The position numbers and the translations under genes were made by a program. The notes below the pieces were generated by a model, which saw only the letters and a program-made list of their open reading frames with translations, searched no databases and had not been told where the DNA came from. Of a DNA stretch of 64,000 nt, positions 1 to 64,000 are shown piece by piece; positions within the stretch are counted from its first letter, which is position 1; each line of letters begins with the position of its first letter. Source of the DNA: Escherichia coli (GTDB taxonomy: Bacteria; Pseudomonadota; Gammaproteobacteria; Enterobacterales; Enterobacteriaceae); assembly GCF_003018115.1 (NCBI RefSeq), contig NZ_CP027457.1. One strand, 5' to 3'.

Positions 1-1313
1 ACTCTTCCAGCCTGTTGTTGAAAATTATCAGCGATATTCTCGATTTCTCGAAGATTGAATCGGAACAGTTGAAGATCGAACCGCGTGAGTTTTCACCGCG
101 TGAAGTGATGAACCACATCACCGCCAACTATTTACCGCTGGTGGTACGCAAGCAGTTAGGCTTGTACTGCTTTATTGAACCGGATGTGCCAGTGGCCTTA
201 AATGGCGACCCGATGCGTTTACAGCAGGTCATCTCCAACCTGTTGAGTAACGCCATAAAATTCACCGATACCGGCTGTATAGTTTTGCATGTCCGCGCTG
301 ATGGCGATTATCTCTCTATCCGTGTTCGCGATACCGGCGTGGGGATTCCGGCGAAAGAAGTGGTGCGCTTGTTTGATCCCTTCTTCCAGGTCGGAACGGG
401 CGTACAGCGAAACTTCCAGGGGACCGGTCTGGGTCTGGCGATTTGTGAAAAACTGATCAGCATGATGGACGGCGATATCTCGGTAGATTCAGAACCGGGA
501 ATGGGCAGTCAGTTTACCGTGCGTATTCCGTTGTATGGCGCTCAGTACCCGCAGAAAAAAGGCGTGGAAGGGTTGAGTGGTAAACGCTGCTGGCTGGCGG
601 TCCGCAATGCGTCGCTCTGTCAGTTCCTGGAATCCAGTTTGCAGCGCAGCGGCATCGTCGTAACAACATACGAAGGGCAGGAACCGACTCCCGAAGATGT
701 GTTAATCACTGATGAGGTAGTGAGTAAAAAATGGCAGGGCAGAGCGGTAGTGACCTTCTGTCGTCGACATATTGGTATTCCGCTGGAGAAAGCGCCAGGG
801 GAGTGGGTACACAGTGTGGCTGCTCCGCATGAGCTACCGGCATTGTTGGCGCGTATTTATTTAATCGAGATGGAGAGCGACGATCCTGCTAACGCTCTGC
901 CGTCGACGGACAAAGCGGTCAGCGATAATGACGATATGATGATTCTGGTCGTGGATGATCATCCGATTAACCGACGTCTGCTGGCAGATCAGTTGGGATC
1001 GTTGGGCTATCAATGTAAAACCGCGAATGATGGCGTCGATGCGCTTAATGTACTTAGCAAGAATCATATTGATATCGTGCTTAGCGACGTCAACATGCCA
1101 AATATGGATGGTTACCGCTTGACGCAACGCATTCGTCAGTTGGGACTGACGTTACCGGTAATCGGAGTAACTGCTAATGCGTTGGCTGAAGAGAAGCAGC
1201 GGTGTCTGGAGTCCGGTATGGACAGCTGCCTGTCGAAGCCGGTAACGCTGGATGTGATAAAACAGACGCTGACGGTATATGCCGAGAGGGTCAGGAAATC
1301 GCGGGAATCGTAG
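1..1313 (+). CDS. rcsC: Hybrid sensor kinase RcsC, C-terminal ~435 aa (5' end outside window)
   Basis: Frame is open from base 3 (SSSLLLKIISDILDFSKIE). HATPase motifs (NLLSNAIKFT, RDTGVGIP, GTGLGLAI) are followed by a receiver domain (ILVVDDHPINRRLL..DVNMPNMDGY..SKP). Convergent with rcsB. Confidence 0.95.
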   Translation, partial: SSSLLLKIISDILDFSKIESEQLKIEPREFSPREVMNHITANYLPLVVRKQLGLYCFIEPDVPVALNGDPMRLQQVISNLLSNAIKFTDTGCIVLHVRADGDYLSIRVRDTGVGIPAKEVVRLFDPFFQVGTGVQRNFQGTGLGLAICEKLISMMDGDISVDSEPGMGSQFTVRIPLYGAQYPQKKGVEGLSGKRCWLAVRNASLCQFLESSLQRSGIVVTTYEGQEPTPEDVLITDEVVSKKWQGRAVVTFCRRHIGIPLEKAPGEWVHSVAAPHELPALLARIYLIEMESDDPANALPSTDKAVSDNDDMMILVVDDHPINRRLLADQLGSLGYQCKTANDGVDALNVLSKNHIDIVLSDVNMPNMDGYRLTQRIRQLGLTLPVIGVTANALAEEKQRCLESGMDSCLSKPVTLDVIKQTLTVYAERVRKSRES

Positions 1314-1494
<181 letters not shown>

Positions 1495-2145
1495 TTAGTC
1501 TTTATCTGCCGGACTTAAGGTCACAGAAGAGAGATAATTCAGCAGGGCGATATCGTTCTCGACACCCAGCTTCATCATCGCAGATTTCTTCTGGCTACTG
1601 ATGGTTTTAATACTGCGGTTCAGCTTTTTAGCGATCTCGGTCACCAGGAAGCCTTCCGCAAACAGGCGCAGAACTTCACTCTCTTTTGGCGAGAGACGCT
1701 TGTCACCGTAACCACCAGCACTGATTTTTTCCAACAGGCGAGAAACGCTTTCCGGGGTAAATTTCTTCCCTTTCTGCAGCGCGGCGAGAGCTTTCGGCAG
1801 ATCGGTCGGTGCACCTTGTTTCAGCACGATCCCTTCGATATCCAGATCCAATACCGCACTAAGAATCGCCGGGTTGTTGTTCATGGTCAGAACAATAATC
1901 GACAGGCTTGGGAAATGGCGCTTGATGTACTTAATTAAGGTAATGCCATCGCCGTACTTATCGCCAGGCATGGAGAGATCGGTAATCAACACATGCGCAT
2001 CCAGTTTCGGCAGGTTGTTGATCAGTGCTGTAGAGTCTTCAAATTCGCCGACAACATTCACCCACTCAATTTGCTCAAGTGATTTGCGAATACCGAACAA
2101 GACTATCGGATGGTCATCGGCAATAATTACGTTCATATTGTTCAT
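1495..2145 (-). CDS. rcsB: Response regulator RcsB (216 aa)
   Basis: ORF 1495..2190. The internal Met giving MNNMNVIIADDHPIVLFGIR matches the remembered RcsB N-terminus. Receiver domain plus LuxR-type HTH (SPKESEVLRLFAEGFLVTEIAKKLNRSIKTISSQK). Confidence 0.95.
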   Translation of the reverse strand: MNNMNVIIADDHPIVLFGIRKSLEQIEWVNVVGEFEDSTALINNLPKLDAHVLITDLSMPGDKYGDGITLIKYIKRHFPSLSIIVLTMNNNPAILSAVLDLDIEGIVLKQGAPTDLPKALAALQKGKKFTPESVSRLLEKISAGGYGDKRLSPKESEVLRLFAEGFLVTEIAKKLNRSIKTISSQKKSAMMKLGVENDIALLNYLSSVTLSPADKD

Positions 2146-2161
2146 GTAATAGGCTACCTTG

Positions 2162-4834
2162 CTACAGCAAGCTCTTGACATAACTGTCAATGTCGCTGAT
2201 GTATTTTTCTATTCCTGGAACATCCTTCTCACGAATCAGATGTTCCAGCGTTTCACATAACTGCTTGCCGGGTACCAGATTTAGCATGGCAAATACGCCT
2301 TTAAGACGATGAGCCGTTTGGGCTAACGCAGCAAAGTCACTGGTTGCTGCTTCAGTATACAGCCTCTTAACATCATCCGGTACTGTGTCTACAAAGAGCG
2401 CATAATAGCCGCTGGCATGGAGTTGCGCATTTTCATCTCCGCCCAGAGGCGATTCTGTCACCTCTTCCTGCGCCAGTTGCACTTCAATTAATTGTAAGAC
2501 CGCTTCCTGCATAGCGTTGCTCATATTGAAGTTGACGCACAATTGACCAGGCCCAATTTCCCGTACGCCAGACTCATCATCGCTTAAAAGCAAGCCAGAG
2601 GCAGTAAGATTAGACGGATTATCCGTTAAAAAGATATCATAATCTTGACTAATTAATCTTTCATCGGGTGTGATACAGGTTGCACCCCAATTTTCTAACT
2701 GGCGAGTGACAATATTCCGAATTTCTGCCGAAGTAACATCCACCATTACGCAGACATCATCCAGTAAACGCTCTTCTTCCTCTTCAACTTCCGGGTCAGC
2801 TGCGAGCATTTTGATATGCACAGAGTAGCGTGTACCAAGCCCATCCCGCGTTTTGATGTTTAAATGACCGCCCAGTTTACGTGCCAGTTGATCGCTCAGC
2901 CAGAATGCCAGCGGGTCCGCCTTGCCATAGCGATCGTTTTGGGTCTGGTTGATAAACGGGAAGTGCAAATTATCCATTTCATGAATGCTTACGCCTTCTC
3001 CGGTGTCCAGAATGCGGAACGTCAGGCGGTCTTCGGAGGACTCATCCTGATCAACCTCAAGGGTGATTTTTCCCAATTGCGTTGAGGTCACGGCATATTG
3101 CATCAGTAGCAGCAAAATACGTCGTAAGGCATCGCGATCGCCACGGCGCATATCGTGTGCTTTCAGATGATTGTTAATCAGCAGTTGCAGACCTTTACGC
3201 TTGATGGCAGGCAACACTGAAGGCACAACTTCATCAATTAAATCCTGCACGGAGAACAGCACCGTCTCACTTTTCCAGCTATCGTCCGCAAGCATGTTCG
3301 CTAACTGTATTTCATCGACCAGCCGCACCAGCACATCTGCCTGATTCGCCAGTTGTTTGCTTTCCGGGGCGTTGAGTTTAGCCGCGCTCTCCGCCAGGGA
3401 CTGTGCAGGTTCTTTCAGCGCATCGCCAATGTTTTTCATAAAGGTCATCCGCCCCTGCTGGTTTTTCTCATACAGACGCTGCGCCTGCTTGAGTTTCTTG
3501 TTTACCAGCACTTCGCGATCCTGATCGCGAATAATGAAAATTTGTGTGCGCGGCGCGACCTGGCTGCGGAACATGCGGATCTCATACAGCTCGTTATTGA
3601 TCGTCGCCTGAATAATCCCCTGATGCTGTTCCGCCATGGTGGTGATGTTTTGCAGATTCAAATGCGGCAGCAAATGATCGGCAATTTTGTTACTTATGAC
3701 AGTGCGGTTCGATTCCTGATCGTGAACCAGCAGGCCGAGCGGCAGCAGTGAGACTATCTCTTCATTGATTGCCCGTAAAATGCGCAATTCGTTATTGACC
3801 GCCGTGTTGGGTAGACTTTCTGTACTGCGACTGGAGAAATGGCGGAATGTGGTATAGCCAAATAACGCCAGCGCCAGCAAACCGATGTTCAGCAGCAGTG
3901 GCAGCAGAATGTTTTGCAACGTATCCAGCAATAAGGTGCCATAAGGAACCTGCCAGACCAGTCGCATATCGGTAGAGTTGAGTGCCGAGGAGATTTCAAT
4001 CTTCGTACTGTTAAAGTGGATACTGACGCTATCCGTCCCTTCTTTCTTATTATCATTGTCTCCCGTTGCCGTCGCGTCTGGCTCAAGGCGGAAACTGTCC
4101 AGCGGCATACCCGGTGGGATCAAATCATTAATCGGCAGATCAAAAGCCACGACCGTTGCCAGATGTCCCGGCTGGTTGAACGTGGTACGCAAGGTAAAGT
4201 AATGACCGTTCTGCCAGGCCAGGCGGCGCATGTTAGAAAAACTTTCGCGTTCATCGAGGGCGTTGGCCTGTTGCAACATCTCTGCACGACGTGAATCAAC
4301 AATGTCACTGACGGTCGATTCTTTAAATCCGGAGGTGAGATCTTTGAGGGGCAGGGTTGAGATCAGTACCAGACTGTTATCCTGACCATTCAGGTAATAC
4401 ATTGACCACGGTACATTTTCTGCGCCCCACAATGTGTCCAGATAGGTGGACATCCGTTGAGTCATCTCAAGCGTTGAGTTGTCGTGAGAGCCAAAGATTA
4501 ACGCTTCCGTTTTGCGGCGCGGTTTTTCCAGATAGTAGACATCCTGTTTCAGGCGCGTCTCTTGTAAACCTTCGCCGGAGGAGGGGGAGGTCGTCGCGGC
4601 AATGTTGTCGTAGATCTGCCAGGTCACGTAACGCCAGGTATCGACGCGCTTTTGGATAGCGTGGGTAATGTCGACAATCTGGTAACTTTTATCTTTCAGC
4701 CAGGCGTTAACGGCGCTTTGTACCATTACACCCATCGTCACCAGTAACACAATGATCAACAGTAAAAAGAAGCGGGTAATGCTCCCCGGTAGGAGTGAAA
4801 AGCGGGTCGTGGCCGTTGTCTCTTTCTGACGCAT
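2162..4834 (-). CDS. rcsD: Phosphotransfer intermediate RcsD (YojN), 890 aa
   Basis: Full-length ORF directly upstream of rcsB. N-terminal TM segments, degenerate kinase-like core and a C-terminal HPt-like region (AHRLKGVFAMLNL). Confidence 0.93.
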   Translation of the reverse strand: MRQKETTATTRFSLLPGSITRFFLLLIIVLLVTMGVMVQSAVNAWLKDKSYQIVDITHAIQKRVDTWRYVTWQIYDNIAATTSPSSGEGLQETRLKQDVYYLEKPRRKTEALIFGSHDNSTLEMTQRMSTYLDTLWGAENVPWSMYYLNGQDNSLVLISTLPLKDLTSGFKESTVSDIVDSRRAEMLQQANALDERESFSNMRRLAWQNGHYFTLRTTFNQPGHLATVVAFDLPINDLIPPGMPLDSFRLEPDATATGDNDNKKEGTDSVSIHFNSTKIEISSALNSTDMRLVWQVPYGTLLLDTLQNILLPLLLNIGLLALALFGYTTFRHFSSRSTESLPNTAVNNELRILRAINEEIVSLLPLGLLVHDQESNRTVISNKIADHLLPHLNLQNITTMAEQHQGIIQATINNELYEIRMFRSQVAPRTQIFIIRDQDREVLVNKKLKQAQRLYEKNQQGRMTFMKNIGDALKEPAQSLAESAAKLNAPESKQLANQADVLVRLVDEIQLANMLADDSWKSETVLFSVQDLIDEVVPSVLPAIKRKGLQLLINNHLKAHDMRRGDRDALRRILLLLMQYAVTSTQLGKITLEVDQDESSEDRLTFRILDTGEGVSIHEMDNLHFPFINQTQNDRYGKADPLAFWLSDQLARKLGGHLNIKTRDGLGTRYSVHIKMLAADPEVEEEEERLLDDVCVMVDVTSAEIRNIVTRQLENWGATCITPDERLISQDYDIFLTDNPSNLTASGLLLSDDESGVREIGPGQLCVNFNMSNAMQEAVLQLIEVQLAQEEVTESPLGGDENAQLHASGYYALFVDTVPDDVKRLYTEAATSDFAALAQTAHRLKGVFAMLNLVPGKQLCETLEHLIREKDVPGIEKYISDIDSYVKSLL

Positions 4835-5145
4835 TCGTGTTTATGACCTGTTAAAACTTCGCGAAGTGATAGGGCAGTATAAAGGGTACAGTGTGAAATT
4901 CCAGACTCTTACCTGATTGATGATTCTCTATTCTCCTGTGATATTTATCATCCTGTATGGGGGGAAATAGATGTACAAGCGCCATTTTGCTGTACAAATA
5001 ACCTACGAAAAGCCCAACGAAATTAATTGCAAATAAACGAAAATTGCTGGAAATTATGCTGATGTTAATTATTTGTGAAATAGTTAACAAGCGTTATAGT
5101 TTTTCTCTGGTAGCACAGAATAATGAAAAGTGTGTAAAGAAGGGT

Positions 5146-5238
5146 AAAAAAAACCGGATGCGAGGCATCCGGTTGAAATAGGGGTAAACAGACATTCAGA
5201 AATGAATGACGGTAATAAATAAAGTTAATGATGATAGC
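5146..5238 (-). ncRNA. micF: MicF antisense sRNA
   Basis: Reverse complement reads GCTATCATCATTAACTTTATTTATTACCGTCATTCATTTCTGAATGTCTGTTTACCCCTATTTCAACCGGATGCCTCGCATCCGGTTTTTTTT, which is the remembered micF sequence. Divergent from ompC. Terminator hairpin plus U-run present. Confidence 0.9.
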
Positions 5239-5393
5239 GGGAGTTATTCTAGTTGCGAGTGAAGGTTTTGTTTTGACATTCAGTGCTGTCAAATACTTAA
5301 GAATAAGTTATTGATTTTAACCTTGAATTATTATTGCTTGATGTTGGGTGCTTATTTCGCCATTCCGTAATAATCTTAAAAAGTTCCCTTGCA

Positions 5394-5457
5394 TTTACAT
5401 TTTGAAACATCTATAGCGATAAATGAAACATCTTAAAAGTTTTAGTATCATATTCGT
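5394..5457 (+). promoter_or_regulatory. OmpR-binding boxes C1-C3 of the ompC promoter
   Basis: TTTACATTTTGAAACATCTA, then ..AATGAAACATCTT.. and ..AGTTTTAGTATCATATTCGT, ~120-180 bp upstream of the ompC ATG. Matches the remembered C1-C3 arrangement. Confidence 0.7.
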
Positions 5458-5572
5458 GTTGGATTATTCTGCATTTTTGGGGAGAATGGACTTGCCGACT
5501 GATTAATGAGGGTTAATCAGTATGCAGTGGCATAAAAAAGCAAATAAAGGCATATAACAGAGGGTTAATAAC

Positions 5573-6685
5573 ATGAAAGTTAAAGTACTGTCCCTCCTGG
5601 TCCCAGCTCTGCTGGTAGCAGGCGCAGCAAACGCTGCTGAAGTTTACAACAAAGACGGCAACAAATTAGATCTGTACGGTAAAGTAGACGGCCTGCACTA
5701 TTTCTCCGACAACGATAAGGTTGATGGCGACAAGACCTACATGCGTCTTGGCTTCAAAGGTGAAACTCAGGTTACTGACCAGCTGACCGGTTACGGCCAG
5801 TGGGAATATCAGATCCAGGGCAACGCTCCGGAAAGCGAAAACAACTCCTGGACCCGTGTGGCATTTGCTGGTCTGAAATTCCAGGACGTTGGTTCTTTCG
5901 ACTACGGTCGTAACTACGGCGTTGTTTACGACGTAACCTCTTGGACCGACGTGCTGCCAGAATTCGGTGGCGACACCTACGGTTCTGACAACTTCATGCA
6001 GCAGCGTGGTAACGGCTTCGCGACCTACCGTAACACCGACTTCTTCGGTCTGGTTGACGGCCTGAACTTTGCTGTTCAGTACCAGGGCAAAAACGGTAGC
6101 GTAAGCGGCGAAGGCATGACCAACAACGGTCGTGATGCTCTTGAGCAGAACGGTGACGGTGTTGGTGGTTCTATCACTTATGACATCGGTGAAGGCTTCA
6201 GCTTCGGTGGTGCGATCTCCAGCTCCAAACGCACCGCAGAGCAGAACAACAGTGCTCGTTTCATCGGTAATGGTGATCGTGCAGAAACCTACACTGGTGG
6301 TCTGAAATACGACGCTAACAACATCTACCTGGCTGCTCAGTACACCCAGACTTATAACGCAACTCTGGCTGGTGATTTAGGCTGGGCGAACAAAGCCCAG
6401 AACTTTGAAGTGGTTGCCCAGTATCAGTTCGACTTCGGTCTGCGTCCTTCTGTTGCTTACCTGCAGTCCAAAGGTAAAAATCTGAATGCCAACATCGCTG
6501 GTCGTACTTACGACGACGAAGATCTGGTGAAATATGTTGATGTTGGTGCTACCTACTACTTCAACAAAAACATGTCCACCTATGTTGATTACAAAATCAA
6601 CCTGCTGGACGACAATAACTTCACCCGCGCTGCTGGCATCAACACTGATGACATCGTAGCTCTGGGTCTGGTTTACCAGTTCTAA
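5573..6685 (+). CDS. ompC: Outer membrane porin OmpC (370 aa; non-K-12 loop allele)
   Basis: [45 protein letters not shown] ... ALGLVYQF, with signal peptide and C-terminal beta-barrel motif. Several surface-loop stretches differ from the K-12 protein as I remember it. Confidence 0.95.
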
Positions 6686-6705
6686 TCTCGATTGATATCG
6701 AACAA

Positions 6706-6727
6706 AGGGCCTGCGGGCCCTTTTTTC
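6706..6727 (+). terminator. Rho-independent terminator of ompC
   Basis: GGGCC-tgc-GGGCCC hairpin followed by TTTTTT. Confidence 0.75.
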
Positions 6728-6796
6728 ATTGTTTTCAGCGTACAAACTCAGTTTTTTGGTGTACTCTTGCGACCGTTCGCATGAGGATAATCACGT

Positions 6797-7852
6797 ATGG
6801 AAATAAGCTTTACCCGCGTGGCACTGCTGGCTGCCGCGCTCTTCTTTGTTGGTTGCGATCAAAAACCACAACCCGCCAAAACCCACGCTACTGAAGTTAC
6901 CGTTCTTGAAGGCAAAACCATGGGTACCTTCTGGCGTGCCAGCATCCCGGGCATTGATGCCAAACGCAGTGCCGAACTTAAAGAAAAGATTCAGACCCAG
7001 CTGGACGCCGACGATCAGCTGCTTTCGACCTATAAAAAAGATTCCGCGCTGATGCGCTTTAACGACTCGCAAAGTTTGTCGCCGTGGCCAGTAAGTGAAG
7101 CGATGGCCGAAATCGTCACTACCTCGCTGCGCATTGGCGCGAAGACCGATGGTGCGATGGATATTACCGTCGGGCCGCTGGTGAATCTGTGGGGCTTTGG
7201 CCCGGAACAACAGCCGGTTCAAATTCCGAGCCAGGAACAGATCGATGCGATGAAAGCCAAAACCGGCTTACAGCACCTGACGGTCATTAATCAGTCGCAT
7301 CAGCAATATCTGCAAAAAGACCTGCCGGATTTATATGTCGATCTCTCTACCGTCGGCGAAGGTTATGCGGCGGATCACCTGGCACGCTTGATGGAGCAGG
7401 AAGGGATTTCCCGCTATCTGGTGTCGGTGGGCGGCGCGCTGAACAGCCGTGGTATGAACGGTGAAGGCCTGCCGTGGCGGGTAGCGATTCAAAAACCAAC
7501 CGATAAAGAAAACGCAGTTCAGGCTGTGGTGGATATCAACGGTCATGGGATTAGCACCTCTGGCAGCTACCGTAACTATTACGAACTGGACGGCAAACGT
7601 CTTTCCCATGTTATCGATCCGCAAACCGGGCGTCCCATCGAACACAATCTGGTATCCGTGACGGTGATTGCTCCGACGGCGCTGGAAGCCGATGCCTGGG
7701 ATACTGGCTTGATGGTACTCGGGCCGGAGAAAGCCAAAGAGGTTGTTCGCCGGGAAGGGCTGGCGGTTTATATGATCACCAAAGAAGGCGATAGCTTTAA
7801 AACCTGGATGTCACCACAGTTTAAAAGCTTCCTTGTCAGCGAAAAAAATTAA
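6797..7852 (+). CDS. apbE: FAD:protein FMN transferase ApbE (lipoprotein)
   Basis: 351-aa ORF with lipobox (LFFVGC). Matches remembered ApbE. Sits between ompC and ada. Confidence 0.9.
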   Translation: MEISFTRVALLAAALFFVGCDQKPQPAKTHATEVTVLEGKTMGTFWRASIPGIDAKRSAELKEKIQTQLDADDQLLSTYKKDSALMRFNDSQSLSPWPVSEAMAEIVTTSLRIGAKTDGAMDITVGPLVNLWGFGPEQQPVQIPSQEQIDAMKAKTGLQHLTVINQSHQQYLQKDLPDLYVDLSTVGEGYAADHLARLMEQEGISRYLVSVGGALNSRGMNGEGLPWRVAIQKPTDKENAVQAVVDINGHGISTSGSYRNYYELDGKRLSHVIDPQTGRPIEHNLVSVTVIAPTALEADAWDTGLMVLGPEKAKEVVRREGLAVYMITKEGDSFKTWMSPQFKSFLVSEKN

Positions 7853-7858
7853 AGCGCA
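7846..7858 (+). promoter_or_regulatory. Ada box of the ada-alkB promoter
   Basis: AAATTAAAGCGCA (AAAnnAAAGCGCA consensus) ~70 bp upstream of the ada ATG. Confidence 0.7.
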
Positions 7859-7925
7859 AGATTGTTGGTTTTTGCGTGATGGTGACCGGGCAGACTAAAG
7901 GCTATCCTTAACCAGGGAGCTGATT

Positions 7926-8990
7926 ATGAAAAACGCCACATGCTTAACTGACGATCAACGCTGGCAATCTGTCTTAGCCCGCGACCCGAATGCCGACGGC
8001 GAATTCGTTTTCGCCGTGCGCACCACAGGCATCTTTTGCCGTCCGTCTTGCCGCGCCAGACATGCCTTGCGGGAAAATGTCTCCTTCTACGCAAATGCCA
8101 GCGAGGCACTCGCCGCCGGATTTCGCCCCTGCAAACGTTGTCAGCCAGACAAAGCCAATGCCCAGCAACATCGGTTGGATAAAATCACCCACGCGTGTCG
8201 ACTGCTGGAACAGGAAACGCCTGTAACGTTGGAAGCCTTAGCCGACCAGGTGGCGATGAGTCCATTTTATCTACATCGGTTGTTTAAAGCGACTACCGGA
8301 ATGACGCCTAAAGCCTGGCAACAGGCCTGGCGCGCTCGCCGTTTGCGCGAATCGCTGGCGAAAGGGGAGAGCGTGACGACGTCTATTCTTAACGCCGGAT
8401 TCCCCGACAGCAGCAGTTACTACCGCAAAGCCGATGAAACGCTGGGCATGACGGCTAAACAATTCCGTCACGGTGGCGAAAATCTGGCGGTGCGTTACGC
8501 GCTGGCTGATTGTGCGCTGGGGCGTTGCCTGGTGGCAGAAAGCGAGCGGGGGATTTGCGCGATATTGCTGGGCGATGATGACGCGACACTAATCAGCGAG
8601 TTGCAGCAGATGTTTCCCGCTGCCGACAACGCGCCTGCCGATCTGACGTTTCAGCAACATGTGCGTGAAGTGATCGCCAGCCTCAATCAACGCGATACGC
8701 CGCTGACGTTACCGCTGGATATTCGCGGCACTGCTTTTCAGCAACAAGTCTGGCAGGCACTGCGCACGATACCTTGCGGTGAAACCGTCAGTTATCAGCA
8801 ACTGGCTAACGCCATCGGCAAACCGAAAGCGGTACGGGCCGTTGCAAGTGCCTGTGCCGCCAACAAGCTGGCTATCGTTATACCCTGTCATCGGGTAGTA
8901 CGCGATGATGGATCGCTTTCAGGTTACCGCTGGGGCGCGTCGCGCAAAGCGCAACTGCTGCGCCGCGAAGCTGAGAATGAGGAGAGGTAA
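7926..8990 (+). CDS. ada: Ada methyltransferase / transcriptional activator
   Basis: 354 aa. N-terminal Cys cluster (FCRPSCRAR..PCKRCQP), AraC-type HTH and C-terminal PCHRV active site. Confidence 0.95.
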   Translation: MKNATCLTDDQRWQSVLARDPNADGEFVFAVRTTGIFCRPSCRARHALRENVSFYANASEALAAGFRPCKRCQPDKANAQQHRLDKITHACRLLEQETPVTLEALADQVAMSPFYLHRLFKATTGMTPKAWQQAWRARRLRESLAKGESVTTSILNAGFPDSSSYYRKADETLGMTAKQFRHGGENLAVRYALADCALGRCLVAESERGICAILLGDDDATLISELQQMFPAADNAPADLTFQQHVREVIASLNQRDTPLTLPLDIRGTAFQQQVWQALRTIPCGETVSYQQLANAIGKPKAVRAVASACAANKLAIVIPCHRVVRDDGSLSGYRWGASRKAQLLRREAENEER

Positions 8991-9640
8991 TGTTGGATCT
9001 GTTTGCCGATGCTGAACCGTGGCAAGAGCCACTGGCGGCTGGTGCGGTAATTTTACGGCGTTTTGCTTTTAATGCTGCGGAGCAACTGATCCGCGATATT
9101 AATGACGTTGCCAGCCAGTCGCCGTTTCGCCAGATGGTCACCCCCGGGGGATATACCATGTCGGTGGCGATGACCAACTGTGGGCATCTGGGCTGGACGA
9201 CTCATCGGCAAGGTTATCTCTATTCGCCCATTGATCCGCAAACAAATAAACCGTGGCCCGCCATGCCTCAGAGTTTTCATAATTTATGTCAACGTGCGGC
9301 TACGGCGGCTGGCTATCCAGATTTCCAGCCAGATGCTTGTCTTATCAACCGCTACGCTCCTGGCGCGAAACTGTCGCTGCATCAGGATAAAGACGAACCG
9401 GATCTGCGCGCGCCAATTGTTTCTGTTTCTCTGGGCTTACCCGCGATTTTTCAATTTGGTGGCCTGAAACGTAATGATCCGCTCAAACGTTTGTTGTTGG
9501 AACATGGCGATGTGGTGGTATGGGGCGGTGAATCGCGGCTGTTTTATCACGGTATTCAACCGTTGAAAGCGGGGTTTCATCCACTCACCACCGACTGCCG
9601 CTACAACCTGACATTCCGTCAGGCAGGTAAAAAAGAATAA
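8990..9640 (+). CDS. alkB: Alpha-ketoglutarate/Fe(II) dioxygenase AlkB
   Basis: 216 aa. Start overlaps the ada stop (TAATG). HQDKDE and RYNLTFRQ motifs. Confidence 0.95.
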   Translation: MLDLFADAEPWQEPLAAGAVILRRFAFNAAEQLIRDINDVASQSPFRQMVTPGGYTMSVAMTNCGHLGWTTHRQGYLYSPIDPQTNKPWPAMPQSFHNLCQRAATAAGYPDFQPDACLINRYAPGAKLSLHQDKDEPDLRAPIVSVSLGLPAIFQFGGLKRNDPLKRLLLEHGDVVVWGGESRLFYHGIQPLKAGFHPLTTDCRYNLTFRQAGKKE

Positions 9641-9715
9641 AAATAAGAATTATTATTGCTGTGCGCGCGAAGATGTTTAAACTGCGGGCTGTAATTCATT
9701 GTCCGGGTTTTCTGC

Positions 9716-11359
9716 ATGGAACTTCTTATACTTGTCTGGCGGCAGTATCGCTGGCCATTTATCAGTGTGATGGCGCTAAGCCTCGCCAGTGCGGCATTAG
9801 GCATTGGCTTAATTGCTTTTATCAATCAGCGCCTTATCGAAACGGCGGATACCAGTCTGCTGGTGTTGCCGGAGTTTCTGGGATTATTGCTGCTGTTGAT
9901 GGCAGTCACTCTCGGATCGCAACTGGCGCTCACCACTTTGGGGCATCACTTCGTTTACCGACTGCGTAGTGAATTTATCAAGCGGATTCTGGATACTCAC
10001 GTCGAGCGCATTGAACAACTCGGTAGCGCCTCGTTGCTGGCGGGATTAACCAGCGATGTGCGCAATATCACCATTGCTTTTGTGCGTCTGCCGGAACTTG
10101 TGCAGGGGATCATTCTCACTATCGGTTCCGCGGCGTATCTGTGGATGCTGTCGGGCAAAATGTTGCTGGTAACGGCTATCTGGATGGCGATCACCATCTG
10201 GGGCGGTTTTTTGCTGGTGGCGCGGGTGTACAAACATATGGCGACCCTGCGTGAAACCGAAGACAAGCTGTACACGGATTTTCAAACTGTACTTGAAGGG
10301 CGCAAAGAGCTGACTCTGAACCGGGAACGCGCCGAGTATGTGTTTAACAACCTCTACATTCCTGATGCGCAAGAGTATCGCCATCATATTATTCGCGCAG
10401 ACACCTTCCATCTTAGTGCCGTGAACTGGTCAAACATCATGATGCTGGGCGCAATCGGCCTGGTGTTCTGGATGGCGAACAGCCTCGGTTGGGCTGATAC
10501 CAACGTTGCCGCGACCTATTCGTTGACGCTTTTATTCCTGCGTACGCCGCTGCTTTCGGCGGTTGGCGCATTGCCGACGCTGCTGACGGCGCAGGTGGCG
10601 TTTAACAAGCTGAACAAATTCGCGCTCGCGCCTTTCAAAGCAGAGTTTCCGCGCCCGCAGGCGTTTCCCAACTGGCAAACGCTGGAGCTGCGTAACGTGA
10701 CGTTTAGCTATCAGGATAACGCGTTTTCCGTTGGGCCGATTAACCTCACCATTAAACGTGGCGAGCTGCTGTTTCTGATTGGTGGCAACGGTAGTGGAAA
10801 ATCGACGCTGGCGATGTTGTTGACGGGCTTGTATCAGCCACAAAGCGGCGAAATCTTGCTGGATGGCAAACCTGTCAGCGGCGAACAACCGGAAGATTAT
10901 CGCAAACTGTTTTCGGCAGTGTTTACCGATGTCTGGCTGTTTGATCAACTGCTGGGGCCGGAGGGTAAACCCGCTAACTCGCAACTGGTTGAGAAGTGGC
11001 TGGCGCAGCTGAAAATGGCTCATAAGCTTGAGTTAAGCAACGGGCGTATTGTTAACCTGAAGTTATCAAAAGGGCAGAAAAAACGCGTGGCGCTGTTGCT
11101 GGCGCTGGCAGAAGAACGCGATATTATCCTGCTGGATGAATGGGCGGCGGATCAGGATCCACACTTCCGTCGTGAGTTTTATCAGGTGTTGCTGCCGCTG
11201 ATGCAGGAGATGGGTAAAACTATTTTCGCCATCAGTCATGATGATCATTACTTTATCCACGCCGACCGCCTGCTGGAAATGCGCAACGGGCAACTTAGCG
11301 AGCTGACGGGCGAAGAGCGCGATGCTGCTTCGCGTGATGCCGTTGCCCGGACGGCATAA
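9716..11359 (+). CDS. yojI: ABC transporter YojI (microcin J25 efflux), fused TMD-NBD
   Basis: 547 aa. Walker [10 protein letters not shown], signature LSKGQKKR and Walker [13 protein letters not shown]. Confidence 0.9.
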
Positions 11360-11564
11360 TATTACGACGCTGACCTGGCGGACTGCTGCCGCCAGGTCAA
11401 TATGCTAAAAATCCCTTCATTTCTAATAACCCTATAATTAATCAACGAAATTATAATGTTTCTAAAATTAGAATATAATTTATAAACATTATTTCAATGT
11501 TGTTACTTAAGTGTTACCGTTGATGCCGCGCAAATCTCACCTGCAATAAAGCGACTAAAAGTAA

Positions 11565-13223
<1,659 letters not shown>

Positions 13224-13598
13224 TGATGTGCCACATCCGGCATGGTATGCCGGATGTGGCGTATGCTGATAAGACGCGCCAGCGTCGCATCAGGCAACCG
13301 GCTCGGGCGTTGGATGTCGGATGCGGCGTAACCGCCTTATCCGACCTACGGGGTGGAGCACTTCACAGCGGTGTAGGCCTGATAAGACGCGTCAGCGTCG
13401 CATCAGGCAACCGGCTCGGACGTTGGATGTCGGATGCGGCGTAACCGCCTTATCCGACCTACGGGGTGGAGCACTTCACAGCGGTGTAGGCCTGATAAGA
13501 CGCGCCAGCGTCGCATCAGGCAACCGGCTCGGGCGTTAGATGTTGGATGCGGCGTAACCGCCTTATCCAACCTATGGGGTGCCGCACTTCACGGCAGT
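13224..13598. repeat. BIME cluster: about three tandem ~113-bp units of REP palindromes
   Basis: Near-identical blocks (GCCGGATGTGGCG.. / GCCTGATAAGACGCG(C/T)CAGCGTCGCATCAGGCAACCGGCTCGG..). ORF-track peptides repeat with a 113-bp offset (13321 vs 13434). Confidence 0.85.
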
Positions 13599-14087
13599 TT
13601 AGCGAACTTCCGCGTTGTTAATTTTCTCTTCTGCCTTCCAGACGCGGTATTTCACATCTACATTGTCTGGCGTATACACCACGATCGGCAGCTTGCTGTT
13701 GTAACGCAGCATTCCAGCATCGCCCAGATACGCGGTGACAAATTTCTTCTCTTTCTTGCCATCCGGGCAGGCCATCATCGTGGAAACCGGCGAGCTAACT
13801 TTATCAAAGACATAATAATCATAGCCCCAGCCTTCCAGCGTTTTGCTTTCCAGCTTCCCGCCGAGACGATGCAAATTGCAATCGACTTCCAGCGTCTGAC
13901 CGATTAACAGTTCTACTTTCAGGGTAGATTCATCTTCTTGCGGGGTTAACTGAATCACCTGACGCTTCATGCCTTTTTCAGCTTGTGGATAAGGCGCGAT
14001 TTTTTCCAGTGGCTGGACGCTCTCTGCCGCCCAGGCGGAAGTGGTGGCAAAAGCGGCAAACAATACTGCAGGTAGAATGGTCTTCAT
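13599..14087 (-). CDS. eco: Ecotin (periplasmic serine protease inhibitor)
   Basis: 162 aa with signal peptide [20 protein letters not shown]. Remembered ecotin sequence. Confidence 0.93.
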
Positions 14088-14345
14088 TTTTTGCTTTCCT
14101 TCTTCATTTATAGGTTTGCACCGATGATGTCGCTGAAGGTTAACATATTCATCAGATTTATTAATTTGCTTTATGAATAACTTAAAGAATATTCAGACAA
14201 TTTTACCTTCTCTTTTAGTGTTAAATTCTGATGAGAGAGCAAACCAGCAGAAATATCTCTGGTGAATTAATCGCTATATAAATATATTTATAACCATTTG
14301 AAATGTGAGCAAAAGCCCGTTTTTGCCACGCTTCCCGCCACTCTT

Positions 14346-14380
14346 TTGATCCTGCTACAGGTTTTACCTCGATCGGGGTA
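14346..14380 (+). promoter_or_regulatory. napF promoter control region: FNR-like half site plus NarP/NarL 7-2-7 site
   Basis: TTGATcctgCTACA (partial FNR consensus) followed by TACCTCG-AT-CGGGGTA (inverted heptamers), ~115-150 bp upstream of napF. Confidence 0.55.
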
Positions 14381-14493
14381 TGCATCTTTGACACATCCTT
14401 TAATATCTTAGCGGCTATAAAAATGGCTTATTAATTATGCGGTTTATTTGGTCGCTCTCAATTTTCAGAGCGCGTTAATGATGGAAGGTCAAT

Positions 14494-14988
14494 GTGAAGA
14501 TTGATGCATCCCGTCGGGGCATACTCACTGGTCGCTGGCGCAAAGCCAGTAACGGTATCCGTCCGCCCTGGTCCGGTGATGAATCTCATTTTCTGACCCA
14601 TTGCACCCGCTGCGACGCCTGTATTAATGCTTGTGAAAACAACATTCTGCAACGCGGCGCGGGCGGCTATCCGAGCGTTAATTTCAAAAATAACGAGTGC
14701 AGCTTCTGTTACGCCTGCGCGCAGGCTTGCCCCGAATCGCTATTTTCTCCGCGCCACACCAGGGCCTGGGATTTGCAGTTCACCATTGGGGACGCGTGCC
14801 TGGCGTATCAGTCAGTTGAATGCCGCCGCTGTCAGGATAGCTGTGAGCCAATGGCAATTATCTTTCGCCCGACGCTCTCCGGGATCTACCAGCCGCAACT
14901 TAATAGCCAACTTTGCAACGGATGTGGAGCATGTGCAGCCAGCTGTCCGGTATCAGCCATAACTGCGGAGTATCTCCATGCACACTAA
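14494..14988 (+). CDS. napF: Ferredoxin-type protein NapF
   Basis: 164 aa, GTG start, multiple CxxCxxCxxxC clusters. Confidence 0.92.
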   Translation: MKIDASRRGILTGRWRKASNGIRPPWSGDESHFLTHCTRCDACINACENNILQRGAGGYPSVNFKNNECSFCYACAQACPESLFSPRHTRAWDLQFTIGDACLAYQSVECRRCQDSCEPMAIIFRPTLSGIYQPQLNSQLCNGCGACAASCPVSAITAEYLHAH

Positions 14989-15241
14989 CTGGCAAGTTTG
15001 CAGCCTGGTCGTGCAGGCCAAAAGCGAACGAATTTCAGACATCAGCACCCAACTGAACGCCTTTCCCGGCTGTGAAGTTGCTGTCAGCGACGCGCCGAGC
15101 GGTCAGTTGATTGTGGTGGTGGAAGCAGAAGACAGCGAAACGCTGATCCAAACCATTGAGTCAGTACGCAACGTAGAGGGCGTGCTGGCGGTGTCGCTGG
15201 TTTATCACCAGCAGGAAGAGCAAGGTGAGGAAACACCATGA
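14978..15241 (+). CDS. napD: NapA chaperone NapD
   Basis: 87 aa, overlapping napF and napA. Confidence 0.9.
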
Positions 15242-17724
15242 AACTCAGTCGTCGTAGCTTTATGAAAGCTAACGCCGTTGCGGCCGCTGCGGCGGCTGCC
15301 GGTCTCAGCGTGCCGGGCGTTGCCCGCGCCGTTGTTGGTCAGCAGGAAGCCATTAAATGGGACAAAGCGCCGTGCCGTTTCTGCGGTACTGGTTGCGGCG
15401 TTCTGGTCGGAACGCAGCAGGGGCGTGTGGTGGCCTGTCAGGGCGACCCGGACGCACCGGTTAACCGTGGCCTGAACTGCATTAAGGGCTATTTCCTGCC
15501 CAAGATCATGTACGGTAAAGACCGTTTGACGCAGCCGCTGCTGCGTATGAAAAACGGTAAATATGACAAAGAAGGCGAATTTACCCCAATCACCTGGGAT
15601 CAAGCCTTTGATGTGATGGAAGAGAAATTCAAAACCGCCCTGAAAGAAAAAGGGCCGGAATCGATCGGTATGTTCGGTTCTGGTCAGTGGACTATCTGGG
15701 AAGGTTATGCCGCGTCCAAGCTGTTTAAAGCGGGCTTCCGTTCGAACAACATCGACCCGAACGCGCGTCACTGTATGGCGTCGGCAGTAGTTGGCTTTAT
15801 GCGTACCTTTGGTATGGATGAGCCGATGGGCTGCTATGACGACATCGAGCAGGCTGACGCGTTTGTGCTGTGGGGCGCAAACATGGCGGAGATGCACCCG
15901 ATCCTCTGGTCACGCATCACTAACCGTCGTCTCTCTAACCAGGACGTCACCGTGGCGGTGCTTTCAACCTACCAGCATCGTAGCTTCGAGCTGGCGGATA
16001 ACGGCATCATCTTTACGCCGCAATCTGACCTGGTGATCCTGAACTACATCGCCAACTATATCATTCAAAACAATGCGATAAATCAGGACTTCTTTAGCAA
16101 ACACGTTAACCTGCGCAAAGGGGCGACGGACATCGGCTACGGTTTACGTCCGACCCATCCGCTGGAAAAAGCAGCGAAGAATCCGGGTTCTGACGCCTCC
16201 GAACCGATGAGCTTTGAAGATTACAAAGCCTTCGTTGCTGAGTATACGCTGGAAAAAACCGCTGAAATGACTGGCGTACCAAAAGATCAGCTGGAACAAC
16301 TGGCGCAGCTGTATGCCGATCCGAACAAGAAAGTCATCTCCTACTGGACGATGGGCTTCAACCAGCATACCCGTGGCGTGTGGGCCAACAACCTGGTCTA
16401 CAACCTGCACCTGCTGACCGGCAAAATTTCCCAGCCGGGTTGCGGTCCGTTCTCCCTGACCGGGCAGCCTTCTGCGTGTGGTACAGCGCGTGAAGTGGGC
16501 ACCTTTGCTCACCGTCTGCCTGCGGACATGGTGGTGACCAACGAGAAACATCGTGATATCTGCGAGAAGAAGTGGAATATCCCGAGCGGTACCATTCCGG
16601 CGAAAATCGGTCTGCACGCGGTGGCACAAGACCGTGCGCTGAAAGACGGCAAGCTGAATGTTTACTGGACCATGTGTACCAACAACATGCAGGCCGGGCC
16701 GAACATTAATGAAGAGCGTATGCCGGGCTGGCGCGATCCGCGCAACTTCATCATCGTCTCCGATCCGTATCCGACAGTCAGTGCGCTGGCCGCCGACTTG
16801 ATCCTGCCGACCGCAATGTGGGTAGAGAAAGAGGGCGCTTACGGTAACGCCGAACGCCGTACTCAGTTCTGGCGTCAGCAGGTACAGGCACCGGGCGAAG
16901 CGAAATCGGATCTCTGGCAGTTAGTCCAGTTCTCCCGCCGCTTCAAAACTGAAGAAGTATGGCCGGAAGAGCTGCTGGCGAAGAAACCGGAACTGCGTGG
17001 CAAAACGCTGTACGAAGTTCTGTATGCCACCCCCGAAGTGAGCAAATTCCCGGTATCCGAACTGGCGGAAGATCAGCTGAACGATGAATCCCGCGAGCTG
17101 GGCTTCTATCTGCAAAAAGGGCTGTTCGAAGAGTACGCATGGTTTGGTCGCGGTCACGGTCACGATCTGGCACCGTTCGATGACTACCACAAAGCACGCG
17201 GTCTGCGCTGGCCGGTGGTGAACGGTAAAGAAACGCAGTGGCGTTACAGCGAAGGTAACGACCCGTACGTGAAAGCGGGCGAAGGCTATAAGTTCTACGG
17301 TAAACCGGATGGCAAAGCGGTGATCTTCGCACTGCCGTTCGAACCTGCGGCGGAAGCACCGGATGAAGAGTACGACCTGTGGCTCTCTACCGGACGCGTC
17401 CTGGAGCACTGGCACACCGGCAGTATGACTCGCCGTGTGCCGGAACTGCACCGCGCCTTCCCGGAAGCGGTCCTGTTTATTCACCCGCTGGATGCGAAAG
17501 CGCGCGATCTGCGCCGTGGCGACAAAGTGAAAGTGGTTTCTCGCCGTGGCGAAGTCATCTCGATTGTTGAAACGCGCGGTCGTAACCGTCCGCCACAGGG
17601 CCTGGTGTACATGCCGTTCTTCGACGCCGCACAGCTGGTTAACAAACTGACGCTGGACGCGACCGATCCGCTCTCGAAAGAGACGGACTTCAAGAAGTGC
17701 GCGGTCAAACTGGAGAAGGTGTAA
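15238..17724 (+). CDS. napA: Periplasmic nitrate reductase catalytic subunit NapA
   Basis: 828 aa. Tat signal ([19 protein letters not shown]) and CRFCGTGC 4Fe-4S motif. Molybdopterin oxidoreductase. Confidence 0.97.
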
Positions 17725-17730
17725 GCCATT

Positions 17731-18426
17731 ATGTCCCGGTCAGCGAAACCTCAAAATGGTCGCCGCCGCTTTCTGCGCGATGTCGTTCGCACAGCAGGCG
17801 GGCTGGCTGCCGTGGGTGTGGCGCTGGGGTTACAACAGCAAACCGCACGCGCATCTGGCGTGCGGTTGCGCCCGCCCGGAGCCATAAACGAGAACGCCTT
17901 TGCCAGTGCCTGTGTGCGTTGTGGTCAGTGTGTTCAGGCTTGCCCTTACGACACCTTAAAACTGGCGACGCTGGCCTCTGGTCTGTCGGCGGGCACGCCA
18001 TATTTTGTCGCACGGGATATTCCTTGCGAAATGTGTGAGGACATTCCGTGCGCCAAAGTGTGCCCGAGCGGTGCGCTGGATCGTGAGATCGAATCGATCG
18101 ACGACGCGCGGATGGGCTTGGCGGTACTGGTAGACCAGGAAAACTGTCTCAACTTTCAGGGGCTGCGCTGCGATGTTTGTTATCGCGAATGCCCGAAAAT
18201 TGATGAGGCCATCACCCTGGAGCTGGAGCGCAACACGCGTACCGGTAAGCACGCCCGCTTTCTGCCGACAGTTCACAGCGACGCCTGTACCGGCTGCGGT
18301 AAGTGCGAAAAAGTGTGCGTGCTGGAACAACCGGCAATCAAGGTGTTACCGTTGTCACTGGCGAAAGGGGAGTTAGGTCACCATTACCGCTTCGGCTGGC
18401 TGGAGGGGAACAATGGCAAATCGTAA
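17731..18426 (+). CDS. napG: Ferredoxin-type protein NapG
   Basis: 231 aa. Tat-like signal (GRRRFLRD) and four Cys clusters. Confidence 0.93.
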
Positions 18427-19276
18427 ACGTGACGCCGGGCGCGAGGCGCTGGAGAAAAAAGGCTGGTGGCGCAGTCACCGTTGGCTGGTGTTACGTCGCC
18501 TTTGTCAGTTCTTCGTGCTGGGGATGTTTTTGAGCGGTCCGTGGTTTGGTGTGTGGATCTTGCACGGCAACTACAGCAGTAGCCTGTTATTCGACACCGT
18601 TCCGCTGACCGATCCGCTGATGACGCTGCAAAGTCTTGCCAGTGGTCATCTGCCTGCCACGGTGGCGTTGACCGGTGCGGTGATTATCACCGTGCTCTAC
18701 GCCCTGGCGGGAAAGCGATTATTTTGCAGCTGGGTCTGCCCGCTGAACCCGATTACCGACTTAGCGAACTGGTTACGCAGGCGCTTTGACCTCAATCAGT
18801 CTGCGACGATCCCTCGCCACATTCGCTACGTGCTGTTGGTGGTCATTCTGGTGGGATCGGCCTTAACTGGCACGCTCATCTGGGAATGGATCAACCCCGT
18901 TTCCCTGATGGGGCGTAGCCTGGTAATGGGCTTCGGCAGCGGCGCGCTGCTTATTCTCGCGCTGTTTTTATTTGATCTACTGGTCGTTGAACACGGCTGG
19001 TGCGGGCACATTTGTCCGGTTGGCGCGCTGTATGGCGTGCTGGGTAGCAAAGGTGTGATTACCGTTGCGGCCAGCGATCGGCAGAAATGTAACCGCTGTA
19101 TGGATTGTTTTCATGTTTGCCCGGAACCGCATGTGCTACGTGCCCCGGTGCTGGATGAACAAAGCCCGGTGCAGGTCACCAGCCGCGATTGCATGACGTG
19201 CGGTCGCTGCGTGGATGTCTGTTCTGAGGATGTATTTACAATAACTACACGATGGAGTTCGGGAGCGAAATCATGA
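18413..19276 (+). CDS. napH: Membrane ferredoxin-type protein NapH
   Basis: 287 aa. TM helices plus C-terminal CxxCxxCxxxC motifs. Confidence 0.93.
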
Positions 19277-19722
19277 AAAGCCATGACCTGAAGAAAGCGC
19301 TGTGTCAATGGACGGCGATGCTGGCCCTGGTGGTAAGCGGCGCGGTTTGGGCGGCTAATGGCGTCGATTTTAGCCAGTCGCCGGAAGTATCCGGGACGCA
19401 GGAAGGGGCCATTCGGATGCCAAAAGAGCAGGATCGGATGCCGCTGAACTATGTGAATCAGCCGCCAATGATCCCGCATAGCGTTGAAGGTTATCAGGTA
19501 ACGACCAATACCAACCGCTGCTTGCAGTGCCACGGTGTCGAAAGCTATCGCACCACTGGCGCGCCGCGTATCAGTCCTACTCACTTTATGGACAGCGACG
19601 GCAAAGTGGGCGCAGAAGTGGCTCCGCGTCGTTATTTCTGTCTGCAATGTCACGTACCGCAGGCCGATACCGCGCCAATCGTGGGGAATACCTTTACCCC
19701 ATCAAAAGGTTACGGGAAATAA
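19273..19722 (+). CDS. napB: Diheme cytochrome c NapB (149 aa)
   Basis: The internal Met [13 protein letters not shown] matches remembered NapB. Two CxxCH motifs (CLQCH twice). ATGA overlap with napH. Confidence 0.92.
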   Translation: MKSHDLKKALCQWTAMLALVVSGAVWAANGVDFSQSPEVSGTQEGAIRMPKEQDRMPLNYVNQPPMIPHSVEGYQVTTNTNRCLQCHGVESYRTTGAPRISPTHFMDSDGKVGAEVAPRRYFCLQCHVPQADTAPIVGNTFTPSKGYGK

Positions 19723-19731
19723 GAGGTTATT

Positions 19732-20334
19732 ATGGGAAATTCTGACCGTAAGCCTGGTCTGATTAAGCGCCTGTGGAAATGGTGGCGTACCCCCAGCCGT
19801 CTGGCGCTGGGGACGCTGCTGTTGATCGGTTTTGTTGGCGGCATCGTCTTCTGGGGTGGTTTTAACACCGGGATGGAAAAAGCCAATACCGAAGAGTTCT
19901 GCATTAGCTGCCACGAAATGCGCAACACGGTGTATCAGGAATACATGGATTCCGTGCACTACAACAACCGTAGCGGCGTCCGTGCGACCTGTCCGGATTG
20001 TCACGTTCCGCACGAGTTTGTGCCGAAGATGATACGCAAGCTCAAAGCAAGTAAAGAGCTGTATGGTAAAATTTTTGGCGTTATTGACACGCCGCAGAAA
20101 TTTGAAGCTCATCGTCTGACGATGGCACAGAATGAGTGGCGGCGCATGAAGGACAATAACTCGCAGGAGTGCCGTAACTGTCACAACTTCGAGTATATGG
20201 ATACAACCGCCCAGAAATCGGTTGCCGCGAAGATGCATGACCAGGCGGTGAAAGATGGGCAAACCTGTATTGATTGCCATAAAGGGATAGCGCACAAGCT
20301 GCCCGATATGCGTGAAGTCGAGCCAGGTTTTTAA
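19732..20334 (+). CDS. napC: Tetraheme cytochrome c NapC
   Basis: 200 aa. Four CxxCH motifs (CISCH, CPDCH, CRNCH, CIDCH). Confidence 0.95.
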   Translation: MGNSDRKPGLIKRLWKWWRTPSRLALGTLLLIGFVGGIVFWGGFNTGMEKANTEEFCISCHEMRNTVYQEYMDSVHYNNRSGVRATCPDCHVPHEFVPKMIRKLKASKELYGKIFGVIDTPQKFEAHRLTMAQNEWRRMKDNNSQECRNCHNFEYMDTTAQKSVAAKMHDQAVKDGQTCIDCHKGIAHKLPDMREVEPGF

Positions 20335-20346
20335 CAGGGTTATTGC

Positions 20347-20970
20347 GTGGGTATGCTTGAAGCCAGAGAGTTACTTTGTGAGCGGGATGAACGAACCTTA
20401 TTTAGTGGCTTGTCATTTACGCTGAACGCAGGAGAGTGGGTACAAATCACCGGTAGCAACGGCGCGGGGAAGACAACGCTTCTCCGTTTGCTGACGGGGT
20501 TGTCTCGCCCTGACGCTGGCGAGGTTCTCTGGCAAGGGCAGCCCTTGCATCAGGTACGCGACAGCTACCATCAAAACCTGTTATGGATAGGCCATCAGCC
20601 GGGGATCAAAACCCGGCTGACGGCGTTAGAAAATCTGCACTTTTATCATCGCGATGGCGATACCGCACAATGTCTGGAAGCCCTGGCGCAGGCCGGGCTT
20701 GCCGGATTCGAAGATATTCCGGTAAATCAACTTTCTGCCGGGCAACAACGCCGCGTTGCTTTAGCGCGTCTGTGGCTGGCCCGTGCCACGTTATGGATCC
20801 TCGACGAGCCTTTTACCGCGATTGACGTCAACGGCGTCGATCGTCTGACCCAGCGTATGGCGCAGCATACGGAGCAGGGGGGGATTGTGATTCTGACTAC
20901 CCACCAGCCGCTCAACGTTGCTGAAAGTAAAATTCGCCGCATTTCACTGACGCAAACGAGGGCCGCATGA
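20347..20970 (+). CDS. ccmA: Heme exporter ATPase CcmA
   Basis: 207 aa. Walker [10 protein letters not shown] and signature LSAGQQRR. Confidence 0.93.
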
Positions 20971-21629
20971 TGTTCTGGCGCATTTTCCGTCTTGAGCTGC
21001 GCGTAGCGTTTCGCCATAGCGCCGAAATCGCCAACCCGCTGTGGTTCTTCCTGATTGTAATTACCCTTTTTCCGCTCAGTATCGGTCCGGAGCCGCAACT
21101 GCTGGCGCGTATTGCACCGGGCATTATCTGGGTTGCAGCGCTGCTTTCATCCTTGCTGGCGCTGGAACGACTGTTCCGTGACGATTTGCAGGACGGCAGT
21201 CTTGAACAATTGATGTTGTTGCCGTTACCCTTGCCCGCCGTTGTGCTGGCGAAGGTGATGGCGCACTGGATGGTAACCGGTCTGCCGTTACTCATCCTTT
21301 CGCCACTGGTAGCAATGCTACTGGGAATGGATGTTTATGGCTGGCAAGTGATGGCGCTGACGCTGCTGCTGGGAACGCCTACGCTTGGCTTTCTCGGTGC
21401 ACCGGGCGTGGCGCTGACTGTGGGACTTAAGCGCGGTGGTGTGCTGCTCAGCATACTGGTGTTACCGCTGACTATCCCATTACTCATCTTTGCCACCGCC
21501 GCGATGGACGCGGCTTCCATGCATTTGCCTGTTGACGGGTATCTGGCAATTTTAGGCGCGTTGCTGGCAGGCACCGCGACATTAAGTCCTTTTGCGACGG
21601 CGGCAGCGTTACGAATCAGCATTCAATAA
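20967..21629 (+). CDS. ccmB: Heme exporter permease CcmB
   Basis: 220 aa polytopic membrane protein; overlaps the ccmA stop. Confidence 0.93.
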
Positions 21630-21670
21630 CGCTGGATTACTGATTTTTGTTCGAGTCTGGTATCGAAACT

Positions 21671-22408
21671 ATGTGGAAAACACTGCATCAACTGGCGATC
21701 CCACCACGGCTGTATCAAATCTGTGGCTGGTTTATACCGTGGCTGGCAATTGCCAGTGTGGTCGTGCTTACCGTCGGCTGGATCTGGGGATTCGGCTTTG
21801 CTCCGGCTGATTATCAGCAGGGAAATAGCTACCGCATTATCTACCTGCATGTGCCTGCGGCGATCTGGTCGATGGGCATTTATGCATCAATGGCAGTGGC
21901 AGCGTTTATTGGCCTTGTCTGGCAGATGAAAATGGCCAACCTGGCGGTGGCGGCGATGGCCCCCATTGGTGCCGTGTTTACCTTTATTGCCCTGGTTACC
22001 GGCTCTGCATGGGGAAAACCGATGTGGGGCACCTGGTGGGTATGGGATGCACGTCTGACTTCTGAACTGGTGCTGCTGTTTCTGTATGTTGGTGTGATTG
22101 CCCTGTGGCACGCCTTCGACGACCGCCGTCTGGCGGGCCGTGCGGCAGGTATCCTGGTGCTGATTGGCGTGGTGAATCTGCCGATTATTCATTACTCCGT
22201 GGAGTGGTGGAACACCCTGCATCAGGGATCAACGCGGATGCAGCAAAGTATCGATCCGGCGATGCGTTCGCCGCTGCGCTGGTCGATTTTTGGCTTCCTG
22301 CTCCTGTCTGCCACGCTGACGCTGATGCGGATGCGTAATTTGATTTTGCTGATGGAAAAACGCCGTCCGTGGGTGAGTGAACTGATACTGAAAAGAGGCC
22401 GTAAATGA
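21671..22408 (+). CDS. ccmC: Heme exporter protein CcmC (245 aa)
   Basis: Internal Met MWKTLHQLAIPPRLYQ. WGxxWxWD tryptophan-rich motif (WGKPMWGTWWVWDARL). Confidence 0.93.
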   Translation: MWKTLHQLAIPPRLYQICGWFIPWLAIASVVVLTVGWIWGFGFAPADYQQGNSYRIIYLHVPAAIWSMGIYASMAVAAFIGLVWQMKMANLAVAAMAPIGAVFTFIALVTGSAWGKPMWGTWWVWDARLTSELVLLFLYVGVIALWHAFDDRRLAGRAAGILVLIGVVNLPIIHYSVEWWNTLHQGSTRMQQSIDPAMRSPLRWSIFGFLLLSATLTLMRMRNLILLMEKRRPWVSELILKRGRK

Positions 22409-22614
22409 CCCCTGCATTTGCTTCCTGGAATGAATTTTTCGCAATGGGCGGTTATGCCTTTTTTGTCTGGCTGGCGGTGGTGATGACCGTTATTCCGCTG
22501 GTGGTTTTGGTCGTGCACTCGGTGATGCAACATCGCGCAATTCTGCGTGGCGTGGCGCAACAGCGGGCGCGTGAGGCGCGTTTACGTGCTGCGCAACAGC
22601 AGGAGGCTGCATGA
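22405..22614 (+). CDS. ccmD: Heme exporter protein CcmD
   Basis: 69 aa single-TM protein coupled to ccmC and ccmE. Confidence 0.9.
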
Positions 22615-23090
22615 ATATTCGCCGTAAAAACCGCTTGTGGATTGCCTGTGCCGTGTTGGCAGGGCTGGTGCTGACTATCGGTCTGGTGCTATATGCGCTG
22701 CGCTCGAATATCGATCTCTTTTATACGCCGGGGGAAATTCTCTACGGCAAGCGTGAAACTCAGCAAATGCCGGAAGTCGGTCAGCGTCTGCGCGTTGGCG
22801 GGATGGTGATGCCGGGTAGTGTGCAGCGCGATCCAAATTCGCTGAAAGTGACCTTCACCATTTACGACGCTGAAGGCTCAGTGGATGTCTCTTACGAAGG
22901 CATTTTGCCGGATCTGTTCCGTGAAGGGCAGGGCGTTGTGGTGCAGGGCGAGCTGGAAAAAGGCAATCATATCCTCGCGAAAGAAGTGCTGGCGAAACAC
23001 GACGAAAACTACACGCCGCCAGAAGTTGAGAAAGCGATGGAAGCTAACCACCGTCGCCCGGCGAGTGTTTATAAGGACCCAGCATCATGA
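22611..23090 (+). CDS. ccmE: Heme chaperone CcmE
   Basis: 159 aa with the [13 protein letters not shown] heme-binding His region. Confidence 0.95.
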
Positions 23091-25030
23091 TGCCGGAAAT
23101 TGGAAACGGGCTGCTGTGCCTGGCGTTAGGGATTGCGCTGCTGCTGTCCGTGTATCCGCTATGGGGCGTGGCGCGCGGAGATGCGCGCATGATGGCGTCT
23201 TCCCGCTTGTTTGCCTGGCTGCTGTTTATGTCTGTGGCTGGCGCATTTCTGGTGCTGGTCAATGCTTTCGTGGTCAACGACTTTACCGTCACCTATGTTG
23301 CCAGCAACTCCAATACCCAGCTTCCGGTGTGGTATCGCGTGGCGGCTACCTGGGGCGCACATGAAGGCTCACTGCTGCTGTGGGTGCTGCTGATGAGCGG
23401 CTGGACCTTTGCGGTGGCGATTTTTAGTCAGCGTATTCCGCTGGATATTGTGGCCCGCGTACTGGCGATAATGGGGATGGTCAGCGTCGGCTTTTTGCTG
23501 TTCATTCTCTTTACCTCTAACCCATTCTCACGCACGCTGCCGAACTTCCCGATTGAAGGGCGCGATCTTAACCCGCTGTTACAGGATCCGGGGCTGATCT
23601 TCCATCCGCCTCTGCTCTATATGGGGTACGTGGGTTTCTCGGTGGCGTTTGCTTTTGCCATTGCTTCTTTGCTGAGCGGGCGTCTGGACAGCACTTATGC
23701 GCGTTTTACTCGCCCGTGGACGCTGGCGGCGTGGATTTTCCTGACGCTCGGCATTGTGCTCGGTTCCGCATGGGCCTATTACGAACTCGGCTGGGGTGGC
23801 TGGTGGTTCTGGGATCCGGTAGAAAACGCCTCGTTTATGCCGTGGCTGGTGGGGACTGCGCTGATGCACTCACTGGCGGTCACTGAACAACGCGCCAGCT
23901 TCAAAGCGTGGACATTACTGCTGGCAATCAGTGCCTTCTCGTTGTGTCTGCTAGGGACTTTCCTGGTGCGTTCCGGCGTGCTGGTATCGGTACACGCGTT
24001 TGCCTCTGATCCGGCACGCGGTATGTTTATCCTCGCCTTTATGGTACTGGTGATTGGTGGTTCGCTGCTGCTGTTTGCCGCGCGTGGACACAAAGTTCGC
24101 TCACGCGTAAACAATGCGCTGTGGTCGCGGGAATCTCTGCTGTTAGCGAACAACGTTTTGCTGGTCGCCGCGATGCTGGTGGTATTACTGGGGACGCTGC
24201 TGCCGCTGGTGCACAAGCAACTGGGACTGGGCAGTATTTCGATTGGCGAACCGTTCTTCAACACCATGTTTACCTGGCTGATGGTGCCGTTTGCGCTGCT
24301 GCTTGGTGTCGGTCCTCTGGTGCGCTGGGGGCGCGATCGCCCACGTAAAATCCGCAATTTATTGATTATCGCCTTCATCTCAACGCTGGTGCTGTCTCTG
24401 CTGTTGCCGTGGCTGTTCGAAAGCAAAGTGGTGGCGATGACGGTGCTCGGCCTGGCAATGGCCTGCTGGATTGCGGTGCTGGCAATTGCGGAAGCTGCGC
24501 TACGTATTTCACGCGGCACGAAAACCACCTTCAGTTATTGGGGGATGGTGGCGGCTCACCTGGGGCTGGCAGTGACAATTGTTGGCATTGCCTTTAGCCA
24601 GAATTATAGCGTTGAGCGTGATGTGCGCATGAAGTCCGGCGATAGCGTCGATATTCATGAATATCGCTTCACCTTCCGTGATGTCAAAGAGGTGACTGGC
24701 CCGAACTGGCGCGGCGGTGTGGCGACTATTGGCGTAACGCGAGAGGGTAAACCGGAAACGGTGCTGTATGCGGAAAAACGTTATTACAACACTGCCGGGT
24801 CGATGATGACCGAAGCGGCAATTGACGGCGGCATCACGCGTGACCTGTACGCCGCGCTCGGTGAAGAGCTGGAAAACGGCGCGTGGGCTGTGCGTCTTTA
24901 CTACAAACCGTTTGTTCGCTGGATTTGGGCGGGCGGGCTGATGATGGCGTTGGGCGGACTGCTGTGTCTGTTTGATCCTCGCTATCGTAAGCGCGTGAGC
25001 CCGCAAAAAACTGCGCCGGAGGCTGTATGA
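23087..25030 (+). CDS. ccmF: Cytochrome c heme lyase subunit CcmF
   Basis: 647 aa polytopic protein with [12 protein letters not shown] motif. Confidence 0.95.
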
Positions 25031-25584
25031 AGCGCAAAGTATTGTTAATTCCGTTGATTATCTTCCTGGCGATTGCCGCGGCGCTGCTGTGGCAGCTGGC
25101 GCGTAATGCCGAAGGGGATGATCCGACCAATCTGGAATCGGCGCTCATTGGCAAGCCTGTGCCGAAGTTTCGTCTCGAATCACTGGACAATCCGGGGCAG
25201 TTTTATCAGGCGGATGTGCTGACTCAGGGCAAACCTGTGCTGCTTAACGTCTGGGCGACCTGGTGTCCGACCTGCCGTGCGGAACATCAATATCTGAATC
25301 AGCTTTCTGCGCAGGGCATCCGCGTGGTCGGCATGAACTATAAAGACGATCGCCAGAAGGCAATCAGCTGGCTGAAAGAGCTGGGCAATCCTTACGCGCT
25401 AAGCCTGTTTGATGGCGACGGCATGTTAGGGCTGGATCTCGGTGTCTATGGCGCGCCAGAAACGTTTCTTATTGACGGCAACGGTATCATTCGCTATCGC
25501 CATGCGGGCGATCTGAATCCTCGCGTCTGGGAAGAAGAGATCAAGCCGCTGTGGGAGAAATACAGTAAGGAGGCCGCACAATGA
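25027..25584 (+). CDS. ccmG: Thiol:disulfide interchange protein CcmG/DsbE
   Basis: 185 aa with WCPTC active site. Confidence 0.95.
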   Translation: MKRKVLLIPLIIFLAIAAALLWQLARNAEGDDPTNLESALIGKPVPKFRLESLDNPGQFYQADVLTQGKPVLLNVWATWCPTCRAEHQYLNQLSAQGIRVVGMNYKDDRQKAISWLKELGNPYALSLFDGDGMLGLDLGVYGAPETFLIDGNGIIRYRHAGDLNPRVWEEEIKPLWEKYSKEAAQ

Positions 25585-26633
25585 GGTTTTTATTGGGCGT
25601 GCTGATGCTGATGATCTCCGGCTCAGCGCTGGCGACCATCGATGTGTTGCAGTTTAAAGATGAAGCACAGGAACAACAGTTCCGTCAGCTCACTGAAGAA
25701 CTGCGTTGCCCGAAATGCCAGAACAACAGCATTGCCGATTCCAACTCGATGATTGCCACCGACCTGCGTCAGAAAGTGTATGAACTGATGCAGGAAGGCA
25801 AAAGTAAGAAAGAGATTGTCTATTATATGGTGGCGCGTTACGGCAACTTCGTCACTTACGATCCGCCGTTAACGCCGCTGACCGTGCTGCTGTGGGTGCT
25901 TCCCGTAGTGGCTATTGGCATTGGCGGTTGGGTCATATACGCCCGCTCGCGGCGTCGGGTACGCGTGGTGCCGGAAGCGTTTCCTGAACAAAGCGTGCCG
26001 GAAGGTAAGCGTGCCGGATATGTTGTTTATCTGCCGGGTATTGTGGTGGCGTTAATTGTGGCTGGCGTCAGCTACTACCAGACTGGCAATTATCAGCAGG
26101 TGAAAATCTGGCAGCAGGCCACGGCACAGGCTCCGGCGTTGCTGGACAGGGCGCTGGATCCGAAAGCCGATCCGCTCAACGAAGAAGAGATGTCGCGCCT
26201 TGCGCTGGGGATGCGTACTCAACTGCAAAAAAATCCGGGAGATATAGAAGGTTGGATTATGTTGGGCCGCGTTGGCATGGCGCTGGGGAACGCCAGTATC
26301 GCCACCGATGCATACGCTACTGCGTATCGCCTCGATCCGAAAAACAGCGATGCCGCACTGGGATACGCTGAAGCGTTGACACGTTCATCTGATCCCAACG
26401 ACAACCGCCTCGGCGGCGAACTGCTGCGCCAGTTGGTGAGAAGCGACCACAGCAATATCCGTGTGTTAAGCATGTATGCGTTTAATGCCTTTGAGCAGCA
26501 GCGATTTGGCGAAGCCGTTGCCGCGTGGGAGATGATGTTGAAACTCTTACCTGCCAACGATACTCGCCGTGCGGTGATTGAACGTAGTATCGCGCAGGCG
26601 ATGCAACATTTGTCGCTGCAGGAGAGTAAATAA
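25581..26633 (+). CDS. ccmH: Cytochrome c maturation protein CcmH (fused CcmH/CcmI type)
   Basis: 350 aa with LRCPKCQN motif and C-terminal TPR-like region. Confidence 0.93.
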   Translation: MRFLLGVLMLMISGSALATIDVLQFKDEAQEQQFRQLTEELRCPKCQNNSIADSNSMIATDLRQKVYELMQEGKSKKEIVYYMVARYGNFVTYDPPLTPLTVLLWVLPVVAIGIGGWVIYARSRRRVRVVPEAFPEQSVPEGKRAGYVVYLPGIVVALIVAGVSYYQTGNYQQVKIWQQATAQAPALLDRALDPKADPLNEEEMSRLALGMRTQLQKNPGDIEGWIMLGRVGMALGNASIATDAYATAYRLDPKNSDAALGYAEALTRSSDPNDNRLGGELLRQLVRSDHSNIRVLSMYAFNAFEQQRFGEAVAAWEMMLKLLPANDTRRAVIERSIAQAMQHLSLQESK

Positions 26634-26689
26634 AAAGTGGCCCGATGGTGATTCCATCAGGCCAGACTGATGACAAAGTGCGCTTAGTT

Positions 26690-26800
26690 TATGCCGGATG
26701 CGGCGTGAACGCCTTATCCGGCCTACACAATCGTGTGAATTCAATAAATTGATCGATCCGCGTAGGCCTGATAAGCGTAGCGCATCAGGCAGTTTTGCGT
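26690..26800. repeat. REP elements between convergent ccmH and narP
   Basis: GCCGGATGCGGCGTGAACGCCTTATCCGGCCTAC and TAGGCCTGATAAGCGTAGCGCATCAGGC units. Confidence 0.8.
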
Positions 26801-26843
26801 TTGTCATAAATCTCAGCCCGATGATAAATCCATCGGGCTATTT

Positions 26844-27491
26844 TTATTGTGCCCCGCGTTGTTGCAGGAACAGAATGGTGGCCGCCACGCGTGAGCGGAC
26901 ATTGAGTTTGCGCAGCAGATTGCGAATATGTACTTTTACTGTCTGCTCGGAAATATTCAACACCGAGGCAATCTGTTTATTTGACAGCCCCTGTGCCAGC
27001 TCGTGCAGAACATCCAGCTCGCGCTCCGTCAGCACGCTGAAGGGATCTTCTTCCGCGCCAAACATTTCACGTTCATGTAAGTACTGATTGACGCGTTCGC
27101 TAAAGACTTTGCTGCCTTTCGCTCCGGCACGAATCGCTTCCAGCAACACTTCCGGGTCGCTGTCTTTCAACAGATAACCGTCTGCGCCTGCGTCTATCAG
27201 CGCAAAGACATCGCTGGAGGCATCTGATACGGTCAGGATAATAATTTGCGCGGTAACGCCATCCCTGCGCAAGGCATTGAGGGTATCCAGGCCACTCATA
27301 CCTTTCATATTGAGATCCAGCAAGATCACGTCGATATCCAGTCTATTAGCCAGATCGATAGCACTCGCGCCGTCGCCCGCTTCGGCGACCACTTCAAAGC
27401 CAGGATCAAGCTCCAGTAACTGACGAACACCGCGTCGCATAAGTGGATGATCATCCACAATCATCACCTGAAAAGGCGTTGCTTCAGGCAT
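26844..27491 (-). CDS. narP: Nitrate/nitrite response regulator NarP (215 aa)
   Basis: Internal Met MPEATPFQVMIVDDHPLMRRG. Receiver domain plus LuxR HTH (LTERELDVLHELAQGLSNKQIA). Confidence 0.93.
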   Translation of the reverse strand: MPEATPFQVMIVDDHPLMRRGVRQLLELDPGFEVVAEAGDGASAIDLANRLDIDVILLDLNMKGMSGLDTLNALRRDGVTAQIIILTVSDASSDVFALIDAGADGYLLKDSDPEVLLEAIRAGAKGSKVFSERVNQYLHEREMFGAEEDPFSVLTERELDVLHELAQGLSNKQIASVLNISEQTVKVHIRNLLRKLNVRSRVAATILFLQQRGAQ

Positions 27492-27810
27492 AGTAGTCTC
27501 CTGAGGTTTTATTAGAATCATTATGTTTGAGCGTAGCGTTGGTATCGCTACCAGGCGCGTGAATGTTACCCCATTTTATGTATGGACATGTAGTGAAAAC
27601 TACAACCTTGCCGTTCGCTTTGGCATCATTTTCATTATAAAGACGGAATTTTGCATCAGCTTCTCATCAAGAAAAACAACTAAAAAATCAATCACAATAC
27701 TTGTGCATTTCTTTAAACAGTTTTTAAAAACTGACTCCGGGTATGGAGCTATGGGTATTTTCTGTACCCAATGCTTTTAACAGCAATTAATTTCATAGGA
27801 TGAAAGCTCA

Positions 27811-30402
27811 ATGCATCAATCTGGTTCTGTTTCTCTTTGTCGTTCCGCAATATCTGTTCTGGTGGCTACAGCGTTATATTCACCCATAGCATTGGCATCA
27901 ACAGTTGAGTATGGTGAGACAGTTGATGGTGTTGTCCTGGAAAAAGATATCCAGCTGGTTTATGGGACCGCCAATAATACGAAAATCAATCCTGGCGGAG
28001 AACAGCATATTAAAGAATTTGGTATAAGTAGTAATACTGAAATTAACGGCGGGTATCAGTACATTGAAATGAATGGCACCGCAGAATACTCCGTATTAAA
28101 TGATGGTTATCAAATTGTTCAAATGGGTGGCGCGGCAAACCAGACTACCCTCAATAATGGTGTGCTACAGGTTTATGGCGCAGCGAATGATCCCACGATT
28201 AAAGGCGGGCGCTTAATTGTTGAAAAAGATGGGATTGCCGTCTTTGCCGCTATCGAAAAGGGAGGATTACTGGAGGTTAAAGACGGGGGATTAGCATTTG
28301 CGGTAGATCAGAAAGCAGGCGGTGCTATTAAAGCAAGCACGCGGGTCATGGAGGTATTCGGAACAAACCGTCTCGGTCAGTTCGAAATCAAGAATGGTAT
28401 TGCTAACAATATGCTGTTGGAAAACGGCGGAAGTTTGCGAGTTGAAGAAAATGACTTCGCTTATAATACTACTGTAGATAGTGGCGGCTTACTGGAGGTT
28501 ATGGATGGCGGGACTGCAACTGGCGTTGATAAAAAAGCAGGCGGAAAATTAATTGTCTCAACGAATGCGCTGGAAGTGAGTGGTACAAACAGTAAAGGCC
28601 AATTTAGTATAAAAGATGGTGTGTCAAAAAATTATGAACTGGATGATGGTTCTGGGCTTATTGTTATGGAGGACACGCAGGCCATTGACACTATCCTCGA
28701 TGAGCATGCCACTATGCAATCGCTGGGAAAGGATACTGGTACGAGAGTGCAGGCAAATGCGGTATATGATCTCGGTCGATCAGATCAGAATGGAAGTATA
28801 ACGTATTCCTCTAAAGCCATCTCTGAAAATATGGTTATCAACAATGGCCGCGCTAATGTCTGGGCTGGCACAATGGTTAACGTTTCAGTCAGAGGGAATG
28901 ATGGCATTCTTGAGGTCATGAAGCCGCAAATAAATTATGCACCCGCTATGTTGGTGGGTAAGGTAGTGGTTTCTGAGGGCGCTTCTTTTAGAACGCATGG
29001 TGCCGTGGATACCAGCAAAGCGGATGTTTCGCTCGAAAATAGCGCATGGACCATCATTGCCGATATCACTACGACGAACCAAAACACCCGCCTTAACTTA
29101 GCCAACCTTGCGATGTCTGGCGCAAATGTGATTATGATGGATGAGCCAGTGACTCGTTCATCTGTGACGGCAAGTGCGGAAAATTTCACTACGTTGACCA
29201 CCAATACCCTGTCGGGAAACGGCAATTTTTATATGCGTACCGATATGGCGAATCATCAGAGCGATCAGCTCAACGTCACCGGTCAGGCAACAGGTGATTT
29301 CAAAATATTCGTGACGGACACCGGTGCCAGCCCGGCAGCAGGAGATAGCCTTACACTGGTAACAACGGGCGGCGGTGATGCTGCATTTACGTTGGGCAAT
29401 GCCGGAGGCGTTGTTGATATCGGTACGTATGAATATACCTTGCTGGATAATGGCAACCATAGCTGGAGTTTGGCAGAGAATCGCGCGCAAATTACCCCTT
29501 CAACCACTGATGTGCTGAATATGGCGGCCGCACAACCGCTGGTATTTGATGCAGAACTGGACACCGTGCGTGAGCGTCTTGGTAGCGTAAAAGGCGTTAG
29601 TTACGATACGGCGATGTGGAGTTCGGCAATTAACACCCGCAACAACGTGACCACTGATGCGGGAGCTGGTTTTGAGCAAACATTGACGGGCCTGACGCTC
29701 GGTATCGATAGCCGTTTCTCCCGTGAAGAAAGCAGTACAATTCGCGGCTTGTTCTTTGGTTACTCTCATTCTGATATTGGTTTTGATCGCGGCGGAAAAG
29801 GTAATATCGATAGCTATACCCTGGGGGCTTATGCCGGTTGGGAGCATCAGAACGGTGCCTATGTTGATGGAGTGCTGAAAGTTGACCGTTTTGCCAACAC
29901 CATCCATGGCAAGATGAGTAATGGGGCAACAGCGTTTGGCGATTACAGTAGTAACGGCGCAGGTGCTCATGTCGAGAGCGGGTTCCGTTGGGTTGACGGA
30001 TTGTGGAGTGTTAGACCCTATCTCGCCTTTACCGGCTTTACCACAGATGGTCAGGACTACACGTTATCAAACGGCATGCGCGCGGATGTGGGAAATACCC
30101 GGATATTACGCGCTGAAGCGGGAACGGCGGTAAGCTATCACATGGACCTGCAAAACGGTACGACGCTGGAACCCTGGCTGAAAGCCGCCGTGCGTCAGGA
30201 ATACGCCGATTCTAACCAGGTGAAAGTTAATGACGATGGCAAATTTAATAATGATGTGGCTGGAACCCGTGGCGTTTATCAGGCTGGGATAAGGTCATCG
30301 TTTACCCCGACGTTAAGCGGTCATTTGTCAGTCAGCTATGGCAATGGCGCAGGGGTAGAATCGCCGTGGAATACCCAGGCTGGTGTGGTCTGGACGTTCT
30401 GA
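27811..30402 (+). CDS. yejO: Autotransporter adhesin-like protein YejO (intact, 863 aa)
   Basis: Signal peptide, repetitive G/N/T-rich passenger, and a C-terminal beta-barrel ending ..AGVVWTF. No IS interruption seen. Confidence 0.85.
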   Translation: MHQSGSVSLCRSAISVLVATALYSPIALASTVEYGETVDGVVLEKDIQLVYGTANNTKINPGGEQHIKEFGISSNTEINGGYQYIEMNGTAEYSVLNDGYQIVQMGGAANQTTLNNGVLQVYGAANDPTIKGGRLIVEKDGIAVFAAIEKGGLLEVKDGGLAFAVDQKAGGAIKASTRVMEVFGTNRLGQFEIKNGIANNMLLENGGSLRVEENDFAYNTTVDSGGLLEVMDGGTATGVDKKAGGKLIVSTNALEVSGTNSKGQFSIKDGVSKNYELDDGSGLIVMEDTQAIDTILDEHATMQSLGKDTGTRVQANAVYDLGRSDQNGSITYSSKAISENMVINNGRANVWAGTMVNVSVRGNDGILEVMKPQINYAPAMLVGKVVVSEGASFRTHGAVDTSKADVSLENSAWTIIADITTTNQNTRLNLANLAMSGANVIMMDEPVTRSSVTASAENFTTLTTNTLSGNGNFYMRTDMANHQSDQLNVTGQATGDFKIFVTDTGASPAAGDSLTLVTTGGGDAAFTLGNAGGVVDIGTYEYTLLDNGNHSWSLAENRAQITPSTTDVLNMAAAQPLVFDAELDTVRERLGSVKGVSYDTAMWSSAINTRNNVTTDAGAGFEQTLTGLTLGIDSRFSREESSTIRGLFFGYSHSDIGFDRGGKGNIDSYTLGAYAGWEHQNGAYVDGVLKVDRFANTIHGKMSNGATAFGDYSSNGAGAHVESGFRWVDGLWSVRPYLAFTGFTTDGQDYTLSNGMRADVGNTRILRAEAGTAVSYHMDLQNGTTLEPWLKAAVRQEYADSNQVKVNDDGKFNNDVAGTRGVYQAGIRSSFTPTLSGHLSVSYGNGAGVESPWNTQAGVVWTF

Positions 30403-30463
30403 TAACAGACAATAAACAGGCCGTGATGTGTCGCGGTCTGTTTATCGAATTAAATGCAGATAT

Positions 30464-30495
30464 AAAAAAACCAACCTTTACGGTTGGTTTTTTTT
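30464..30495. terminator. Bidirectional hairpin terminator (yejO end; probably the original proL terminator displaced by the island)
   Basis: AAAAAAA-CCAACC-tttac-GGTTGG-TTTTTTTT. On the minus strand it directly follows the partial tRNA 3'-end repeat. Confidence 0.7.
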
Positions 30496-30517
30496 GGGAT
30501 TTTTGGTCGCACGAGAG
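30496..30517. repeat. Island-distal att repeat (partial copy of tRNA-Pro 3' end)
   Basis: GGGATTTTTGGTCGCACGAGAG versus GGCGATTTGGTCGGCACGAGAG at 41337-41358. Confidence 0.75.
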
Positions 30518-30578
30518 TAGTTTAATTGAACGTGTAACTTAATGATTTAAAAGAATGAGTCTGATTCAACTTTTAAGC

Positions 30579-30602
30579 CGTATAACCAAACGTATAGCTA
30601 AA
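30579..30602. promoter_or_regulatory. Tandem 12-mers CGTATAACCAAA CGTATAGCTAAA (candidate integrase arm-type sites, distal arm)
   Basis: Same motif and orientation as CGTATAACTAAA CGTATAACTAAA at 41189-41212 next to int. Confidence 0.55.
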
Positions 30603-30772
30603 TTTATTTGCTGAAAAAATGTACAATTTAGAGTCAGATTTTCCCAGATGTTTAATTTATAAAACGAAGCTGGCGGCTGTTCTCTGATATGTGGATCCCC
30701 ATATCTGGAACCCTACCGGAATTTTTTTCCGGTTACCCTTTAATCAGGCTGGTGGGCTTTACCTGTTCGGTA

Positions 30773-30795
30773 GGTATGATCATTATGATCATACC
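30773..30795. repeat. Perfect 23-bp palindrome GGTATGATCAT-T-ATGATCATACC
   Basis: 11-bp arms read directly from the sequence. The nearby hairpin ACCGGAA-ttttt-TTCCGGT lies at 30715-30733. Confidence 0.9.
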
Positions 30796-30848
30796 TTTCG
30801 CCCCAATGGGAGGTAAAAGCGCCAACTGGACGGTTAAACCGTCTTTTT

Positions 30849-30883
30849 GTCACATCGTGTCACTGGTTGTCACTCTCCGTCAC
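30849..30883. repeat. Four GTCAC repeats with exact 10-bp phasing
   Basis: GTCACatcgt GTCACtggtt GTCACtctcc GTCAC, starting at 30849, 30859, 30869 and 30879. Preceded by hairpin GACGGTT-a-AACCGTC plus TTTTT. Confidence 0.9.
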
Positions 30884-30910
30884 GATGTCCGCTCGCCTGG
30901 CTGTAAATCA

Positions 30911-31139
30911 AACTACGAAATTTTCGTAGTTGTGAGTAAGCCCCAAAATATGGGGATTACTCTTACTACCCAAACTACGGGTAGTTTCCGTAGTTTCATA
31001 GTCGAGTTGCAGATCTGCAACTCCCCCACCAGCCAGCGCAATTTTGCGCTTTGCTTTAAGTTCAGCGAGTTACAGCGCCGACTTCCTCAAATTGAGGTTG
31101 CCGGAAATATCAACCAGTTACGAGGCTCAAAATTGAGCC
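30911..31139. repeat. Train of seven short palindromes/hairpins in non-coding DNA
   Basis: 30911-31 AACTACGAAAtTTTCGTAGTT; 30941-55 CCCCAaaataTGGGG; 30972-87 AAACTACggGTAGTTT (plus CGTAGTTT at 30989-96); 31004-23 GAGTTGCAGATCTGCAACTC (perfect 20-mer); 31035-50 AGCGCAAttTTGCGCT; 31085-97 CCTCAAaTTGAGG; 31124-39 GGCTCAAaaTTGAGCC. Confidence 0.9.
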
Positions 31140-31156
31140 GCCTTTAAATCAACACG

Positions 31157-31438
31157 TTACCGCCGTAACCGCTCCGGCTTCTTCCAGTTGTACGTAATTT
31201 TCTCTTTCTCCCTGTACATCTCTACACGGCGATTGTAGGCCAGCATTTCAAGAACGCGGATCCGTATGTCGCGCATATCAACGCCATTAAGTTCTATACC
31301 ATCACGGCGCATCACCTCCACCACTACACGCACATAATTATCTGCGGTCATGCTGTCCGGCTGCGTGGCCTGTTCGTCAACCTGCTGGCTGATTCCGGCG
31401 ACGCGGCGGATTAATCCCAGTATTTCGGCTTCTGTCAT
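31157..31438 (-). CDS. Hypothetical island protein (93 aa)
   Basis: ORF with ATG preceded by a G-rich SD-like stretch. Follows repeat copy 1. No recognisable motif. Confidence 0.5.
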   Translation of the reverse strand: MTEAEILGLIRRVAGISQQVDEQATQPDSMTADNYVRVVVEVMRRDGIELNGVDMRDIRIRVLEMLAYNRRVEMYREKEKITYNWKKPERLRR

Positions 31439-31475
31439 TGTGCCCCCATCGCGCTGGTGAAGAAAACAAGCTCAG

Positions 31476-31690
31476 ATTTTTTGTAAAGAATCTGTCACGC
31501 TAAAAGATGTCGAACAAAAAACAACCTTCTTCATCATCTTTTTTACATCAAAGCAATTAAAAACAATCACTTACGAACATGATGATGATGACGATAAAAT
31601 CAAAAAAATGCGTTTTTTTCCGCGCCGCCCGCCCCGTGTTCAGGCCCACCCCACCAGGAGGACCCGCAAAAAAGGCGGCTGGTGCCGCCT
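31476..31690 (-). repeat. Copy 1 of ~215-bp island repeat (terminator + G-rich cos-like core + A/T tracts)
   Basis: Aligns block by block with 34015-34228. Shared blocks: TTTTTGTAAA, GAACAAAAAACAACC, ATAAAATCAAAAAAATGCG, TTTTTCCGCGCC, CCGCCCCGTG, CAGGCCC..CCCCACCAGGAG and the terminator hairpin. Confidence 0.85.
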
Positions 31691-31695
31691 TGTTG

Positions 31696-33585
31696 TCATA
31701 GTGAATCGGTACCGCCTGATTTGACCATACCGCGATAATCCAGAGCTGCCACACCTGCATCAATACGGACTTTCCAGGCCACGCCGTCAACGATAAAACC
31801 TTCCTGCTGTTCAAGGTAAGGCTCGTCATTGCCATCAAGATAAGCCACCTCGATTGTGTCCGTTCCCTGTGCGGAAAGCATGTACCATTGTTTTTCGCTG
31901 ATATCATCAAGGCGGGGATCGACGATGATATCAAGTAGCTTGTGGTACGGGTTAAAGATCCCGCTGTTTTTATCAGCCCCGAAAGGTGCGGTTGAGTTAA
32001 TCATCTGCAACGCGCGATCTTCCAGTGCTGCCGGAACTAAAAGGAATTTAGGCGCAATATTCAGCACTTCGCCATTTTTGTCCTTCTGTGTGCGCATCAG
32101 GTGACGTGCTGCACTAAGTCCCGGTGTTGTCAGTCCTGCTTCAATCAGGTTGCTGTGTTTTTTGTCAAACAGCGTTATTCCGTCAGAAAGTTTTACGTTG
32201 CCTGTAAGCACCAGATTAACCAGATTTCCCACCGTTCTTGATGCTGCACGGCCCATAGCCATTGGCACCGTTGATAACTGATCAAGGTCATCATTGATTA
32301 TCGCCTGGCGGGTAATGCTGAAAATATTCCCGTAAGTAGCCAGCGCGATGGGTTCACCGCGATCGCTGGTGGTGATGTATTTATATTCTGCCCCTTCCGG
32401 CACTTTGTTTAACGTTGAGAAGCCATTCATACCAACGCGGCGGGCTTCCCGGAAGTTTGAAAGGGAACCTTTTTTCGTCCACTGGCGGAATGTTTCGCCG
32501 CTGTGCTCCCAGCCTGCAAGCACTGATTTTTCAGCGCCACCAGCAAGGATATCGGTAAAATCGCTGCTGCTGTGGGTGAATGCCGCGTTTACTATCTGCG
32601 AGCGTGTGCCGTAGCTGCCCGTGCTTATACCACGATGGGTTAATGATGCCTGTGCCATATCGAAAAGGCTCATCATGGCGTAAGGATTACCGCGTTCGGC
32701 CCGTTCGTGACCAAGACGCGCATTAAGCCCCTGACGCATGGCATCGCCGGTTATATTGCCGTTATCCGTGTACGCGTAGTAAAGATTTGCGGGGGTGGTT
32801 TTGTTTGTTGGCGTTGATTCTTTACCCATAGCGAGTAAAAGGCGTTCGCGTGCATTCTCAACGCTACATTCTGAATCCGCAAGACAACTTATAGCCAGGT
32901 CGTTATATCTTCCGTTGAAGGTGCCAAACAATTCACGGATTCCGTTAAGTCGTTCCTGTTCGCCACTGCCAGTTTTCTGGCTGATCATGCTTTTAATTTT
33001 TTCCGGCATATTTGAAAAATCTCCGATTCGTTTTGATTCAATTCGGGCCATTGCTGTAATCGCGGGTATAACCTCATCTGCGAAGCCGTTAGCCTTACAC
33101 TCATTGCCATCCATCCAGGTTTCCGCCTCCATCATTGAGGTGATCTCCTGTTTGCTCCTGCCCGTTCTTCCGGCATAGGTTTCTGCCATCGTGTCGCCCA
33201 GCTTGTCCATCAGATCAGCAAAGCGGCGAACGTCGCCCGACACTCCGGCAGTAACACCACGGGGGGCATGTATCATCATCATCGCGTTTTCAGGCATAAC
33301 GATGTGATCTCCACACATGGCAATAAACGACGCCATAGAAGCCGCCATGCCTTCAATGTGTACGATTTTTTTTGCCGGATGATTTTTCAGGGCGTTATAG
33401 ATAGCCAGCCCTTCAAAGATGTCGCCACCAGGTGAATGAATGCTCAGATGGATTTCAGACGCATTACCACACGCGTTGATCTCGTCAGTAAGTGCCGATG
33501 CTTTTACACCGTACCCGCCGATCTCGTCATAAATGCGCACATAGACAACATCTGCCATAGCCTTAATGGAAAACCATGTTTTCAT
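31696..33585 (-). CDS. ClpP-family prohead protease fused to phage major capsid protein (629 aa)
   Basis: N-terminus: IHSPGGDIFEGLAIYNAL..GMAASMASFIAMCGD..MMMIHAPRG (ClpP/S14-like Ser and His motifs). The C-terminal ~330 aa resembles HK97-fold/Mu gpT-like capsid proteins (..ALATYGNIFSITRQAIINDDL..WYMLSAQGTDTIEVAYLDG..). Assignment is from memory of the family, not from a search. Confidence 0.75.
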   Translation of the reverse strand: MKTWFSIKAMADVVYVRIYDEIGGYGVKASALTDEINACGNASEIHLSIHSPGGDIFEGLAIYNALKNHPAKKIVHIEGMAASMASFIAMCGDHIVMPENAMMMIHAPRGVTAGVSGDVRRFADLMDKLGDTMAETYAGRTGRSKQEITSMMEAETWMDGNECKANGFADEVIPAITAMARIESKRIGDFSNMPEKIKSMISQKTGSGEQERLNGIRELFGTFNGRYNDLAISCLADSECSVENARERLLLAMGKESTPTNKTTPANLYYAYTDNGNITGDAMRQGLNARLGHERAERGNPYAMMSLFDMAQASLTHRGISTGSYGTRSQIVNAAFTHSSSDFTDILAGGAEKSVLAGWEHSGETFRQWTKKGSLSNFREARRVGMNGFSTLNKVPEGAEYKYITTSDRGEPIALATYGNIFSITRQAIINDDLDQLSTVPMAMGRAASRTVGNLVNLVLTGNVKLSDGITLFDKKHSNLIEAGLTTPGLSAARHLMRTQKDKNGEVLNIAPKFLLVPAALEDRALQMINSTAPFGADKNSGIFNPYHKLLDIIVDPRLDDISEKQWYMLSAQGTDTIEVAYLDGNDEPYLEQQEGFIVDGVAWKVRIDAGVAALDYRGMVKSGGTDSL

Positions 33586-33776
33586 AGCCAGGCTCCTAAC
33601 GTTGCCTGGTACCAGTATTCAACCGCGCTGCGTGTGATTTGTCCTTTCGTGGGCACTGGCATACCCGGGTGATTATCTTTGATGAACTGCTGATAGCGTT
33701 CGATCTTCTCCATAGTTCCGGCGTCTATGTGCACAGTGGCACTTTTATCCGGCTTTCTGGTGTTGTTCTCTGGCAT
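33582..33776 (-). CDS. Small protein (64 aa from second Met), possibly ribbon-helix-helix-like, translationally coupled to the capsid fusion
   Basis: GGAGG lies 7 nt before the ATG at 33776 (MPENNTRK..). The stop overlaps the capsid-fusion start (ATGA). The pattern TVHIDAGTMEKIERY..TKGQITRSAVEYWY suggests a beta-alpha-alpha fold. Confidence 0.55.
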   Translation of the reverse strand: MPENNTRKPDKSATVHIDAGTMEKIERYQQFIKDNHPGMPVPTKGQITRSAVEYWYQATLGAWL

Positions 33777-33970
33777 AAATCCGCCTCCGTTTTGATTAAC
33801 GGGCATCATTATTGATCGATAAAAGTAATAGATAAATCATTTTCTACCTGAAAATCAGATTATGTTTTTTCTGATTATCCTCAGAGAGGCAAAGCCATTG
33901 ACGCATTTTTGCTATTGAAGCAATATTAAGACTCGTCATCCTGGCGATAAAAACTCCTTTGTCGTGTAAA

Positions 33971-34008
33971 AGCGCCTCCGGTAACAGCAATCGGGGGCGC
34001 TTTTTTTT
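33971..34008. terminator. Strong hairpin flanked by A8/T8 in the leader of the capsid operon (bidirectional terminator-like)
   Basis: GCGCCTCCG-11 nt-CGGGGGCGC (9 bp, one G.T) followed by TTTTTTTT on the plus strand. On the minus strand the same stem is followed by TTTTAC. Confidence 0.6.
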
Positions 34009-34014
34009 GCGCCT

Positions 34015-34228
34015 GTTTTTTGTAAATGTTTTCGGGAACGTTCCAGTGATGAACAAAAAACAACCCGATTCGACACTAAAAATTTTTATTCCTCAATATA
34101 TCAATAGCTTATAGTGGTGGTGATGGTGCCATAAAAATCAAAAAATGCGCCTTTTTCCGCGCCCCTCCGCCCCGTGGACAGGCCCCCCCCACCAGGAGTA
34201 CCTACAAAAAAGCCGGATTGCTCCGGCT
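34015..34228 (-). repeat. Copy 2 of ~215-bp island repeat
   Basis: See copy 1. The terminator AGCCGGA-ttgc-TCCGGCT plus a T-run (minus strand) lies immediately after the PerC-like gene. Confidence 0.85.
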
Positions 34229-34234
34229 GTGTGA

Positions 34235-34507
34235 TTAGCTGTCTTGGTAATTACACCATATTTCATCGCTTACACCATCTATACCCATTTCAGCATAAGT
34301 GCGATCTACTGCCTTTCTCAGGTCTCCGAAGTTATCCGGCGGCTCCGGTGGCCTCTGTGCCTTCCTGGAACATTCCAGCCGTCGCATCGTAACCTGATGC
34401 CGTTCCTTGTCTGTCTCCACCAGCTGCATGACTTCACCCCATCGCGCCGCCGCCCTCCGGTAAAATCCTTTCGCCTCGAGTTCCTCCGCTATGCGGTCAT
34501 GTATCAT
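34235..34507 (-). CDS. PerC-family-like transcriptional regulator (90 aa)
   Basis: The N-terminal pattern IAEELEAKGFYRRAAARWGEVM resembles the AE.LE..G..RRAA.RW signature I recall for PerC/Pch proteins. Confidence 0.5.
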   Translation of the reverse strand: MIHDRIAEELEAKGFYRRAAARWGEVMQLVETDKERHQVTMRRLECSRKAQRPPEPPDNFGDLRKAVDRTYAEMGIDGVSDEIWCNYQDS

Positions 34508-34772
34508 CGCCTGACTCTCCGGTTTTTACGTTGATGGTTGTTACCTGTTCCGCTTCGGCAATCTCCCGTTCTGTCAACGTGGCAAAGTTTGCCGCCGCTG
34601 TGGTCATGAATGCGCTTATCAGTTCGGGATGCTCCTTCGCGTATCCTTCCCCCGCGTGGCGGTCTATTACCCTGATTGCCACCTTTAAGGCGTGCTCTGT
34701 CATGTCTAACGCTTTATATTTCGGCTCTGTTCTGTCTCTGCGCATTTTGGTTATCTCCTCACTCATGCTCAC
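34497..34772 (-). CDS. Hypothetical island protein (91 aa, GTG start)
   Basis: ORF overlaps the downstream gene by 11 nt. Part of the tightly packed operon. Confidence 0.5.
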   Translation of the reverse strand: MSMSEEITKMRRDRTEPKYKALDMTEHALKVAIRVIDRHAGEGYAKEHPELISAFMTTAAANFATLTEREIAEAEQVTTINVKTGESGDDT

Positions 34773-34958
34773 TTTTACACCTCACTTTTTAAAGCGTCTC
34801 GCTTCGTCTCACTTGATATTTTTTGATGCTTTATGTGTGTGTTTCATAAGGATTTTTTTACTCCTCACTTTTGAGCATGTATACAGGTGAGAAAGTGAGT
34901 AATCGTGTTAATATTTTGTAAAAACCTCACCATTACTCACTTTTGCTACTCACTTTTT
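34758..34958. repeat. Iteron cluster (CTCACTTTT family) flanking an AT-rich core: candidate island replication origin
   Basis: CTCACT(T) copies at 34758, 34768, 34781, 34808, 34864, 34936 and 34949; CTCACC at 34926; inverted GGTGAG/AAAGTGAG at 34886-34899. The AT-rich stretch is 34815-34862. Lies immediately 3' of the replication ATPase gene. Confidence 0.6.
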
Positions 34959-36366
34959 ACAGTGGTCCTACATCATCACCATCAATGTAAATCACGGCGT
35001 CTTTTTCCAGTTTGGCTAACCATCGCCGCATATTTTTCACGTCATACCCAAGCCGTTTCATGTCATCACGTAACAGCGGGATCGTGCACTTGTCGCCGTT
35101 CTGTGTGCGTGAACGGATGCACCCCCATAGTGCGGTATGGTTTTCCGTCTTGTTGCCTGCCTCCTCGATGCGTTCCAGTTCAACGGGAGGGCGCGGCTTA
35201 TCCACCACCACCAGCGACGTGATTAACTCCCCGTCAGCGTCGGTAAACAGCTCCACCACGCGTAAGTCATATGCGGCTTCTTTGAGTTCCTCCGCGTCCT
35301 TCATTTTGGTGCATGAGATAACCAGCGCTTCGCTTCCTGCGTCCTCCCTGCGTATCCGGTATTCAGCATCCAGTGATGCACGAAATGCACTGGAACCGCG
35401 CGCGCCTTTCGTCTCATCCTTGCCGGAATGGTGAACCACCAGCACCGTGGCCCCTGTGCGTCGTTTCAGTTCGTCACAACCACGGATAAACGCCCCCATA
35501 TCACGGGAATCATTTTCATCATTCCCACCAAAGCAACGCGCCAGCGTATCCAGAATAATCATGCGTACAGGTTTACCCGTTTCCCGCTCCACCTGACGGG
35601 CAGCGATAACCATTTCATCAACATCAAGCGGGACCGCCGGAAAGATGGGACGGTTTACCAGATACAGATTTTTCACCTGCTCACCGTGCACAACCTCCCA
35701 GGCTTTTACACGACGCGGAACGCCGATACCGCCTTCACCAACCACATAGAGAACAGCGCCATGCGCCACCCTGCGGCCTCCCCACTGGCGGCCCGTGGAA
35801 ACGTGACACGCCCACGATCCGGCAAGGAATGATTTATAGGAACCGCTCGCCCCGTATATGCTGCAAAGCGACGATGCCGGAATAATCCCCTTTACCACGT
35901 AATCAAGCTGTGTGTCGTATCCGGTAGATCCAACGCTCATCGGTAGCGTGGTTTTTCGCTGGGGGATTTTTTTCATGACCAGGCTTTCCCCGCGTTCCCA
36001 TGCCTCCCTAAGCCGTGGAAGCTGGTCGCTCCATTCCTCCAGCAATTCGAAATTTTCAGAAAGTAGCCGCGCCTCCTGGACTCCGGCGATCGCCAGTTTC
36101 GTGGCGATGGTTAACAGCTGCGGCTCTTCAATATTTCCGGCGCGTATCACCGTCGCCCTGTATCGCCCATCATCAACAATCTGGAGGTTATCCAGTTTGC
36201 TTAACTGATAACGCCCCAGATAAACGGGAGGGACTGGATCGCCTGCTTTTTTGGCCTGTGCAATGATGTAATGCTCTGCGAATGAGTGAGCATCAATACC
36301 CGCAAAAATAATCGCATCGGTGTATTTATCTTTCGGTAATCGTTTTACGTTCGGTGCCAGTTTCAT
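34957..36366 (-). CDS. Replication ATPase, RepA/AAA_25 (RecA-like helicase) family, 469 aa
   Basis: Walker A GASGSYKS, Walker B RMIILDT and VVHHSGKD motif, typical of RepA-like helicases of plasmids and satellites. N-terminal ~140 aa unassigned. No zinc-finger or Toprim primase motifs seen. Confidence 0.7.
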   Translation of the reverse strand: MKLAPNVKRLPKDKYTDAIIFAGIDAHSFAEHYIIAQAKKAGDPVPPVYLGRYQLSKLDNLQIVDDGRYRATVIRAGNIEEPQLLTIATKLAIAGVQEARLLSENFELLEEWSDQLPRLREAWERGESLVMKKIPQRKTTLPMSVGSTGYDTQLDYVVKGIIPASSLCSIYGASGSYKSFLAGSWACHVSTGRQWGGRRVAHGAVLYVVGEGGIGVPRRVKAWEVVHGEQVKNLYLVNRPIFPAVPLDVDEMVIAARQVERETGKPVRMIILDTLARCFGGNDENDSRDMGAFIRGCDELKRRTGATVLVVHHSGKDETKGARGSSAFRASLDAEYRIRREDAGSEALVISCTKMKDAEELKEAAYDLRVVELFTDADGELITSLVVVDKPRPPVELERIEEAGNKTENHTALWGCIRSRTQNGDKCTIPLLRDDMKRLGYDVKNMRRWLAKLEKDAVIYIDGDDVGPL

Positions 36367-36662
36367 TTTTTACCCCTGAATCCGTTAATCATGGTTTTCA
36401 GCTTCTGGATGTTTGCCCGTGCCCTGGCGTTGCTGGTGGGCACGTTATGCGGCGCGGTCTGTACCAGAGAAAAATCACGCCGGAACTGATAAACAGGCAT
36501 CACGCAATCATATTCGTAACCTTCACGGCGGTAAGTTACGCACCGTCCCGCCACGCCCTTAATCATTACCGTGCCGCCGTACTGGTCGCGGTAAATATCA
36601 CCGCGCGTAAATTTAGGGTGAGTGTTGCCACTGGCAGTTAAGCCAGAATATTTAAGTTTCAT
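36363..36662 (-). CDS. Small protein, DUF4222-like (99 aa)
   Basis: The pattern YRDQYGGTVMIKGVAGRCVTYRREGYEYDCVMP resembles remembered DUF4222 proteins found upstream of satellite replication genes. ATGA overlap with the ATPase gene. Confidence 0.45.
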   Translation of the reverse strand: MKLKYSGLTASGNTHPKFTRGDIYRDQYGGTVMIKGVAGRCVTYRREGYEYDCVMPVYQFRRDFSLVQTAPHNVPTSNARARANIQKLKTMINGFRGKK

Positions 36663-36667
36663 TATTT

Positions 36668-36901
36668 TTATTCTCCGGTGTGCTGTTCGTTATATCTGTC
36701 GTGCAATGTCTCTATTTCCTGCAACTCATTTATTACAGGCTCAAGAAGCGTTATTAATGCCGTGGCAATTCTTGATTTTTGTTTGTCGCGTTCATTGTCG
36801 CCAAGTGTTTCAAGCCATATGCGCAATATTTCCATCATATTTTCACTGTGAGAAAGTGCAAGAAATACGCGATCTGTTGTTTCGTGGTAAATATCACGCA
36901 T
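36668..36901 (-). CDS. Hypothetical small helical protein (77 aa)
   Basis: ORF packed 1 nt after the upstream stop. Confidence 0.5.
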   Translation of the reverse strand: MRDIYHETTDRVFLALSHSENMMEILRIWLETLGDNERDKQKSRIATALITLLEPVINELQEIETLHDRYNEQHTGE

Positions 36902-36902
36902 A

Positions 36903-37124
36903 TTAATTACCGTCCGTTGTTTTTCTTAAAACAGCTTCTGTCACGAAATCGGCATAGTTAGCGGCAATATCAAGAATATTTAGCCCTGTATCTCTGTGCT
37001 CATCAGTGCAAAGAAAGAAAAAAGCCACCCGCATAATTTCAGATATTGACGAAAGCGCATCAGCCGCATCATCAGGAACGCCGGAAAATTCTTGTTTCAG
37101 GGAATAAAAACGATCATCACGCAT
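36903..37124 (-). CDS. Hypothetical small protein (73 aa from MRDDRFY)
   Basis: The ATG at 37124 overlaps the upstream stop (ATGCGTGA) and is preceded by a GGGGGGG SD-like run. Confidence 0.5.
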   Translation of the reverse strand: MRDDRFYSLKQEFSGVPDDAADALSSISEIMRVAFFFLCTDEHRDTGLNILDIAANYADFVTEAVLRKTTDGN

Positions 37125-37356
37125 AACCCCCCCCATTTTCACAATCAGTAATCAGGATGGTTTTAGCCTCATTCAGTGCCATATCAGCACTAAATTGCAT
37201 AACAGCCAGTGAGTGAGGAACGAAAGCCCCGGTATATTCTGTTTCGCTGGTGGCGTGCTTATGTGCCCTGTCCGCGATAACAGAAATATCAATCAGCGCG
37301 TGCATCAGCGTTTTGATGGCTTCGGCGGCTGCGTCCGGTGTGGTTTTATTGTGCAT
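37117..37356 (-). CDS. Hypothetical small protein (79 aa)
   Basis: ORF overlaps the upstream ORF by 11 nt. Confidence 0.5.
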   Translation of the reverse strand: MHNKTTPDAAAEAIKTLMHALIDISVIADRAHKHATSETEYTGAFVPHSLAVMQFSADMALNEAKTILITDCENGGGYA

Positions 37357-37675
37357 AAAGCATCCCCTGAATATTCGTGTTAATCATTCCGGCACGTTTT
37401 GTGATTTCCTGTAATGATTCCCTTGTGGCGACAATTGCTTCATCTGGTAAGTGGTAATTACACACCACGCGACCTTTATCCACATTGACCAGTAGCTGCC
37501 CTGTGAATTTCTCACGAAACTGAATGCGGTTAAGGTCAGTAAGTGACAGATTAATAATGGCGCACCTCCTGACGAATACGGGCGGCAAATACAGCAACAC
37601 AACCGGACGGGCAACGGTTACGCGCTTCGCGTTCCGTCCAGGCGGTGACGTGGATGATTTGAGATTCTCCGGCAC
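37346..37675 (-). CDS. Hypothetical protein, start uncertain (109 aa from GTG 37675; ~71 aa if initiated at ATT 37558 after AGGAGG)
   Basis: Long open frame overlapping the icd-like ORF out of frame. A strong AGGAGG (37570-37565) has no canonical start codon at proper spacing, only ATT. Confidence 0.4.
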   Translation of the reverse strand: MPENLKSSTSPPGRNAKRVTVARPVVLLYLPPVFVRRCAIINLSLTDLNRIQFREKFTGQLLVNVDKGRVVCNYHLPDEAIVATRESLQEITKRAGMINTNIQGMLYAQ

Positions 37676-37748
37676 TCAGGGCCAGAAAACGCCACACAAA
37701 GGCAGTTTGTGTGTGTACAAGGTGTGGTATATGATTTACGGCAACCAT
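37551..37748 (-). CDS. Small protein (65 aa), tentatively Icd-like (host cell division inhibitor family)
   Basis: GAGGAG SD 5 nt before the ATG. First gene of the leftward operon. The pattern FVWRFLALS..IIHVTAWTEREARNR..VFAARIRQEV resembles my recollection of Icd-like proteins of P4-like elements. Unverified. Confidence 0.5.
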   Translation of the reverse strand: MVAVNHIPHLVHTQTAFVWRFLALSAGESQIIHVTAWTEREARNRCPSGCVAVFAARIRQEVRHY

Positions 37749-37812
37749 AACGGCTCCTCGTTTACGTTGTTGGTTAGAAGCCCCGTTACTGCTCCTACAG
37801 TGCGGGGTTTCG
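37742..37812 (+). ncRNA. Candidate small RNA A (cis-antisense to the RBS/start of the icd-like gene)
   Basis: Promoter-like TTGTGT (37707-12) -17 bp- TATGAT (37730-35). Hairpin GCCCCG-17 nt-CGGGG (37780-37807) followed by TTTCGTCGTTTC. A homologous unit lies at 38453-38565. Confidence 0.35.
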
Positions 37813-37837
37813 TCGTTTCAACACCTTGCCTAAATAA

Positions 37838-37891
37838 GGTGTTGAACACCAATTTAAATCGAGGTGTTAAACACGTCAAGTGTTGAACACT
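37838..37891. promoter_or_regulatory. Three palindromic operators (GGTGTTGAACACC family) overlapping divergent promoter-like hexamers
   Basis: 37838-50 GGTGTTgAACACC (perfect); 37863-75 GGTGTTaAACACG; 37879-91 AGTGTTgAACACT (perfect). Minus strand: TTGACG (37879-74) -17- TAAATT (37856-51). Plus strand: TTGAAC (37883-88) -17- CATACT. Confidence 0.6.
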
Positions 37892-37940
37892 TATTTTTTT
37901 TCCTGCATACTGCATTTGTTTTTTATGAGGGGTGCTCAAC

Positions 37941-38120
37941 ATGGCGACAAAAGCAGTAAACGCAAAATCACAAACAGTTGCGGCAAGGGTTCCACATGAA
38001 GTTATGAACAATGTTGAGGCGGTAAAAATGCCCGGCGAAAGTACAGGGCAGTTTGTTACAGCTGCATTAAAGCGGGAAGTTGAATACCGCCAGCGTCGCA
38101 AGGCCAAAGAATCAGAATAA
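37941..38120 (+). CDS. Ribbon-helix-helix DNA-binding protein 1 (59 aa)
   Basis: ATG preceded by GAGGGG. TVAARVPHEVMNNVEAV..STGQFVTAALKREV fits a beta-strand/helix/helix (CopG/Arc/MetJ) layout. Confidence 0.65.
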   Translation: MATKAVNAKSQTVAARVPHEVMNNVEAVKMPGESTGQFVTAALKREVEYRQRRKAKESE

Positions 38121-38177
38121 TCACTATCAGCGCCGTGGTGTGAGGTACTACGGCGCATTGCTTTACAGGGCAGTATC

Positions 38178-38405
38178 ATGACCAACAACACACTATCACC
38201 AATACAAGACACGCAAACGCAAGATGATGAAATCATCCGGCAAAGGCAGTCAGAAGCCTGCGCCAGACTTGAGGAAGAACTAACCAGAACAAAAATACCA
38301 CCACCAGCGCCGCGCTTAGTGCCACCAGAAAAATTTGCCCTTGAAGATTTTGTCGATAAATACCCACGGCGGCTTAAATCCGGCAAAAACCGACCGCCTG
38401 GCTGA
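38178..38405 (+). CDS. Small protein (75 aa), paralog of 38856..39059
   Basis: MTNN.. start. Shares the motif F.L(E/D)(D/E)F(V/L).KY.R with the second copy. Confidence 0.5.
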   Translation: MTNNTLSPIQDTQTQDDEIIRQRQSEACARLEEELTRTKIPPPAPRLVPPEKFALEDFVDKYPRRLKSGKNRPPG

Positions 38406-38487
38406 GTGCACAAAACCGAACTATGAAACGGATTATTCCGTTTCCGGGGCGTTTGTGTGTGTATAAAGAGTAAGCTATGCTCTTTTA

Positions 38488-38565
38488 TAGCCATAATCGT
38501 TACCTCAATTAATGGTTTGGTTAGACGCCCCGTATGTGAGCCACCACTGCGGGGCGTTGTTTTTT
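38488..38565 (+). ncRNA. Candidate small RNA B (homolog of RNA A with a strong intrinsic terminator)
   Basis: TTGTGT (38453-58) -17 bp- TATGCT (38476-81). TTGGTTAGA, then stem ACGCCCCG (38525-32) / CGGGGCGT (38550-57), then TTGTTTTTTG. Confidence 0.4.
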
Positions 38566-38583
38566 GTATAACGGTAAGTACAA

Positions 38584-38624
38584 TGGTAATTACCATGTAA
38601 CTATAGTAATTAAGGGTAATTACC
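38584..38624. promoter_or_regulatory. Palindromic operators GGTAATTACC (x2, plus a degenerate middle copy) at the RHH-2 start
   Basis: TGGTAATTACCA at 38584-95, AGTAATTAAG at 38605-14, GGTAATTACC at 38615-24, abutting the ATG at 38625. Confidence 0.55.
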
Positions 38625-38798
38625 ATGTCAACACCATTGGAAAAGCGATCGCCTCCATACCAAATGCGGCTACCAGAAGAATTCAGAGCACAACTTGAAG
38701 AGGCAGCGAAAGCAGACGGTGACACTTCTTTAGCCACCTGGATCAAGCGAGTACTCCGAAAAGAATTACAGCAACGCGGTATTGAACCCAAAGGATAA
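38625..38798 (+). CDS. Ribbon-helix-helix (Arc-like) DNA-binding protein 2 (57 aa; below the ORF-track cutoff)
   Basis: Manual translation gives MSTPLEKRSPPYQMRLPEEFRAQLEEAAKADGDTSLATWIKRVLRKELQQRGIEPKG. The MRLPEE..L..AA...G.S....I pattern is typical of Arc/MetJ-type repressors. AAGGG SD lies 8 nt upstream. Confidence 0.6.
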   Translation: MSTPLEKRSPPYQMRLPEEFRAQLEEAAKADGDTSLATWIKRVLRKELQQRGIEPKG

Positions 38799-38855
38799 AA
38801 AACATCAGCGCCGTGGCGTGAGGAACTCCGGCGCATTGCTTTACAGGTACACACA

Positions 38856-39059
38856 ATGACCAACAAAGAATCAACCAATACACCATCGCAAAAAACGAAC
38901 AGAGAGCACGAAAATATGGCGTTCGAGCATGAATCAGAAAGATTCGCACCATGCGCTTTTGTCCTTGATGAGTTTCTAAAAAAATATTCACGTTCTGAAC
39001 GGATGAAAATGGCAGCACAATACGGCCCCAACAAGCAAGATAATTGCCCACCAGCCTGA
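38856..39059 (+). CDS. Small protein (67 aa), paralog of 38178..38405
   Basis: MTNK.. start with FVLDEFLKKYSRSERMK motif. Preceded by the conserved 44-nt hairpin block. Confidence 0.5.
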   Translation: MTNKESTNTPSQKTNREHENMAFEHESERFAPCAFVLDEFLKKYSRSERMKMAAQYGPNKQDNCPPA

Positions 39060-39127
39060 TCGCGGTTATCATGCCCGGGCTTATGATTGTTGACACATAC
39101 GGCGCAGCGGGTTAATTGTTCAGAAAG

Positions 39128-39156
39128 GTGGCTCCATTTCGGGGCCGCTTTTTTTA
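39128..39156 (+). terminator. Rho-independent terminator ending the rightward RHH operon
   Basis: GGCTCC-atttc-GGGGCC stem, then GC and TTTTTTT. Confidence 0.6.
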
Positions 39157-39180
39157 TGTTCATCATTTGCCCTATATATG

Positions 39181-39387
39181 TTAAGCGGTCGTTCCGCGCG
39201 CTTCTTGTTCGCGTTCTTTCATCCATGCGATTACGTCTTCCTCATACCATCCGCGACGGCGCAAACCGACACGAAAACCCTGCGGGAATTCTCCGGCGTT
39301 GATCATGCTTTGCAGCGTGCTGTCTGCCTTAATGTGGATAAGTTTTTTTACTTCCTGGCGAAAGATGACTTTTTTGATTGCTTCCAT
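39181..39387 (-). CDS. AlpA-family phage regulatory protein / excisionase-like (68 aa)
   Basis: The pattern ..LIHIKADSTLQSMINAGEFPQGFRVGLRRRGWYEEDVIAWM.. matches the MerR-like wHTH AlpA/Xis family signature (R.v.W...dV..W). Confidence 0.8.
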   Translation of the reverse strand: MEAIKKVIFRQEVKKLIHIKADSTLQSMINAGEFPQGFRVGLRRRGWYEEDVIAWMKEREQEARGTTA

Positions 39388-39406
39388 CGTGATTTACCTC
39401 ATTAAT

Positions 39407-39488
39407 CCGGTGTATTCCGGTGAGAAATACGGTAAATCATCGGATGCAGGGAAAAACAGTACTCACCGTTTTTAAACGGTATACACCG
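39407..39488. promoter_or_regulatory. Nested inverted repeat across the alpA promoter region
   Basis: CCGGTGTAT (39407-15) and CCGGTGAG (39417-24) pair with CTCACCG (39462-68) and ATACACCG (39481-88). Confidence 0.55.
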
Positions 39489-39520
39489 TTTTTTATATTG
39501 ATGATTTGAAAGGGATTTAT

Positions 39521-39546
39521 AAAAAAAGCGGCATTTCTGCCGCTTT
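39521..39546 (-). terminator. Rho-independent terminator after orf83
   Basis: Minus strand: GCGGCA-gaaa-TGCCGC followed by TTTTTTT. Confidence 0.7.
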
Positions 39547-39554
39547 CAGGATTG

Positions 39555-39806
39555 TTACCGCCATTTTTTTGGCCTGCCTCCGGTCTTCATGGATGCCGGA
39601 CGTACAACCTTATCAATACTTACAGCCAGATTTCTGGAAGCCCCACGGGATACCAGGAAATCTACTACCTGTTTTTTTGATGGGGCCGTCGTTCTGTCCT
39701 CCGGATCGTAGGTTGACCAAAATTCATGCTGAACCATCAGGGCCAGTTGCAGCCCGTCGCAATTGCATCTGAAATTTGTTTGCATCTTAACAGTTTCATT
39801 TTTCAA
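39555..39806 (-). CDS. Hypothetical protein (83 aa) downstream of int, basic C-terminus (GGRPKKWR)
   Basis: ORF between int and its terminator. No confident family assignment. Confidence 0.45.
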   Translation of the reverse strand: MKNETVKMQTNFRCNCDGLQLALMVQHEFWSTYDPEDRTTAPSKKQVVDFLVSRGASRNLAVSIDKVVRPASMKTGGRPKKWR

Positions 39807-39883
39807 GGCCTCGTCGTTAAATGTGATGCAATTATACGACGGTTTTAAATGGTTTTCGTAGTTTTTACTGGTTTTCTGTACAG

Positions 39884-41125
39884 CTAAACGGCTCGGATAC
39901 CCCTTTTACCACTGGCGAGGGTTACGCCCGTCGCCGCAGCCTCGACAAATTCGCCCCACCAGCGCATAAGCACGATGCGTTTTTCTATGTAGTTGCTCCG
40001 GTTGTATGCCCGTCTGACTTCGTTGGTGTCGACGTGGGCAAGTGCGGCCTCTATTACGTCCGGCTCAAAGCCTTCTTCGTTCGCTGCTGTGCTGAATATG
40101 GCGCGTAATCCATGAGACACCAGCACGCCAGCGAATCCCATGCGTCGTAATGCTGCGTTAGCGGTCTGGCTGTTCATCGGCTGCTGTGGGTCTTTCAGAC
40201 TCGGGAAAACATAATCGCGGTGGTGGCTGATTGGTTTCATAGCCTCCAGCACTGCCATAGCCTGGTCACAAAGCGGGATAACGTGGTCGCGGCGCATCTT
40301 CATGCGTCCGGCGGGTATGGTCCAGCGTTGCGCTTCCATGTCGATTTCTTCCCAGCGTGCCGACGATGCTTCAACGGGACGGGTTACGGTCAGTAACTGC
40401 CATTCAATCAGTAATCTGGTCTGCCGTTCTGTTGCCGATACTGATAAAGCCTGCATAAGCTCCGGCAGCTGTTCGGGGCGGATTGTTGGCATATGTTTTT
40501 TTACAGGGGAGGGGAACGCCTTACGCACATTCATAGCCGGATTGGCATCAATCATCCCACTATTGGCGGCGTAATCCATTACCTCATTTATACGCTGTAA
40601 AACTCGCTTGAGCGTTTCCAGGTTGCCACGTTCCTTGATGGGGGTAAGCACCTCAACGAACCTGCGAGCGGTCAGGGTGTCTATTGGCGTGTTGCCGATG
40701 AACGGGAATACATATTTTTCCAGCGATCGCCAGATGTCTTTAATCGTATTGGGGGCCAGATTCTGGCTGATTTTCACCTGGTACCATGCTGTTGCCACAT
40801 TTTCGAACGTGTTCCCTTGTCTTCGGGCCTCTGTCTCTCTTTTTTGCCTCTCGTGGTCCTGCGGGTCAGTTCCGGCACGAATTAACGCCCTGTACTCGCT
40901 ACGGCGTTTTCTGGCATCAGCCAGGGAAACATCATCAAGCGATCCAAAACTCAGCAATATTCTTTTTTTGTCCGATGGTCGGTAGTAGGAAAATCTCCAG
41001 AGTTTTGATCCGGACGGTTTGATCAGGAGAAAAAGCCCTCCGCCGTCCTGTAGGGTGTATTCCTTTTCTGCTGGTCTGGCTGCTTTGATCTGTACTGTGG
41101 TTAATGGGGGTGTTTTTCTCGCCAT
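39884..41125 (-). CDS. Tyrosine integrase, P4-type (413 aa)
   Basis: N-terminal DUF4102-like arm-binding region (LTTVQIKAARPAEKEYTLQDGGGLFLLIKPSGSKLWRF). C-terminal catalytic motifs (HGLRAIFST..AHVDTNEVRRAYNRSNY). Adjacent to the tRNA. Confidence 0.92.
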   Translation of the reverse strand: MARKTPPLTTVQIKAARPAEKEYTLQDGGGLFLLIKPSGSKLWRFSYYRPSDKKRILLSFGSLDDVSLADARKRRSEYRALIRAGTDPQDHERQKRETEARRQGNTFENVATAWYQVKISQNLAPNTIKDIWRSLEKYVFPFIGNTPIDTLTARRFVEVLTPIKERGNLETLKRVLQRINEVMDYAANSGMIDANPAMNVRKAFPSPVKKHMPTIRPEQLPELMQALSVSATERQTRLLIEWQLLTVTRPVEASSARWEEIDMEAQRWTIPAGRMKMRRDHVIPLCDQAMAVLEAMKPISHHRDYVFPSLKDPQQPMNSQTANAALRRMGFAGVLVSHGLRAIFSTAANEEGFEPDVIEAALAHVDTNEVRRAYNRSNYIEKRIVLMRWWGEFVEAAATGVTLASGKRGIRAV

Positions 41126-41156
41126 ATGCTTATGATTCCAAACGAAAAAACAGGGT

Positions 41157-41212
41157 TTTAGTTATACGGCTTTAGTTATACGTCAGCCCGTATAACTAAA
41201 CGTATAACTAAA
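41157..41212. promoter_or_regulatory. Four 12-mers (2 direct TTTAGTTATACG + 2 inverted CGTATAACTAAA) upstream of int
   Basis: Copies at 41157-68, 41171-82, 41189-200 and 41201-12. Same motif as 30579-30602 at the other island end. Confidence 0.6.
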
Positions 41213-41215
41213 AAA

Positions 41216-41336
41216 TCCGGCTGATAGCTTATAAATCCGGTGATGTTCGGTGACTAAAAACCATAAAAAAACCCGCCAATCAAGTAATTGGCGGGCTATC
41301 CCTGTCTTATTCGATGATTTCCGGTGGTATCCGGTG
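41216..41336. promoter_or_regulatory. Cluster of TCCGGTG-type motifs between int and the att core
   Basis: TCCGGCTG at 41216, TCCGGTG at 41236, TTCGGTG at 41246, TCCGGTG at 41320 and 41330. The same heptamer occurs twice in the alpA promoter (39406-39424). Confidence 0.5.
41264..41295 (-). terminator. Rho-independent terminator downstream of proL (supplied by island DNA)
   Basis: Minus strand: CCCGCCAAT-loop-ATTGGCGGG followed by TTTTTTT. Confidence 0.7.
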
Positions 41337-41358
41337 GGCGATTTGGTCGGCACGAGAG
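41337..41358. repeat. tRNA-proximal att repeat
   Basis: GGCGATTTGGTCGGCACGAGAG. Pairs with 30496-30517. Confidence 0.75.
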
Positions 41359-41420
41359 GATTTGAACCTCCGACCCCCGACACCCCATGACGGTGCGCTA
41401 CCAGGCTGCGCTACGTGCCG
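41344..41420 (-). tRNA. proL: tRNA-Pro (anticodon GGG)
   Basis: Reverse complement is CGGCACGTAGCGCAGCCTGGTAGCGCACCGTCATGGGGTGTCGGGGGTCGGAGGTTCAAATCCTCTCGTGCCGACCA (77 nt, encoded CCA, T-loop GGTTCAAATCC, U-GGG-G anticodon loop). Confidence 0.93.
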
Positions 41421-41494
41421 ACTCGTGGCTGTTAATACTACCGTTTTCCACACCGATTGCAAGTAAGATATTTCGCTAACTGATTTATAATTAA

Positions 41495-43255
41495 TCAGTT
41501 AGCGATAAAACGCTTCTCGTCTGTCAGCACTTGCAATAACAAACTTAACTGTGGTTTTTCATCTTTCACTCTTTCACCACGTAAGTTGTAAGTGCGGTAT
41601 TTACCGTTATTGTTCAGCACCAGCGTCTTTTTCGGGGTGGTAATTGCCAGCGTATCGTTATCCGCTGCGGTAACCCAGTAATGACGGCGTTGAGGGTTGA
41701 ACAAATCCTGACCTTGCGAATATTCGCTGGCAGGTGTGCTGACATGTAGCAGGCGTTGCATCAGCGTCGTCATCAGATCGGTATGATCAGTCAGCGCATT
41801 AATACGCTGCGCCGGCGTGCCTGGCCAGTGAATCACTAATGGCACCTGCAGATGACCGTGGGACCAGTCAAAGGTTTCTTCCTCTTCGCTCAGTGGAATA
41901 CCCCGACCGGCAGTGATAATCACTACCGTATTGTCCAGTTTGCCAGAATCACGCAGTGCATTGAGCACGCGGTTGATCTGGTCATCGACATTGCCTGCCG
42001 CCCGGCTATATTTCCGTGCAAAAGCCTGCTGATTGCTGTCGTCAATGTTAGTACCATTGAAAGAGACCCACGAGAACCAGCGGTTATCTTCTTGTGCGTA
42101 GCGGCCCAGCCAGTTGATCCACTGCGTGGCGGTCTGCTCGTCGGATTGGGTGCGTACGCTCGGCATCGAGAAATCTGACAACAATGCCTGGCGATACAGC
42201 GGGCTGGTAAAGCCATCTGATGAGAATAACCCCAGCTGATAGCCTTGCTGATTAAGCGCAGTAATTAATGCCGCAGGCGTACGGGTCGACAGAATGCCGT
42301 CCATATAGCTCGGCGAGATGCCATAGAACAGGCCAAAGATGCCGTTGTCTGTAGTGTTGCCGGAGCTCATATGGCGCGTGAACGAAATATTTTGCTCAGC
42401 AAAACCTGCCAGCGCAGGCATCTGCTTCTCGAAGCGTGAGTAGTTCAGGCCATCGACAGTAATCAACAGCACATTCTGCCCGGTGCCCATATCGCGATAG
42501 CGCAGTTCGCTTAACGGATACTGAACGGAAACGGCGTCTGGATTACCTTGCTCAATAAGACGGCGTTGATACTCCTGCGCATCAAGCAGGCCATGCTTCT
42601 CAAGAAAACGTCGCGCCGTCATCGGGTACGAAAGCGGCAGGTTAGCGCGCTGCATGGTGATCGGGCGATAGAAGTTGGCATCGGCCCAGATATACACCAC
42701 ATGCGAGGCGATAAAGGCGATAAATAAGAATGCGGCCAGCGGGCGCGCGAAGCGTCGACGACGCGTCAGGCTGCGCAGCTTTTGCCAGCTCCACGTCGCA
42801 AACACCAGTTCAAGCAATAAAATAACCGGAACGCTGATGAACATCAGCTGCCAGTCGCGCGCCATCTCATTTTCGTCTGGGTTGATAACCAGTTGCCAGA
42901 CGATGGGATTAAGATGGAGATGGAAACGAGTAAAGACTTCGCTATCGATCAGTAATAGCGTCATTCCCGCCGTTGCCAGAATGACGGACAAAAACCTCAT
43001 CAGCCTCTGGGAGCCGACGATAAAGGTCAGCGGGAAGAGGATCAGCAAGTAGGCGGCGAACACCAGGAAGCTGAAATGGCCGATGATGCTTACGTAGGAA
43101 TAAATGCGACCAGCAAGCGTGGTCGGCCAGTCGGCGATAAACAGGTAACGGCTGCCAATGACGAGCGAAAGCAGAATATTGAACAGTGCAAACCAGTGCC
43201 CCCAACTGACCATCTGGGAGACTTTTTCACGGTAGCGCTGACGATGAGTTACCAT
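41495..43255 (-). CDS. yejM: Inner membrane protein YejM (PbgA/LapC), sulfatase-like periplasmic domain
   Basis: 586 aa with five N-terminal TM helices plus a C-terminal domain. Remembered sequence and context. Confidence 0.93.
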   Translation of the reverse strand: MVTHRQRYREKVSQMVSWGHWFALFNILLSLVIGSRYLFIADWPTTLAGRIYSYVSIIGHFSFLVFAAYLLILFPLTFIVGSQRLMRFLSVILATAGMTLLLIDSEVFTRFHLHLNPIVWQLVINPDENEMARDWQLMFISVPVILLLELVFATWSWQKLRSLTRRRRFARPLAAFLFIAFIASHVVYIWADANFYRPITMQRANLPLSYPMTARRFLEKHGLLDAQEYQRRLIEQGNPDAVSVQYPLSELRYRDMGTGQNVLLITVDGLNYSRFEKQMPALAGFAEQNISFTRHMSSGNTTDNGIFGLFYGISPSYMDGILSTRTPAALITALNQQGYQLGLFSSDGFTSPLYRQALLSDFSMPSVRTQSDEQTATQWINWLGRYAQEDNRWFSWVSFNGTNIDDSNQQAFARKYSRAAGNVDDQINRVLNALRDSGKLDNTVVIITAGRGIPLSEEEETFDWSHGHLQVPLVIHWPGTPAQRINALTDHTDLMTTLMQRLLHVSTPASEYSQGQDLFNPQRRHYWVTAADNDTLAITTPKKTLVLNNNGKYRTYNLRGERVKDEKPQLSLLLQVLTDEKRFIAN

Positions 43256-43274
43256 AACCTGTTATCTGTTTCCC

Positions 43275-43502
43275 TTAGTGCGCTTTGTCTTCGTTGATAG
43301 AGGACTGTAAGGCGCGGGCAAAAGAGTTGGCAATTGCCTGGCGTTGGGCCGGGGCAATGCTGGTGTTGATAAGGTTAGTGACCATGTTGCCTAACACCAT
43401 CAGGGAAAGGTCGGTCGGAGCCTTATGTTTTTCCAGTACGTTGAGCAGCTCTGCGAGCAATTGTTCAACCTGTTCATCACTGTAGCGGGAAATTTGTGGC
43501 AT
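43275..43502 (-). CDS. yejL: UPF0352 protein YejL
   Basis: 75 aa, [39 protein letters not shown].. Confidence 0.9.
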
Positions 43503-43683
43503 AAATCGAAATCAGTTAGTTGATGAAAGGGCAACATATTACCGTAGCAACGGTTTTTTTTCTGCTTTTTTATGCGTTAAATCATTCTCGTTACGCTGCC
43601 TTCTGTAAAATGACCGCCATCTTTTATTGCGTCGCTTAACCGGCGGTGGTTGAATACCGCCCGGTCTTAAAGGAGAGTTTATC

Positions 43684-44691
43684 ATGAGTCTGGATATCAA
43701 CCAGATTGCTCTGCACCAGCTTATCAAGCGTGATGAGCAGAACCTTGAGCTGGTGTTGCGCGATTCATTGCTGGAACCGACAGAAACCGTCGTTGAGATG
43801 GTGGCAGAACTGCATCGGGTCTATAGCGCCAAAAATAAAGCTTACGGCTTGTTTAGCGAAGAGAGTGAACTGGCGCAGACGCTGCGCTTACAGCGTCAGG
43901 GCGAAGAGGACTTTCTGGCATTTAGCCGCGCGGCAACCGGTCGCCTGCGTGACGAATTAGCGAAATATCCTTTTGCTGACGGTGGATTCGTGCTGTTTTG
44001 CCACTACCGTTATCTGGCGGTGGAGTATCTGCTGGTGGCAGTCCTGAGCAACCTGAGCAGTATGCGCGTTAACGAAAATCTCGACATCAACCCAACCCAT
44101 TATCTTGATATCAATCATGCGGATATTGTTGCGCGTATCGATTTAACCGAATGGGAAACCAATCCAGAGTCCACCCGCTATCTCACTTTCCTGAAAGGGC
44201 GAGTAGGGCGCAAAGTGGCGGATTTCTTTATGGATTTCCTCGGGGCCAGCGAAGGGTTAAACGCGAAAGCGCAAAACCGTGGGCTGTTGCAAGCGGTTGA
44301 TGATTTCACTGCCGAAGCACAACTGGATAAAGCAGAGCGACAGAACGTGCGCCAGCAGGTTTATAGCTACTGTAATGAGCAGCTGCAGGCAGGCGAAGAG
44401 ATCGAACTGGAATCGCTGTCGAAAGAGCTGGCAGGCGTCAGCGAAGTGAGCTTCACGGAGTTTGCGGCTGAAAAAGGCTACGAACTGGAAGAGAGCTTCC
44501 CGGCAGACCGTAGCACACTGCGTCAGTTGACGAAGTTTGCCGGTAGCGGCGGTGGCTTGACTATTAATTTTGATGCGATGCTGTTGGGCGAACGGATTTT
44601 CTGGGATCCGGCGACCGATACCCTGACTATTAAAGGCACGCCGCCGAATTTGCGCGATCAATTGCAGCGCCGGACGTCCGGCGGCAATTAA
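43684..44691 (+). CDS. yejK: Nucleoid-associated protein YejK (NdpA)
   Basis: 335 aa, [30 protein letters not shown].. Confidence 0.93.
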
Positions 44692-44702
44692 TCGGTTTTG
44701 TG

Positions 44703-44745
44703 TTCTGAATGCCAGATGCGGCGTGAACGCCTTATCTGGCCTGCA
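44703..44745. repeat. REP element
   Basis: GCCAGATGCGGCGTGAACGCCTTATCTGGCCTGC. Confidence 0.75.
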
Positions 44746-44785
44746 AAAAATAGCAATACCGTAATCAGGCATAATCTGCAGATAC

Positions 44786-44813
44786 AAAAAACCCCGCCGG
44801 AGCGGGGTTTTTT
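44786..44813. terminator. Bidirectional terminator between yejK and rplY
   Basis: AAAAAA-CCCCGC-cgga-GCGGGG-TTTTTT. Confidence 0.75.
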
Positions 44814-44829
44814 ACAACTTATTCAGCAA

Positions 44830-45222
<393 letters not shown>

Positions 45223-45238
45223 TCAATCAAAACTACCA

Positions 45239-46999
45239 TTAACCGCGTAATTCGTGCGCCCGACGAAAACGACCTTCGTAATCGAACACTTTTTCACGCA
45301 CTTGCCAGTACTGACCTTTCATGCGGGCAACGACAAAATCCGGGTGTCGCAATAAGGCTTGCTGGGCGAGGATATCGGCGGCGGTGATCCAGCGCAGAGG
45401 GATGCCCGGTGTGCGCGTATGCGGGCGGATAAAAAGCTGCTCGAAGGCAGTTCGCTGGGCGGGCGTTTGCAGACGGAAACGCTCACTCACATCCGCACCG
45501 TCTTCATCGTAATAGGTGATTTTCAACCATTCGCCTTTCTCGTCGTGCCCATGCTGCAAAGACATGCCGCTACAGCGTAATACCAGCGCATCTTTCAGTC
45601 GTAGCGCCGCTTTTAACATATCATCCGGATCAACCAGTACCGTGTCACATTCGCGGCAGCGGCGGGCGGCAATATCGTTTTCCGCGTTACATTGCGGGCA
45701 ATTTTTAAAACGGAAACGGAAATCACACTGTTCGCGATGACCGTCGTCATCTTCAAACCATCCCTGACAACGACGACCAAAGTGTTCAATCAATGTCCCG
45801 TCAGCGGTCGTTTTCCCCCAAAAGGTGTTGGCAAAACCGCAGGCAGGGCAGAAAACTTGTACCGGGACGTTGTCACTTTTGCCTTTCGGTGTACCAACTT
45901 CCGGCGCGTAGAGATCGTGAGGATTACCCGCATAATCAAGAATTAAACAATCAGTCTTGCCCGGAGCGAGACGCAGACCGCGCCCGACAATTTGTTGGTA
46001 AAGACTCACTGATTCGGTAGGGCGCAGAATGGCGATAAGATCGACGTGCGGGGCGTCAAATCCGGTGGTCAGTACTGCGACGTTGACCAGATAGCGAAAA
46101 CGCTGGGCTTTAAAATCTTCAATTAACACATCGCGCTCAGCGCCGGGGGTGTCGCCAGTAATCAGTGCAGCATCTTCGGCGGGTAGTAATCCCACAATCT
46201 CTTTTGCGTGTTCAACGGTGGCGGCGAAAATCATCACCCCTTTGCGCGTTGCAGCAAACTCCATAATCTGGCTGATGATGTGCGGGGTAATACGTTGTTG
46301 TTTTTTTAGCTCGCGGTTGAGATCGGCTTCGCTGAATAGCCCGTTACTCTGTGCCTGCAAGCGGCTGAAATCGTATTGCACTACTGGCATATCCAGTCGT
46401 TCTGGCGGCGTCAGATAGCCGTGTTTAATCATATAACGCAGCGGCAGTTCATAAATGCAGTCACGGAAAAGGGCTTTCTCATCGCCGCGTACCATGCCGT
46501 GATAATGGAACTGGTAGATCCAGCCTTTGCCCAGTCGAAAAGGCGTGGCAGTCAGCCCCAGCAGGCGTAAGTGGGGATTCACTTTTGTCAGGTGAGTGAG
46601 GATTTGCTGATACTGGCTCTCTTCATCGTCACCAATACGGTGGCATTCATCGACAATCAACAGCGAAAATTCACCCTGAAAGGCATCAAGATTACGGGCG
46701 ACCGACTGCACGCTGCCAAATACCACTTTACCATGGCTCTCTTTGCGCTTTAGCCCGGCGGCAAAAATATCGGCTTCCAGCCCCAGCGCCTGATACTTTG
46801 CATGGTTTTGCGCCACCAGTTCTTTAACGTGTGCCAGCACCAGCACGCGACCACGAGCCAGCCGCGCAAGTTCCGCTATCACCAGGCTTTTACCTGCACC
46901 GGTGGGCAGCACGATAACGGCAGGGGTTTTATGATGACGAAAATGGTTGAGCGTGGCATCCACGGCTTCTTGCTGATATGGGCGGAGTGTAAAAATCAT
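45239..46999 (-). CDS. radD: ATP-dependent helicase RadD (YejH)
   Basis: 586 aa SF2 helicase (PTGAGKS, DECH) with a C-terminal zinc-finger region (CPACG..CPQC). Confidence 0.93.
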
Positions 47000-47147
47000 G
47001 ATCTCGCGTAGGTAGATTATTCTGCTAATAGTATGCCACGGTTCTTTTTCCCTTGAGGGAAGTTATTAGACCGCTATACTGGGCAGACAACAGTTCAGAT
47101 TTTCGGGTCAATGCCCGACCTCCGTTTTTACAGGCAAAATCACACAC

Positions 47148-47843
47148 ATGCGACTTGATAAATTTATCGCACAGCAACTCGGCGTTAGCCGTGCTATTGC
47201 CGGGCGTGAAATCCGCGGCAATCGTGTCACCGTCGATGGCGAAATCGTCCGTAATGCAGCGTTCAAACTGCTTCCTGAACATGATGTCGCTTATGATGGC
47301 AACCCGCTGGCGCAGCAACACGGTCCACGTTACTTCATGCTCAATAAGCCTCAGGGCTATGTTTGCTCCACGGACGACCCTGATCACCCAACGGTGCTCT
47401 ATTTTCTGGATGAACCAGTGGCGTGGAAACTGCACGCCGCAGGGCGGCTGGATATCGATACCACCGGTCTGGTACTAATGACAGATGATGGTCAGTGGTC
47501 GCACCGCATTACTTCTCCGCGCCATCATTGCGAGAAGACCTATCTGGTGACGCTGGAATCGCCCGTAGCTGACGATACGGCAGAGCAATTTGCTAAAGGC
47601 GTGCAGCTGCATAACGAAAAAGATCTCACTAAGCCGGCGGTGCTGGAAGTGATTACCCCAACGCAGGTTCGTCTGACCATCAGCGAAGGGCGTTATCATC
47701 AGGTGAAACGCATGTTCGCCGCTGTGGGTAACCATGTGGTTGAGCTGCATCGTGAACGTATTGGCGGCATTACGCTGGATGCTGATTTAGCCCCCGGTGA
47801 ATATCGTCCGTTAACTGAAGAAGAAATTGCCAGCGTCGTCTAA
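47148..47843 (+). CDS. rsuA: 16S rRNA pseudouridine516 synthase RsuA
   Basis: 231 aa. S4 domain plus [16 protein letters not shown] catalytic motif. Confidence 0.95.
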
Positions 47844-47870
47844 TTTTTCAATGACTTTCAGGAGCCCGTT

Positions 47871-49061
47871 GTGACCACCCGACAGCATTCGTCGTTTGCT
47901 ATTGTTTTTATCCTTGGCCTGCTGGCCATGTTGATGCCGCTGTCGATTGATATGTATCTGCCCGCGCTACCGGTAATTTCAGCGCAGTTTGGCGTACCGG
48001 CGGGCAGTACGCAGATGACCCTCAGTACTTATATTCTGGGCTTTGCGTTGGGGCAGTTAATCTACGGGCCGATGGCAGACAGCTTCGGGCGTAAGCCGGT
48101 GGTTCTTGGCGGTACGCTGGTGTTTGCCGCCGCCGCGGTGGCGTGTGCGTTGGCACAAACCATCGATCAGCTGATTGTGATGCGTTTCTTCCACGGGCTG
48201 GCGGCGGCTGCGGCCAGCGTGGTTATCAACGCTTTGATGCGTGATATCTACCCGAAAGAAGAGTTCTCGCGGATGATGTCGTTTGTCATGCTGGTGACAA
48301 CCATTGCACCGCTGATGGCACCGATAGTTGGCGGCTGGGTGCTGGTGTGGCTGAGCTGGCATTACATCTTCTGGATCCTCGCCGTGGCGGCGATTCTGGC
48401 TTCGGCAATGATCTTCTTTCTGATCAAAGAAACCTTACCACCGGAGCGTCGCCAGCCTTTTCACATTCGTACCACTATTGGTAACTTTGCGGCGCTGTTC
48501 CGTCATAAGCGTGTCCTGAGTTATATGCTGGCCAGTGGTTTCAGCTTTGCCGGGATGTTCTCGTTCTTAAGCGCCGGACCGTTTGTCTACATTGAAATTA
48601 ACCACGTCGCGCCGGAAAACTTTGGTTATTACTTTGCACTAAACATTGTCTTCCTGTTCGTGATGACCATCTTTAATAGCCGCTTCGTTCGCCGCATTGG
48701 CGCGTTAAATATGTTCCGCTCGGGGTTGTGGATACAATTTATTATGGCAGCGTGGATGGTCATCAGTGCGCTGCTGGGGCTGGGATTCTGGTCGCTGGTG
48801 GTTGGCGTTGCGGCGTTTGTGGGCTGCGTGTCGATGGTGTCATCCAATGCGATGGCGGTCATTCTTGATGAGTTTCCCCATATGGCGGGAACGGCATCTT
48901 CGCTGGCAGGAACCTTCCGTTTTGGCATAGGGGCAATTGTTGGCGCATTGCTTTCTCTTGCGACCTTTAACTCTGCATGGCCGATGATTTGGTCAATTGC
49001 ATTCTGCGCAACCAGCTCCATTCTCTTCTGTCTGTACGCCAGTCGGCCGAAAAAACGGTGA
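47871..49061 (+). CDS. bcr: MFS efflux transporter Bcr (bicyclomycin/multidrug)
   Basis: 396 aa, 12-TM MFS with [11 protein letters not shown] motif. GTG start. Confidence 0.93.
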
Positions 49062-49393
49062 TCTATTGCACAACGAGGAAGCTAAAAGGCTTCCTTTGTT
49101 GATGCATGTCAACCACAAATCTATCATTCCCCCGATATATGTTTATTTTATGTAAAATCAATTTATGTAAAAAGTCACATCATTGTAGTTAAAAAGGTTG
49201 AGTTAGATCGCAGAAACGGGTACATATAGCCCCGCAAACGTGACCACGCCCGCAGATATTACTTAAATCAGAGCCATAGAGGCCACGCAGGCGAGGCATC
49301 AATCTTTACGATCTGTATAAAGACGGATTGTTGATGATGTGTTAAAATTGATGTAAACAAATTGTGAAGTAAATGTGCTTCCGGGGAAAATAA

Positions 49394-49738
49394 GTGACTT
49401 CATTACAACTCTCAATCGTCCATCGACTGCCGCAGAACTATCGCTGGTCTGCTGGTTTCGCAGGTTCGAAGGTTGAACCGATTCCGCAAAATGGACCGTG
49501 CGGTGACAACAGCCTGGTGGCGCTTAAATTGCTTAGCCCGGATGGTGATAATGCATGGTCGGTGATGTATAAACTAAGCCAGGCGTTAAGCGACATCGAA
49601 GTTCCATGTTCGGTGCTGGAGTGTGAAGGTGAGCCGTGCCTGTTTGTAAATCGCCAGGACGAGTTTGCTGCAACATGCCGATTGAAAAATTTTGGTGTGG
49701 CAATTGCCGAACCCTTTTCAAACTACAATCCTTTTTAA
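49394..49738 (+). CDS. yejG: Uncharacterized protein YejG
   Basis: 114 aa, [24 protein letters not shown].. Sits between bcr and yejF. Confidence 0.85.
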
Positions 49739-49741
49739 GCG

Positions 49742-51331
49742 TCAGCTCAACGCCAGTAGCTGACGCGTATACTCCTGCTGCGGTATGGCAAACACGCGCG
49801 CGCACGGTCCTTGTTCCACTACTTCCCCTTGTCGCAGTACGATAACCTGATGACATAACGCGCGGACAACGTGCAAATCATGGCTGATAAACAAATAGGC
49901 CAGTTGATGCTTTTGTTGCAATGATTTCAATAGCGTCAATATTTGCGCCTGTACCGTTTTGTCGAGTGATGATGTCGGTTCATCAAGTATGATCAGCGAG
50001 GGCTTAAGAATTAATGCCCTGGCAATCGCAATACGTTGTCGCTGACCACCAGAGAACTCCGCCGGATAACGGTGGCGTGTTTCAGGATCTAATCCCACTT
50101 CATGCATCACGGCTATCACTTGTTGTTCGCGTTGTGCGGCAGATAGCGTCGGCTGGTGAACCCGTAAGCCTTCCTCAATAATCTGCAAAACGTTGAGTCG
50201 TGGGTTGAGCGAGGAGTTTGGATCCTGAAATACCACCTGAATGCGATGACGAATAGGTAACAGCTGGCGGCGATTTAAATTTTGCAGTGGCTGACCGTCA
50301 AAGATGATGCTGCCCTGAGAATTAATCAGTCGCAGCAGCGCCAGTCCCGTCGTGCTTTTCCCGGAACCGGACTCGCCCACTAAACCCAGTGTTTCACCCG
50401 CCCGTAACGTAAAACTGATGTTTTTCACCACCACATTATGATCCACAATGCGCTTCAAAATCCCTTTGCGAATGGGGAAGGCAACCTGAAGCTGTTCAAC
50501 ATCCAGCAACGTTGAGGCAGGTTCTGGCAATGGTACCGGGTCGCCTGACGGTTCACTGTTGAGTAGCTTTTGTGTGTAAGGATGAGTGGGTGAGGCAAAT
50601 AGCGTAGCGGCGTTATTTTGCTCGACACAGCGACCGTTTTGCATTACCGCCACGCGATGGGCCAGTTTTCTGACAATGCTGAGGTTATGAGTAATAAACA
50701 GCATACCCATATTCAGCTCGCCTTGCAGTTCGCGCAACAGCTGTAAAATCTGCGCCTGGACAGAGACGTCCAGTGCGGTGGTCGGTTCATCGGCAATTAA
50801 TAATTCCGGTCGCGTTAACAGCGCCATCGCAATCATCACCCGCTGGCGTTCGCCGCCGGAGAGCTGATGTGGATAATCTGTCAGCCGTTTTGCCGCCTGG
50901 CGGATACCAACGCGATCAAGGCAGTTAAGAATTTCGCCACGAGCCGCTTCCCGACGCATCCCGCGGTGGAGTGAAAGCACTTCATAAAGCTGTTTTTCCA
51001 GGGTATGCAATGGATTTAACGACACCATCGGCTCCTGAAAAATCATGGCGATCTTATTACCACGTACGCCGCGCAACGTTTGATCGCTGGCATGAAGCAG
51101 CGATTCGCCATGAAAACGAATATCGCCGGAGAGATATTCAACCGGCGGGGAAGGGAGCAGGCGTAAAATTGACAGCGCGGTAACGCTTTTGCCTGAACCT
51201 GACTCACCCACCAGCGCCAGCGTTTCGCCAGCCTCAATCTGTAGTGAAACATCATTTACTACTGTACGTACGGTTTGCTGATGGCGAAAACCCACCGACA
51301 AATTTTCAATCGCTAACAGAGTTTGCGTCAT
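49742..51331 (-). CDS. yejF: Peptide/microcin C ABC importer, double ATPase YejF (529 aa)
   Basis: Internal Met [15 protein letters not shown]. Two Walker A motifs (GESGSGKS twice) and two LSGG signatures. Confidence 0.93.
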
Positions 51332-51332
51332 G

Positions 51333-52358
51333 CTACACCGCCTTATTAGGATCAAATGCGTCGCGGACGGCTTCACCAATAAAGATCAGCAAAGACAATA
51401 ATATCGCCACCGACAAGAAGGCGGTGATCCCAAGCCACGGAGCCTGAAGGTTATTTTTCCCTTGTAACAGCAGTTCACCGAGTGACGGTGAACCGAGCGG
51501 CAGACCGAAGCCGAGGAAATCGAGTGAGGTCAGGGTGGTAATCGAACTACATAAAATAAACGGTAAAAAGGTGAGGGTCGCGACCATGGCATTTGGCAAC
51601 ATATGACGCAGGATGATACTGCGATCGCTGACGCCAAGCGCCTGCGCCGCACGAATGTAGTCGAAATTACGGGTACGTAAAAACTCCGCCCGCACCACGC
51701 CGACCAGACTCATCCAGCCAAACAAGACAGTAATTGCCAGCAGCCACCAGAAGTTAGGCTGTACGACGCTGGAAAGTAAAATAATCAAAAACAGCGTCGG
51801 CATCCCCGACCATACTTCAATAAAGCGTTGCCCCCAGAGATCGACTTTACCGCCGTAATAGCCTTGTAGCGCCCCCGCCAGCACGCCCATCACGCTGGAA
51901 CAGAGAGTCAGCATCAGGCCAAACAGAACCGAGATCCGCGTGCCATAGAGAATGCGTGCCAGCACATCGCCGCCGTTGGCATCCGTTCCCAGCCAGTTTT
52001 GCCGGGAGGGTGGAGAAGGGAAGGGCTTATCGGTAGCAAAGTTGATACTGGTAGCACCAAAGCGAATCGGTGCCCACAGTACCCAGCCATTATTTTCCAG
52101 CCGTTGTTTCAGCCACGGGTCCTGATAATCAGCCTGACTTGCCAGCGGGCCGCCAAAATCGCTTTCGCTGTAGTTTTTCAACAACGGGAAATACCAACTG
52201 CCGTCATAACGCACCAGCAACGGTTTATCGTTGGCGATAAGTTCAGAACACAAACTCAAACCAAACAAAACGAGGAAAATCCATAACGACCAGTAGCCGC
52301 GACGGTTATGGCGAAAACGCGCCCAACGGGCCTGATTGACGGGGCTGAGTCGCGACAT
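51333..52358 (-). CDS. yejE: ABC importer permease YejE
   Basis: 341 aa permease of the BPD-transporter family. Confidence 0.92.
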   Translation of the reverse strand: MSRLSPVNQARWARFRHNRRGYWSLWIFLVLFGLSLCSELIANDKPLLVRYDGSWYFPLLKNYSESDFGGPLASQADYQDPWLKQRLENNGWVLWAPIRFGATSINFATDKPFPSPPSRQNWLGTDANGGDVLARILYGTRISVLFGLMLTLCSSVMGVLAGALQGYYGGKVDLWGQRFIEVWSGMPTLFLIILLSSVVQPNFWWLLAITVLFGWMSLVGVVRAEFLRTRNFDYIRAAQALGVSDRSIILRHMLPNAMVATLTFLPFILCSSITTLTSLDFLGFGLPLGSPSLGELLLQGKNNLQAPWLGITAFLSVAILLSLLIFIGEAVRDAFDPNKAV

Positions 52359-53452
52359 TAACGTCCCTCAAAATCTATACGCGGATCGACCAGCGTATAG
52401 CTGATATCACTGACAATATTCAGCAGCAGGCCAATCAGGGTGAAAATATACAAGGTACCAAACATTACAGGATAATCGCGCGAGACGGTCGCTTCGTAGC
52501 CCAGTAAGCCAAGACCATTGAGTGAAAACATCACCTCAATCAGCAGCGATCCGGTAAAAAACATGCTGATAAACGTCGCCGGAAAACCGGCAATCACCAG
52601 CAGCATGGCGTTGCGGAACACATGTTTCCAGAGAATATTTTTTTCACTTACCCCTTTCGCACGCGCGGTCACCACGTATTGCTTGCGCACTTCATCAAGG
52701 AATGAGTTTTTTGTCAGCATAGTCAGCGCCGCAAAGCCACCAATCACCGTCGCCAGCACCGGCAGCGTGATATGCCACAGATAATCGGTGATTTTCTGAT
52801 ACCACGGCAGCGAATCAAAGTTAGCGGAAACCAGGCCGCGTAGAGGGAACAGGTCGAAATAGCTGCCGCCTGCGAAGAAGACAATCAGCAGGATGGCAAA
52901 CAAAAAGGCCGGAATGGCGTAGCCGATGATGATAAATGCGCTACTCCAGACGTCAAAGCGGCTCCCATTATAAACAGCTTTGCGAATGCCTAACGGAATC
53001 GACACCAGATAGATAATCAGCGTGCTCCATAATCCGAGGGTGATGGAAACCGGCAGACTGTCTTTAATCAGCGTCAGCACCGAGGCGCTGCGAAACAGGC
53101 TATCGCCAAAATCAAAGCGGATGTAGTCCCAGAGCATTTTGAAGTAACGTTCGTGGATCGGCTTATCGAAACCGTAGCGATGAGTGATCTCGGCGATCAC
53201 TTCTGGATCTAATCCGCGTCCGCCACGGTAATTACTGTCGCTGATATTACCGACGCCCGTTTGCGCATGGCTGGCGCGAACGCCTTCACCGCCTGCGCCG
53301 GGTAATACTCCGGCATTACCAAACTCAATGGCGGCGATGGCCTGGTCGACCGGACCGCCAGGCGCAATTTGCACGATGAAAAAGTTGATAGTGATAATCG
53401 CCCATAACGTTGGGATCACCAGCAACAGACGGCGAATCAGATAAGCGCCCAT
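52358..53452 (-). CDS. yejB: ABC importer permease YejB
   Basis: 364 aa permease. Start and stop abut the neighbouring genes. Confidence 0.92.
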
Positions 53453-55273
53453 CTACTCTCCCTGATGTCTGGCTGACGGCAGTTTGGCCGCTTTATTAAC
53501 GTCATACCACCAGGTATCGATACCCAGGCTGTAAACAGGGCGTACAGCGGGTTGGGAGAATTTATCCCACCAGGCGAGACGGTCTTCCGCCATGTACCAC
53601 ATTGGCAGCATGTAATAATTCCACGTTAATACGCGATCCAGTGCTCGCCCCAACGGCAGTAATTTTTCTTTATTTCCCTGCGCGGCAATAATTTGGTTGA
53701 TCAGCGAGTCGATAACCGGGCTTTGCACGCCGGGGGCATTATAAGTGGAATTGATATATTCCGATGACCAGGAAATCTGTAAATCGGAACTGGGCCACGG
53801 CATCGCCCGCCATAGGCGCGGCATCATGTCATAGTCGCGACTGCGCATGCGGTTGGTGATTTGCGAGTTATCCACCTTGCGAATGTCCATGTTGATACCC
53901 AGCCGTTGCAGGCTGTGCTGGAACGGCAATACCCACTGACTATTGCTGCTTGCGGGAAGCAATAATTCAAAGCTGAGTGGCTGACCCGTTGTGGCATTAA
54001 CGCGTTTCTGACCCTTCAGCACCCAGCCCGCTTCGTTGAGAAGTTTGTCGGCTTTTAACAGGTTGTCACGATCGTAGCCATCGCCTTTAGATACCGGCGG
54101 CTGGTAGATTTGTGTGAAGACTTCTGACGGTAGATCTTTTTTCATTGGTGCCAGAAGCACCAGCTCCGCGGCGTCGGGGTAATTTCTGGCCGCGTATTCG
54201 GTAGTCTGAAAATAACTGTTCGTGCGACTCCAGGCATTGTAAAACAACGCCTTGTTCATCCATTCAAAGTCAAAGGCGAGGGTGATTGCTTCCCGGACCC
54301 GGCGATCGCTGAATACCGGACGTTGGATATTAAACGCCAGCCAGCGCGTATCCTGGGCTGATTCGTTCTTTTGCTCATCTTTGATGATGTATTTTTTATC
54401 GAAATTTTTACCGGTATAACGCGTGGCCCAGTTTTTAGCGTCGTTTTCCATACGCAAATCAAAAGCACCTGCTTTAAACGCTTCAAAGGCGACATTATCA
54501 TCGAGGTAATAATCGTAGCGAATGGTGTCGAAATTCCAGCGTCCACGGTTTACCGGTAAGTTTGCTGCCCAGTAATCTTTCACGCGGGAATAGACAATAT
54601 TTTGCCCCATTTTCCAGGACGTAATTCGGTACGGACCACTGGCAAGCGGAGGCGTGGCGAGCGGATCGCTAAGTTTGTGATCCTTCCAGTACTTTTCTGG
54701 AAATACCGGCAGCGAAAACAGACTCAACATATCTTCTTTGCCGGGTTTAGCTAACTCAATGCGCACGGTTAACGGCGCAATGGCTTTGACGGTGGTGCCT
54801 TTGTAGACCAGACGAAATTGCGGCACGCCTTCAGTCATAAATTTTTGAAAAGTAAACTCTACATCGCGGGCAGTAATGGGCGAACCATCATGAAAACGGG
54901 CGCGCGGATTAATAGCGACCTCCACCCAGGAATAATCGTCAGCATAGCGTGCGCTTTCAGCAATCAGCGGGTAATAACTGCCTGGTTCGTCATCGGAAGT
55001 CGTAAATAGCGTGTCGTACAGCTGCTCGGTGCGTGCGCCCGGGTTGCCGCGCAGTGCATAGCGGTTGAAATTATCGAAGGTACCGAGGGCTGACAACGTT
55101 ATCTGCCCACCTTTTGGCGCGGCGGGGTTCACATAATCAAAATGGTTGAAATTAAACGCGTACCGGGGTTCGCCCAGCACGGCAAAGGCATAGCTTTCCT
55201 TGATAGCCTGCGCCTGCGCACCAAAGGTGAACAGAGCGATAAACAGCAGCAGTATGCGCACAATCATCTGCAA
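53453..55273 (-). CDS. yejA: Periplasmic substrate-binding protein YejA
   Basis: 606-aa ORF. The annotated start may be the third codon ([19 protein letters not shown], start 55267). SBP family 5. Confidence 0.92.
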
Positions 55274-55348
55274 CGGATTTCCTTTTACTCATCATTAGCC
55301 GCAATCCGGCATGCTTTCACTATGAATAATAAGGGACGTAAGCACACC

Positions 55349-56905
55349 TTACCACTGCGGCGTATACGGTTTCTTCAGCCAGCGGACAAAATCGTCCAGC
55401 GGTAACGGGCGACTAATCCAGTAGCCTTGCATGAAATTAACGCCGCGTTCGCTTAGCCATCGCGCTTGTTCCGGCGTTTCGACCCCTTCAGCAACTGTCA
55501 GCATATTGAGACGTTTCGCCAGCGTCAGCACCGCGTCAAGTACGGGTGAAGTGATCGTTTCCGTACCGATGGCGTTGATAAATCCACGGTCAATTTTCAG
55601 ATAATCGAGCGTAAAACGCTCAAGATAGATAAGCGCGCTGTGCCCGGTGCCGAAGTCATCAATAGCAATTTCTACGCCGACCGAGTGCAGCCAGGCGAAG
55701 AGTTGTGTGGCTTCTTGCTCTTTCAGCATATCGCGCTCGGTAATTTCCAGCACAATCTGGAAATGGTGTGCGGGCAGGGAAGTGAGCAGTTTCTGGATAT
55801 CTGCTTTAAAGCTTTCGCTGTGCAGATGGTCCGGCGCAATGTTAATGCCAAATTTGACGCCTACCGGCAGTACTTTTTCTAATTCTGCGGCATCGCGGGC
55901 AATCAACTCAAACAGGTGCTGAGTCAGCGGCACAATCATCTTTTGCGATTCGGCAAAGTTAATGAAGGCATCCGGGGGAACTTCTCCCGCTACAGGATGC
56001 CGCCAGCGTAGCAGTACTTCCAGGCCCGTTACTCGCAAAGCTTGTGTATCCACCACCGGTTGATACGCCACGTAAAATTGTTCGCGCTTGATGGCGGTCA
56101 TGATTTCTCTGCCGGGGCGCATACGTACGCTCATCAGGTAATAGCAGAGCAGGCCAACGACAGTTCCACTCATGCCGCCCAGTAAAAATGCGTACCACAC
56201 ATCGTTCCATGTCCAGTCATCCGCATAAAGCCGAACGGTCAGAGGAATGCCCGCAATTTTAGTTTCACGGACCGGCATGTCGGTTAATTCATTAACGTTC
56301 ATCAAACGTGAAGAAAAGGTAGATAGCGCAGTATTGCCAATAATGAGGGCGACGCCATCGTAATCTTCCTGCCGTGAACTATAAAAGAGAGAAGGCGTCA
56401 GGTTGAGATTCAGAGCGGCAAACACACCGCTATTTTTCAGCAAAGGGTTGCGATACCAGATGACGATTGCGGGTTTGTTCGGCACCATCGGCGTGCCGGG
56501 TAAGATCGCCATATCGACGTTTTTATTAATGTCGAGCGCCGGAATCAATTCATTGAGTGGAATGTCCATCTCACCAGTCGCAGATGAACAGAATGTTTTT
56601 TTATCTTTCACCAGCACAAACGTACGGACATTCATGCTAAACGCCGCGCGAGCGGTCAGTTCGGGGTTAGCCTGCTGGCAGGTATCTAAGGTCAGCGGCT
56701 GAAGCCGGTCAGTAGTGGATTTCAGGTCGGCAAAATAGGTATCGAGATACTTTTGTACGTCGATAATCAGTTTGTCGTATTTGACTTCGTGCTTATGCCA
56801 GGCCACTAAAAATTGAAGGCAACTCACCAGTATCGCAATCATCACGCCTGCAACAATGCAGGTAAGCAGGAGCTTACGTCCAGAATTGGGAGCGCGTATG
56901 AACAT
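55349..56905 (-). CDS. pdeN: c-di-GMP phosphodiesterase PdeN (Rtn), CSS-EAL type
   Basis: 518 aa. N-terminal TM plus periplasmic domain and C-terminal EAL domain (EVLLRW.., EITERD, DDFGTGHS). Confidence 0.9.
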   Translation of the reverse strand: MFIRAPNSGRKLLLTCIVAGVMIAILVSCLQFLVAWHKHEVKYDKLIIDVQKYLDTYFADLKSTTDRLQPLTLDTCQQANPELTARAAFSMNVRTFVLVKDKKTFCSSATGEMDIPLNELIPALDINKNVDMAILPGTPMVPNKPAIVIWYRNPLLKNSGVFAALNLNLTPSLFYSSRQEDYDGVALIIGNTALSTFSSRLMNVNELTDMPVRETKIAGIPLTVRLYADDWTWNDVWYAFLLGGMSGTVVGLLCYYLMSVRMRPGREIMTAIKREQFYVAYQPVVDTQALRVTGLEVLLRWRHPVAGEVPPDAFINFAESQKMIVPLTQHLFELIARDAAELEKVLPVGVKFGINIAPDHLHSESFKADIQKLLTSLPAHHFQIVLEITERDMLKEQEATQLFAWLHSVGVEIAIDDFGTGHSALIYLERFTLDYLKIDRGFINAIGTETITSPVLDAVLTLAKRLNMLTVAEGVETPEQARWLSERGVNFMQGYWISRPLPLDDFVRWLKKPYTPQW

Positions 56906-57085
56906 GATTCCGTTAATTTCCTGAAATTACGACAACATTTAAAAGATAACAATGACCGGACTATAGCCTGGATCAAGACGCGGAAACATCATTTTCTCTG
57001 ATGAATGAAAACAAAAAAGCACTGCCTAAGCAGTGCTTTCAGTTAACTCGTCAGGATAGCCAAGGGATTGCATCCAAACGGTTTA

Positions 57086-57652
57086 TTAGCTGCGGCTGAG
57101 AACCCGGCGTGCTTCGTTGTAACGCTTCTTCCAGTACGGTTCATTCATGCTGGAAATAATAACACCACTGCTGGTGGAAGCATGGACAAACTGATTGTTG
57201 CCGATATAAATACCGACATGGCGTCCCGTCGAACCGGCACGGAACAGAACTAAATCACCCGTACGCAAATTACTGCGAGAAACAGATTTACCCATTTCCT
57301 GCTGTTCGTAAGTCGAACGCGGAAGTTCTAAGCCAAATTGCTCACGGAATGTACGCTGTACGAAACCAGAACAATCGATACCTTTTTTAGTGCTGCCGCC
57401 CAGACGATAACGTACGCCTTTCCAGTCAGCATACTGATCCATAATTCGCGATTTTACGTCGACATTACGAACCAGGTTTTCAAATTCATCCTGAGAAGCT
57501 TGCAGTGATGATGTTTCACTACCCACTGCACGTGTCTCAGGATGCATATTCTTTGCGGTGTTATTTGCACTACATGCAGAAAGCAGAACCGCTACTGCAA
57601 TCGCGGGGATCCCGCGCAAGATATATCTCAAAATCGGTTGAGATTTGACCAT
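57086..57652 (-). CDS. mepS: Murein DD-endopeptidase MepS (Spr), NlpC/P60 lipoprotein
   Basis: 188 aa. Lipobox LLSAC. NlpC/P60 motifs (DCSGFV, HVGIY). Confidence 0.95.
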
Positions 57653-58063
57653 GTTGTTTGTTTTCCCTTGAAGTCCTTAACGACAAATATCGTTATAAAA
57701 AAATGCCAAGCGACACGAGACTAATTACCTGGGCATGTTGAAACAATTCCTTAAGGCCAAATCTGTGGACTAACGCACAAAATTATATGCTGTGAGGATA
57801 ATCTACCGCCGAGGCAAAACGAGTTCGAGATTACCCGATTGGTGCGGTCTTGGCGAGCGGTTTTACATGATTTTTTATAAGAAAAAGTGATACAGAAAGT
57901 TAATAAGCGGGATTGGTCAATTAAAGTACGATTGAGTGAAACGCATGCAATCCATTCATTTACTTAGAGAATGATTTTTGCTTTCGATGGATGAAAGCAC
58001 GGTGCGCATCATCAGGATTATCCTCACTATAAAAATAAACCTGATGATGTTAATTACTGTGAG

Positions 58064-58777
58064 TTATTTGTTTTGGAAATGTTTGTTTTTTCCCGGTAGT
58101 GATTTGTCAAAAAAGGTGATTAATCGATCACTTAATGGCGTCAGCAACACCCAGGGCAAACCGATCAATATCACGGTCATCGAACCGACAATGATGTCAG
58201 TAAACCAGTGTGCGCCAATCATTACTCTGGGAAACGCAAAAACCACAAAAATAATAAGGGCGATAAGACCTGCAACTTTGCCGAAATAACGCCACATGAA
58301 TGCCGAAAAAATAAGCAGCATCATGCCGTGATCGCCGGGAAAGCTATCTCGTGAGGCATCTTTCGTGGGGACAGAGAGCAGTTCGCTGACGCGGTTAATA
58401 TCGGCAAAAGTCAATGTTGGGCTGGCCCGTTTTACAGGAATTAATGCCTGACCCAGCTGGTTTAATACCACTGCAGTTAATAGCATGACCAGACCAATAA
58501 TCACGATACGTCGTCTGCCTGGGGCGTTTTCTTTCAGCCAGAAACTCAGCATCAACATTCCCATCGCCAGCAGTGAACAACCGTCGAAAGCGCGATTGTT
58601 GGTCAATGCAACCAGCCATAAAAAGGCCTTACTTTCGACCAGTTTCTGATTAAAGAAATAAAAAATATCCGCATCAATCGGCAACCAGAACCCATGATTA
58701 ACGGGAATATACCAGGAAAGAAACAGCGCGAGGCCGACAATATTCAACAACACTATTTGCGGCAAATTTTTAATCAT
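58064..58777 (-). CDS. lpxT: Lipid A 1-diphosphate synthase LpxT (YeiU), PAP2 family (237 aa)
   Basis: Internal Met MIKNLPQIVLLNIVGLALFLSW. PAP2 motifs (SFPGDHG, HWFTD). Confidence 0.9.
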   Translation of the reverse strand: MIKNLPQIVLLNIVGLALFLSWYIPVNHGFWLPIDADIFYFFNQKLVESKAFLWLVALTNNRAFDGCSLLAMGMLMLSFWLKENAPGRRRIVIIGLVMLLTAVVLNQLGQALIPVKRASPTLTFADINRVSELLSVPTKDASRDSFPGDHGMMLLIFSAFMWRYFGKVAGLIALIIFVVFAFPRVMIGAHWFTDIIVGSMTVILIGLPWVLLTPLSDRLITFFDKSLPGKNKHFQNK

Positions 58778-58815
58778 ATTTTCTCTAATTATCTTACTGA
58801 AAAACGCAGGCAACC

Positions 58816-59802
58816 TTACGCGGTAGTCGCTAAACGAAGCTTCAACAGCGCGCTCTGCAAGGCATTCCAGTCAGCTTCGCTGCTGGAAATCAGCTCAATA
58901 CGGCTGTCCGGTGGCGCAACGTTTTGCGTTTCAATGTGCAGGTCATCGCCCTGACGGTTGATTCGCACCAGCCCTTCGGGAATACGCAGCACGCCTTTGA
59001 CGCGTTCCACCGGTGCAAGTCGCGCCCATTCCAGAATGCCAATGGTGTCGAATACCGTATCAGCGTCGAATATCCAGCCGCAGGCCTGATGTCCTTGTCC
59101 ACTGTTCAGACTGCGACGCCAGCGTTGATGCTCTGGCAGGCTTAACGCTGCTAACCCTTTTTTCACGACATGCTGATGAGAATGCGCGGCGCTGGCGGGC
59201 AACTCGGCTAAATTGCGACGCGGCAAATCCAGAAGATGACCGTCAACTTTCCCATGCTCACTGTGAATTAATTGCCGATCGCCACCATTTTGCTGCCACC
59301 AGCGCTGTAGCGCTTGCTCGCTTTCAGGTGTCGCACGGTCGGATTTATTGGCGACAATGATGTCTGCGGCAGCCAGCTGGTCACGGAAGTTTTCATTGCT
59401 GGCGCTTTTTTCGTCCAGCAGCAGGCGTGGATCGAGAATGCACAACGTGGCGCGTAGATCTATCCACGGTTCATAGACTGGTGCGGTTAAGAGATCGAGG
59501 ATCTGTTTCGGATGGCCCAGCCCGGTCGGCTCTATCAACAAGCGGTCTGGTTTTCCCTGACGCAGTAAGGTATTCAACCCTACCTGCATGGGTAAACCAT
59601 TAACGCAGCACATGCAGCCGCCGGGGATCTCTTTCAGCAGTGCGCCGCTATCGGCGAGCAAAGCACCATCAATTCCGACTTCCCCAAATTCATTAACCAG
59701 TACCGCCCATTTTTCGTTGGGATCTTTATGGGCTAACAGATGAAGAATCGACGTAGTTTTCCCGCTGCCGAGAAAACCGGTGATGAGGTTGGTCCTGGTC
59801 AC
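58816..59802 (-). CDS. yeiR: Zinc-binding GTPase YeiR (COG0523 family)
   Basis: 328 aa. GFLGSGKTT P-loop and GCMCC metal motif. Confidence 0.92.
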   Translation of the reverse strand: MTRTNLITGFLGSGKTTSILHLLAHKDPNEKWAVLVNEFGEVGIDGALLADSGALLKEIPGGCMCCVNGLPMQVGLNTLLRQGKPDRLLIEPTGLGHPKQILDLLTAPVYEPWIDLRATLCILDPRLLLDEKSASNENFRDQLAAADIIVANKSDRATPESEQALQRWWQQNGGDRQLIHSEHGKVDGHLLDLPRRNLAELPASAAHSHQHVVKKGLAALSLPEHQRWRRSLNSGQGHQACGWIFDADTVFDTIGILEWARLAPVERVKGVLRIPEGLVRINRQGDDLHIETQNVAPPDSRIELISSSEADWNALQSALLKLRLATTA

Positions 59803-59919
59803 AACGGCTCCGCAATACTCTGGTAAGTTAACTGAGCGTTAATCCTGGCTAAAAACGGCAGAAAAGAGAAGGGGAGAGCGGACGAAGGCGAGCTTCATCC
59901 GCTTTAACCGCAGAAATCG

Positions 59920-61386
59920 TTAAATTTTGAGGGTGTTTAATAGCGCCTGATGCGCGCCGAATTGTGCGATTTGTTGCCAGGCTTGTTCGATGGCCTGCAC
60001 AAAATGCGGGTTATCTGGCAGATCATCACCGAAAACTTCACGCAGGGAAAGCAGGGCGGTGACGCGTTGTTCACTGCTGCTGCCCGCAACAAGTTCGCGA
60101 ATTTTATCGCTAAGCGGATCGCGAACATCAATGGCATTTCCGGCATCATCAACGCCGCTGACGTAACGCATCCAGCCTGCAACGCCTAATGCCAGCAACG
60201 ACCAGTCCGTTTCGCGCCCCAGATGTATGCGAATACCTGCCAGCATGCGTTGCGGTAATTTCTGGCTGCCATCCATCGCGATTTGCCAGGTCTTATGTTT
60301 CAGCGCCGGATTAGCAAAACGTGCAATTAACTTATCCGCATATTGTGTTAAATCGACATCTTTAATCCGCAGTGTCGGCGCTTGCTCATCCAGCATTAAT
60401 GTTCTGGCGGCATGGCGAAATGCGCGATCCTGCATGCAATCACTGATATGGGCGAATCCTGAGAGGTAACCCAGATAAGCGAGAAAAGAGTGGCTGCCAT
60501 TAAGCATCCGCAGTTTCATCTCTTCCCATGGCAGGACATCATTCACCATTTGTACACCTGCGACTTCCCAGGCAGGACGCCCAGCGACGAAGTTATCTTC
60601 CACCACCCACTGGATAAACGGTTCGCAGCTAATCGCGCAGGGATCATTTACCCCCAGATGCTGGCTGATTTCTGCCAGTGATTCGGCGGTTGCAGCCGGA
60701 ACAATGCGGTCGACCATGGTTCCCGGAAAACTGACGTGTTCTTTTATCCACCCGGCGAGTTCTGGCGAACGTTTTTCTGCCATTCCCAGCACCGCGTTTT
60801 TCACCACATGGCCATTGTCGGGAATATTGTCGCAGGAGAGCACGGTAAACGGTGTAAGGCCGCGCTCACGGCGGCGTTTCAGTGCTTCGACGAGAATACC
60901 TGGCGCGGAGTGAGGTTCTTCAGGGGTTTGTAGATCGTGAATAATCCGCGGATTGCTGGTGTCGAGTGCACCGGTGGCCGGGTCAATACAATAGCCTTTT
61001 TCGGTAATCGTCAGGGAAACAATTGCCACCTGTGGCTCGCAAAATTTCTCAATAATTGCCGCTAAGGAATCCAGTTTTGCATTCAGGCATTCGTGAACGG
61101 CACCGACGATTATCGCCTGATTGCCGTCCGCCCCTTTCTCCAGCACGGTATATAAATGGTTCTGTGCGCGGAGCTGGCTCATCAGTTGATCACCGCTGAA
61201 CAAGCTGATTTCACAGATCCCCCAGTCGCCGCCCTGGGCATTCAGCACACGATCGGTCAGTAACGCCTGATGTGCGCGGTGAAAGGCTCCAAAGCCAAAA
61301 TGAACGATACGTGATTGCAACTGCTGGCGATCGTAGCGTGGAGCGTGTACATGATGCGGGAGCGTAACGGAGGCGATTGTATTCAT
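59920..61386 (-). CDS. yeiQ: Mannitol-dehydrogenase-family oxidoreductase YeiQ (488 aa)
   Basis: Internal Met MNTIASVTLPHHVHAPRYDR. HFGFGAFHRAH motif. Confidence 0.9.
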   Translation of the reverse strand: MNTIASVTLPHHVHAPRYDRQQLQSRIVHFGFGAFHRAHQALLTDRVLNAQGGDWGICEISLFSGDQLMSQLRAQNHLYTVLEKGADGNQAIIVGAVHECLNAKLDSLAAIIEKFCEPQVAIVSLTITEKGYCIDPATGALDTSNPRIIHDLQTPEEPHSAPGILVEALKRRRERGLTPFTVLSCDNIPDNGHVVKNAVLGMAEKRSPELAGWIKEHVSFPGTMVDRIVPAATAESLAEISQHLGVNDPCAISCEPFIQWVVEDNFVAGRPAWEVAGVQMVNDVLPWEEMKLRMLNGSHSFLAYLGYLSGFAHISDCMQDRAFRHAARTLMLDEQAPTLRIKDVDLTQYADKLIARFANPALKHKTWQIAMDGSQKLPQRMLAGIRIHLGRETDWSLLALGVAGWMRYVSGVDDAGNAIDVRDPLSDKIRELVAGSSSEQRVTALLSLREVFGDDLPDNPHFVQAIEQAWQQIAQFGAHQALLNTLKI

Positions 61387-61608
61387 AGGAGTCACGTCTT
61401 AGTAACGATTAATTAACAATGACAGTGTAAAGTTATATGACAGCAATTGAAATTGGTCTGGATTGTTAATGCGATGAAGTGTGAGGGCGATCAATCAACG
61501 AGTGAAAATTGCGGGCATAAGGTGTTCAGGAAGCGCAAAATAGAAGATTGGTATAATAAATTAAAAAAGGGACAGCCTGAGCTATCCCTTTTCTGCATGC
61601 GGCTGAAG

Positions 61609-62181
61609 TTAGTCAGCACGCCCCATATAACGGCGTTCTTCGATATGGATACGAATTTTTTCGCCCGGGCTTAAGTATTCTGGTACCTGAATCACCAGAC
61701 CAGTGCTCAATGTCGCCGGTTTGTTACGGGCGCTGGCAGATGCCCCTTTGATGCCTGGTGCGGTTTCAACGATTTCCAGATCAACGGTCTGCGGCAGCTC
61801 AAGCGCCAGCAGTTGACCGTCCCAGGTCAGCACCTGCATGTCCGGCATGCCGCCTTCTGGCATAAACAGCAACTCTTCTTCAATCTGATCTTTGGTGAAG
61901 GTATACGGGGTATAGTCTTCTTTATCCATAAAGACATATTCGTTGCCATCGACATAGGAGAAGTCAACGTAACGGCGGGTCAGCGTCACGGTGTCAACGA
62001 TATCATCTCCTTTGAAACGCTCTTCTACTTTCAGCCCGGTACGGACATCAGAAAAACGCATTTTGTACAGCGTAGCGGCACCGCGGGCAGTGGGCGACTG
62101 AATATCAATGTCCTTAACCAGCAGCAGTTTGCCGTTGTAATTCAGTACCATACCTTTTTTAATTTCGTTCGCTCTTGGCAT
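61609..62181 (-). CDS. yeiP: Elongation factor P-like protein YeiP (EfpL), 190 aa
   Basis: Internal Met [30 protein letters not shown].. The 85-codon upstream extension of the ORF is spurious. Confidence 0.93.
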
Positions 62182-62335
62182 CGAAAAATTCCTGTAGTCG
62201 AAAATGTCAAAAATATCGCGACAAAGTACTCGCGACGGGCCTTTCGGGCAAGTGGTATTCGCACTTTTGCTGGTGCAAAAAAGGTGGTACTGTGCGCGCT
62301 CATCAATCCGGTGGTTAACCTTAAGAGAACAACGT

Positions 62336-62590
62336 ATGGAATGCCGTCCGGGTTGCGGGGCGTGTTGCACTGCCCCTTCAATTTCCAGCCCTATTCCCGG
62401 TATGCCAGATGGCAAGCCCGCCAATACGCCCTGCATTCAGCTTGATGAACAGCAACGCTGTAAAATTTTCACCTCGCCACTGCGGCCGAAAGTCTGTGCA
62501 GGCTTACAAGCCAGCGCTGAAATGTGCGGTAACTCGCGTCAGCAGGCAATGACCTGGCTTATCGATCTGGAAATGCTGACCGCGCCTTAA
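62336..62590 (+). CDS. yeiW: UPF0153 Cys-cluster protein YeiW (84 aa)
   Basis: Internal Met [33 protein letters not shown].. Overlaps the setB 3' end by 4 nt. Confidence 0.85.
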
Positions 62591-63768
62591 ACATCTTTAA
62601 TCCGCAGTAAGCAAAACAGAGTGGCGATAATCATCACCATCGCAAACCAGAACACAGCGTGATAATTCCAGATCTCGGCGACGATGCCCGCTACAGATCC
62701 TGCGATGATCCAGCCCACGCGCGACGTGTTGGTATAGAGCGTGGTGGCTGAACCTGCCTGACCGGGCATCAAATCCTGAAAATAGAGCATCCCGATGCCG
62801 CCCAGAATGCCAATAAAAATAGCATTTAGCAGCTGCAAGCCCAACAGAATGGCAGGTGAATGCGCCATCAGCATTCCTGCGTAAAAACAGACGCCACCCA
62901 CGGCAGCAACGCGCATTAAGAAACGCTTACCCAGACGTTTGGCGAAATATCCGGCAATCAACATCGTCGGGATTTCCAGCCCGGCGGCGGTCCCCATCAT
63001 CACACCGGCCAGTTTCTCGGGAAGATGCAGTTCGTTGATAATAAATAGCGGCATGTTGATGATGTACAGGCTGTTCGAGCCCCACATCAATGTACAAATG
63101 ACAAACAGCAGCAGCGTATCGCGACGGTTACGGCGCGGCGCTTCGATCGTGCCGGTCGCCAGCGGAAGCTCTTTTTGCATCGACGGTAAAAACAGCCACA
63201 CCATCACACCGCAAACAATAAACGCTACCGCTGCGCTCAGATACATTACCGTAAAGCTGAAACCCATCGCTAAGGCATAAGCCAGCGGTGGGCCAATGAC
63301 CCATGCCAGTGAAACCTGAGCGCGTAAAAAAGAGCTGAACATCACCGCCTCACGTCCGGTTTTGTCGGCATGTTCACGGGCAAGGGCAAACATTTGCGGG
63401 TTAGCGGTCGAGCCAAAGCTGCTAAGAAAGACGCCAATGAATAGCAAAACAAAGTAGTTACGATTCCAGGCAAAAAGGGTGCAGGCCAGCACGCCTAACA
63501 GGCAGCAAAAGACAATCAGCGATTTGCGATCGCCGCGCTTATCAGAGCGCCCGGCGAGAAACTGACTCACCAGAATTCCAATGACAGCGCTGCCGGTAAA
63601 GAAGAATCCCACCATCGCCGGACGGGCATGTACTTCATCGGTAAGAAAAATACTGAGTGTCGGGGTTTGCAGAGCGCCCGCAATACCGGTGAGAAAGGCA
63701 ACGATTAAAAACGCCGTCGAGGTCAGGTCAAACGATTTCGCGCTGGAGACTGCGGGGGAGTTATGCAT
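62587..63768 (-). CDS. setB: Sugar efflux MFS transporter SetB
   Basis: 393 aa, [46 protein letters not shown].. Confidence 0.92.
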
Positions 63769-64000
63769 GCTGGTCGATCACTGGAAGAGGAAGACGCGGA
63801 GTTTACGCTGCTTGTCAGAAAATAAACAGACAGCGAAATCAAAAGCGCCACGAATAATCAAAATGCTATTTCACTGTTGCTGATTGGCTGCTGACGCTGC
63901 TGAAATGAAATTGCTGATAACGGATTTTCCCATCAGCAATTAGGAAAAATGACAAAAAATTGTGCAGCACATCAAACTTTTGCTCATAACTTTACGGCTT

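What the first reader, a model, noticed from the sequence alone, without database searches (positions are those of the whole stretch)
37695..39160. Tandemly duplicated control cassette: promoter - hairpin RNA - operators - RHH repressor - 44-nt hairpin - small MTN protein, present twice
Seen: unit A spans ~37695-38405 and unit B ~38440-39059, and they share the same order of parts. (i) TTGTGT-17-TATG(A/C)T. (ii) TTGGTTAGA(A/C)GCCCCG-17 nt loop-CGGGG. (iii) Palindromic operators, which differ between units (GTGTTGAACAC x3 versus GGTAATTACC x2). (iv) An RHH protein (59 and 57 aa, dissimilar in sequence). (v) A 44-nt block with 41/44 identity containing a GCGCCG..CGGCGC hairpin. (vi) A small protein starting MTN with a shared F.L(D/E)(D/E)F..KY.R motif. 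The non-coding and small-protein parts are conserved, while the repressor/operator pairs have been swapped. Inference: two immunity or sensor modules of different specificity stacked in one satellite, for example responding to two different helpers or to a competing satellite. I know of no described satellite switch with this architecture, but I cannot search.
Basis: partly seen in the sequence, partly recalled or inferred. Interest (0 to 1): 0.75.

Follow-up and report, generated by a model that had tools for sequence, protein, structure and literature searches.

The report
Stacked repressor switches inside satellite read-through gene
This stretch is the on/off control region of a small phage-parasite island in E. 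coli: two different Arc-type repressor switches, each with its own small antisense RNA, are stacked in tandem and written backwards inside a long gene-like reading frame that links the island's activator gene to its cell-division-inhibitor and replication genes.

Summary
Two cassettes (about 37700-38405 and 38445-39060) share the same order of parts, and all six listed features check out.

- **Location.** This is the immunity region of a ~10 kb PICI/P4-type satellite at tRNA-Pro. It lies between alpA and an Icd/Kil-like gene.
- **Cassette content.** Each cassette holds a near-consensus leftward promoter buried in its own palindromic operators. It also holds a divergent Arc-like ribbon-helix-helix (RHH) repressor, a conserved 44-nt block and a small helical protein.
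- **Antisense RNA.** The "promoter-hairpin RNA" is a ~77-nt + strand RNA antisense to the ribosome site and start codon of the first leftward gene. Covariation and 88 G·U against 2 A·C pairs place the structure on the + strand.
- **Bridge frame.** The whole interval is also a stop-free – strand frame of 476 codons from alpA to icd. Shuffles predict 14.3 stops. The frame is open in every one of ~75 distinct relatives. It matches P4 eta/kil in position, and the Icd/Kil domain is shared.
- **Single and double forms.** An otherwise near-identical island differs by a clean 678-nt (3×226) indel between the two blocks. Doubles occur in 110 of 5,426 complete E. coli genomes.

Best reading: two repressor-gated early promoters in series feed one operon, an OR gate. 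This is a new variant of P22/P1/P4-type immunity. All function is inferred.

The parts
39181..39387 (-). alpA (Vis/AlpA-type excisionase/activator), upstream end of the leftward operon
   Evidence: Weak Pfam Phage_AlpA match. PHROG 'excisionase and transcriptional regulator', 1.4e-7. Annotated as an HTH regulator in the 92%-identical RefSeq island.
37736..39166 (-). Bridge ORF (ORFx), 476 codons. It starts at ATGATG, 14 nt after the alpA stop, and stops 10 nt after the icd ATG. It is antisense to both cassettes and corresponds in position to P4 eta.
   Evidence: The frame has 0 internal stops; the other two - frames have 27 and 39. Shuffles give 14.3±3.4 stops, minimum 2 of 3000. The frame is open in all related loci. 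Its relation to the first-gene AUG is fixed. It shares wobble positions with all RHH and MTN genes. No Pfam, PHROG or PADLOC family matches it.
37551..37748 (-). icd/kil-like gene (65 aa), first gene downstream of the leftward early promoter
   Evidence: NCBIfam phage_ICD_like, E = 5.2e-18. The C-terminus of P4 Eta/Kil hits the same model at 1.2e-20.
37707..37735 (+). Candidate promoter of antisense RNA A (TTGTGT-17-TATGAT), inside the first codons of icd
   Evidence: Sequence. A TAnnnT hexamer ends 4-10 nt (9-10 in 13 of the 14) before the start-codon complement in 14 of 14 genuine upstream types, against 5 of 48 control windows. The -35 is weak.
37739..37819 (+). Antisense RNA A (~77 nt). 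Stem-loop 1 pairs GCCA (start-codon complement) with UGGU and presents the anti-Shine-Dalgarno CCUC. Stem-loop 2 is a terminator-type hairpin.
   Evidence: Covariance model hit, 76.6 bits. Fold z = -4.4. Covariation and G·U asymmetry.
37839..37890 (.). Operator set A: GTGTTGAACAC (37839-49), GTGTTAAACAC (37864-74), GTGTTGAACAC (37880-90)
   Evidence: 3 matches, 0.05 expected. Each RHH type in relatives has its own palindrome at the same positions.
37851..37879 (-). Leftward early promoter P_E-A: TTGACG-17-TAAATT, overlapped by operators A
   Evidence: Consensus scan, 9 of 12. A -35 TTGAC is conserved in all cassette types.
37883..37911 (+). Candidate rightward promoter of RHH-A (TTGAAC-17-CATACT, preceded by a T-run). 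Its -35 lies inside operator 3.
   Evidence: Sequence. The equivalent T-run plus TATACT is conserved in other cassettes. It falls below the scan threshold.
37941..38120 (+). RHH-A repressor (59 aa, YlcI/YnfO family, Arc-like)
   Evidence: The codon-position pattern pos2<pos1<pos3 shows + strand coding.
38126..38169 (+). Conserved 44-nt block A (GCGCCG..CGGCGC hairpin with GAGG in the loop, then CATTGCTTTACAGG)
   Evidence: Terminator-like in the scan. It is the crossover point of the single/double indel.
38178..38405 (+). MTN-A small protein (75 aa)
   Evidence: Homologues are only hypothetical E. coli proteins. The model shows a long helix at residues 9-38 plus a short helix at 55-61, mean pLDDT 75. 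The coding strand is less certain than for RHH.
38406..38452 (+). Junction shared by all double-cassette islands (GAAACGGATTATTCCGTTTC hairpin, CGGGGCG)
   Evidence: Present in 110 of 5,426 complete E. coli genomes.
38453..38481 (+). Candidate promoter of antisense RNA B (TTGTGT-17-TATGCT)
38485..38566 (+). Antisense RNA B. Its hairpin with a T6 tail also serves as terminator of the RHH-A/MTN-A operon.
   Evidence: Covariance model hit, 83.2 bits. Fold z = -4.7.
37736..38494 (-). Nested ORF starting at the cassette-B AUG (38494-38492; MAIKEHSLLFIHTQT... = icd 5' remnant). It is in frame with the bridge ORF and runs to the icd start.
   Evidence: The in-frame nested arrangement is the rule in relatives: 47 of 74 loci, always in frame.
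38585..38624 (.). Operator set B: GGTAATTACC at 38585-94 and 38615-24
   Evidence: 2 matches, 0.01 expected.
38603..38631 (-). Leftward early promoter P_E-B: TTGACA-17-TACTAT, with an operator in the spacer and another just downstream
   Evidence: Consensus scan, 10 of 12.
38625..38798 (+). RHH-B repressor (57 aa, Arc-like)
   Evidence: PHROG Arc-like repressor, 4.9e-7. Pfam Arc, 0.0079, below cut-off. Elsewhere it is found as the sole cassette next to a full first gene.
38804..38847 (+). Conserved 44-nt block B
38856..39059 (+). MTN-B small protein (67 aa)
   Evidence: phrog_21027, 2.4e-12. Family alignment.
39122..39158 (+). Intrinsic terminator of the RHH-B/MTN-B operon. It overlaps the first codons of the bridge ORF on the other strand.
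   Evidence: Fold z = -3.7, hairpin followed by T7.

Best explanation
The interval is the immunity and commitment region of a PICI/P4-type phage satellite. It contains two heterologous 'RHH switch' cassettes in series.

Each cassette has four working parts:
- a strong leftward early promoter (P_E) overlapped by cassette-specific palindromic operators;
- a divergent rightward operon that encodes an Arc-like ribbon-helix-helix repressor, a conserved 44-nt element and a small helical protein;
- just downstream of P_E, a leader whose Shine-Dalgarno sequence and AUG are covered by a ~77-nt cis-antisense RNA made from the + strand;
- a leftward reading frame that starts at that AUG.

Quiescent state (inferred). 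Each repressor shuts its own P_E and autoregulates. The antisense RNAs block translation of the toxic Icd/Kil-like leader gene, and so also block translation-coupled read-through into the replication genes.

Induction (inferred). Either repressor can be lifted, or helper-induced transcription arrives from alpA. Because the – strand frame is open from alpA to icd, ribosomes can follow RNA polymerase through 1.4 kb that would otherwise be untranslated antisense RNA. That would protect the transcript from Rho and deliver ribosomes to icd, while convergent transcription silences the repressor operons.

Two repressor-gated promoters feeding one operon make an OR gate with two specificities.

Shown here: the anatomy, the family memberships, the strand of the RNA structure, the selection for an open frame, and the recombinational origin. 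Inferred: repressor-operator binding, promoter activity, the action of the antisense RNA, the anti-polarity role, and any helper specificity.
For: - **Context.** The order is int-alpA-[cassettes]-icd-like-DUF4222-RepA helicase-PerC-protease/capsid fusion, next to tRNA-Pro.
- **Repressors.** NCBIfam YlcI/YnfO. Profile hits to Arc, CopG and MazE. PHROG Arc-like repressor. The codon-position pattern pos2<pos1<pos3 shows + strand coding.
- **Operators.** They are unique in the window. At least 10 RHH types each carry their own palindromes at the same positions, and the β-strand residues differ between types.
- **Leftward promoters.** Scores of 9/12 and 10/12, with operators in the spacer and at +1.
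- **Antisense RNA.** 9 of 13 stem pairs show compensatory changes. 95.4% of cells are canonical. Covariation is 0.40 against 0.195 in shuffles (0 of 500 reach it). There are 88 G·U against 2 A·C pairs, and the + strand fold is more stable in 77 of 77 sequences. A -10-like hexamer ends 4-10 nt before the start-codon complement (9-10 nt in 13 of the 14) in 14 of 14 unrelated coding contexts. The model gives exactly two hits in the window.
- **Bridge ORF.**
- **P4 parallel.** In P4 the frame is open from inside vis to the end of kil. P4 Eta/Kil and the window's gene both hit phage_ICD_like. The published model has eta translation, coupled to the alpA homologue, preventing termination (PMC10111431).
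- **AlpA.** It is a helper-induced activator in E. coli PICIs (PMC6092414).
- **Cassette B looks working.** Its promoter, operators, SD/AUG and ORFs are intact. The same RHH-B type is the only cassette in other islands. Block-to-block spacing is 678 = 3×226, which keeps the bridge frame intact. Where the spacing is not a multiple of 3, the bridge splits into two ORFs that overlap at the cassette-B start.
Against: - No expression data exist for any part.
- The antisense promoter has a poor -35 (3 of 6) and failed the consensus scan.
- The terminator tail of RNA A is a broken U-tract (UUUCGUCGUUUC).
- The bridge ORF has no conserved protein family and a junk-like composition, so 'translated only as a track' is an argument from conservation of openness.
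- In 5 of 74 loci its stop lies 76-130 nt upstream of the next AUG.
- The coding strand of the MTN segment is ambiguous (pos1≈pos2), and its function is unknown.
- The 44-nt hairpin shows no covariation. Its conservation may partly reflect its use as a recombination joint.
- An intragenic hairpin in icd that could act as an attenuator is no more stable than shuffles (z = 0.09).
Confidence: 0.6

Rival explanations
1. Cassette B is an inert passenger. Unequal or homologous recombination at the conserved 44-nt block stacked a second cassette, which is carried along without controlling the island. Only cassette A, adjacent to icd, matters.
For: The single and double forms differ by one clean 678-nt indel at the blocks. 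All doubles share one junction, which points to a single origin. Doubles are a minority: 110 of 5,426 genomes, against 1,412 with some part of the region. Cassette B's leftward gene is only a 15-codon icd remnant. One double (L151) has lost the antisense RNA of its second cassette.
Against: Cassette B keeps a 10/12 promoter, both operators, the SD/AUG, the antisense RNA (83.2 bits) and intact ORFs. The architecture has diversified into at least 8 RHH combinations while keeping the junction. The – strand frame downstream of the cassette-B AUG stays open to the icd start. An unrepressed 10/12 promoter pointing into icd would not be neutral.
Confidence: 0.2
2. The conserved hairpin element is only an intrinsic terminator or insulator for + strand transcription. 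It ends the RHH-A/MTN-A operon and blocks stray antisense transcripts. It is not a regulatory antisense RNA with its own promoter.
For: The structure is selected on the + strand and looks like a terminator. In unit B it lies 120 nt after the MTN-A stop and has a T6 tail. The -35 of the proposed promoter is weak.
Against: Unit A, and every single-cassette island, has no + strand gene upstream to terminate. A -10-like hexamer holds a near-fixed distance from the start-codon complement in 14 of 14 unrelated coding contexts. Stem-loop 1 pairs the start-codon complement with the conserved UUGG and exposes the anti-SD. The element always sits over a first-gene start, including in Pseudomonas and Burkholderiales elements.
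Confidence: 0.2
3. Each RHH-MTN pair is a type II toxin-antitoxin or similar addiction/defence module carried as satellite cargo.
For: The layout is an RHH protein followed by a small ORF, with autoregulatory palindromes. The profile weakly hits MazE antitoxins (E = 0.28-0.36).
Against: MTN has no toxin, Pfam or PADLOC match. It is predicted to be a hydrophilic single long helix. The operators overlap a promoter that points away from the pair, into the icd/replication operon. The position equals the P4 immunity region.
Confidence: 0.05
4. The long – strand ORF is the only real gene (a 'Bro-zone' protein), and the + strand ORFs are shadows.
For: PGAP annotates the – strand ORF (247 aa) and no + strand genes in a related island. 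Published maps describe Gram-negative PICIs as transcribed in one direction (PMC6092414). The – frame is under selection to stay open.
Against: RHH shows pos2<pos1<pos3 on the + strand. RHH matches independent families and Arc. Its residues co-vary with adjacent palindromes. + frame protein similarity exceeds – frame similarity for both gene pairs. The – ORF has no family and a Cys/Ser/Arg-rich composition.
Confidence: 0.03

Closest known systems
Phage P22 immI region (Mnt and Arc RHH repressors, Pant, sar antisense RNA, ant)
   Same: A small Arc-family RHH repressor is transcribed divergently from a strong promoter that its palindromic operator overlaps. A ~70-nt cis-antisense RNA, started inside the 5' end of the controlled gene, covers its ribosome-binding site. 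Arc is the best solved-structure match of the RHH profile. The P22 details are from my own knowledge.
   Different: There is no antirepressor (ant) gene; the controlled gene is Icd/Kil-like. The repressor operon is embedded antisense in a long open frame. There is no Rfam sar match. Two cassettes are stacked.
Satellite phage P4 immunity region (vis - eta/kil nested genes, P_LE, CI RNA)
   Same: Same position and partly homologous. An alpA/vis gene is followed by a long ORF that begins at its 3' end and runs to an Icd-like (Kil) domain. The ORF has an internal early promoter and is nested in frame with the Kil start in most relatives. In the published model, translation of the long ORF prevents termination (PMC10111431).
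   Different: P4 immunity is an RNA (CI, related to C4/isrK). No such RNA is detected here, and the new antisense-RNA model finds nothing in P4. P4 has no opposite-strand repressor genes. In this window the bridge ORF overlaps icd out of frame (stop 10 nt after the AUG) rather than being fused.
Phage P1/P7 immI operon (c4 antisense RNA - icd - ant)
   Same: An Icd-family leader gene has its translation start as the target of a small antisense RNA. Translation of that gene licenses transcription of downstream genes (my own knowledge). Both belong to the NCBIfam 'Icd-like' family.
   Different: C4 is made from the same strand upstream and acts by limited complementarity. Here the RNA is fully complementary and cis-encoded. 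There is no C4 match in Rfam and no ant gene.
SaPI/Gram-positive PICI master repressor Stl (Rpr)
   Same: A satellite-encoded repressor is transcribed divergently from the excision/replication operon. It is a natural target for helper-encoded antirepressors.
   Different: Stl proteins are large HTH proteins, not RHH. For Gram-negative PICIs the literature reports AlpA activation and an 'unclear' global repressor (PMC6092414). No helper interaction is shown here.

Membership tests
Gram-negative PICI / cf-PICI-like satellite | int and alpA at one end, followed by replication (primase/helicase) and late/capsid genes, integrated at a specific site | tested here: met
   int 39884-41125, alpA 39181-39387, RepA-family helicase 34957-36366, PerC, and a 629-aa protease/capsid fusion at 31696-33585, next to tRNA-Pro 41347-41420.
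Gram-negative PICI / cf-PICI-like satellite | Unidirectional transcription with no divergent repressor (as described in PMC6092414) | tested here: not met
   Four + strand genes with their own promoter-like and terminator-like signals lie between alpA and icd.
P4-type immunity region (vis-eta/kil) | Long ORF starting at the 3' end of vis/alpA and ending with or at an Icd/Kil-like domain | tested here: met
   The window frame is open over 37736-39241. The P4 frame is open over 8168-8821. Both Kil-like parts hit NF033153. 47 of 74 relatives are fused in frame. BLASTP between P4 Kil and the window protein finds nothing, so homology rests on the shared HMM.
P4-type immunity region (vis-eta/kil) | CI/C4/isrK-type immunity RNA with seqA/seqC targets | tested here: not met
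   No Rfam match at E ≤ 1 over 15 kb or at E ≤ 10 over 1.5 kb.
Arc/MetJ ribbon-helix-helix repressors | β-strand / helix / G-x-S/T turn / helix pattern and sequence similarity to known RHH proteins | tested here: met
   The profile of 15 cassette RHH proteins aligns full-length to Arc (E = 0.0056), and also to CopG and MazE. PHROG Arc-like repressor, 4.9e-7. The Pfam Arc match is only 16.5 bits against a cut-off of 20.4.
Arc/MetJ ribbon-helix-helix repressors | Binding to adjacent palindromic operators | not testable with these tools
   Indirect only. The palindromes are unique in the window and change together with the RHH type.
YlcI/YnfO family (NCBIfam NF041551) | Score above the curated cut-off (30 bits) | tested here: met
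   RHH-A scores 59.7 bits and is a member. RHH-B scores 20.1 bits, below the cut-off, so it is not a member by this criterion.
cis-antisense RNA translational repressors (sar/FinP/Sok type) | Structured small RNA on the strand opposite a translation start, with its own promoter and terminator | tested here: inconclusive
   Structure, strand and position are met. The promoter is supported only by a conserved -10-like hexamer. Transcription was not tested. No Rfam family matches.
Type II toxin-antitoxin module | Recognisable toxin partner | tested here: not met
   No Pfam, NCBIfam or PADLOC toxin match for either MTN protein.

The most novel reading that the evidence does not exclude
Three linked claims are not excluded.

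(1) Enterobacterial PICI/P4-type satellites keep a several-hundred-codon ORF whose amino-acid sequence is irrelevant. It is kept open purely as a ribosome track, for anti-polarity and translational coupling from alpA to kil/icd. Meanwhile an entire repressor-operator-antisense-RNA switch is written on the opposite strand in the wobble-sharing frame.

(2) Stacking two such switches makes a two-input OR gate, so that one satellite can answer two different helper signals.

(3) The antisense RNA belongs to an undescribed family spread over mobile elements of several proteobacterial orders, where it always guards the first gene of an operon.
Probability: 0.3. Interest if true: 0.85.

Novelty: new variant of a known kind. 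Interest (0 to 1): 0.68.

Why it matters
For Gram-negative PICIs the published picture is one-directional transcription, AlpA activation and no identified master repressor. These data point to a widespread, modular, divergently encoded Arc-type repressor switch. Parts of this region occur in about a quarter of complete E. coli genomes. The switch has been hidden because gene callers often annotate the long opposite-strand ORF instead. That gives the field concrete candidates for the missing immunity and helper-sensing step. The region is also an unusually clear natural case of a long antisense overlap in which one strand is selected for protein sequence and the other only for being translatable. 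Finally, it adds a small antisense RNA family that is not in Rfam. The stacked form is a natural two-input version, useful for testing how satellites set helper specificity.

Tried and rejected
- **Rfam.** Two scans (15 kb at E ≤ 1; 1.5 kb at E ≤ 10) gave nothing near any gathering score. The RNAs are therefore not C4, isrK or sar.
- **tblastn against the phage collection.** The Icd-like protein found one record, and RHH-A found none. That gave no link to helper phages.
- **BLASTP of P4 Kil against the window's Icd-like protein.** No alignment. Only the shared HMM links them.
- **Genome-collection scan with the 15-base motif.** Only Shigella, one Pseudomonas and one Burkholderiales locus were genuine.
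- **MTN-A model.** A single long helix, too simple for a fold search.
- **Intrinsic attenuator inside icd.** The idea was that an inverted repeat inside icd (37693-37713, flagged terminator-like) attenuates transcription. The hairpin is no more stable than shuffles (z = 0.09), so it is kept only as a weak lead.
- **The 44-nt hairpin as a covarying RNA structure.** Its variants do not compensate.
- **Hairpin as a 5'-UTR structure of the leftward mRNA.** Rejected by the G·U asymmetry.
- **In-situ duplication.** Rejected: the RHH/operator cores are heterologous and the junction is shared by all doubles.
- **Literature.** Searches for an RHH or other repressor in Gram-negative PICIs or cf-PICIs found none in the held library.


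Full report
**Context.** The finding lies in a ~10 kb island between yejO and tRNA-Pro/yejM. On the – strand the island carries:
- an integrase (39884-41125);
- an AlpA/Vis-type gene (39181-39387);
- an Icd-like gene (37551-37748);
- small ORFs, a DUF4222 gene and a RepA-family helicase (34957-36366);
- PerC and a 629-aa prohead-protease/capsid fusion (31696-33585).

These calls rest, and on the RefSeq annotation of a 92%-identical island. This is a Gram-negative PICI/P4-type phage satellite. The finding occupies what one survey calls the dynamic "Bro zone" between alpA and the replication genes (PMC10111431).

**Checking the observation.** A pairwise alignment and a repeat search confirm two units with the same order of parts. 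They share a 22-nt TTTGTGTGTGTA segment, a 49-nt hairpin segment (71% identical) and a 75-nt segment (80% identical) that contains the 41/44 block. The palindromes occur only here in the 64 kb window. GTGTTRAACAC is found 3 times and GGTAATTACC twice, and 0 of 100 shuffles reach either count.

**The proteins.**
- RHH-A is a member of the NCBIfam YlcI/YnfO family (59.7 bits, cut-off 30). RHH-B scores below that cut-off, but it matches PHROG "Arc-like repressor" at 4.9e-7.
- A profile of 15 cassette repressors aligns full-length to P22 Arc (E = 0.0056), then to CopG and MazE. A-type and B-type proteins align to each other with the β-strand / helix / G-x-S turn / helix pattern.
- Among relatives, substitutions in the RHH genes follow pos2<pos1<pos3 on the + strand (for example 1279/1951/3049). 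These genes are therefore truly + strand coding.
- The MTN proteins form one family with four subtypes that share (K/R)FA..F.L(E/D).F(L/V).K(Y/H). Their only homologues are hypothetical E. coli proteins. They have no toxin or defence match. The model is a long helix plus a short one (mean pLDDT 75).
- For MTN, pos1≈pos2<pos3. The + frame similarity between MTN-A and MTN-B (44) exceeds that of the – frame (29). I treat MTN as probably real. Its function is unknown.

**Each unit is a switch.** The consensus scan finds only two leftward σ70-type promoters in the interval, one in each unit and both buried in that unit's operators:
- TTGACG-17-TAAATT at 37879→37851;
- TTGACA-17-TACTAT at 38631→38603 (10 of 12).

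In about 60 distinct relatives the same layout recurs with at least 10 repressor types: hairpin, palindrome, –10, palindrome, –35 TTGAC, T-run with TATACT, half-site, RHH gene. Each type has its own palindrome (for example GTGTAAGACAC, TGTGCGCACA, CTGGATTCCAG, GGTGACCAC) and different residues in the predicted β-strand.

**The "promoter-hairpin RNA".**
- *Position.* On the – strand this segment is the leader and start of the first leftward gene. The icd ATG is at 37748. In unit B an ATG at 38494 opens MAIKEHSLLFIHTQT, a 15-codon remnant of the icd 5' end (MVAVNHIPHLVHTQT in unit A).
- *Conserved structure.* RNAalifold on 32 diverse sequences gives a 13-bp terminator-type stem, plus a closing helix that pairs GCCA (complement of the start codon) with UGGU of the conserved TTGGTTAGA. 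Nine pairs show compensatory changes, 95.4% of cells are canonical, and covariation is 0.40 against 0.195 in shuffles (0 of 500 reach it).
- *Strand.* The same pairs contain 88 G·U but only 2 A·C. They would be only 79.5% canonical on the – strand, and the + strand fold is more stable in 77 of 77 sequences. The structure is therefore selected in a + strand RNA, antisense to the Shine-Dalgarno sequence and AUG. In the single-sequence folds of the two window copies the anti-SD (CCUC) sits in the loop of stem-loop 1.
- *Promoter.* A TAnnnT hexamer ends 4-10 nt before the start-codon complement (9-10 nt in 13 of them) in 14 of 14 genuine upstream sequence types, although these encode unrelated N-termini. 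The control is 5 of 48. The –35 is poor, so promoter activity is inferred.
- *Distribution.* A covariance model finds exactly the two copies in the window, none in P4, and copies outside the seed set in a Pseudomonas prophage (over an HNH gene start between terS and terL) and in a Burkholderiales element (over an ArdC-like gene start). Rfam has no matching family.

**The unexpected layer: an open frame on the other strand.** The – strand frame 37736-39241 has no internal stop. The other two – frames have 27 and 39.
- I kept the four + strand proteins fixed by shuffling synonymous codons, and I shuffled the intergenic bases. This gives 14.3±3.4 stops, with a minimum of 2 in 3000 trials. Most of the expected stops fall in the "non-coding" switch DNA.
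- The likely start is ATGATG at 39166, 14 nt after the alpA stop. The stop codon begins 10 nt after the A of the icd ATG.
- The same holds in every related locus examined, with 200-765 codons open.
- Among 74 distinct loci, the frame runs in frame into the first gene in 47. Whenever it reads past the AUG it is always in frame. It stops within –10 to +30 nt of the AUG in 22, and farther upstream in 5.
- All 72 RHH genes and 81 MTN genes lie in the one antisense phase that shares wobble positions with this frame.
- The translation has no family match and a Cys/Ser/Arg-rich composition.

P4 has the same arrangement. Its frame is open from inside vis (orf88) to the end of kil. The P4 Eta/Kil C-terminus and the window's gene both hit the Icd-like model (1.2e-20 and 5.2e-18). 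[quoted passage not shown] I therefore read the bridge ORF as an eta counterpart, whose openness rather than sequence is under selection.

**Origin and frequency of the double form.**
- An IMG/VR island with 98-99% identical alpA and icd carries one cassette (RHH-A plus a 67-aa MTN). It differs from the window by a single 678-nt indel whose ends lie in the two 44-nt blocks. 678 = 3×226, so the bridge frame is preserved.
- Other doubles have spacings of 741 or 573 (multiples of 3, frame continuous). Those with 685 or 740 have the bridge split into two ORFs that overlap at the cassette-B start.
- All doubles share the same junction after a 75-aa MTN. That junction occurs in 110 of 5,426 complete E. 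coli genomes. By comparison, 1,412 genomes have some part of the region, and 44 have this particular pair.
- At least 8 RHH combinations occur in doubles.
- The RHH-B type is the sole cassette, next to a full first gene, in other islands.

The double is thus a stack made once by recombination and then reshuffled. It is not a local duplication.

**Mechanism.**
- *Shown.* Two Arc-like repressor genes, each with private palindromes over a strong leftward promoter. Two + strand structured RNAs lying over the two leftward translation starts. A selected open frame linking alpA, the cassette-B start and icd. Homology of the leader gene to P4 Kil.
- *Inferred.* Each RHH protein represses its own P_E and autoregulates. 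The antisense RNAs block translation of the Icd/Kil-like leader and so block coupled read-through. Helper-induced alpA transcription (PMC6092414) is translated through the cassettes, which protects it from Rho and silences the convergent repressor operons. Because P_E-B reads through cassette A into icd, loss of either repressor should turn the operon on, which makes an OR gate.
- *The 44-nt block.* It may be a partial terminator between RHH and MTN (terminator-like). Its extreme conservation may also reflect its role as a crossover site. No covariation supports a structure.

**Comparison with known systems.** The closest functional analogue is P22 immI, which has a divergent RHH repressor over a strong promoter and the sar antisense RNA over the ant ribosome site. 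The closest relatives by position and homology are P4 vis-eta/kil and P1 c4-icd-ant. The differences are:
- a protein repressor cassette in place of the CI/C4 RNA;
- a cis-antisense RNA that is not in Rfam;
- the whole switch written antisense inside the eta-like frame;
- tandem stacking of two switches.

The held literature describes Gram-negative PICIs as transcribed in one direction with an "unclear" global repressor. It contains no mention of RHH repressors in these satellites. Annotation is inconsistent: RefSeq calls the + strand genes in one island and only the 247-aa – strand ORF in another.

**Verdict.** It is a new variant of known immunity-region designs, and it has an unusual, well-supported antisense overlap. 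No function has been tested experimentally.

Noticed in passing
L174:7356-7438 (+) and L184:7081-7163 (-): The antisense-RNA model also hits elements outside Enterobacteriaceae at 56-57 bits. One lies over the start of an HNH endonuclease gene between terS and terL in a Pseudomonas capeferrum prophage. The other lies over the start of an ArdC-like gene followed by radC in a Burkholderiales MAG. The element may be a general 'first-gene guard' of mobile elements.
   Followed up: partly
window 39043-39056 (ATTGCCCACCAGCC): This 14-mer, or a near copy, is conserved at or just after the 3' end of the MTN gene in nearly all cassette types, whether it falls inside or outside the MTN reading frame. 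It reads as ..AAGGQ.. in the bridge ORF. It may be a DNA or RNA site. Its function is unknown.
   Followed up: no
window 39408-39493: Just upstream of alpA lie direct repeats (AAACAGTACTCACCGTTTTT / AAACGGTATACACCGTTTTT) and inverted repeats (CGGTGTATTCCGGTGAGAAA / TTTTTAAACGGTATACACCG) (D12, I4, I8). They are candidate AlpA or helper-factor binding sites at the alpA promoter.
   Followed up: no
window 37452-37461: TGGTAATTAC matches 9 of 10 positions of the RHH-B operator. It lies inside the small – strand gene just downstream of icd (D9). It could be a distal operator or chance.
   Followed up: no
L002:6175-6918 (-) versus L002:6284-6475 and 6518-6706 (+): In a capsid-encoding island of an E. 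coli strain from cattle, RefSeq annotates only the 247-aa – strand bridge ORF. An RHH gene and an MTN gene are present, unannotated, on the + strand. Such annotation choices may explain why these satellites are drawn as transcribed in one direction.
   Followed up: partly
L137 and relatives (bridge ORF between the cassette and the Icd-like domain): In other islands the bridge ORF carries an extra ~130-codon stretch that hits Pfam Phage_ASH (9.1e-11). It contains ..HASFFVS.., which is also seen in a P4 frame over the cI region. It is probably the translation of a CI/C4-type immunity-RNA region. If so, some satellites may combine an RHH cassette with an immunity RNA.
   Followed up: no
L151 (second cassette): One double-cassette island lacks the icd remnant and the antisense RNA of its second cassette. 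The loss looks like a deletion between two CGGGGCGTT repeats, and it leaves the RHH-B operators directly after the junction hairpin.
   Followed up: no
window 37693-37713 (-): An inverted repeat CACACAAA-N5-TTTGTGTG followed by GCGTTTTCTG lies in codons 12-20 of icd and is flagged as terminator-like. Its stability is no better than shuffles, and the stem is invariant, so its role is undecided.
   Followed up: partly
window 44659-44741: A sub-threshold Rfam match to naRNA4 (38.4 bits against a gathering score of 59.5) lies on both strands outside the island. It is probably a REP-type repeat.
   Followed up: no

What the first reader, a model, noticed from the sequence alone, without database searches (positions are those of the whole stretch)
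37707..37812. Candidate ~70-nt RNA exactly antisense to the SD and start codon of the first gene of the leftward operon
Seen: a plus-strand TTGTGT-17-TATGAT promoter predicts a start near 37742. The minus-strand icd-like gene has its ATG at 37748-37746 and GAGGAG at 37759-37754, so the RNA would cover both. The RNA ends in a GCCCCG/CGGGG hairpin at 37780-37807. The predicted leftward promoter (TTGACG-17-TAAATT, start near 37844) would place the whole RNA opposite the mRNA leader. Established: P1/P7 c4 and P4 CI are small antisense RNAs that control icd-ant and the P4 replication operon respectively. Inference: an analogous but cis-encoded RNA immunity layer operating on top of the RHH repressor.
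Basis: inference. Interest (0 to 1): 0.65.

Follow-up and report, generated by a model that had tools for sequence, protein, structure and literature searches.

The report
SymR-like antisense RNA in phage satellite
A small, structured RNA gene lies back-to-back with the first gene of a phage-parasitic island in E. coli; like its distant relatives SymR and sar, it most likely silences that gene, and perhaps the operon behind it, by covering its ribosome-binding site.

Summary
Every motif is at the stated coordinates. The promoter alone is no better than chance (8/12). Comparison settles the matter: about 100 related loci keep a TAnnnT -10 box 5-8 nt before a two-hairpin RNA. For this RNA 96% of pair cells are paired, 13 of 25 pairs show compensatory changes, and 173 G.U pairs work only on the + strand against 13 on the - strand. 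A covariance model finds exactly two copies in the window: 37742-37819, and an orphan copy at 38489-38566.

In O157:H7 Sakai the homologue opposite ECs_1577 was recovered in published RNase E CLASH data. There were 196 hybrids in sRNA sense, spanning 80 nt, overlapping Hfq sites, and never named.

Rfam's symR model matches relatives full length at sub-threshold scores (33-35 bits). My model in turn finds K-12 symR (29 bits) and, weakly, a sar RNA.

Best reading: a diverged SymR/sar-type cis-antisense RNA (~78 nt) that covers the SD and start codon of the icd-like gene of a PICI-type satellite. It probably blocks translation, with mRNA decay and Rho polarity on the operon as further effects. 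The existence of the RNA is well supported; its regulatory effect is inferred. It is not a c4 or CI relative. It is a new variant of a known kind and occurs in about 23% of complete E. coli genomes.

The parts
37707..37712 (+). -35-like hexamer TTGTGT of the antisense-RNA promoter (weak, 3/6)
   Evidence: Sequence. -35 matches are poor across the whole family (2-4 of 6). The hexamer overlaps codons His-Thr-Gln of the icd-like gene, so its conservation may be due to coding.
37730..37735 (+). -10 hexamer TATGAT of the antisense-RNA promoter, embedded in codons 5-7 (Asn-His-Ile) of the icd-like gene
   Evidence: All 81 distinct family members have a -10-like hexamer ending 5-8 nt before the first hairpin. 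For 79 of them the script's pick is a TAnnnT; for L023 and L058 it chose an offset hexamer, and by eye TAAAAT and TAATAT lie beside it. This holds even where the first gene is unrelated. It aligns with the TAGAAT of K-12 symR, which was knocked down experimentally by silent mutations (PMC1891008).
37742..37819 (+). Predicted antisense sRNA (~78 nt), SymR/sar-type
   Evidence: CM R1 hit at 37740-37822, 65.9 bits, E 1.6e-12. Fold z -4.34. The homologue in Sakai was recovered as an 80-nt RNase E CLASH cluster in sRNA sense.
37743..37775 (+). Stem-loop 1. AACCAUAACG pairs with CGUUG-UUGGUU, so the stem holds the anti-start-codon CAU. The 12-nt loop 37753-37764 carries the anti-SD CUCCUC (37754-37759).
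   Evidence: Helix 1 is 94.3% paired with 6 compensatory pairs. Many G.U pairs are valid only on the + strand.
37777..37811 (+). Stem-loop 2, the terminator hairpin (GAAGCCCCG../..CGGGGUUUC), followed by a U-rich tail to about 37819
   Evidence: Helix 2 is 97.6% paired with 7 compensatory pairs. In Sakai the two arms were ligated to each other in CLASH reads, and the cluster ends in the U tract.
37551..37748 (-). Target: the icd-like gene (65 aa), first gene of the leftward operon. SD GAGGAG 37759-37754, ATG 37748-37746.
   Evidence: NCBIfam NF033153, E 5.2e-18, with the domain starting only at residue 17. PGAP annotation of the identical copy.
37851..37879 (-). Leftward operon promoter TTGACG-17-TAAATT (start about 37844). 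It places the whole sRNA opposite the mRNA leader.
   Evidence: Promoter scan, 9/12. It is embedded in GGTGTT/AACACC operator-like repeats.
37941..38120 (+). Divergent YlcI/YnfO-family small regulator (presumed repressor of the leftward promoter)
   Evidence: NCBIfam NF041551, E 2.4e-16. PGAP start. No DNA binding was tested.
38489..38566 (+). Second, orphan copy of the sRNA. -35 TTGTGT 38453-58; -10 TATGCT 38476-81; good terminator GCCCCG..CGGGGC plus GUUGUUUUUUG.
   Evidence: CM R1, 80.7 bits, E 8e-16. Fold z -5.29. Repeat family D2.
38450..38494 (-). 5' fragment of an icd-like gene (MAIKEHSLLFIHTQT) opposite sRNA copy 2; the rest of the gene has been replaced
   Evidence: Translation. The similarity ends after the HTQT codons.
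38603..38631 (-). Leftward promoter of module 2 (TTGACA-17-TACTAT, 10/12), flanked by GGTAATTACC operators, next to the second small regulator at 38625-38798

Best explanation
Window 37742-37819 (+) encodes a constitutively transcribed, two-hairpin antisense RNA of about 78 nt. It is a diverged member of the SymR/sar type. Its promoter lies inside codons 5-7 of the icd-like gene. The transcript starts 4-6 nt inside that gene, runs across its start codon and Shine-Dalgarno sequence, and stops at a GC hairpin just short of the operators.

The host element is a ~10.7-kb PICI-type phage satellite at tRNA-Pro. Every leftward transcript from the satellite's early promoter contains the perfect complement of this RNA.

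Proposed mechanism:
1. The anti-SD loop of hairpin 1 contacts the SD region of the mRNA.
2. Pairing spreads into a ~78-bp duplex.
3. The 30S subunit is excluded, so Icd-like protein is not made.
4. The untranslated, duplexed leader is exposed to RNase III/E and to Rho. This also lowers expression of the downstream replication and packaging genes.
5. Strong induction of the leftward promoter would outrun the RNA and, by convergent transcription, shut off its promoter.

Shown: the motifs, the conserved + strand structure, the conserved promoter geometry, expression of the homologue in EHEC Sakai, and relatedness to SymR.
Inferred: translational repression, the polarity and decay effects, and the threshold behaviour on induction.
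For: Structure on the + strand. RNAfold gives a lower energy for the + strand than for the - strand in 73 of 73 distinct sequences, by 12.5 kcal/mol on average. z-scores are -4.3 and -5.3 for the + strand against -1.9 and -2.9 for the - strand. On the unfitted MAFFT alignment A3, 93.9% of cells are paired, against 29-46% when partners are slid; the covariation score is 0.288 against 0.168, with 0/500 shuffles reaching it. There are 173 G.U cells (valid on + only) and 13 A.C cells (valid on - only). On the CM alignment of 66 distinct sequences, 96.2% of cells are paired, 13 of 25 pairs are compensatory, and all five measures score 0/500.

Promoter. A -10-like hexamer ends 5-8 nt before hairpin 1 in all 81 distinct sequences (a TAnnnT in 79 by the script; L023 and L058 by eye). 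The variable base is hexamer position 4, while the overlapping codon changes between His, Tyr and Asn. The box is also present where the first gene is a 743-aa helicase-methylase or an 86-aa Cys-rich protein.

Specificity. CM R1 finds exactly two hits in 64 kb.

Expression. Waters et al. 2017, Table EV2, has a row asECs1576/asECs1577 with 196 unique hybrids, seen in 2 replicate datasets, both halves overlapping Hfq sites. The read is sRNA-sense, with the hairpin-2 arms in permuted order. The cluster spans 80 nt.

Homology. Rfam symR matches relatives full length at 35.3, 33.3 and 32.8 bits. R1 matches the annotated K-12 symR at 29.4 bits, E 3e-5, with the next best hit at 8.9 bits. K-12 symR has the same -10 / 7-nt / +1 layout.

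Function of the relative. SymR represses SymE synthesis, mainly at the level of translation (PMC1891008).

Polarity. sRNA pairing at an RBS provokes Rho-dependent polarity (PMC12360218).
Against: There are no transcript data for this strain or for this exact allele. The Sakai homologue shares the first 42 nt (one mismatch), but the top of hairpin 2 and the right flank differ.

Conversion of CLASH coordinates from the old to the current Sakai record rests on an inferred offset of 139 nt.

The CLASH hybrids are intramolecular. They prove that the RNA and hairpin 2 exist, not that the RNA pairs with the mRNA.

The window's promoter has a poor -35 and no clean extended -10. The U tract of copy 1 is interrupted.

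The window copies do not match Rfam symR or sar directly, even at E<=10.

Tree et al. 2014 did not list an sRNA in Sp7.

Some icd-like genes manage without the module (E. albertii L006).

The toxicity of this Icd-like protein is unknown.
Confidence: 0.72

Rival explanations
1. The RNA is real, but its main job is that of a type I antitoxin. Icd-like would be a toxic cell-division inhibitor, and the stable antisense RNA would prevent leaky synthesis or stabilise the island by addiction. It would not gate satellite induction.
For: The relative SymR is classed as a type I antitoxin (Rfam RF01809 description; PMC1891008). P1 Icd inhibits cell division (established knowledge). The layout is the same as symE/symR.
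Against: The same cassette also heads operons whose first gene is not a plausible toxin: a 743-aa helicase-methylase in L035 and an 86-aa Cys-rich protein before a GroES-like gene in L041. Copy 2 in the window is kept intact although its target gene is truncated. This reading is not exclusive of the main explanation.
Confidence: 0.2
2. The RNA is chiefly a trans-acting, Hfq-dependent sRNA. Its targets would be in the helper phage, the host, or co-resident satellites. The overlap with the icd-like start would be incidental, or only one of several targets.
For: Both CLASH halves overlap Hfq-CRAC sites. The RNA has a terminator hairpin plus U tail. The 3' domain is shared between variants whose 5' halves differ. 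The orphan copy 2 could still pair with mRNA 1 (duplexfold -77.5 kcal/mol against -161 for the cognate pair). E. coli genomes hold up to 6 copies.
Against: In every variant the RNA covers the SD and start codon of the adjacent first gene, and its promoter sits in that gene's first codons. No trans partner was seen in the stored part of Table EV2, but that file was cut when stored.
Confidence: 0.15
3. The conserved structure works in the minus-strand mRNA leader, for example as a stabiliser, a processing site or an antitermination site. The + strand promoter would be a chance match.
For: The complement also forms a hairpin near the 5' end of the leader. The + strand promoter is only 8/12.
Against: There are 173 G.U against 13 A.C cells. 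Pairing is 93.9% on + and 79.7% on -. The - strand is less stable in 73 of 73 sequences. There is no U run after the hairpin on the - strand. CLASH reads are in + (sRNA) sense. The -10 box is conserved at a fixed distance.
Confidence: 0.04
4. The hairpin is only an insulating terminator that stops stray rightward transcription from entering the operator and regulator region. There would be no dedicated sRNA.
For: A GC hairpin with a U-rich tail lies exactly at the mosaic boundary with interchangeable regulator modules.
Against: This does not explain hairpin 1 and its covariation. It does not explain the fixed -10 spacing, the 80-nt discrete CLASH cluster, or the similarity to SymR over its full length.
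Confidence: 0.04

Closest known systems
SymR antisense RNA of E. coli symE/symR (Rfam RF01809; Kawano, Aravind & Storz 2007, PMC1891008)
   Same: [quoted passage not shown] The layout is -10 (TAGAAT), 7 nt, then +1 A of AGUCAU, the anti-start codon. It has the same two-hairpin architecture, the same UGUGAUUAG / UGUGGUUAG linker, and a near-identical apex GUGUUGGCGCAC in hairpin 2 of some variants. Covariance-model hits are reciprocal.
   Different: Scores are below Rfam's gathering threshold, and the window copies are not detected directly. The target is an Icd-like protein at the head of a satellite's early operon, not the AbrB-fold SymE. The opposing promoter is controlled by small YlcI/Arc-like regulators, not by LexA. 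The RNA is multi-copy and mosaic, and sits on mobile satellites.
P22-type sar RNA (Rfam RF00262), antisense to the antirepressor RBS in immI
   Same: It is a small cis-antisense RNA (~68 nt) that covers the SD and start of an early phage gene. Its promoter lies in that gene's 5' end, next to small Arc/Mnt-type repressors. Its hairpin 2, CGAAGCCCUG...GGGGCUUC, is very like the one here. The Sakai Sp6 example (EcOnc54) scores 66.7 bits on sar, and R1 scores 19.5 bits on it. [quoted passage not shown]
   Different: There is no sar hit on the window. Hairpin 1 differs and the target gene differs (ant versus icd-like). sar belongs to lambdoid/P22-like prophages, not to satellites.
P1/P7 c4 RNA (Rfam RF01695) controlling icd-ant; P4 CI RNA
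   Same: These are small RNAs that mask the RBS of the first gene (icd in P1) of a phage or satellite operon and so shut the operon off by polarity (established knowledge: Biere, Citron & Schuster 1992).
   Different: c4 and CI are processed from the same strand as their target and pair through short loops. Here the RNA is transcribed from the opposite strand and is fully complementary. There is no C4 match in the window. Relatives L040 and L053 carry a true C4/isrK RNA as well as this antisense RNA.
IS10 RNA-OUT / RNA-IN; hok/Sok
   Same: These are short, stable cis-antisense RNAs from a promoter just inside the target gene. They cover the translation start and initiate pairing through a loop (established knowledge).
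   Different: No sequence relationship was detected: no Rfam family matched the window copies. The elements and targets differ (a transposase; a membrane toxin via mok).

Membership tests
SymR (Rfam RF01809) | Scores at or above the Rfam gathering threshold (61 bits) on the symR covariance model | tested here: not met
   The window copies give no symR hit even at E<=10. Relatives L010, L003 and L040 score 35.3, 33.3 and 32.8 bits, full length.
SymR (Rfam RF01809) | Reciprocal similarity between the satellite RNA family and authentic symR | tested here: met
   CM R1, built only from satellite RNAs, hits K-12 symR at 7833-7920 (annotated 7836-7912) with 29.4 bits, E 3.3e-5. The next best hit is 8.9 bits.
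SymR (Rfam RF01809) | [quoted passage not shown] | tested here: met
   Sequence. -10 survey. Alignment with symR. Description in PMC1891008.
SymR (Rfam RF01809) | The target is symE (an AbrB-fold, SOS/LexA-controlled toxin) | tested here: not met
   The target is an Icd-like protein (NF033153). The neighbouring regulators are of the YlcI/YnfO family.
SymR (Rfam RF01809) | Represses translation of the target | not testable with these tools
   This needs fusions and mutants.
sar RNA (Rfam RF00262) | Scores at or above gathering (43 bits) on the sar model | tested here: not met
   There is no sar hit on window 37300-38300, 38350-38700 or 37730-37830 at E<=10. The positive control in Sakai Sp6 scores 66.7 bits.
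C4 antisense RNA (Rfam RF01695) / P4 CI | Match to the C4 model; RNA on the same strand as, and processed from, the operon transcript | tested here: not met
   There is no C4, isrK or c4-a1b1 hit in the window, whereas L040 and L053 give 77.6 and 74 bits. The RNA here is on the opposite strand. No P4 CI model was available, so only the strand criterion was tested for CI.
Independent sRNA gene (sigma-70 promoter plus intrinsic terminator) | Promoter: -10 and -35 hexamers with 16-18 nt spacing | tested here: inconclusive
   The -10 is 5/6 and conserved across the family. The -35 is only 3/6, and the site is below the scan threshold. The homologous symR -10 is experimentally validated.
Independent sRNA gene (sigma-70 promoter plus intrinsic terminator) | GC-rich hairpin followed by a U tract on the RNA strand | tested here: met
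   Hairpin at 37777-37811. The U tract is interrupted in copy 1 and good in copy 2. The Sakai CLASH cluster ends in the U tract. The simple scan missed both hairpins because the stem is bulged.
Independent sRNA gene (sigma-70 promoter plus intrinsic terminator) | Transcript detected in vivo | tested here: inconclusive
   It was detected for the Sakai Sp7 homologue in published CLASH data. There are no data for this allele or strain.
Type I toxin-antitoxin | The protein partner is toxic when expressed without the RNA | not testable with these tools
   The only basis is the family name 'host cell division inhibitor Icd-like'.

The most novel reading that the evidence does not exclude
SymR and sar may be the two characterised tips of one large, unrecognised superfamily of mobile-element antisense RNAs. 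This superfamily would travel as a portable 5' cassette made of the first ~8 codons (with the embedded sRNA promoter), the translation-initiation region, the leader and the two-hairpin RNA.

The cassette would have been recombined in front of unrelated first genes: symE, icd-like/Ash, a helicase-methylase, and small Cys-rich proteins. In E. coli phage satellites it would be the RNA master switch that holds the whole early (replication and packaging) operon off until the helper phage induces it. The shared 3' domain and the orphan copies would give cross-repression between co-resident satellites.
Probability: 0.3. Interest if true: 0.78.

Novelty: new variant of a known kind. Interest (0 to 1): 0.6.

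Why it matters
Control of Gram-negative PICI-type satellites is currently described in terms of proteins (AlpA and small repressors). I base that on my own knowledge of the field and on library searches that found no report of this RNA.

A conserved antisense RNA sits on the translation start of the first early gene. It occurs in about 23% of complete E. coli genomes, including O157:H7 and O145. It adds an RNA layer that could set the induction threshold, limit leaky synthesis of a division inhibitor, and mediate interference between satellites.

It also places SymR, long treated as an isolated chromosomal oddity, in a wider mobile-element family next to sar. The region has no ncRNA feature in any of the four RefSeq records inspected, and no Rfam family reaches threshold on it. 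It therefore gives a concrete candidate for a new Rfam family or clan.

The claim is directly testable with three silent base changes.

Tried and rejected
Rfam. A gathering-threshold scan of the whole window, and E-value scans of both copies, gave nothing relevant. The ar14 hit (12.8 bits) and the R1162 hit (17.9 bits, on the wrong strand) are chance.

c4/CI membership was rejected on strand and on the covariance model.

The simple promoter and terminator scan did not list the + strand promoter or either terminator.

GenBank phage records gave no match by blastn.

A protein-guided scan of one genome per species returned only 3 loci, all Escherichia or Shigella, which is too few for statistics. 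I therefore used a DNA pattern in IMG/VR instead. That fixes the TGGTTAGA-N-GCCC-N-GT core by construction, so the conservation of those 14 bases is not evidence. About 18 of the IMG/VR hits were chance matches and were removed.

Literature. Nothing was found for 14-mers of the RNA, for icd-like plus antisense, for PICI plus sRNA or AlpA, or for phage satellite plus antisense RNA. The Pas sRNA preprint is unrelated. The EcOnc list of Tree et al. 2014 has no entry in Sp7.

The anti-SD-like CUCCUA in the loop of hairpin 2 is not conserved, so I dropped it as a functional element.

An mRNA-leader structure was rejected on the G.U/A.C asymmetry.
Full report
CONTEXT. The window is E. coli chromosome: MicF at 5146-5239 and tRNA-Pro(GGG) at 41344-41420. 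The finding lies in the 183-bp divergent intergenic region of a ~10.7-kb integrated element next to that tRNA. The element carries the following genes:
- an integrase (39884-41125, -);
- an AlpA-like HTH gene (39181-39387, -);
- two small YlcI/YnfO-type regulators (37941-38120 and 38625-38798, +);
- a leftward operon that starts with a 65-aa Icd-like gene (37551-37748) and continues through a DUF4222 gene, a RepA-family helicase, PerC and a ClpP-protease/major-capsid fusion.
This is the gene content of a PICI-type phage satellite. The same 651-bp regulatory segment is 100% identical in a different satellite, inserted at roxA in strain 2013C-3181.

THE OBSERVATION.
- TTGTGT 37707-12, 17 nt, TATGAT 37730-35;
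- CAT 37746-48;
- CTCCTC 37754-59;
- GCCCCG/CGGGG hairpin 37780-37807;
- leftward TTGACG-17-TAAATT at 37879-37851.
Taken alone the + strand promoter is weak (8/12). It was not listed by the scan, which at 9/12 finds no more sites than shuffled sequence does (3 found, 4.2 expected). The terminator scan did not list the hairpin either. On this one sequence the proposal was plausible but not beyond chance.

COMPARATIVE EVIDENCE. Megablast showed that the hairpin segment is the shared piece between otherwise different left and right flanks, so it sits at a mosaic junction. A pattern scan of IMG/VR, plus E. coli loci, gave about 100 true instances, reduced to 66-81 distinct sequences depending on the window compared, in several sequence families.

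Folded one by one, the + strand always forms two adjacent hairpins. In hairpin 1 the complement of the start-codon region (window AACCAUAACG, 37743-52) pairs with CGUUG-UUGGUU (37765-75), and the loop exposes the anti-SD. Hairpin 2 is the terminator (37777-37811). The + strand is more stable than the - strand in 73 of 73 sequences, by 12.5 kcal/mol on average. For the two window copies z is -4.3 and -5.3 on the + strand, against -1.9 and -2.9 on the - strand.

On a MAFFT alignment that was not fitted to any structure:
- 93.9% of cells pair, against 29-46% when partners are slid;
- 9 pairs show changes on both sides;
- the covariation score is 0.288 against 0.168, with 0/500 shuffles reaching it.
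On the Infernal alignment, 96.2% of cells pair, 13 of 25 pairs are compensatory, and all measures score 0/500.

The strand is decided by wobble pairs. There are 173 G.U cells, which pair only in + strand RNA, and 13 A.C cells, which would pair only in the complement. The conserved TGGTTAGA-N-GCCC core was fixed by my search pattern, so its conservation is not evidence. Its base N does covary with the tail base (A-U, C-G, G.U).

PROMOTER. All 81 distinct sequences carry a -10-like hexamer ending 5-8 nt before the first base of hairpin 1. For 79 of them the script's pick is a TAnnnT. For L023 and L058 it chose an offset hexamer (AATTGT, AATATT), and by eye TAAAAT and TAATAT lie beside it. The hexamers seen are TATGAT, TATGCT, TATAAT, TATTAT, TATCAT, TAGACT, TACAAT and TAGAAT. 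An extended -10 TGn occurs in 43 of the 81. The -35 is poor everywhere.

The hexamer lies in codons 4-7 of the first gene. Within one family it varies at hexamer position 4, while the overlapping codon switches between His, Tyr and Asn. That pattern fits selection on the promoter better than selection on the protein. The box is also present where the first gene is unrelated: a 743-aa helicase-methylase in L035 and an 86-aa Cys-rich protein ahead of a GroES-like gene in L041. The Icd-like HMM starts only at residue 17, so the first ~16 codons belong to the cassette rather than to the Icd domain.

SPECIFICITY AND SPREAD. A covariance model (R1) finds exactly two hits in the 64-kb window: 37740-37822 (65.9 bits) and 38486-38569 (80.7 bits). 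The second copy has its own TTGTGT-17-TATGCT promoter (38453-81) and a good terminator. It faces only a 15-codon fragment of an icd-like gene. It lies next to a second promoter/operator/regulator module.

A locus retrieved through the protein rather than the pattern (E. ruysiae, L007) has the RNA. An E. albertii icd-like gene (L006) does not. blastn with the 83-nt RNA finds it in 1259 of 5426 complete E. coli genomes, with up to 6 places per genome. The four records whose annotation I inspected carry no ncRNA feature there. It is absent from GenBank phage records.

EXPERIMENTAL TRACE. O157:H7 Sakai carries the module in 'prophage Sp7; untypable' beside roxA/pepT, opposite ECs_1577. Its first 42 nt differ from the window RNA at one base.

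Table EV2 of Waters et al. 2017 (RNase E CLASH in Sakai; PMC5286369) contains this row: asECs1576 1597315-1597288 / asECs1577 1597367-1597312, count_total 196 unique hybrids, seen in 2 replicate datasets, both halves overlapping Hfq-CRAC sites, read AATGACACTTGCGGGGCT|AGAAGCCCTGCGAGTGGT.

Both halves are in sRNA sense. They are adjacent in the genome but permuted in the read, so the two arms of hairpin 2 were ligated to each other. The cluster is 80 nt long. With the offset that places the read on the current record (139 nt), it runs from the C seven nt after TATGAT to the end of GGGGCUUUGCUUUUUU. Those positions correspond to window 37742 and to the U tail. The offset is my inference; a second landmark brackets it at 131-148.

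The authors label the RNA only 'asmRNA'. It is not among the EcOnc sRNAs of Tree et al. 2014. This shows that the RNA exists and folds as predicted in a close homologue. It does not show regulation.

WHAT IT IS RELATED TO. The window has no match to C4, isrK, sar or symR. However, Rfam's symR model aligns full length, at exactly the sRNA coordinates, to other variants: L010 at 35.3 bits (E 1.4e-5), L003 at 33.3 and L040 at 32.8. The gathering threshold is 61. Conversely R1 hits the annotated K-12 symR at 29.4 bits (E 3.3e-5), with the next best hit at 8.9 bits.

K-12 symR has the same plan: TAGAAT, 7 nt, +1 A of AGUCAU, hairpin 1, UGUGAUUAG, and hairpin 2 with a GUGUUGGCGCAC apex. SymR is a 77-nt RNA opposite the 5' end of symE, with its promoter embedded in the coding sequence. 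Its -10 was inactivated by two silent changes. It represses SymE mainly at the level of translation (PMC1891008).

R1 also hits, weakly (19.5 bits), the sar RNA of Sakai Sp6 (EcOnc54; Rfam sar 66.7 bits). That RNA covers the SD and start of an antirepressor gene and has a very similar hairpin 2.

The RNA is therefore best described as a third, diverged branch of SymR/sar-type antisense RNAs. It fails the formal Rfam thresholds of both families.

MECHANISM (inferred). The leftward promoter (start about 37844) puts the entire complement of the RNA in the mRNA leader. The cognate duplex is predicted at -161 kcal/mol. By analogy with SymR and sar, pairing should exclude the ribosome from the icd-like start. 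Loss of translation of a first cistron, together with a long duplex, is expected to expose the transcript to RNase III/E and to Rho-dependent polarity (PMC12360218; the P1 c4/icd precedent is from established knowledge). That would extend repression to the replication and packaging genes. The two promoters are convergent and about 100 bp apart, which would give a threshold-like switch on induction. None of these steps was tested here.

RIVALS. Reading the structure as an mRNA-leader element is contradicted by the wobble asymmetry and by the sense of the CLASH reads. A mere insulating terminator does not explain hairpin 1, the fixed -10 spacing, or the full-length similarity to SymR. Two readings stay open and are not exclusive of the main one. 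The first is a type I antitoxin role; the toxicity of Icd-like is untested, and the cassette also heads non-toxin genes. The second is a partly trans-acting, Hfq-associated role, suggested by the orphan copy 2, the shared 3' domain and the Hfq overlap.

VERDICT. Novelty: a new variant of a known kind. Interest is moderate to high, because the RNA is widespread, unannotated and directly testable, and because it links SymR and sar to satellite biology.

Noticed in passing
window 38450-38640 (and repeat 38114-38188 / 38792-38866): The regulatory region is a tandem of two paralogous modules. Each has a leftward promoter with its own operators, an sRNA, a small YlcI/Arc-like regulator, a conserved hairpin after that gene, and an ORF that begins ATGACCAACAA. 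Module 2 faces only a 15-codon icd-like fragment. Its strong promoter (38631-38603, 10/12) would read leftwards through module 1.
   Followed up: partly
L040 646-844 (-) and L053 2998-3202 (+): Related satellites carry bona fide Rfam C4 (77.6 and 74 bits), isrK (66 and 37.6 bits) and c4-a1b1 elements on the operon strand, just downstream of or overlapping the icd-like ORF. These are in addition to the antisense RNA. The window element has none. In L040 the isrK match overlaps the 3' half of the annotated Icd-like ORF, which raises the question of whether some 'Icd-like' calls are partly RNA genes.
   Followed up: partly
L035 8798-11106; L041 3384-3720; L033, L054, L115: The same promoter and two-hairpin cassette (R1 52-56 bits) sits opposite the start of unrelated first genes in metagenomic viral contigs. 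In a high-GC contig the gene is a 743-aa SNF2-helicase/methylase fusion. In a low-GC phage-like contig it is an 86-aa Cys-rich protein followed by a GroES-like gene. The hosts are unknown.
   Followed up: partly
L130 463-529 (-) = NC_002695.2 about 1577262-1577328: The Sakai sRNA candidate EcOnc54 (Tree et al. 2014) is a sar RNA (Rfam RF00262, 66.7 bits). It is antisense to the SD and start of the Sp6 antirepressor gene ECs_1557. I did not see this identification stated in the parts of the papers I read.
   Followed up: partly
L006 2380-2520 (E. albertii): An icd-like gene of the abundant 'MATTP...' type has no SymR-like module upstream. A different hairpin (CCACCGCCGGAGGTGG) occupies the leader, so the cassette is not universal for icd-like genes.
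   Followed up: no
window 37736-39226 (-): A 496-aa ORF stays open on the minus strand across the whole regulatory region, antisense to both small regulator genes. It is probably spurious. In relatives PGAP annotates an 'Icd-like, incomplete' pseudogene in the corresponding place (L004 3403-3996, L129 9163-9756).
   Followed up: no
window 37792-37797: The loop of hairpin 2 in this allele carries a second anti-SD-like CUCCUA. Other alleles have UUAGCG, UUCCCAG and so on, so it is not conserved. A weak Rfam ar14 match (12.8 bits, E 1.1) stems from the two CUCCU loops and is chance.
   Followed up: yes
window 30700-41420 versus L001 (NZ_CP027312): The 651-bp icd-like/sRNA/regulator segment is 100% identical in two satellites with different integrases, insertion sites (tRNA-Pro versus roxA) and capsid modules (ClpP-MCP fusion versus separate MCP plus decoration protein). 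Recent exchange of the regulatory module seems likely. The island also encodes a PerC-family activator (34235-34507).
   Followed up: partly

What the first reader, a model, noticed from the sequence alone, without database searches (positions are those of the whole stretch)
37838..37891. Three GTGTTGAACAC-type palindromes overlapping face-to-face promoter hexamers: a compact bidirectional switch
Seen: operators are centred at 37844, 37869 and 37885. The middle one lies in the spacer of the leftward TTGACG-17-TAAATT promoter. The right one covers both the leftward -35 and the rightward TTGAAC -35 that precedes the RHH-1 gene. Established: RHH repressors (Arc, Mnt, CopG) bind short palindromes as dimers of dimers. 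Inference: RHH-1 represses the replication operon and also autoregulates.
Basis: partly seen in the sequence, partly recalled or inferred. Interest (0 to 1): 0.5.

Follow-up and report, generated by a model that had tools for sequence, protein, structure and literature searches.

The report
Repressor switch of a phage satellite
Three copies of an 11-bp palindrome lie on two divergent promoters of a phage-satellite island in an enterobacterial (E. coli-like) chromosome, and comparison with about 40 related islands shows that the palindrome sequence changes together with the DNA-reading strand of the small protein encoded next to it, so this is very probably a repressor/operator switch that silences the satellite's replication genes.

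Summary
GTGTTNAACAC occurs exactly three times in 64 kb, all within 52 bp (0.05 expected by chance). The middle copy fills the spacer of a leftward TTGACG-17-TAAATT promoter, the left copy covers its predicted start, and the right copy contains the rightward TTGAAC hexamer. Two corrections: the promoters are back-to-back, not face-to-face, and the right copy abuts the leftward -35 rather than covering it.

The adjacent 59-aa gene belongs to the uncharacterised YlcI/YnfO family. Its predicted structure matches ribbon-helix-helix (RHH) proteins.

The decisive evidence is comparative. About 35 of some 42 related islands from Enterobacterales keep the same promoter hexamers and the same site positions. 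The 11-mer core differs in about 13 classes, all copies within an island change together, and each class goes with a particular beta-strand sequence. Two predictions from the strand were met and three new strands brought new triplets. Neighbouring Icd-like and AlpA genes do not track the operator.

The island is a capsid-encoding PICI-type satellite. Published work names only the activator AlpA and calls a global repressor "unclear".

Verdict: a real RHH repressor/operator immunity cassette, mechanistically classical but apparently undescribed in this family and setting. No binding or transcript data exist.

The parts
37839..37849 (.). Operator O1, GTGTTGAACAC (13-bp perfect palindrome GGTGTTGAACACC, 37838-37850). 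It lies just downstream of the leftward -10 and covers the predicted leftward transcription start.
   Evidence: The equivalent site is present at about -102 to -98 from the RHH start codon in most related loci.
37864..37874 (.). Operator O2, GTGTTAAACAC, in the spacer of the leftward promoter.
   Evidence: The equivalent site sits at -77/-78 in nearly all related loci and is always followed directly by (C/T)GTCAA or TTCAA, the leftward -35.
37880..37890 (.). Operator O3, GTGTTGAACAC (AGTGTTGAACACT). It contains the rightward -35 TTGAAC and abuts the leftward -35.
   Evidence: A site at this position occurs only in the TTGAA class (window, L002, L006; degenerate in L003). Other classes carry the third site just after the rightward -10 instead.
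37851..37879 (-). Leftward promoter P_L: -35 TTGACG (37879-37874), 17-nt spacer, -10 TAAATT (37856-37851).
   Evidence: Scan. The same geometry is called in an E. coli relative (L038). TCAA of the -35 is invariant in 20 aligned relatives.
37883..37911 (+). Rightward promoter P_R: -35 TTGAAC (37883-37888), 17-nt spacer, -10 CATACT (37906-37911).
   Evidence: Read. At 8 of 12 matches it is below the scan threshold. A, T, A, T and G at 37907-37912 are invariant or nearly so in 20 aligned relatives.
37941..38120 (+). RHH-1 gene (59 aa, MATKAVNAKSQTVAARVPHE...), the proposed repressor. A GAGGGG ribosome-binding site lies at 37927-37932.
37749..37846 (-). 5' leader of the leftward operon. It has a 5' hairpin (37817-37846), a main hairpin (37780-37808), an invariant UCUAACCA (37771-37778) and a small hairpin presenting the ribosome-binding site (37749-37768).
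   Evidence: 12 of 17 predicted pairs carry compensatory changes in 20 sequences. One search shows the 5' hairpin in relatives. No Rfam family matches.
37551..37748 (-). First gene of the repressed operon: an Icd-like protein (65 aa).
   Evidence: NCBIfam phage_ICD_like, E = 5e-18. RefSeq annotation of an identical stretch.
34235..37558 (-). Rest of the leftward operon: small ORFs, DUF4222 (36363-36662), a RepA-type helicase (34957-36366) and PerC (34235-34507).
38130..38156 (+). Terminator-like hairpin after RHH-1. It is conserved after RHH-2 as well (38808-38846).
38440..38846 (+). Second, tandem cassette. It comprises a remnant Icd-like start and leader hairpin, GGTAATTACC palindromes (38585-38594 and 38615-38624), RHH-2 (38625-38798) and the same trailing hairpin.
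   Evidence: RHH-2 hits: Pfam Arc E = 0.008, PHROG 'Arc-like repressor' E = 5e-7, YlcI_YnfO_N E = 5e-4.

Best explanation
The 52-bp stretch is the operator region of a small immunity-type cassette in a capsid-encoding PICI-like phage satellite integrated at tRNA-Pro.

Proposed mechanism. The 59-aa ribbon-helix-helix protein encoded at 37941-38120 binds three GTG-N5-CAC sites. The most economical reading is one dimer per 11-13-bp site, with its beta-ribbon reading the central five bases. Bound at O2 (promoter spacer) and O1 (transcription start), it blocks RNA polymerase at the leftward promoter. That silences the Icd-like / DUF4222 / RepA-helicase / PerC operon and keeps the island quiescent. 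Bound at O3, it occludes the -35 of its own promoter, giving negative autoregulation, and also crowds the adjacent leftward -35.

Expected properties. The cassette (operators plus RHH gene) is exchanged as a unit between islands at conserved flanks and exists in at least 13 specificity classes. It should therefore also set which incoming satellites a resident island can silence.

Shown here: the sites, their excess over chance, their positions relative to conserved promoter hexamers, the RHH fold, and the concerted co-variation of operators with the beta-strand.

Inferred: binding itself, the sign of regulation, the stoichiometry, and the release mechanism. Release might come from a helper-phage anti-repressor, or from AlpA-driven leftward transcription running antisense through the convergent RHH gene.
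For: Sites and promoters. There are three exact copies against 0.05 expected. They sit on the spacer, the +1 and a -35 of two promoter-like elements.

Conserved architecture. An alignment of 20 related intergenic regions shows invariant TCAA (leftward -35), invariant ATA.TG (rightward -10) and invariant TG of the operator arms, while the operator cores differ.

Co-variation. An unsupervised search for the best repeated 11-mer finds sites at about -100, -77 and -32 in 26 of 32 loci, with the window and its two closest relatives carrying an extra or alternative site at -61. The cross-matrix of class consensus against locus is block-diagonal with the beta-strand sequence: QT[VLI]AA with GTGTTGAACAC, [KR]KLEA with GTGTCAGCCAC, QSLKS with GTGTGGCCCAC, KRFDV with GTGTC[CG]GACAC, QKLQ[AT] with GTGGACTCCAC, QKMSA with CTGGCACCCAG, QKIHA with GTGGAACACAC.

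Prospective test. The E. coli KKLEA and Salmonella KRFDV proteins had the predicted triplets; in Salmonella the leftward gene is a KilA-N protein rather than Icd-like. The new strands QALRA, QSVTA and KKIDV came with new triplets GTGTAGACCAC, GTGTAAGACAC and GTGTCAGACAC.

Cassette exchange. L002 (Edwardsiella) has an identical RHH over 57 aa and identical operators but only 42% Icd-like and 52% AlpA identity. L045 shares L002's left flank up to AAGGTG and then switches core. The same Icd-like type occurs with different operators.

Second cassette. The tandem cassette in the window repeats the design with different palindromes and a different RHH.

Context. The gene order int(-), AlpA(-), RHH(+), then the divergent leftward replication operon recurs in every look-up.
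Against: - No experimental binding, footprint or transcript-start data exist for this element.
- The rightward promoter is weak by consensus (8 of 12), and most relatives have no recognisable -35.
- Operators and gene are physically linked, so part of the correlation is co-inheritance. The argument rests on the concerted change of the separate copies and on the discordance of the other neighbours.
- One pair (L030 and L032) has the same strand QKIQA but different operators, so the strand is not the only determinant.
- Published work on these satellites shows induction through the activator AlpA and reports no repressor (PMC6092414; 10.1101/2022.09.08.507074).
Confidence: 0.75

Rival explanations
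1. RHH-1 does bind the sites, but it is not the maintenance repressor of the island. It could be a Cro-like or late-phase modulator, a purely autoregulated small regulator, or a Mnt-like factor whose main effect is to favour its own promoter by shutting the competing one. The quiescent state would then be set mainly by the absence of AlpA.
For: The literature attributes induction of Gram-negative PICIs and cf-PICIs to AlpA alone. The two -35 hexamers are 3 bp apart, so promoter competition is plausible. Most relatives have no -35 for the rightward promoter.
Against: In almost every relative, two of the three sites lie on the spacer and the start of the leftward promoter. That is the geometry of tight repression of that promoter. 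The RHH gene occupies the position of cI or Stl, divergent from the replication operon.
Confidence: 0.15
2. The palindromes are bound by a different protein (AlpA, the Icd-like product, RHH-2 or a host factor), and RHH-1 is a bystander.
For: No direct binding data exist. Other small DNA-binding proteins are encoded nearby.
Against: Operator class follows the RHH-1 strand. It does not follow Icd-like type, AlpA type or the identity of the leftward gene. RHH-2 has its own distinct palindromes. A host factor could not explain about 13 sequence classes within one host family.
Confidence: 0.06
3. The repeats are not protein operators. They could be replication-origin iterons, packaging signals or RNA-level hairpins, or RHH-1 could be the antitoxin of a toxin-antitoxin pair.
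Against: The sites keep fixed positions relative to promoter hexamers. The downstream ORF has no family hit, and several relatives have a different gene or none after the RHH gene. Classes with asymmetric cores cannot form hairpins.
Confidence: 0.04

Closest known systems
Phage P22 immI region (Mnt and Arc ribbon-helix-helix repressors at the divergent Pant/Pmnt promoters)
   Same: A small RHH repressor is encoded divergently from the operon it silences. Short symmetric operators overlap closely spaced divergent promoters, and autoregulation is built in. The beta-strand register of RHH-1 aligns with Arc Q9/N11/R13 (Arc contacts are from established knowledge).
   Different: There is no detectable sequence homology. 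Here three separate 11-bp sites spaced 25 and 16 bp apart replace a single 17- or 21-bp operator bound by a tetramer. The repressed operon encodes an Icd-like protein and replication genes, not an antirepressor. The host element is a satellite, not a phage.
CopG (pMV158) and omega (pSM19035) plasmid RHH repressors
   Different: CopG is co-transcribed with the rep gene it controls and binds one 13-bp element. Omega binds runs of contiguous 7-bp heptads. Here the regulator is divergent and its sites are discrete 11-mers.
Stl/Rpr master repressors of Gram-positive PICIs (SaPIs)
   Same: The regulator is encoded divergently from the excision/replication operon of a phage satellite, in the regulatory zone next to int. 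It may play the same role of keeping the island silent (PMC6092414).
   Different: The fold is unrelated (this statement about Stl rests on my own knowledge). The RHH gene points towards int and alpA rather than being co-directional with int. Derepression by a helper protein is untested. The literature on Gram-negative PICIs names AlpA as activator and calls a repressor 'unclear'.
Lambdoid immunity regions (cI/Cro with OR/OL, heteroimmune groups)
   Same: Repressor gene and operators are exchanged as one cassette at conserved flanks, giving many specificity classes. Three operator copies lie on divergent promoters.
   Different: The protein is RHH rather than helix-turn-helix, and no second (Cro-like) protein is known to share the sites.

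Membership tests
Ribbon-helix-helix (Arc/MetJ/CopG) superfamily | N-terminal beta-strand followed by two helices (beta-alpha-alpha topology) | tested here: met
Ribbon-helix-helix (Arc/MetJ/CopG) superfamily | Glycine-containing G-x-S/T/N turn between helix A and helix B | tested here: met
   G32-E33-S34 is invariant and T35 nearly invariant in 38 homologues. That this motif is typical of RHH proteins is established knowledge.
Ribbon-helix-helix (Arc/MetJ/CopG) superfamily | Sequence match to a curated RHH family or to a solved RHH structure | tested here: not met
   No Pfam RHH family matches at E <= 0.1. No RHH protein appears in the PDB profile search at E <= 10. hhalign against Arc gives probability 5%, E = 0.008. 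Only the paralogue RHH-2 bridges weakly (Arc E = 0.008; YlcI_YnfO_N E = 5e-4).
Ribbon-helix-helix (Arc/MetJ/CopG) superfamily | Homodimer whose paired strands enter the major groove of repeated sites | not testable with these tools
   Only monomer prediction was possible. Indirect support: the strand positions in Arc's base-contact register (12, 14) co-vary with the operator core.
YlcI/YnfO family (NCBIfam NF041551) | Score above the curated cut-off of the family model | tested here: met
   59.7 bits against a cut-off of 30, E = 2e-16. RefSeq names the identical protein 'YlcI/YnfO family protein'. The K-12 namesake ylcI shows no comparable triple site upstream.
Gram-negative PICI / capsid-forming PICI satellites | Small island with int and alpA at one end, a replication module (primase/helicase) and, for cf-PICIs, its own capsid genes, but no tail or lysis genes | tested here: met
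   The window carries int 39884-41125, AlpA-like 39181-39387 (PHROG excisionase/regulator 1.4e-7; Pfam AlpA below cut-off), RepA-type helicase 34957-36366 and a ClpP-capsid fusion 31696-33585, next to tRNA-Pro. An island sharing the identical 701-bp switch carries major capsid, decoration and small terminase genes. Absence of tail genes was judged only from the ORF list.
PICI master repressor (Stl/Rpr type) | Keeps the island silent and is inactivated by a helper-phage protein | not testable with these tools
   Only position and operator geometry are available. The literature gives no repressor for these islands.
Type II toxin-antitoxin RHH antitoxin | Adjacent, co-transcribed toxin gene | tested here: not met
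   The downstream 75-aa ORF has no Pfam, NCBIfam or PHROG hit. The gene after the RHH differs or is absent in several relatives.

The most novel reading that the evidence does not exclude
The YlcI/YnfO-type RHH protein is the long-sought master repressor of Gram-negative PICIs and cf-PICIs. Its 13 or more operator-specificity classes define satellite immunity groups. Induction then requires that AlpA-driven antisense transcription, or a helper-phage anti-repressor, defeats it. The natural set of strand/operator pairs would also amount to a readable RHH recognition code.
Probability: 0.4. Interest if true: 0.7.

Novelty: new member of a known kind. Interest (0 to 1): 0.5.

Why it matters
- It assigns a concrete, testable function (sequence-specific repressor) to a protein family annotated only as "YlcI/YnfO family protein", function unknown.
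- It points to a repressor layer in Gram-negative phage satellites. Published work describes only the activator AlpA and states that a global repressor is unclear (PMC6092414).
- About 13 natural protein/operator pairs differ mainly at two strand positions and five operator bases. They offer a compact system for studying RHH specificity and for building orthogonal repressors.
- The cassette structure predicts immunity groups among satellites that share hosts.

Tried and rejected
- Rfam on 9 kb and on the 261-bp intergenic region found no family for the leader, in particular no C4/CI-type immunity RNA.
- A PDB sequence-profile search returned only chance hits. Foldseek against PDB returned nothing useful.
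- Pfam gave no RHH hit for RHH-1.
- Relaxing the operator pattern to 2 mismatches gave chance-level hits only (37 against 27 expected). This includes one over the RHH-1 ribosome-binding site and ATG (37932-37942), which cannot be told from chance.
- The toxin-antitoxin reading was rejected because there is no conserved partner gene.
- AlpA or the Icd-like protein as the binder was rejected on discordance with operator class.
- I tried to find the prototype EcCICFT073 island by fetching 49 kb of CFT073, but the stretch held the icd prophage instead. The presence of the cassette in the published prototype islands was therefore not checked.
- K-12 ylcI was inspected for the same design and none was found.
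- Literature searches for YlcI/YnfO, cf-PICI with repressor, and RHH with PICI found no description of this switch. The library lacks most subscription papers.

Full report
**1. The observation**

The pattern GTGTTNAACAC occurs exactly three times in the 64-kb window, at 37839-37849, 37864-37874 and 37880-37890. Chance expectation is 0.05, and none of 100 dinucleotide-preserving shuffles reached three. Allowing one mismatch adds only two distant hits, which is the chance level. With two mismatches the count is 37 against 27 expected. With their flanks the three copies read GGTGTTGAACACC, GGTGTTAAACACG and AGTGTTGAACACT.

The promoter scan calls one sigma-70-type site in 37400-38300. It lies on the minus strand: TTGACG (37879-37874), a 17-nt spacer, then TAAATT (37856-37851).
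- The middle palindrome (O2) fills most of that spacer.
- The left palindrome (O1) begins two bases after the -10 and so covers the expected start near 37844.
- The right palindrome (O3) contains TTGAAC (37883-37888), which lies 17 nt upstream of CATACT (37906-37911).

That rightward pair matches only 8 of 12 consensus positions and was not called by the scan.

Two details of the finding need correction. O3 abuts the leftward -35 rather than covering it. The promoters are back-to-back, with -35 hexamers 3 bp apart, not face-to-face.

**2. The context**

The window carries an island of about 13.7 kb between narP and tRNA-Pro(GGG)/yejM. Its genes are:
- integrase, 39884-41125 (minus strand);
- an AlpA-like gene, 39181-39387 (minus);
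- four small plus-strand ORFs, 37941-39059;
- a leftward operon: Icd-like gene (37551-37748), small ORFs, DUF4222, a RepA-type helicase (34957-36366) and PerC;
- further left, a ClpP-protease/capsid fusion (31696-33585) and an AIDA-type autotransporter.

The 701 bp around the finding are 100% identical to part of an E. coli island that RefSeq annotates with major capsid, head decoration and small terminase genes. Parts of the stretch occur in 1404 of 5426 complete E. coli genomes. The element is therefore a PICI-type, capsid-encoding phage satellite.

**3. The protein**

The gene at 37941-38120 encodes 59 residues. It meets the NCBIfam model YlcI_YnfO_N (59.7 bits, cut-off 30) and PHROG 949, function unknown. 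It has no Pfam hit and no PDB sequence relative.

In the family alignment N7, K9, S10, R16, H19 and G32-E33-S34 are invariant. Positions 12 and 14 are among the most variable. A weak profile alignment places residues 12, 14 and 16 opposite Arc Q9, N11 and R13. These are the base-contacting residues of Arc, which is established knowledge.

The family is small. Only 81 representatives at 50% identity, out of 1.84 billion proteins, reach E <= 0.001. The loci recovered are nearly all from Enterobacterales.

**4. The comparative test**

Thirty-six loci encoding relatives were fetched from one genome per species. Eleven more came from exact-protein look-ups.

Most of them share one architecture. A site lies at about -100 from the RHH start codon. 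A second lies at -77 and is followed directly by the leftward -35 (CGTCAA on the plus strand). A third lies at -32, immediately after a conserved rightward -10, TATACT.

In the 20-sequence alignment the invariant columns are the TCAA of the leftward -35, the ATA.TG of the rightward -10 and the TG of the operator arms. The five central operator bases differ between lineages. Within each locus all copies carry the same core.

The cores sort with the RHH beta-strand:

| Strand residues 11-15 | Operator |
|---|---|
| QT[VLI]AA | GTGTTGAACAC |
| [KR]KLEA | GTGTCAGCCAC |
| QSLKS | GTGTGGCCCAC |
| KRFDV | GTGTC[CG]GACAC |
| KKIDV | GTGTCAGACAC |
| QKTSV | GTGnnGGACAC |
| QKLQ[AT] | GTGGACTCCAC |
| QKIHA | GTGGAACACAC |
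| QKMSA | CTGGCACCCAG |
| QALRA | GTGTAGACCAC |
| QSVTA | GTGTAAGACAC |
| AQKKI (distant Klebsiella protein) | GTGGGGGTACAC |

Two of these were predictions made before the DNA was fetched, and both were met: KKLEA in E. coli and KRFDV in Salmonella. Three were new strands that brought new concerted triplets.

Linkage alone does not explain the pattern.
- L002 (Edwardsiella) shares a 100% identical RHH and the same operators with the window, but its Icd-like and AlpA proteins are only 42% and 52% identical.
- L045 has the same left flank as L002 up to AAGGTG and then a different core and strand.
- The Salmonella loci have a KilA-N gene in place of the Icd-like gene yet keep the predicted operators.
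- One Icd-like type occurs with three different operators.

The single exception is L030 against L032. They have the same strand, QKIQA, but different operators; their N-terminal arms differ.

**5. What is particular to the window**

In the GTGTTGAACAC class the autoregulatory site has moved. The window and L002 have a full copy at the rightward -35 (O3) and none at -32. L006 has both. L003 has a degenerate O3 and a good -32 site. Because TTGAAC inside the palindrome resembles a -35, the operator itself supplies the hexamer.

The extra partial copy at 37817-37827 pairs with the left arm of O1. Most relatives of all operator classes have a short hairpin at this position in the predicted leader. 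I therefore read it as RNA structure rather than as a fourth operator.

**6. Mechanism proposed**

RHH-1 dimers would occupy O2 and O1 and exclude RNA polymerase from the leftward promoter, silencing the Icd-like/replication operon. At O3 they would occlude the -35 of their own promoter. The cores are asymmetric in many classes and the sites are 16-25 bp apart. One dimer per site is therefore more economical than the dimer-of-dimers picture. This is inference.

How repression is lifted is unknown. alpA lies upstream on the same strand as the replication operon and is convergent with the RHH gene in every locus examined. AlpA is required for induction of such islands (for cf-PICIs, PMC6092414). 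AlpA-driven antisense read-through and a helper-encoded anti-repressor are the two obvious candidates.

**7. Comparison with what is known**

The design is closest to the P22 immI Mnt/Arc region and to plasmid RHH repressors such as CopG and omega. In position it resembles the Stl/Rpr repressors of Gram-positive PICIs. It is not a sequence member of any curated RHH family. It is a member of the uncharacterised YlcI/YnfO family.

The papers I could read on Gram-negative PICIs and cf-PICIs do not mention this protein as a regulator. [quoted passage not shown] Another notes a variable gene of unknown function downstream of alpA (10.1101/2025.02.11.637232). A third lists YlcI/YnfO merely as a prophage-associated protein of cf-PICIs (PMC13612085).

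**8. Verdict**

It is a new member of a well-known kind of switch. Its added interest is the large set of co-varying specificities and its bearing on how Gram-negative satellites are kept silent.

Noticed in passing
window 38440-39059: A second, tandem copy of the cassette. It has the same flanks as 37700-38260 (Icd-like start remnant, leader hairpin, trailing hairpin, 'ATGACCAACAA' start of the next small ORF). The centre differs: an Arc-like RHH-2 (38625-38798) and its own palindromes GGTAATTACC at 38585-38594 and 38615-38624. On the minus strand TTGACA(38632-38627)-17-TACTAT(38609-38604) has one palindrome in the spacer and one at about +1. The Icd-like gene here is truncated. This leftward promoter would therefore fire antisense through the 38178-38405 ORF and RHH-1, a possible regulatory hierarchy. 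An E. coli relative (L038) has a variant RHH-2 with a different palindrome (ATGTGTATATACACAT).
   Followed up: partly
window 37749-37846, minus strand: A conserved structured 5' leader of the Icd-like operon. It has a GC-rich hairpin (37780-37808), an invariant UCUAACCA, and a small hairpin that presents the ribosome-binding site. CCA of the invariant motif is predicted to pair with the start codon region. Twelve of 17 predicted pairs show compensatory changes in 20 sequences. No Rfam family matches, not even C4/isrK, which detect P4-type immunity RNAs.
   Followed up: partly
L038 1335-1371 (equivalent to window 37780-37808), plus strand: Read on the plus strand, the leader hairpin is followed by a T-run and is called as an intrinsic terminator. 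It might stop antisense transcripts coming out of the Icd-like gene before they reach the operators, or mark the end of an antisense RNA.
   Followed up: no
L030 and L032, about 100 to 30 bp upstream of the RHH gene: Two Xenorhabdus loci encode the same beta-strand (SQKIQARA) but carry different operator triplets (GTGGAGTACAC and CTGGATTCCAG). Their N-terminal arms differ (INNKS and INKKS). Residues outside the strand therefore also contribute to specificity.
   Followed up: no
L004 and L005, upstream of the RHH gene: Two loci encode a QTLAA-type RHH with only one palindrome (ACTGTCGAACAGT) after a CATACT -10, and a completely different sequence to the left. No leftward promoter or Icd-like gene is present. 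This looks like a solo, purely autoregulated copy.
   Followed up: no
L050 (E. coli K-12 DLP12 prophage, ylcI at 580251-580445): The namesake YlcI lies in the late region of a lambdoid cryptic prophage next to nohD and shows no comparable triple site upstream. The repressor role proposed here may therefore hold only for the satellite branch of the family.
   Followed up: partly
window 27600-41420: The island is inserted at tRNA-Pro(GGG), between narP and yejM. As cargo it carries an AIDA/pertactin-type autotransporter (27811-30402) and a PerC-family regulator (34235-34507). It encodes a ClpP-protease/major-capsid fusion (31696-33585).
   Followed up: partly
window 37932-37942: GTGCTCAACAT, a 2-mismatch relative of the operator, overlaps the ribosome-binding site and ATG of RHH-1. 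It cannot be distinguished from chance (37 such hits in the window against 27 expected).
   Followed up: yes
window 37736-39226, minus strand: A 496-aa open reading frame runs antisense through both RHH cassettes. It starts inside the Icd-like gene region and has no support as a gene. It is probably an artefact of composition or of the duplicated cassette.
   Followed up: no

What the first reader, a model, noticed from the sequence alone, without database searches (positions are those of the whole stretch)
38453..38565. Second copy of the hairpin RNA with a textbook intrinsic terminator but no gene opposite it (possible trans-acting paralog)
Seen: TTGTGT-17-TATGCT, then ~45 nt, then TTGGTTAGACGCCCCG-loop-CGGGGCGTTGTTTTTTG. 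The single-stranded TTGGTTAGA + GCCCCG segment is shared with RNA A. It is therefore complementary to the leftward mRNA leader (..CGGGGCTTCTAACCAA.. on the minus strand at 37785-37770). Inference: RNA B could act in trans on the same leader, giving two RNA regulators for one target, or it could be the processed 5' part of the RHH-2 transcript.
Basis: inference. Interest (0 to 1): 0.55.

Follow-up and report, generated by a model that had tools for sequence, protein, structure and literature searches.

The report
Duplicate antisense RNA in satellite island
This is a real second copy of a small antisense RNA gene in the control region of an E. coli phage-satellite island. It is not an orphan: it lies opposite the ribosome-binding site and start codon of a second, upstream promoter that reads towards the island's replication genes, and it belongs to a widespread RNA family that is absent from Rfam.

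Summary
The sequence features are real. A TTGTGT-17-TATGCT promoter-like site, a two-hairpin RNA of about 78 nt and a strong terminator lie at 38453-38566 (+), and the unit is homologous end to end with RNA A (37707-37826). Both belong to a family of at least 58 distinct variants in satellite or prophage contigs. All 58 keep a -10 hexamer at a fixed distance from an antisense start codon, the stems covary, and the folds favour the + strand. Nothing in Rfam matches.

The claim of "no gene opposite" is wrong. Opposite RNA B lie a near-consensus leftward promoter flanked by RHH-2 operators, a leader, GAGGT, and ATG 38494 with 14 relic codons of an Icd/Kil-like gene. These are fused in frame to a 496-codon minus-strand frame that runs from the alpA-like gene to the icd-like start. 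That frame has no stops and corresponds in position to phage P4 eta/kil.

My reading (inferred): RNA B is the cis-antisense lock of a second, tandem RHH-plus-RNA immunity module. It blocks translation of P_L2 transcripts so that they cannot read through into the icd-replication operon. Trans action on the icd leader is thermodynamically possible, but it is far weaker than cognate pairing and the loops differ. No expression data were available.

The parts
38453..38481 (+). Promoter-like site of RNA B: TTGTGT, 17-nt spacer, TATGCT. The predicted start is near 38487-38489.
   Evidence: A TAnnnT hexamer lies 8-9 nt upstream of the antisense start codon in 58 of 58 family variants, although the codons opposite differ.
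38488..38566 (+). RNA B, about 78 nt. Stem-loop 1 (38488-38523) has the anti-SD CCUC in its loop. Stem-loop 2 is the terminator (38524-38558), followed by a U-tract (38560-38565).
   Evidence: Fold energy is -34.0 kcal/mol, z = -5.2. The covariance-model score is 90.7 bits. Covariation was counted.
38492..38494 (-). ATG of the relic Icd-like start. The SD GAGGT lies at 38502-38506, and 14 homologous codons run down to about 38450. The ATG is in frame with the long minus-strand ORF.
38603..38631 (-). P_L2, the leftward promoter TTGACA-17-TACTAT (10 of 12 consensus positions). The predicted start near 38596 gives a leader of about 100 nt that is fully overlapped by RNA B.
   Evidence: The homologous sequence lies directly upstream of a full-length Icd-like gene in the single-module island of O157:H7 SS52 (L002).
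38584..38628 (.). RHH-2 operator-like repeats GGTAATTACCATGT (two copies plus a degenerate third) that straddle the -10 and -35 of P_L2.
38625..38798 (+). RHH-2, an Arc-like ribbon-helix-helix protein of 57 aa.
   Evidence: phrog_228 Arc-like repressor, E = 4.9e-7. YlcI_YnfO_N E = 4.8e-4 and Pfam Arc E = 0.008, both below cutoff.
38856..39059 (+). orf-2b (67 aa), followed by an intrinsic terminator at about 39128-39160.
   Evidence: phrog_21027, E = 2.4e-12. Sequence read.
37707..37826 (+). RNA A gene: promoter TTGTGT-17-TATGAT at 37707-37735 and the RNA at about 37742-37826. It is antisense to the SD and ATG of the Icd-like gene.
37551..37748 (-). Icd-like (P4 Kil-like) gene of 65 aa, the first gene of the leftward replication operon.
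   Evidence: NF033153 phage_ICD_like, E = 5.2e-18. P4 Eta residues 161-208 (inside Kil) match the same model at E = 1.4e-20.
37851..37879 (-). P_L1, the leftward promoter TTGACG-17-TAAATT, set among three RHH-1 operator repeats AGGTGTTGAACAC (37837, 37862, 37878).
37941..38405 (+). RHH-1 (YlcI/YnfO family, 37941-38120) and orf-1b (38178-38405). Together these are module 1.
   Evidence: NF041551, E = 2.1e-16.
37736..39226 (-). Eta-like read-through frame of 496 codons. It starts inside the 3' end of the alpA-like gene, runs antisense through both modules, and stops 10 nt past the icd ATG.
   Evidence: It has 0 stops, against 38 and 27 in the other minus frames. It is open in L001, L002 and L003 and in about 90 of 100 related contexts. 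It matches no protein family.
39181..39387 (-). alpA-like HTH or excisionase-type regulator.
   Evidence: phrog_66 and phrog_2790, E about 1e-7. Pfam AlpA E = 0.003, below cutoff.

Best explanation
RNA B is the cis-antisense RNA of a second, tandem immunity module in a P4/PICI-type satellite integrated at tRNA-Pro (proL). Each module has four parts: an RHH repressor gene, its operators over a leftward promoter (P_L1 or P_L2), a leader with a 5' hairpin, and a constitutive convergent ~80-nt RNA. That RNA covers the leader, the SD and the start codon.

Module 1 guards the Icd/Kil-like gene. Module 2 lies 747 bp upstream and has kept the promoter, leader, SD, ATG and 14 codons of another Icd-like gene. 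These are fused in frame to an eta-like open frame that runs through module 1 and stops 10 nt past the icd ATG.

Inferred mechanism: RNA B pairs with P_L2 transcripts and masks GAGGT and AUG 38494. The roughly 750-nt stretch up to icd then stays untranslated and is terminated or degraded. Without RNA B, ribosomes starting at 38494 would run across the RNA A target and carry transcription into the icd-replication operon, as P4 eta translation overrides CI immunity. Transcripts that enter from the alpA-like gene, which the helper phage induces, are translated through the whole frame and would override both locks.

Shown: homology of A and B, strand, structure, family, what lies opposite, and the open frame. 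Inferred: expression, translational block, termination and override.
For: 1. RNA B is a real family member on the + strand. The A/B alignment is and the model scores. There are 58 distinct variants, all with a TAnnnT hexamer 8-9 nt from the antisense start codon, although the codons opposite differ (NHI, QHT, NST, SV, SL, KV). The + strand fold is more stable than its complement in 58 of 58 variants, mean -32.7 against -24.6 kcal/mol. Many G.U pairs occur on the + strand. In all, 84.5% of cells are paired against 76.5% in shuffles (0 of 500 shuffles reach this), and 12 pairs carry double changes.

2. A cis target exists: P_L2 matches 10 of 12 consensus positions, operators flank it, and SD and ATG 38494 are in frame with the 496-codon ORF. 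The homologous right-hand module (terminator half of the RNA, GTAATTACC operators, TTGACA -35, RHH gene) sits directly upstream of a full-length Icd-like gene in the single-module island of O157:H7 SS52.

3. The frame is kept open. It has 0 stops, against 38 and 27 in the other minus frames. Synonymous resampling of the four + strand genes keeps it open in 0.12% (E. coli usage), 1.9% (local usage) or 6% (permutation) of trials. It stays at 496 codons in L001 although 37780-38100 is only about 65% identical. It is open in about 90 of 100 contexts and begins at the end of the alpA-like gene.

4. There is a P4 precedent. The vis/alpA homolog is followed by eta (214 aa, overlapping it by 49 nt), with Kil as the last 65 aa. 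Kil and the window protein match the same NCBIfam domain. The mechanism is summarised in PMC10111431. AlpA is the helper-induced master regulator of PICIs (PMC11773190).

5. The B-type left half is found joined to at least four different right-hand modules, so it has persisted through several recombination events.
Against: No transcript data were available, so the RNA B promoter (-35 matches only 3 of 6), P_L2 and translation from ATG 38494 are all predictions. The B-type copies are nearly identical to one another, so selection on the relic SD and ATG cannot be measured. In one two-module relative (L059) the frame is interrupted just upstream of the relic ATG. The minus-strand transcript between 38494 and 37749 shows no overall C-over-G bias; it has one C-rich, G-poor stretch starting near 38085-38055 and running leftward, so Rho dependence is unsupported. 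The tandem state is uncommon: 47 of 5426 complete E. coli genomes hold at least 80% of the 1.5-kb region.
Confidence: 0.5

Rival explanations
1. Trans-acting paralog: RNA B pairs through UUGGUUAGA(N)GCCCCG with the icd leader, or with leaders of other co-resident or incoming satellites, and adds a second repressor for the same target.
For: The cofold gain of B with leader A is -17.5 kcal/mol, against -6.0 +/- 2.6 (best -16.5) for shuffled B. Stem-loop 1 of RNA B, including its loop, is nearly identical to that of RNAs opposite intact first genes in other islands, such as L083 and L020. E. coli genomes hold up to 6 such places, so cross-talk between elements is conceivable.
Against: Cognate pairs gain -104 to -111 kcal/mol. 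The longest perfect match to leader A is 9 nt. The shared segment is paired in both RNA and leader folds, and the loops differ: SL1 shares only CCUC/GAGG, and the SL2 loops are not complementary. A perfect cis target exists, so no trans target is needed.
Confidence: 0.15
2. Recombination scar: two satellites in tandem, or an unequal exchange, left a truncated icd 5' end with its antisense RNA gene. The RNA may be made but regulates nothing of consequence.
For: The homology to icd stops after codon 14, at a junction with the end of orf-1b. All B-type copies share the same junction, which indicates a single ancestral event. The family is mosaic, with exchange points at TTGGTTAGA and at the conserved hairpin after the RHH gene. 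The arrangement is uncommon.
Against: The promoter, SD, ATG, P_L2 and operators are all intact. The reading frame from the relic ATG stays open for 252 codons to the icd start, and it is open in 7 of 8 distinct two-module contexts. The unit has been re-assorted with at least four right-hand modules.
Confidence: 0.2
3. It is part of a longer rightward mRNA rather than a separate RNA gene: either the 5' leader or attenuator of the RHH-2 transcript, or the terminator of the RHH-1/orf-1b transcript.
For: The RNA and RHH-2 have the same orientation, and only 59 nt separate the terminator from the RHH-2 ATG. In several family members the U-tract is poor, so read-through is likely there. No good terminator follows orf-1b before this hairpin.
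Against: In RNA B an 11-bp G+C-rich stem is followed by GUUUUUUG. A TTGTTT-16-TACAAT site (38557-38584, found by eye) could serve RHH-2 and lies upstream of its operators.
Confidence: 0.15

Closest known systems
Phage P4 immunity region (vis/alpA homolog, eta with nested kil, CI RNA; Rfam C4 RF01695)
   Same: The gene order is the same: an alpA-like gene, a long frame that starts at its 3' end (46-nt overlap here, 49 nt in P4), and a 65-aa Icd/Kil-domain protein as the first protein of the replication operon. An internal promoter and a small immunity RNA lie inside the long frame.
   Different: P4 CI RNA is on the same strand as its target and is processed from the leader. It matches Rfam C4 at 74.9 bits. 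The RNA here is on the opposite strand, has its own promoter and terminator, and matches no Rfam family. RHH repressor genes lie antisense inside the frame. In this window the frame stops 10 nt after the icd ATG instead of running into it.
Phage P1/P7 c4 RNA with icd-ant (own knowledge)
   Same: A small RNA blocks the ribosome-binding site of an Icd-family cell-division inhibitor, and by doing so controls the downstream genes.
   Different: c4 is co-transcribed upstream on the same strand and acts through short a'/b' complementarities. Here the RNA is fully complementary and convergent. The C4 model does not match the window.
Phage P22 immI: sar RNA with the Arc and Mnt RHH repressors (PMC5415839; details from own knowledge)
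   Same: A short cis-antisense RNA over the ribosome-binding site of the first gene of a lytic-type operon is combined with Arc-like RHH repressors and operators at the same locus.
   Different: No sequence or structure match was found with any Rfam family. The gene content differs (Icd/Kil and replication genes rather than an antirepressor). The RNA lies next to, and in the same orientation as, the RHH gene.
Type I toxin-antitoxin pairs of the SymR/SymE kind
   Same: A cis-antisense RNA overlaps the SD and start codon of a small growth-inhibiting protein. This fits the RNA A/icd pair.
   Different: For RNA B the toxin gene is cut down to 14 codons. The system sits inside a mobile-element switch rather than acting as a stand-alone addiction module.

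Membership tests
Rfam C4 / P4 CI RNA (RF01695, clan CL00128) | Match to the family covariance model | tested here: not met
   No hit in 37400-39300 at E <= 10, nor at gathering score in the whole window. Positive controls: P4 scores 74.9 bits and the E. albertii island L006 scores 77.7 bits.
Rfam C4 / P4 CI RNA (RF01695, clan CL00128) | Encoded on the same strand as the controlled operon and released from its leader | tested here: not met
   The -10 hexamer, the terminator U-tract and the G.U pairs are all on the strand opposite the operon.
Rfam C4 / P4 CI RNA (RF01695, clan CL00128) | Acts on the ribosome-binding region of an Icd/Kil-family gene | tested here: met
   RNA A overlaps the SD and ATG of the Icd-like gene. 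RNA B overlaps the SD and ATG of a relic of one. Overlap is shown; action is inferred.
P22 sar-type cis-antisense RNA | Sequence and structure match to a curated model | tested here: not met
   No Rfam family of any kind matched either RNA at E <= 10, apart from chance-level hits at 17.9 and 18.7 bits.
P22 sar-type cis-antisense RNA | Short convergent transcript covering the ribosome-binding site of the first gene of the operon | tested here: met
   Geometry. Transcription itself could not be tested.
P4 eta/kil nested-gene arrangement | Icd/Kil domain at the end of the arrangement | tested here: met
   NF033153 matches the window protein at E = 5.2e-18 and P4 Eta residues 161-208 at E = 1.4e-20. 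Direct hhalign is weak, E = 0.016.
P4 eta/kil nested-gene arrangement | Long frame starting at the 3' end of the alpA/vis homolog | tested here: met
   ATG 39226 lies 46 nt inside the alpA-like gene; P4 has a 49-nt overlap. The frame starts within about 70 nt of the stop of the HTH gene in 31 of 37 contexts.
P4 eta/kil nested-gene arrangement | Long frame continuous (in frame) with kil | tested here: not met
   In the window and L001 the frame stops at 37736, 10 nt after the icd ATG, in another frame. It is in frame in L002 and L003.
P4 eta/kil nested-gene arrangement | Translation of the long frame prevents premature termination | not testable with these tools
   This needs reporter or transcript assays.
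Type I toxin-antitoxin | Intact toxin reading frame opposite or adjacent to the RNA | tested here: not met
   For RNA B, only 14 Icd-like codons remain before the homology ends. The feature is met for RNA A.
Capsid-forming PICI | int, alpA, replication module and own capsid genes, including portal and small terminase | tested here: inconclusive
   The window has int, an alpA-like gene, an AAA_25 helicase, PerC and a ClpP-protease/capsid fusion. No portal or terminase was seen before the chromosomal yejO-like gene. Related islands L002 and L003 carry capsid and small-terminase genes.

The most novel reading that the evidence does not exclude
Satellites of this type run two serial RHH-plus-antisense-RNA locks inside a reading frame that is kept free of stop codons over about 1.5 kb of antisense-encoded repressor genes. 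The frame is kept only so that ribosomes coming from the helper-induced alpA gene can carry transcription past both locks. RNA B is the gate of the upstream lock. The interchangeable halves of the RNA (exchange point TTGGTTAGA) would define immunity types that also act in trans between co-resident satellites.
Probability: 0.3. Interest if true: 0.7.

Novelty: new variant of a known kind. Interest (0 to 1): 0.55.

Why it matters
- It defines an uncatalogued, widespread antisense RNA family that occupies the position held by the C4/CI RNA in P4-type satellites. This shows that satellite immunity modules are interchangeable.
- It gives a concrete, testable model for how PICI-type islands stay silent and how AlpA induction overrides that silence.
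- It points to a reading frame that appears to be conserved for being translated rather than for its protein product. Annotation pipelines currently call part of it an Icd-like pseudogene.
- It suggests that co-resident satellites could cross-regulate one another through shared RNA halves.

Tried and rejected
- Rfam at gathering score and at E <= 10 gave only chance-level hits.
- The genome-contig scan with the Icd alignment returned just 2 loci, so diversity came from an exact-motif scan of viral contigs. That scan makes the 16-mer invariant by construction.
- A tblastn search of the Icd-like protein against phage records found one weak hit and not P4. Homology to P4 Kil rests on the shared NCBIfam domain, because direct hhalign is weak.
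- A blastn search of RNA B against phage records found three unannotated matches.
- A full-text search for the 9-mer found only tRNA-derived strings. The PICI and cf-PICI papers I checked do not mention an antisense RNA here. One literature search was wasted on loose terms.
- The composition test for a Rho-loading site was inconclusive.
- A boxA-like reading of UCUAACCAA and a tRNA D-loop mimic were considered and dropped as unsupported.

Full report
**Context.** The window is an E. coli-type chromosome (micF, yejM, tRNA-Pro GGG at 41344-41420). A roughly 10-kb island sits at that tRNA. On the minus strand it carries:
- an integrase (39884-41125);
- an alpA-like HTH gene (39181-39387);
- a 65-aa Icd-like gene (37551-37748), followed by small ORFs and DUF4222;
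- an AAA_25 RepA-type helicase, PerC, and a ClpP-protease/capsid fusion.

Homologous islands in E. coli strain 4, E2863 and O157:H7 SS52 are annotated the same way. The O157:H7 element matches the gene organisation of the published cf-PICIs, of which EcCIEDL933 from O157:H7 EDL933 is the prototype; identity with that element was not checked. Some part of the 1.5-kb control region occurs in 1376 of 5426 complete E. coli genomes. The full two-module form occurs in 47.

**The observation.** All the stated elements are present. The shared 16-mer and the 29-nt promoter pattern each occur exactly twice in the window, with zero expected by chance. RNA A and RNA B are homologous from the -35 hexamer to the terminator. 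Both fold into two hairpins (z = -3.8 and -5.2). Stem-loop 1 presents the anti-SD CCUC in its loop and pairs the 5' end (the antisense of the start codon) with UUGGUU. Stem-loop 2 is the terminator.

**A family, on the + strand.** An exact-motif scan of viral contigs returned 120 stretches. After removing chance hits, these gave 58 distinct RNA-gene variants.
- Every variant has the antisense start codon 21-33 nt upstream of the motif, an anti-SD in between, and a TAnnnT hexamer 8-9 nt upstream of the start codon.
- The hexamer is kept although the codons opposite differ (NHI, QHT, NST, SV, SL, KV; read). The constraint is therefore on the DNA, as expected for a -10 box.
- The + strand RNA folds better than its complement in 58 of 58 variants, by 8.2 kcal/mol on average. 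The stems hold many G.U pairs that would be A.C mismatches on the other strand.
- On a 42-sequence alignment, 84.5% of cells pair, against 76.5% in shuffles and at most 50% when the partners are slid. Twelve pairs carry double changes, for example A-U against C-G at the base of stem-loop 2.
- Caveat: the sequences are related and mosaic, and the 16-mer is invariant by construction.
- No Rfam family matches. A model built from the alignment finds only the two copies in the window, and none in P4 or in an E. albertii island.

**What lies opposite RNA B.** Two tandem modules have the same layout:
- the RNA gene;
- palindromic operator repeats (AGGTGTTGAACAC three times in module 1; GGTAATTACCATGT twice plus a degenerate copy in module 2);
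- a leftward promoter among the operators (P_L1 matches 9 of 12 consensus positions, P_L2 10 of 12);
- an RHH gene (YlcI/YnfO, E = 2e-16; Arc-like, E = 5e-7);
- a conserved hairpin and a small ORF.

Opposite RNA B the minus strand reads GAGGT, 7 nt, ATG (38494), then MAIKEHSLLFIHTQT. This is homologous to the Icd-like start MVAVNHIPHLVHTQT. The similarity then ends at the junction with orf-1b. In O157:H7 SS52 the homologous right-hand module, with its operators and -35 hexamer, sits directly upstream of a full-length Icd-like gene, and its RNA is a chimera with an A-type 5' half and a B-type 3' half. RNA B therefore has a perfect cis target.

**The open frame.** ATG 38494 is in frame with a 496-codon minus-strand ORF (39226 to 37739).
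- The ORF starts 46 nt inside the alpA-like gene and stops 10 nt past the icd ATG.
- It has 0 stops, against 38 and 27 in the other minus frames.
- Its third codon positions coincide with those of all four + strand genes.
- Synonymous resampling of those genes keeps the frame open in 0.12% (E. coli usage), 1.9% (local usage) or 6% (permutation) of trials. A further 702 nt that are non-coding on the + strand are also open.
- It matches no protein family.
- It stays at 496 codons in L001 although 37780-38100 is only about 65% identical.
- It is in frame with Icd in L002 (314 aa) and L003 (602 aa).
- It spans the motif in about 90 of 100 distinct contexts, and it begins at the end of the HTH gene in 31 of 37 contexts.

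This matches P4. There, eta (214 aa) overlaps the vis/alpA homolog by 49 nt and ends with the 65-aa Kil. Kil and the window protein match the same NCBIfam domain. According to PMC10111431, the P4 internal promoter transcript is terminated through CI RNA pairing, and translation of eta from the upstream late promoter prevents that termination. AlpA is the helper-induced master regulator of PICIs (PMC11773190), and alpA overexpression drives EcCIEDL933 reproduction.

**Mechanism (inferred).** In the silent state RHH-2 limits P_L2. RNA B pairs with whatever P_L2 transcripts are made and hides the SD and AUG 38494. The roughly 750 nt up to icd are then not translated and are terminated or degraded. 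RNA A does the same for P_L1 and icd. If RNA B were absent, ribosomes starting at 38494 would traverse the RNA A target and deliver transcription to icd. A second promoter therefore needs a second RNA. Transcripts entering from alpA are translated through the whole frame and would override both locks. The two operator sets differ, so the two modules may respond to different signals. This last point is speculation.

**Trans action.** B with leader A gains -17.5 kcal/mol on cofolding, and A with leader B gains -16.6. Cognate pairs gain -104 to -111, and shuffled B gains -6.0 +/- 2.6. The loops differ: stem-loop 1 shares only CCUC/GAGG, and the stem-loop 2 loops are not complementary. Trans action is possible, but it is not needed and is probably inefficient. 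Stem-loop 1 of RNA B is almost identical to that of RNAs opposite intact genes in other islands, so cross-talk between elements is the more plausible trans scenario.

**Comparison with known systems.** The E. albertii island L006 carries isrK and C4 on the same strand upstream of its Icd-like gene, as P4 does, and has no match to the new model. The two RNA systems are therefore alternatives at the same position. The new RNA works like P22 sar, P1 c4 and P4 CI, but it is not a member of those families.

**Origin.** All B-type copies share one junction, which points to a single event. The unit has since been combined with at least four right-hand modules. Exchange points coincide with TTGGTTAGA(N)GCCCCG and with the hairpin after the RHH gene.

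**Limits.** No expression data were available. Promoter calls are consensus matches. Rho dependence is unsupported.

Noticed in passing
window 37736-39226 (-): A 496-codon ORF runs antisense through four real genes, two RNA genes and all the spacers between them. It has no stops, matches no protein family, and is conserved as an open frame in about 90 of 100 related contexts. It is the positional equivalent of P4 eta. PGAP annotates part of the equivalent frame in O157:H7 SS52 as an Icd-like pseudogene.
   Followed up: yes
window 38130-38156 and 38807-38833 (+): A conserved hairpin lies between the RHH gene and the small ORF in both modules (GCGCCGTGG..CGGCGC followed by ATTGCTTTACAGG). It coincides with the right-hand boundary of a swapped RHH/operator cassette when the window is compared with L001. 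Its function is unknown.
   Followed up: partly
L006 2747-2935 (+): The E. albertii island has Rfam isrK and C4 (P4 CI-type) RNAs upstream of its Icd-like gene on the same strand, and no copy of the RNA family described here. The two immunity RNA types therefore replace one another.
   Followed up: partly
L065 4485-4552 (-), L013 1276-1346 (+): Rfam int-alpA RNA (RF02996) is present in two related contigs. None is present in the window.
   Followed up: no
window 37770-37778 and 38517-38525: TTGGTTAGA is identical to the D-loop string of several E. coli tRNAs (GCTCAGTTGGTTAGAGC). This is probably a coincidence.
   Followed up: no
window 37780-38100 against L001 6100-6420: This segment is only about 65% identical inside an otherwise 96-100% identical region. 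It is a swapped cassette made of stem-loop 2, the operators and RHH-1, which shows modular exchange of immunity specificity.
   Followed up: partly
window 30600-41420: The island is short, about 10 kb. It has a ClpP-protease/capsid fusion and PerC, but no portal or terminase was seen before the chromosomal yejO-like autotransporter. It may be a reduced cf-PICI-type satellite.
   Followed up: partly
window 1313-1389, 5146-5239, 13264-13572, 45136-45161: Ordinary chromosomal RNA elements: micF, four naRNA4 (REP-type) copies, and the L25 leader.
   Followed up: no
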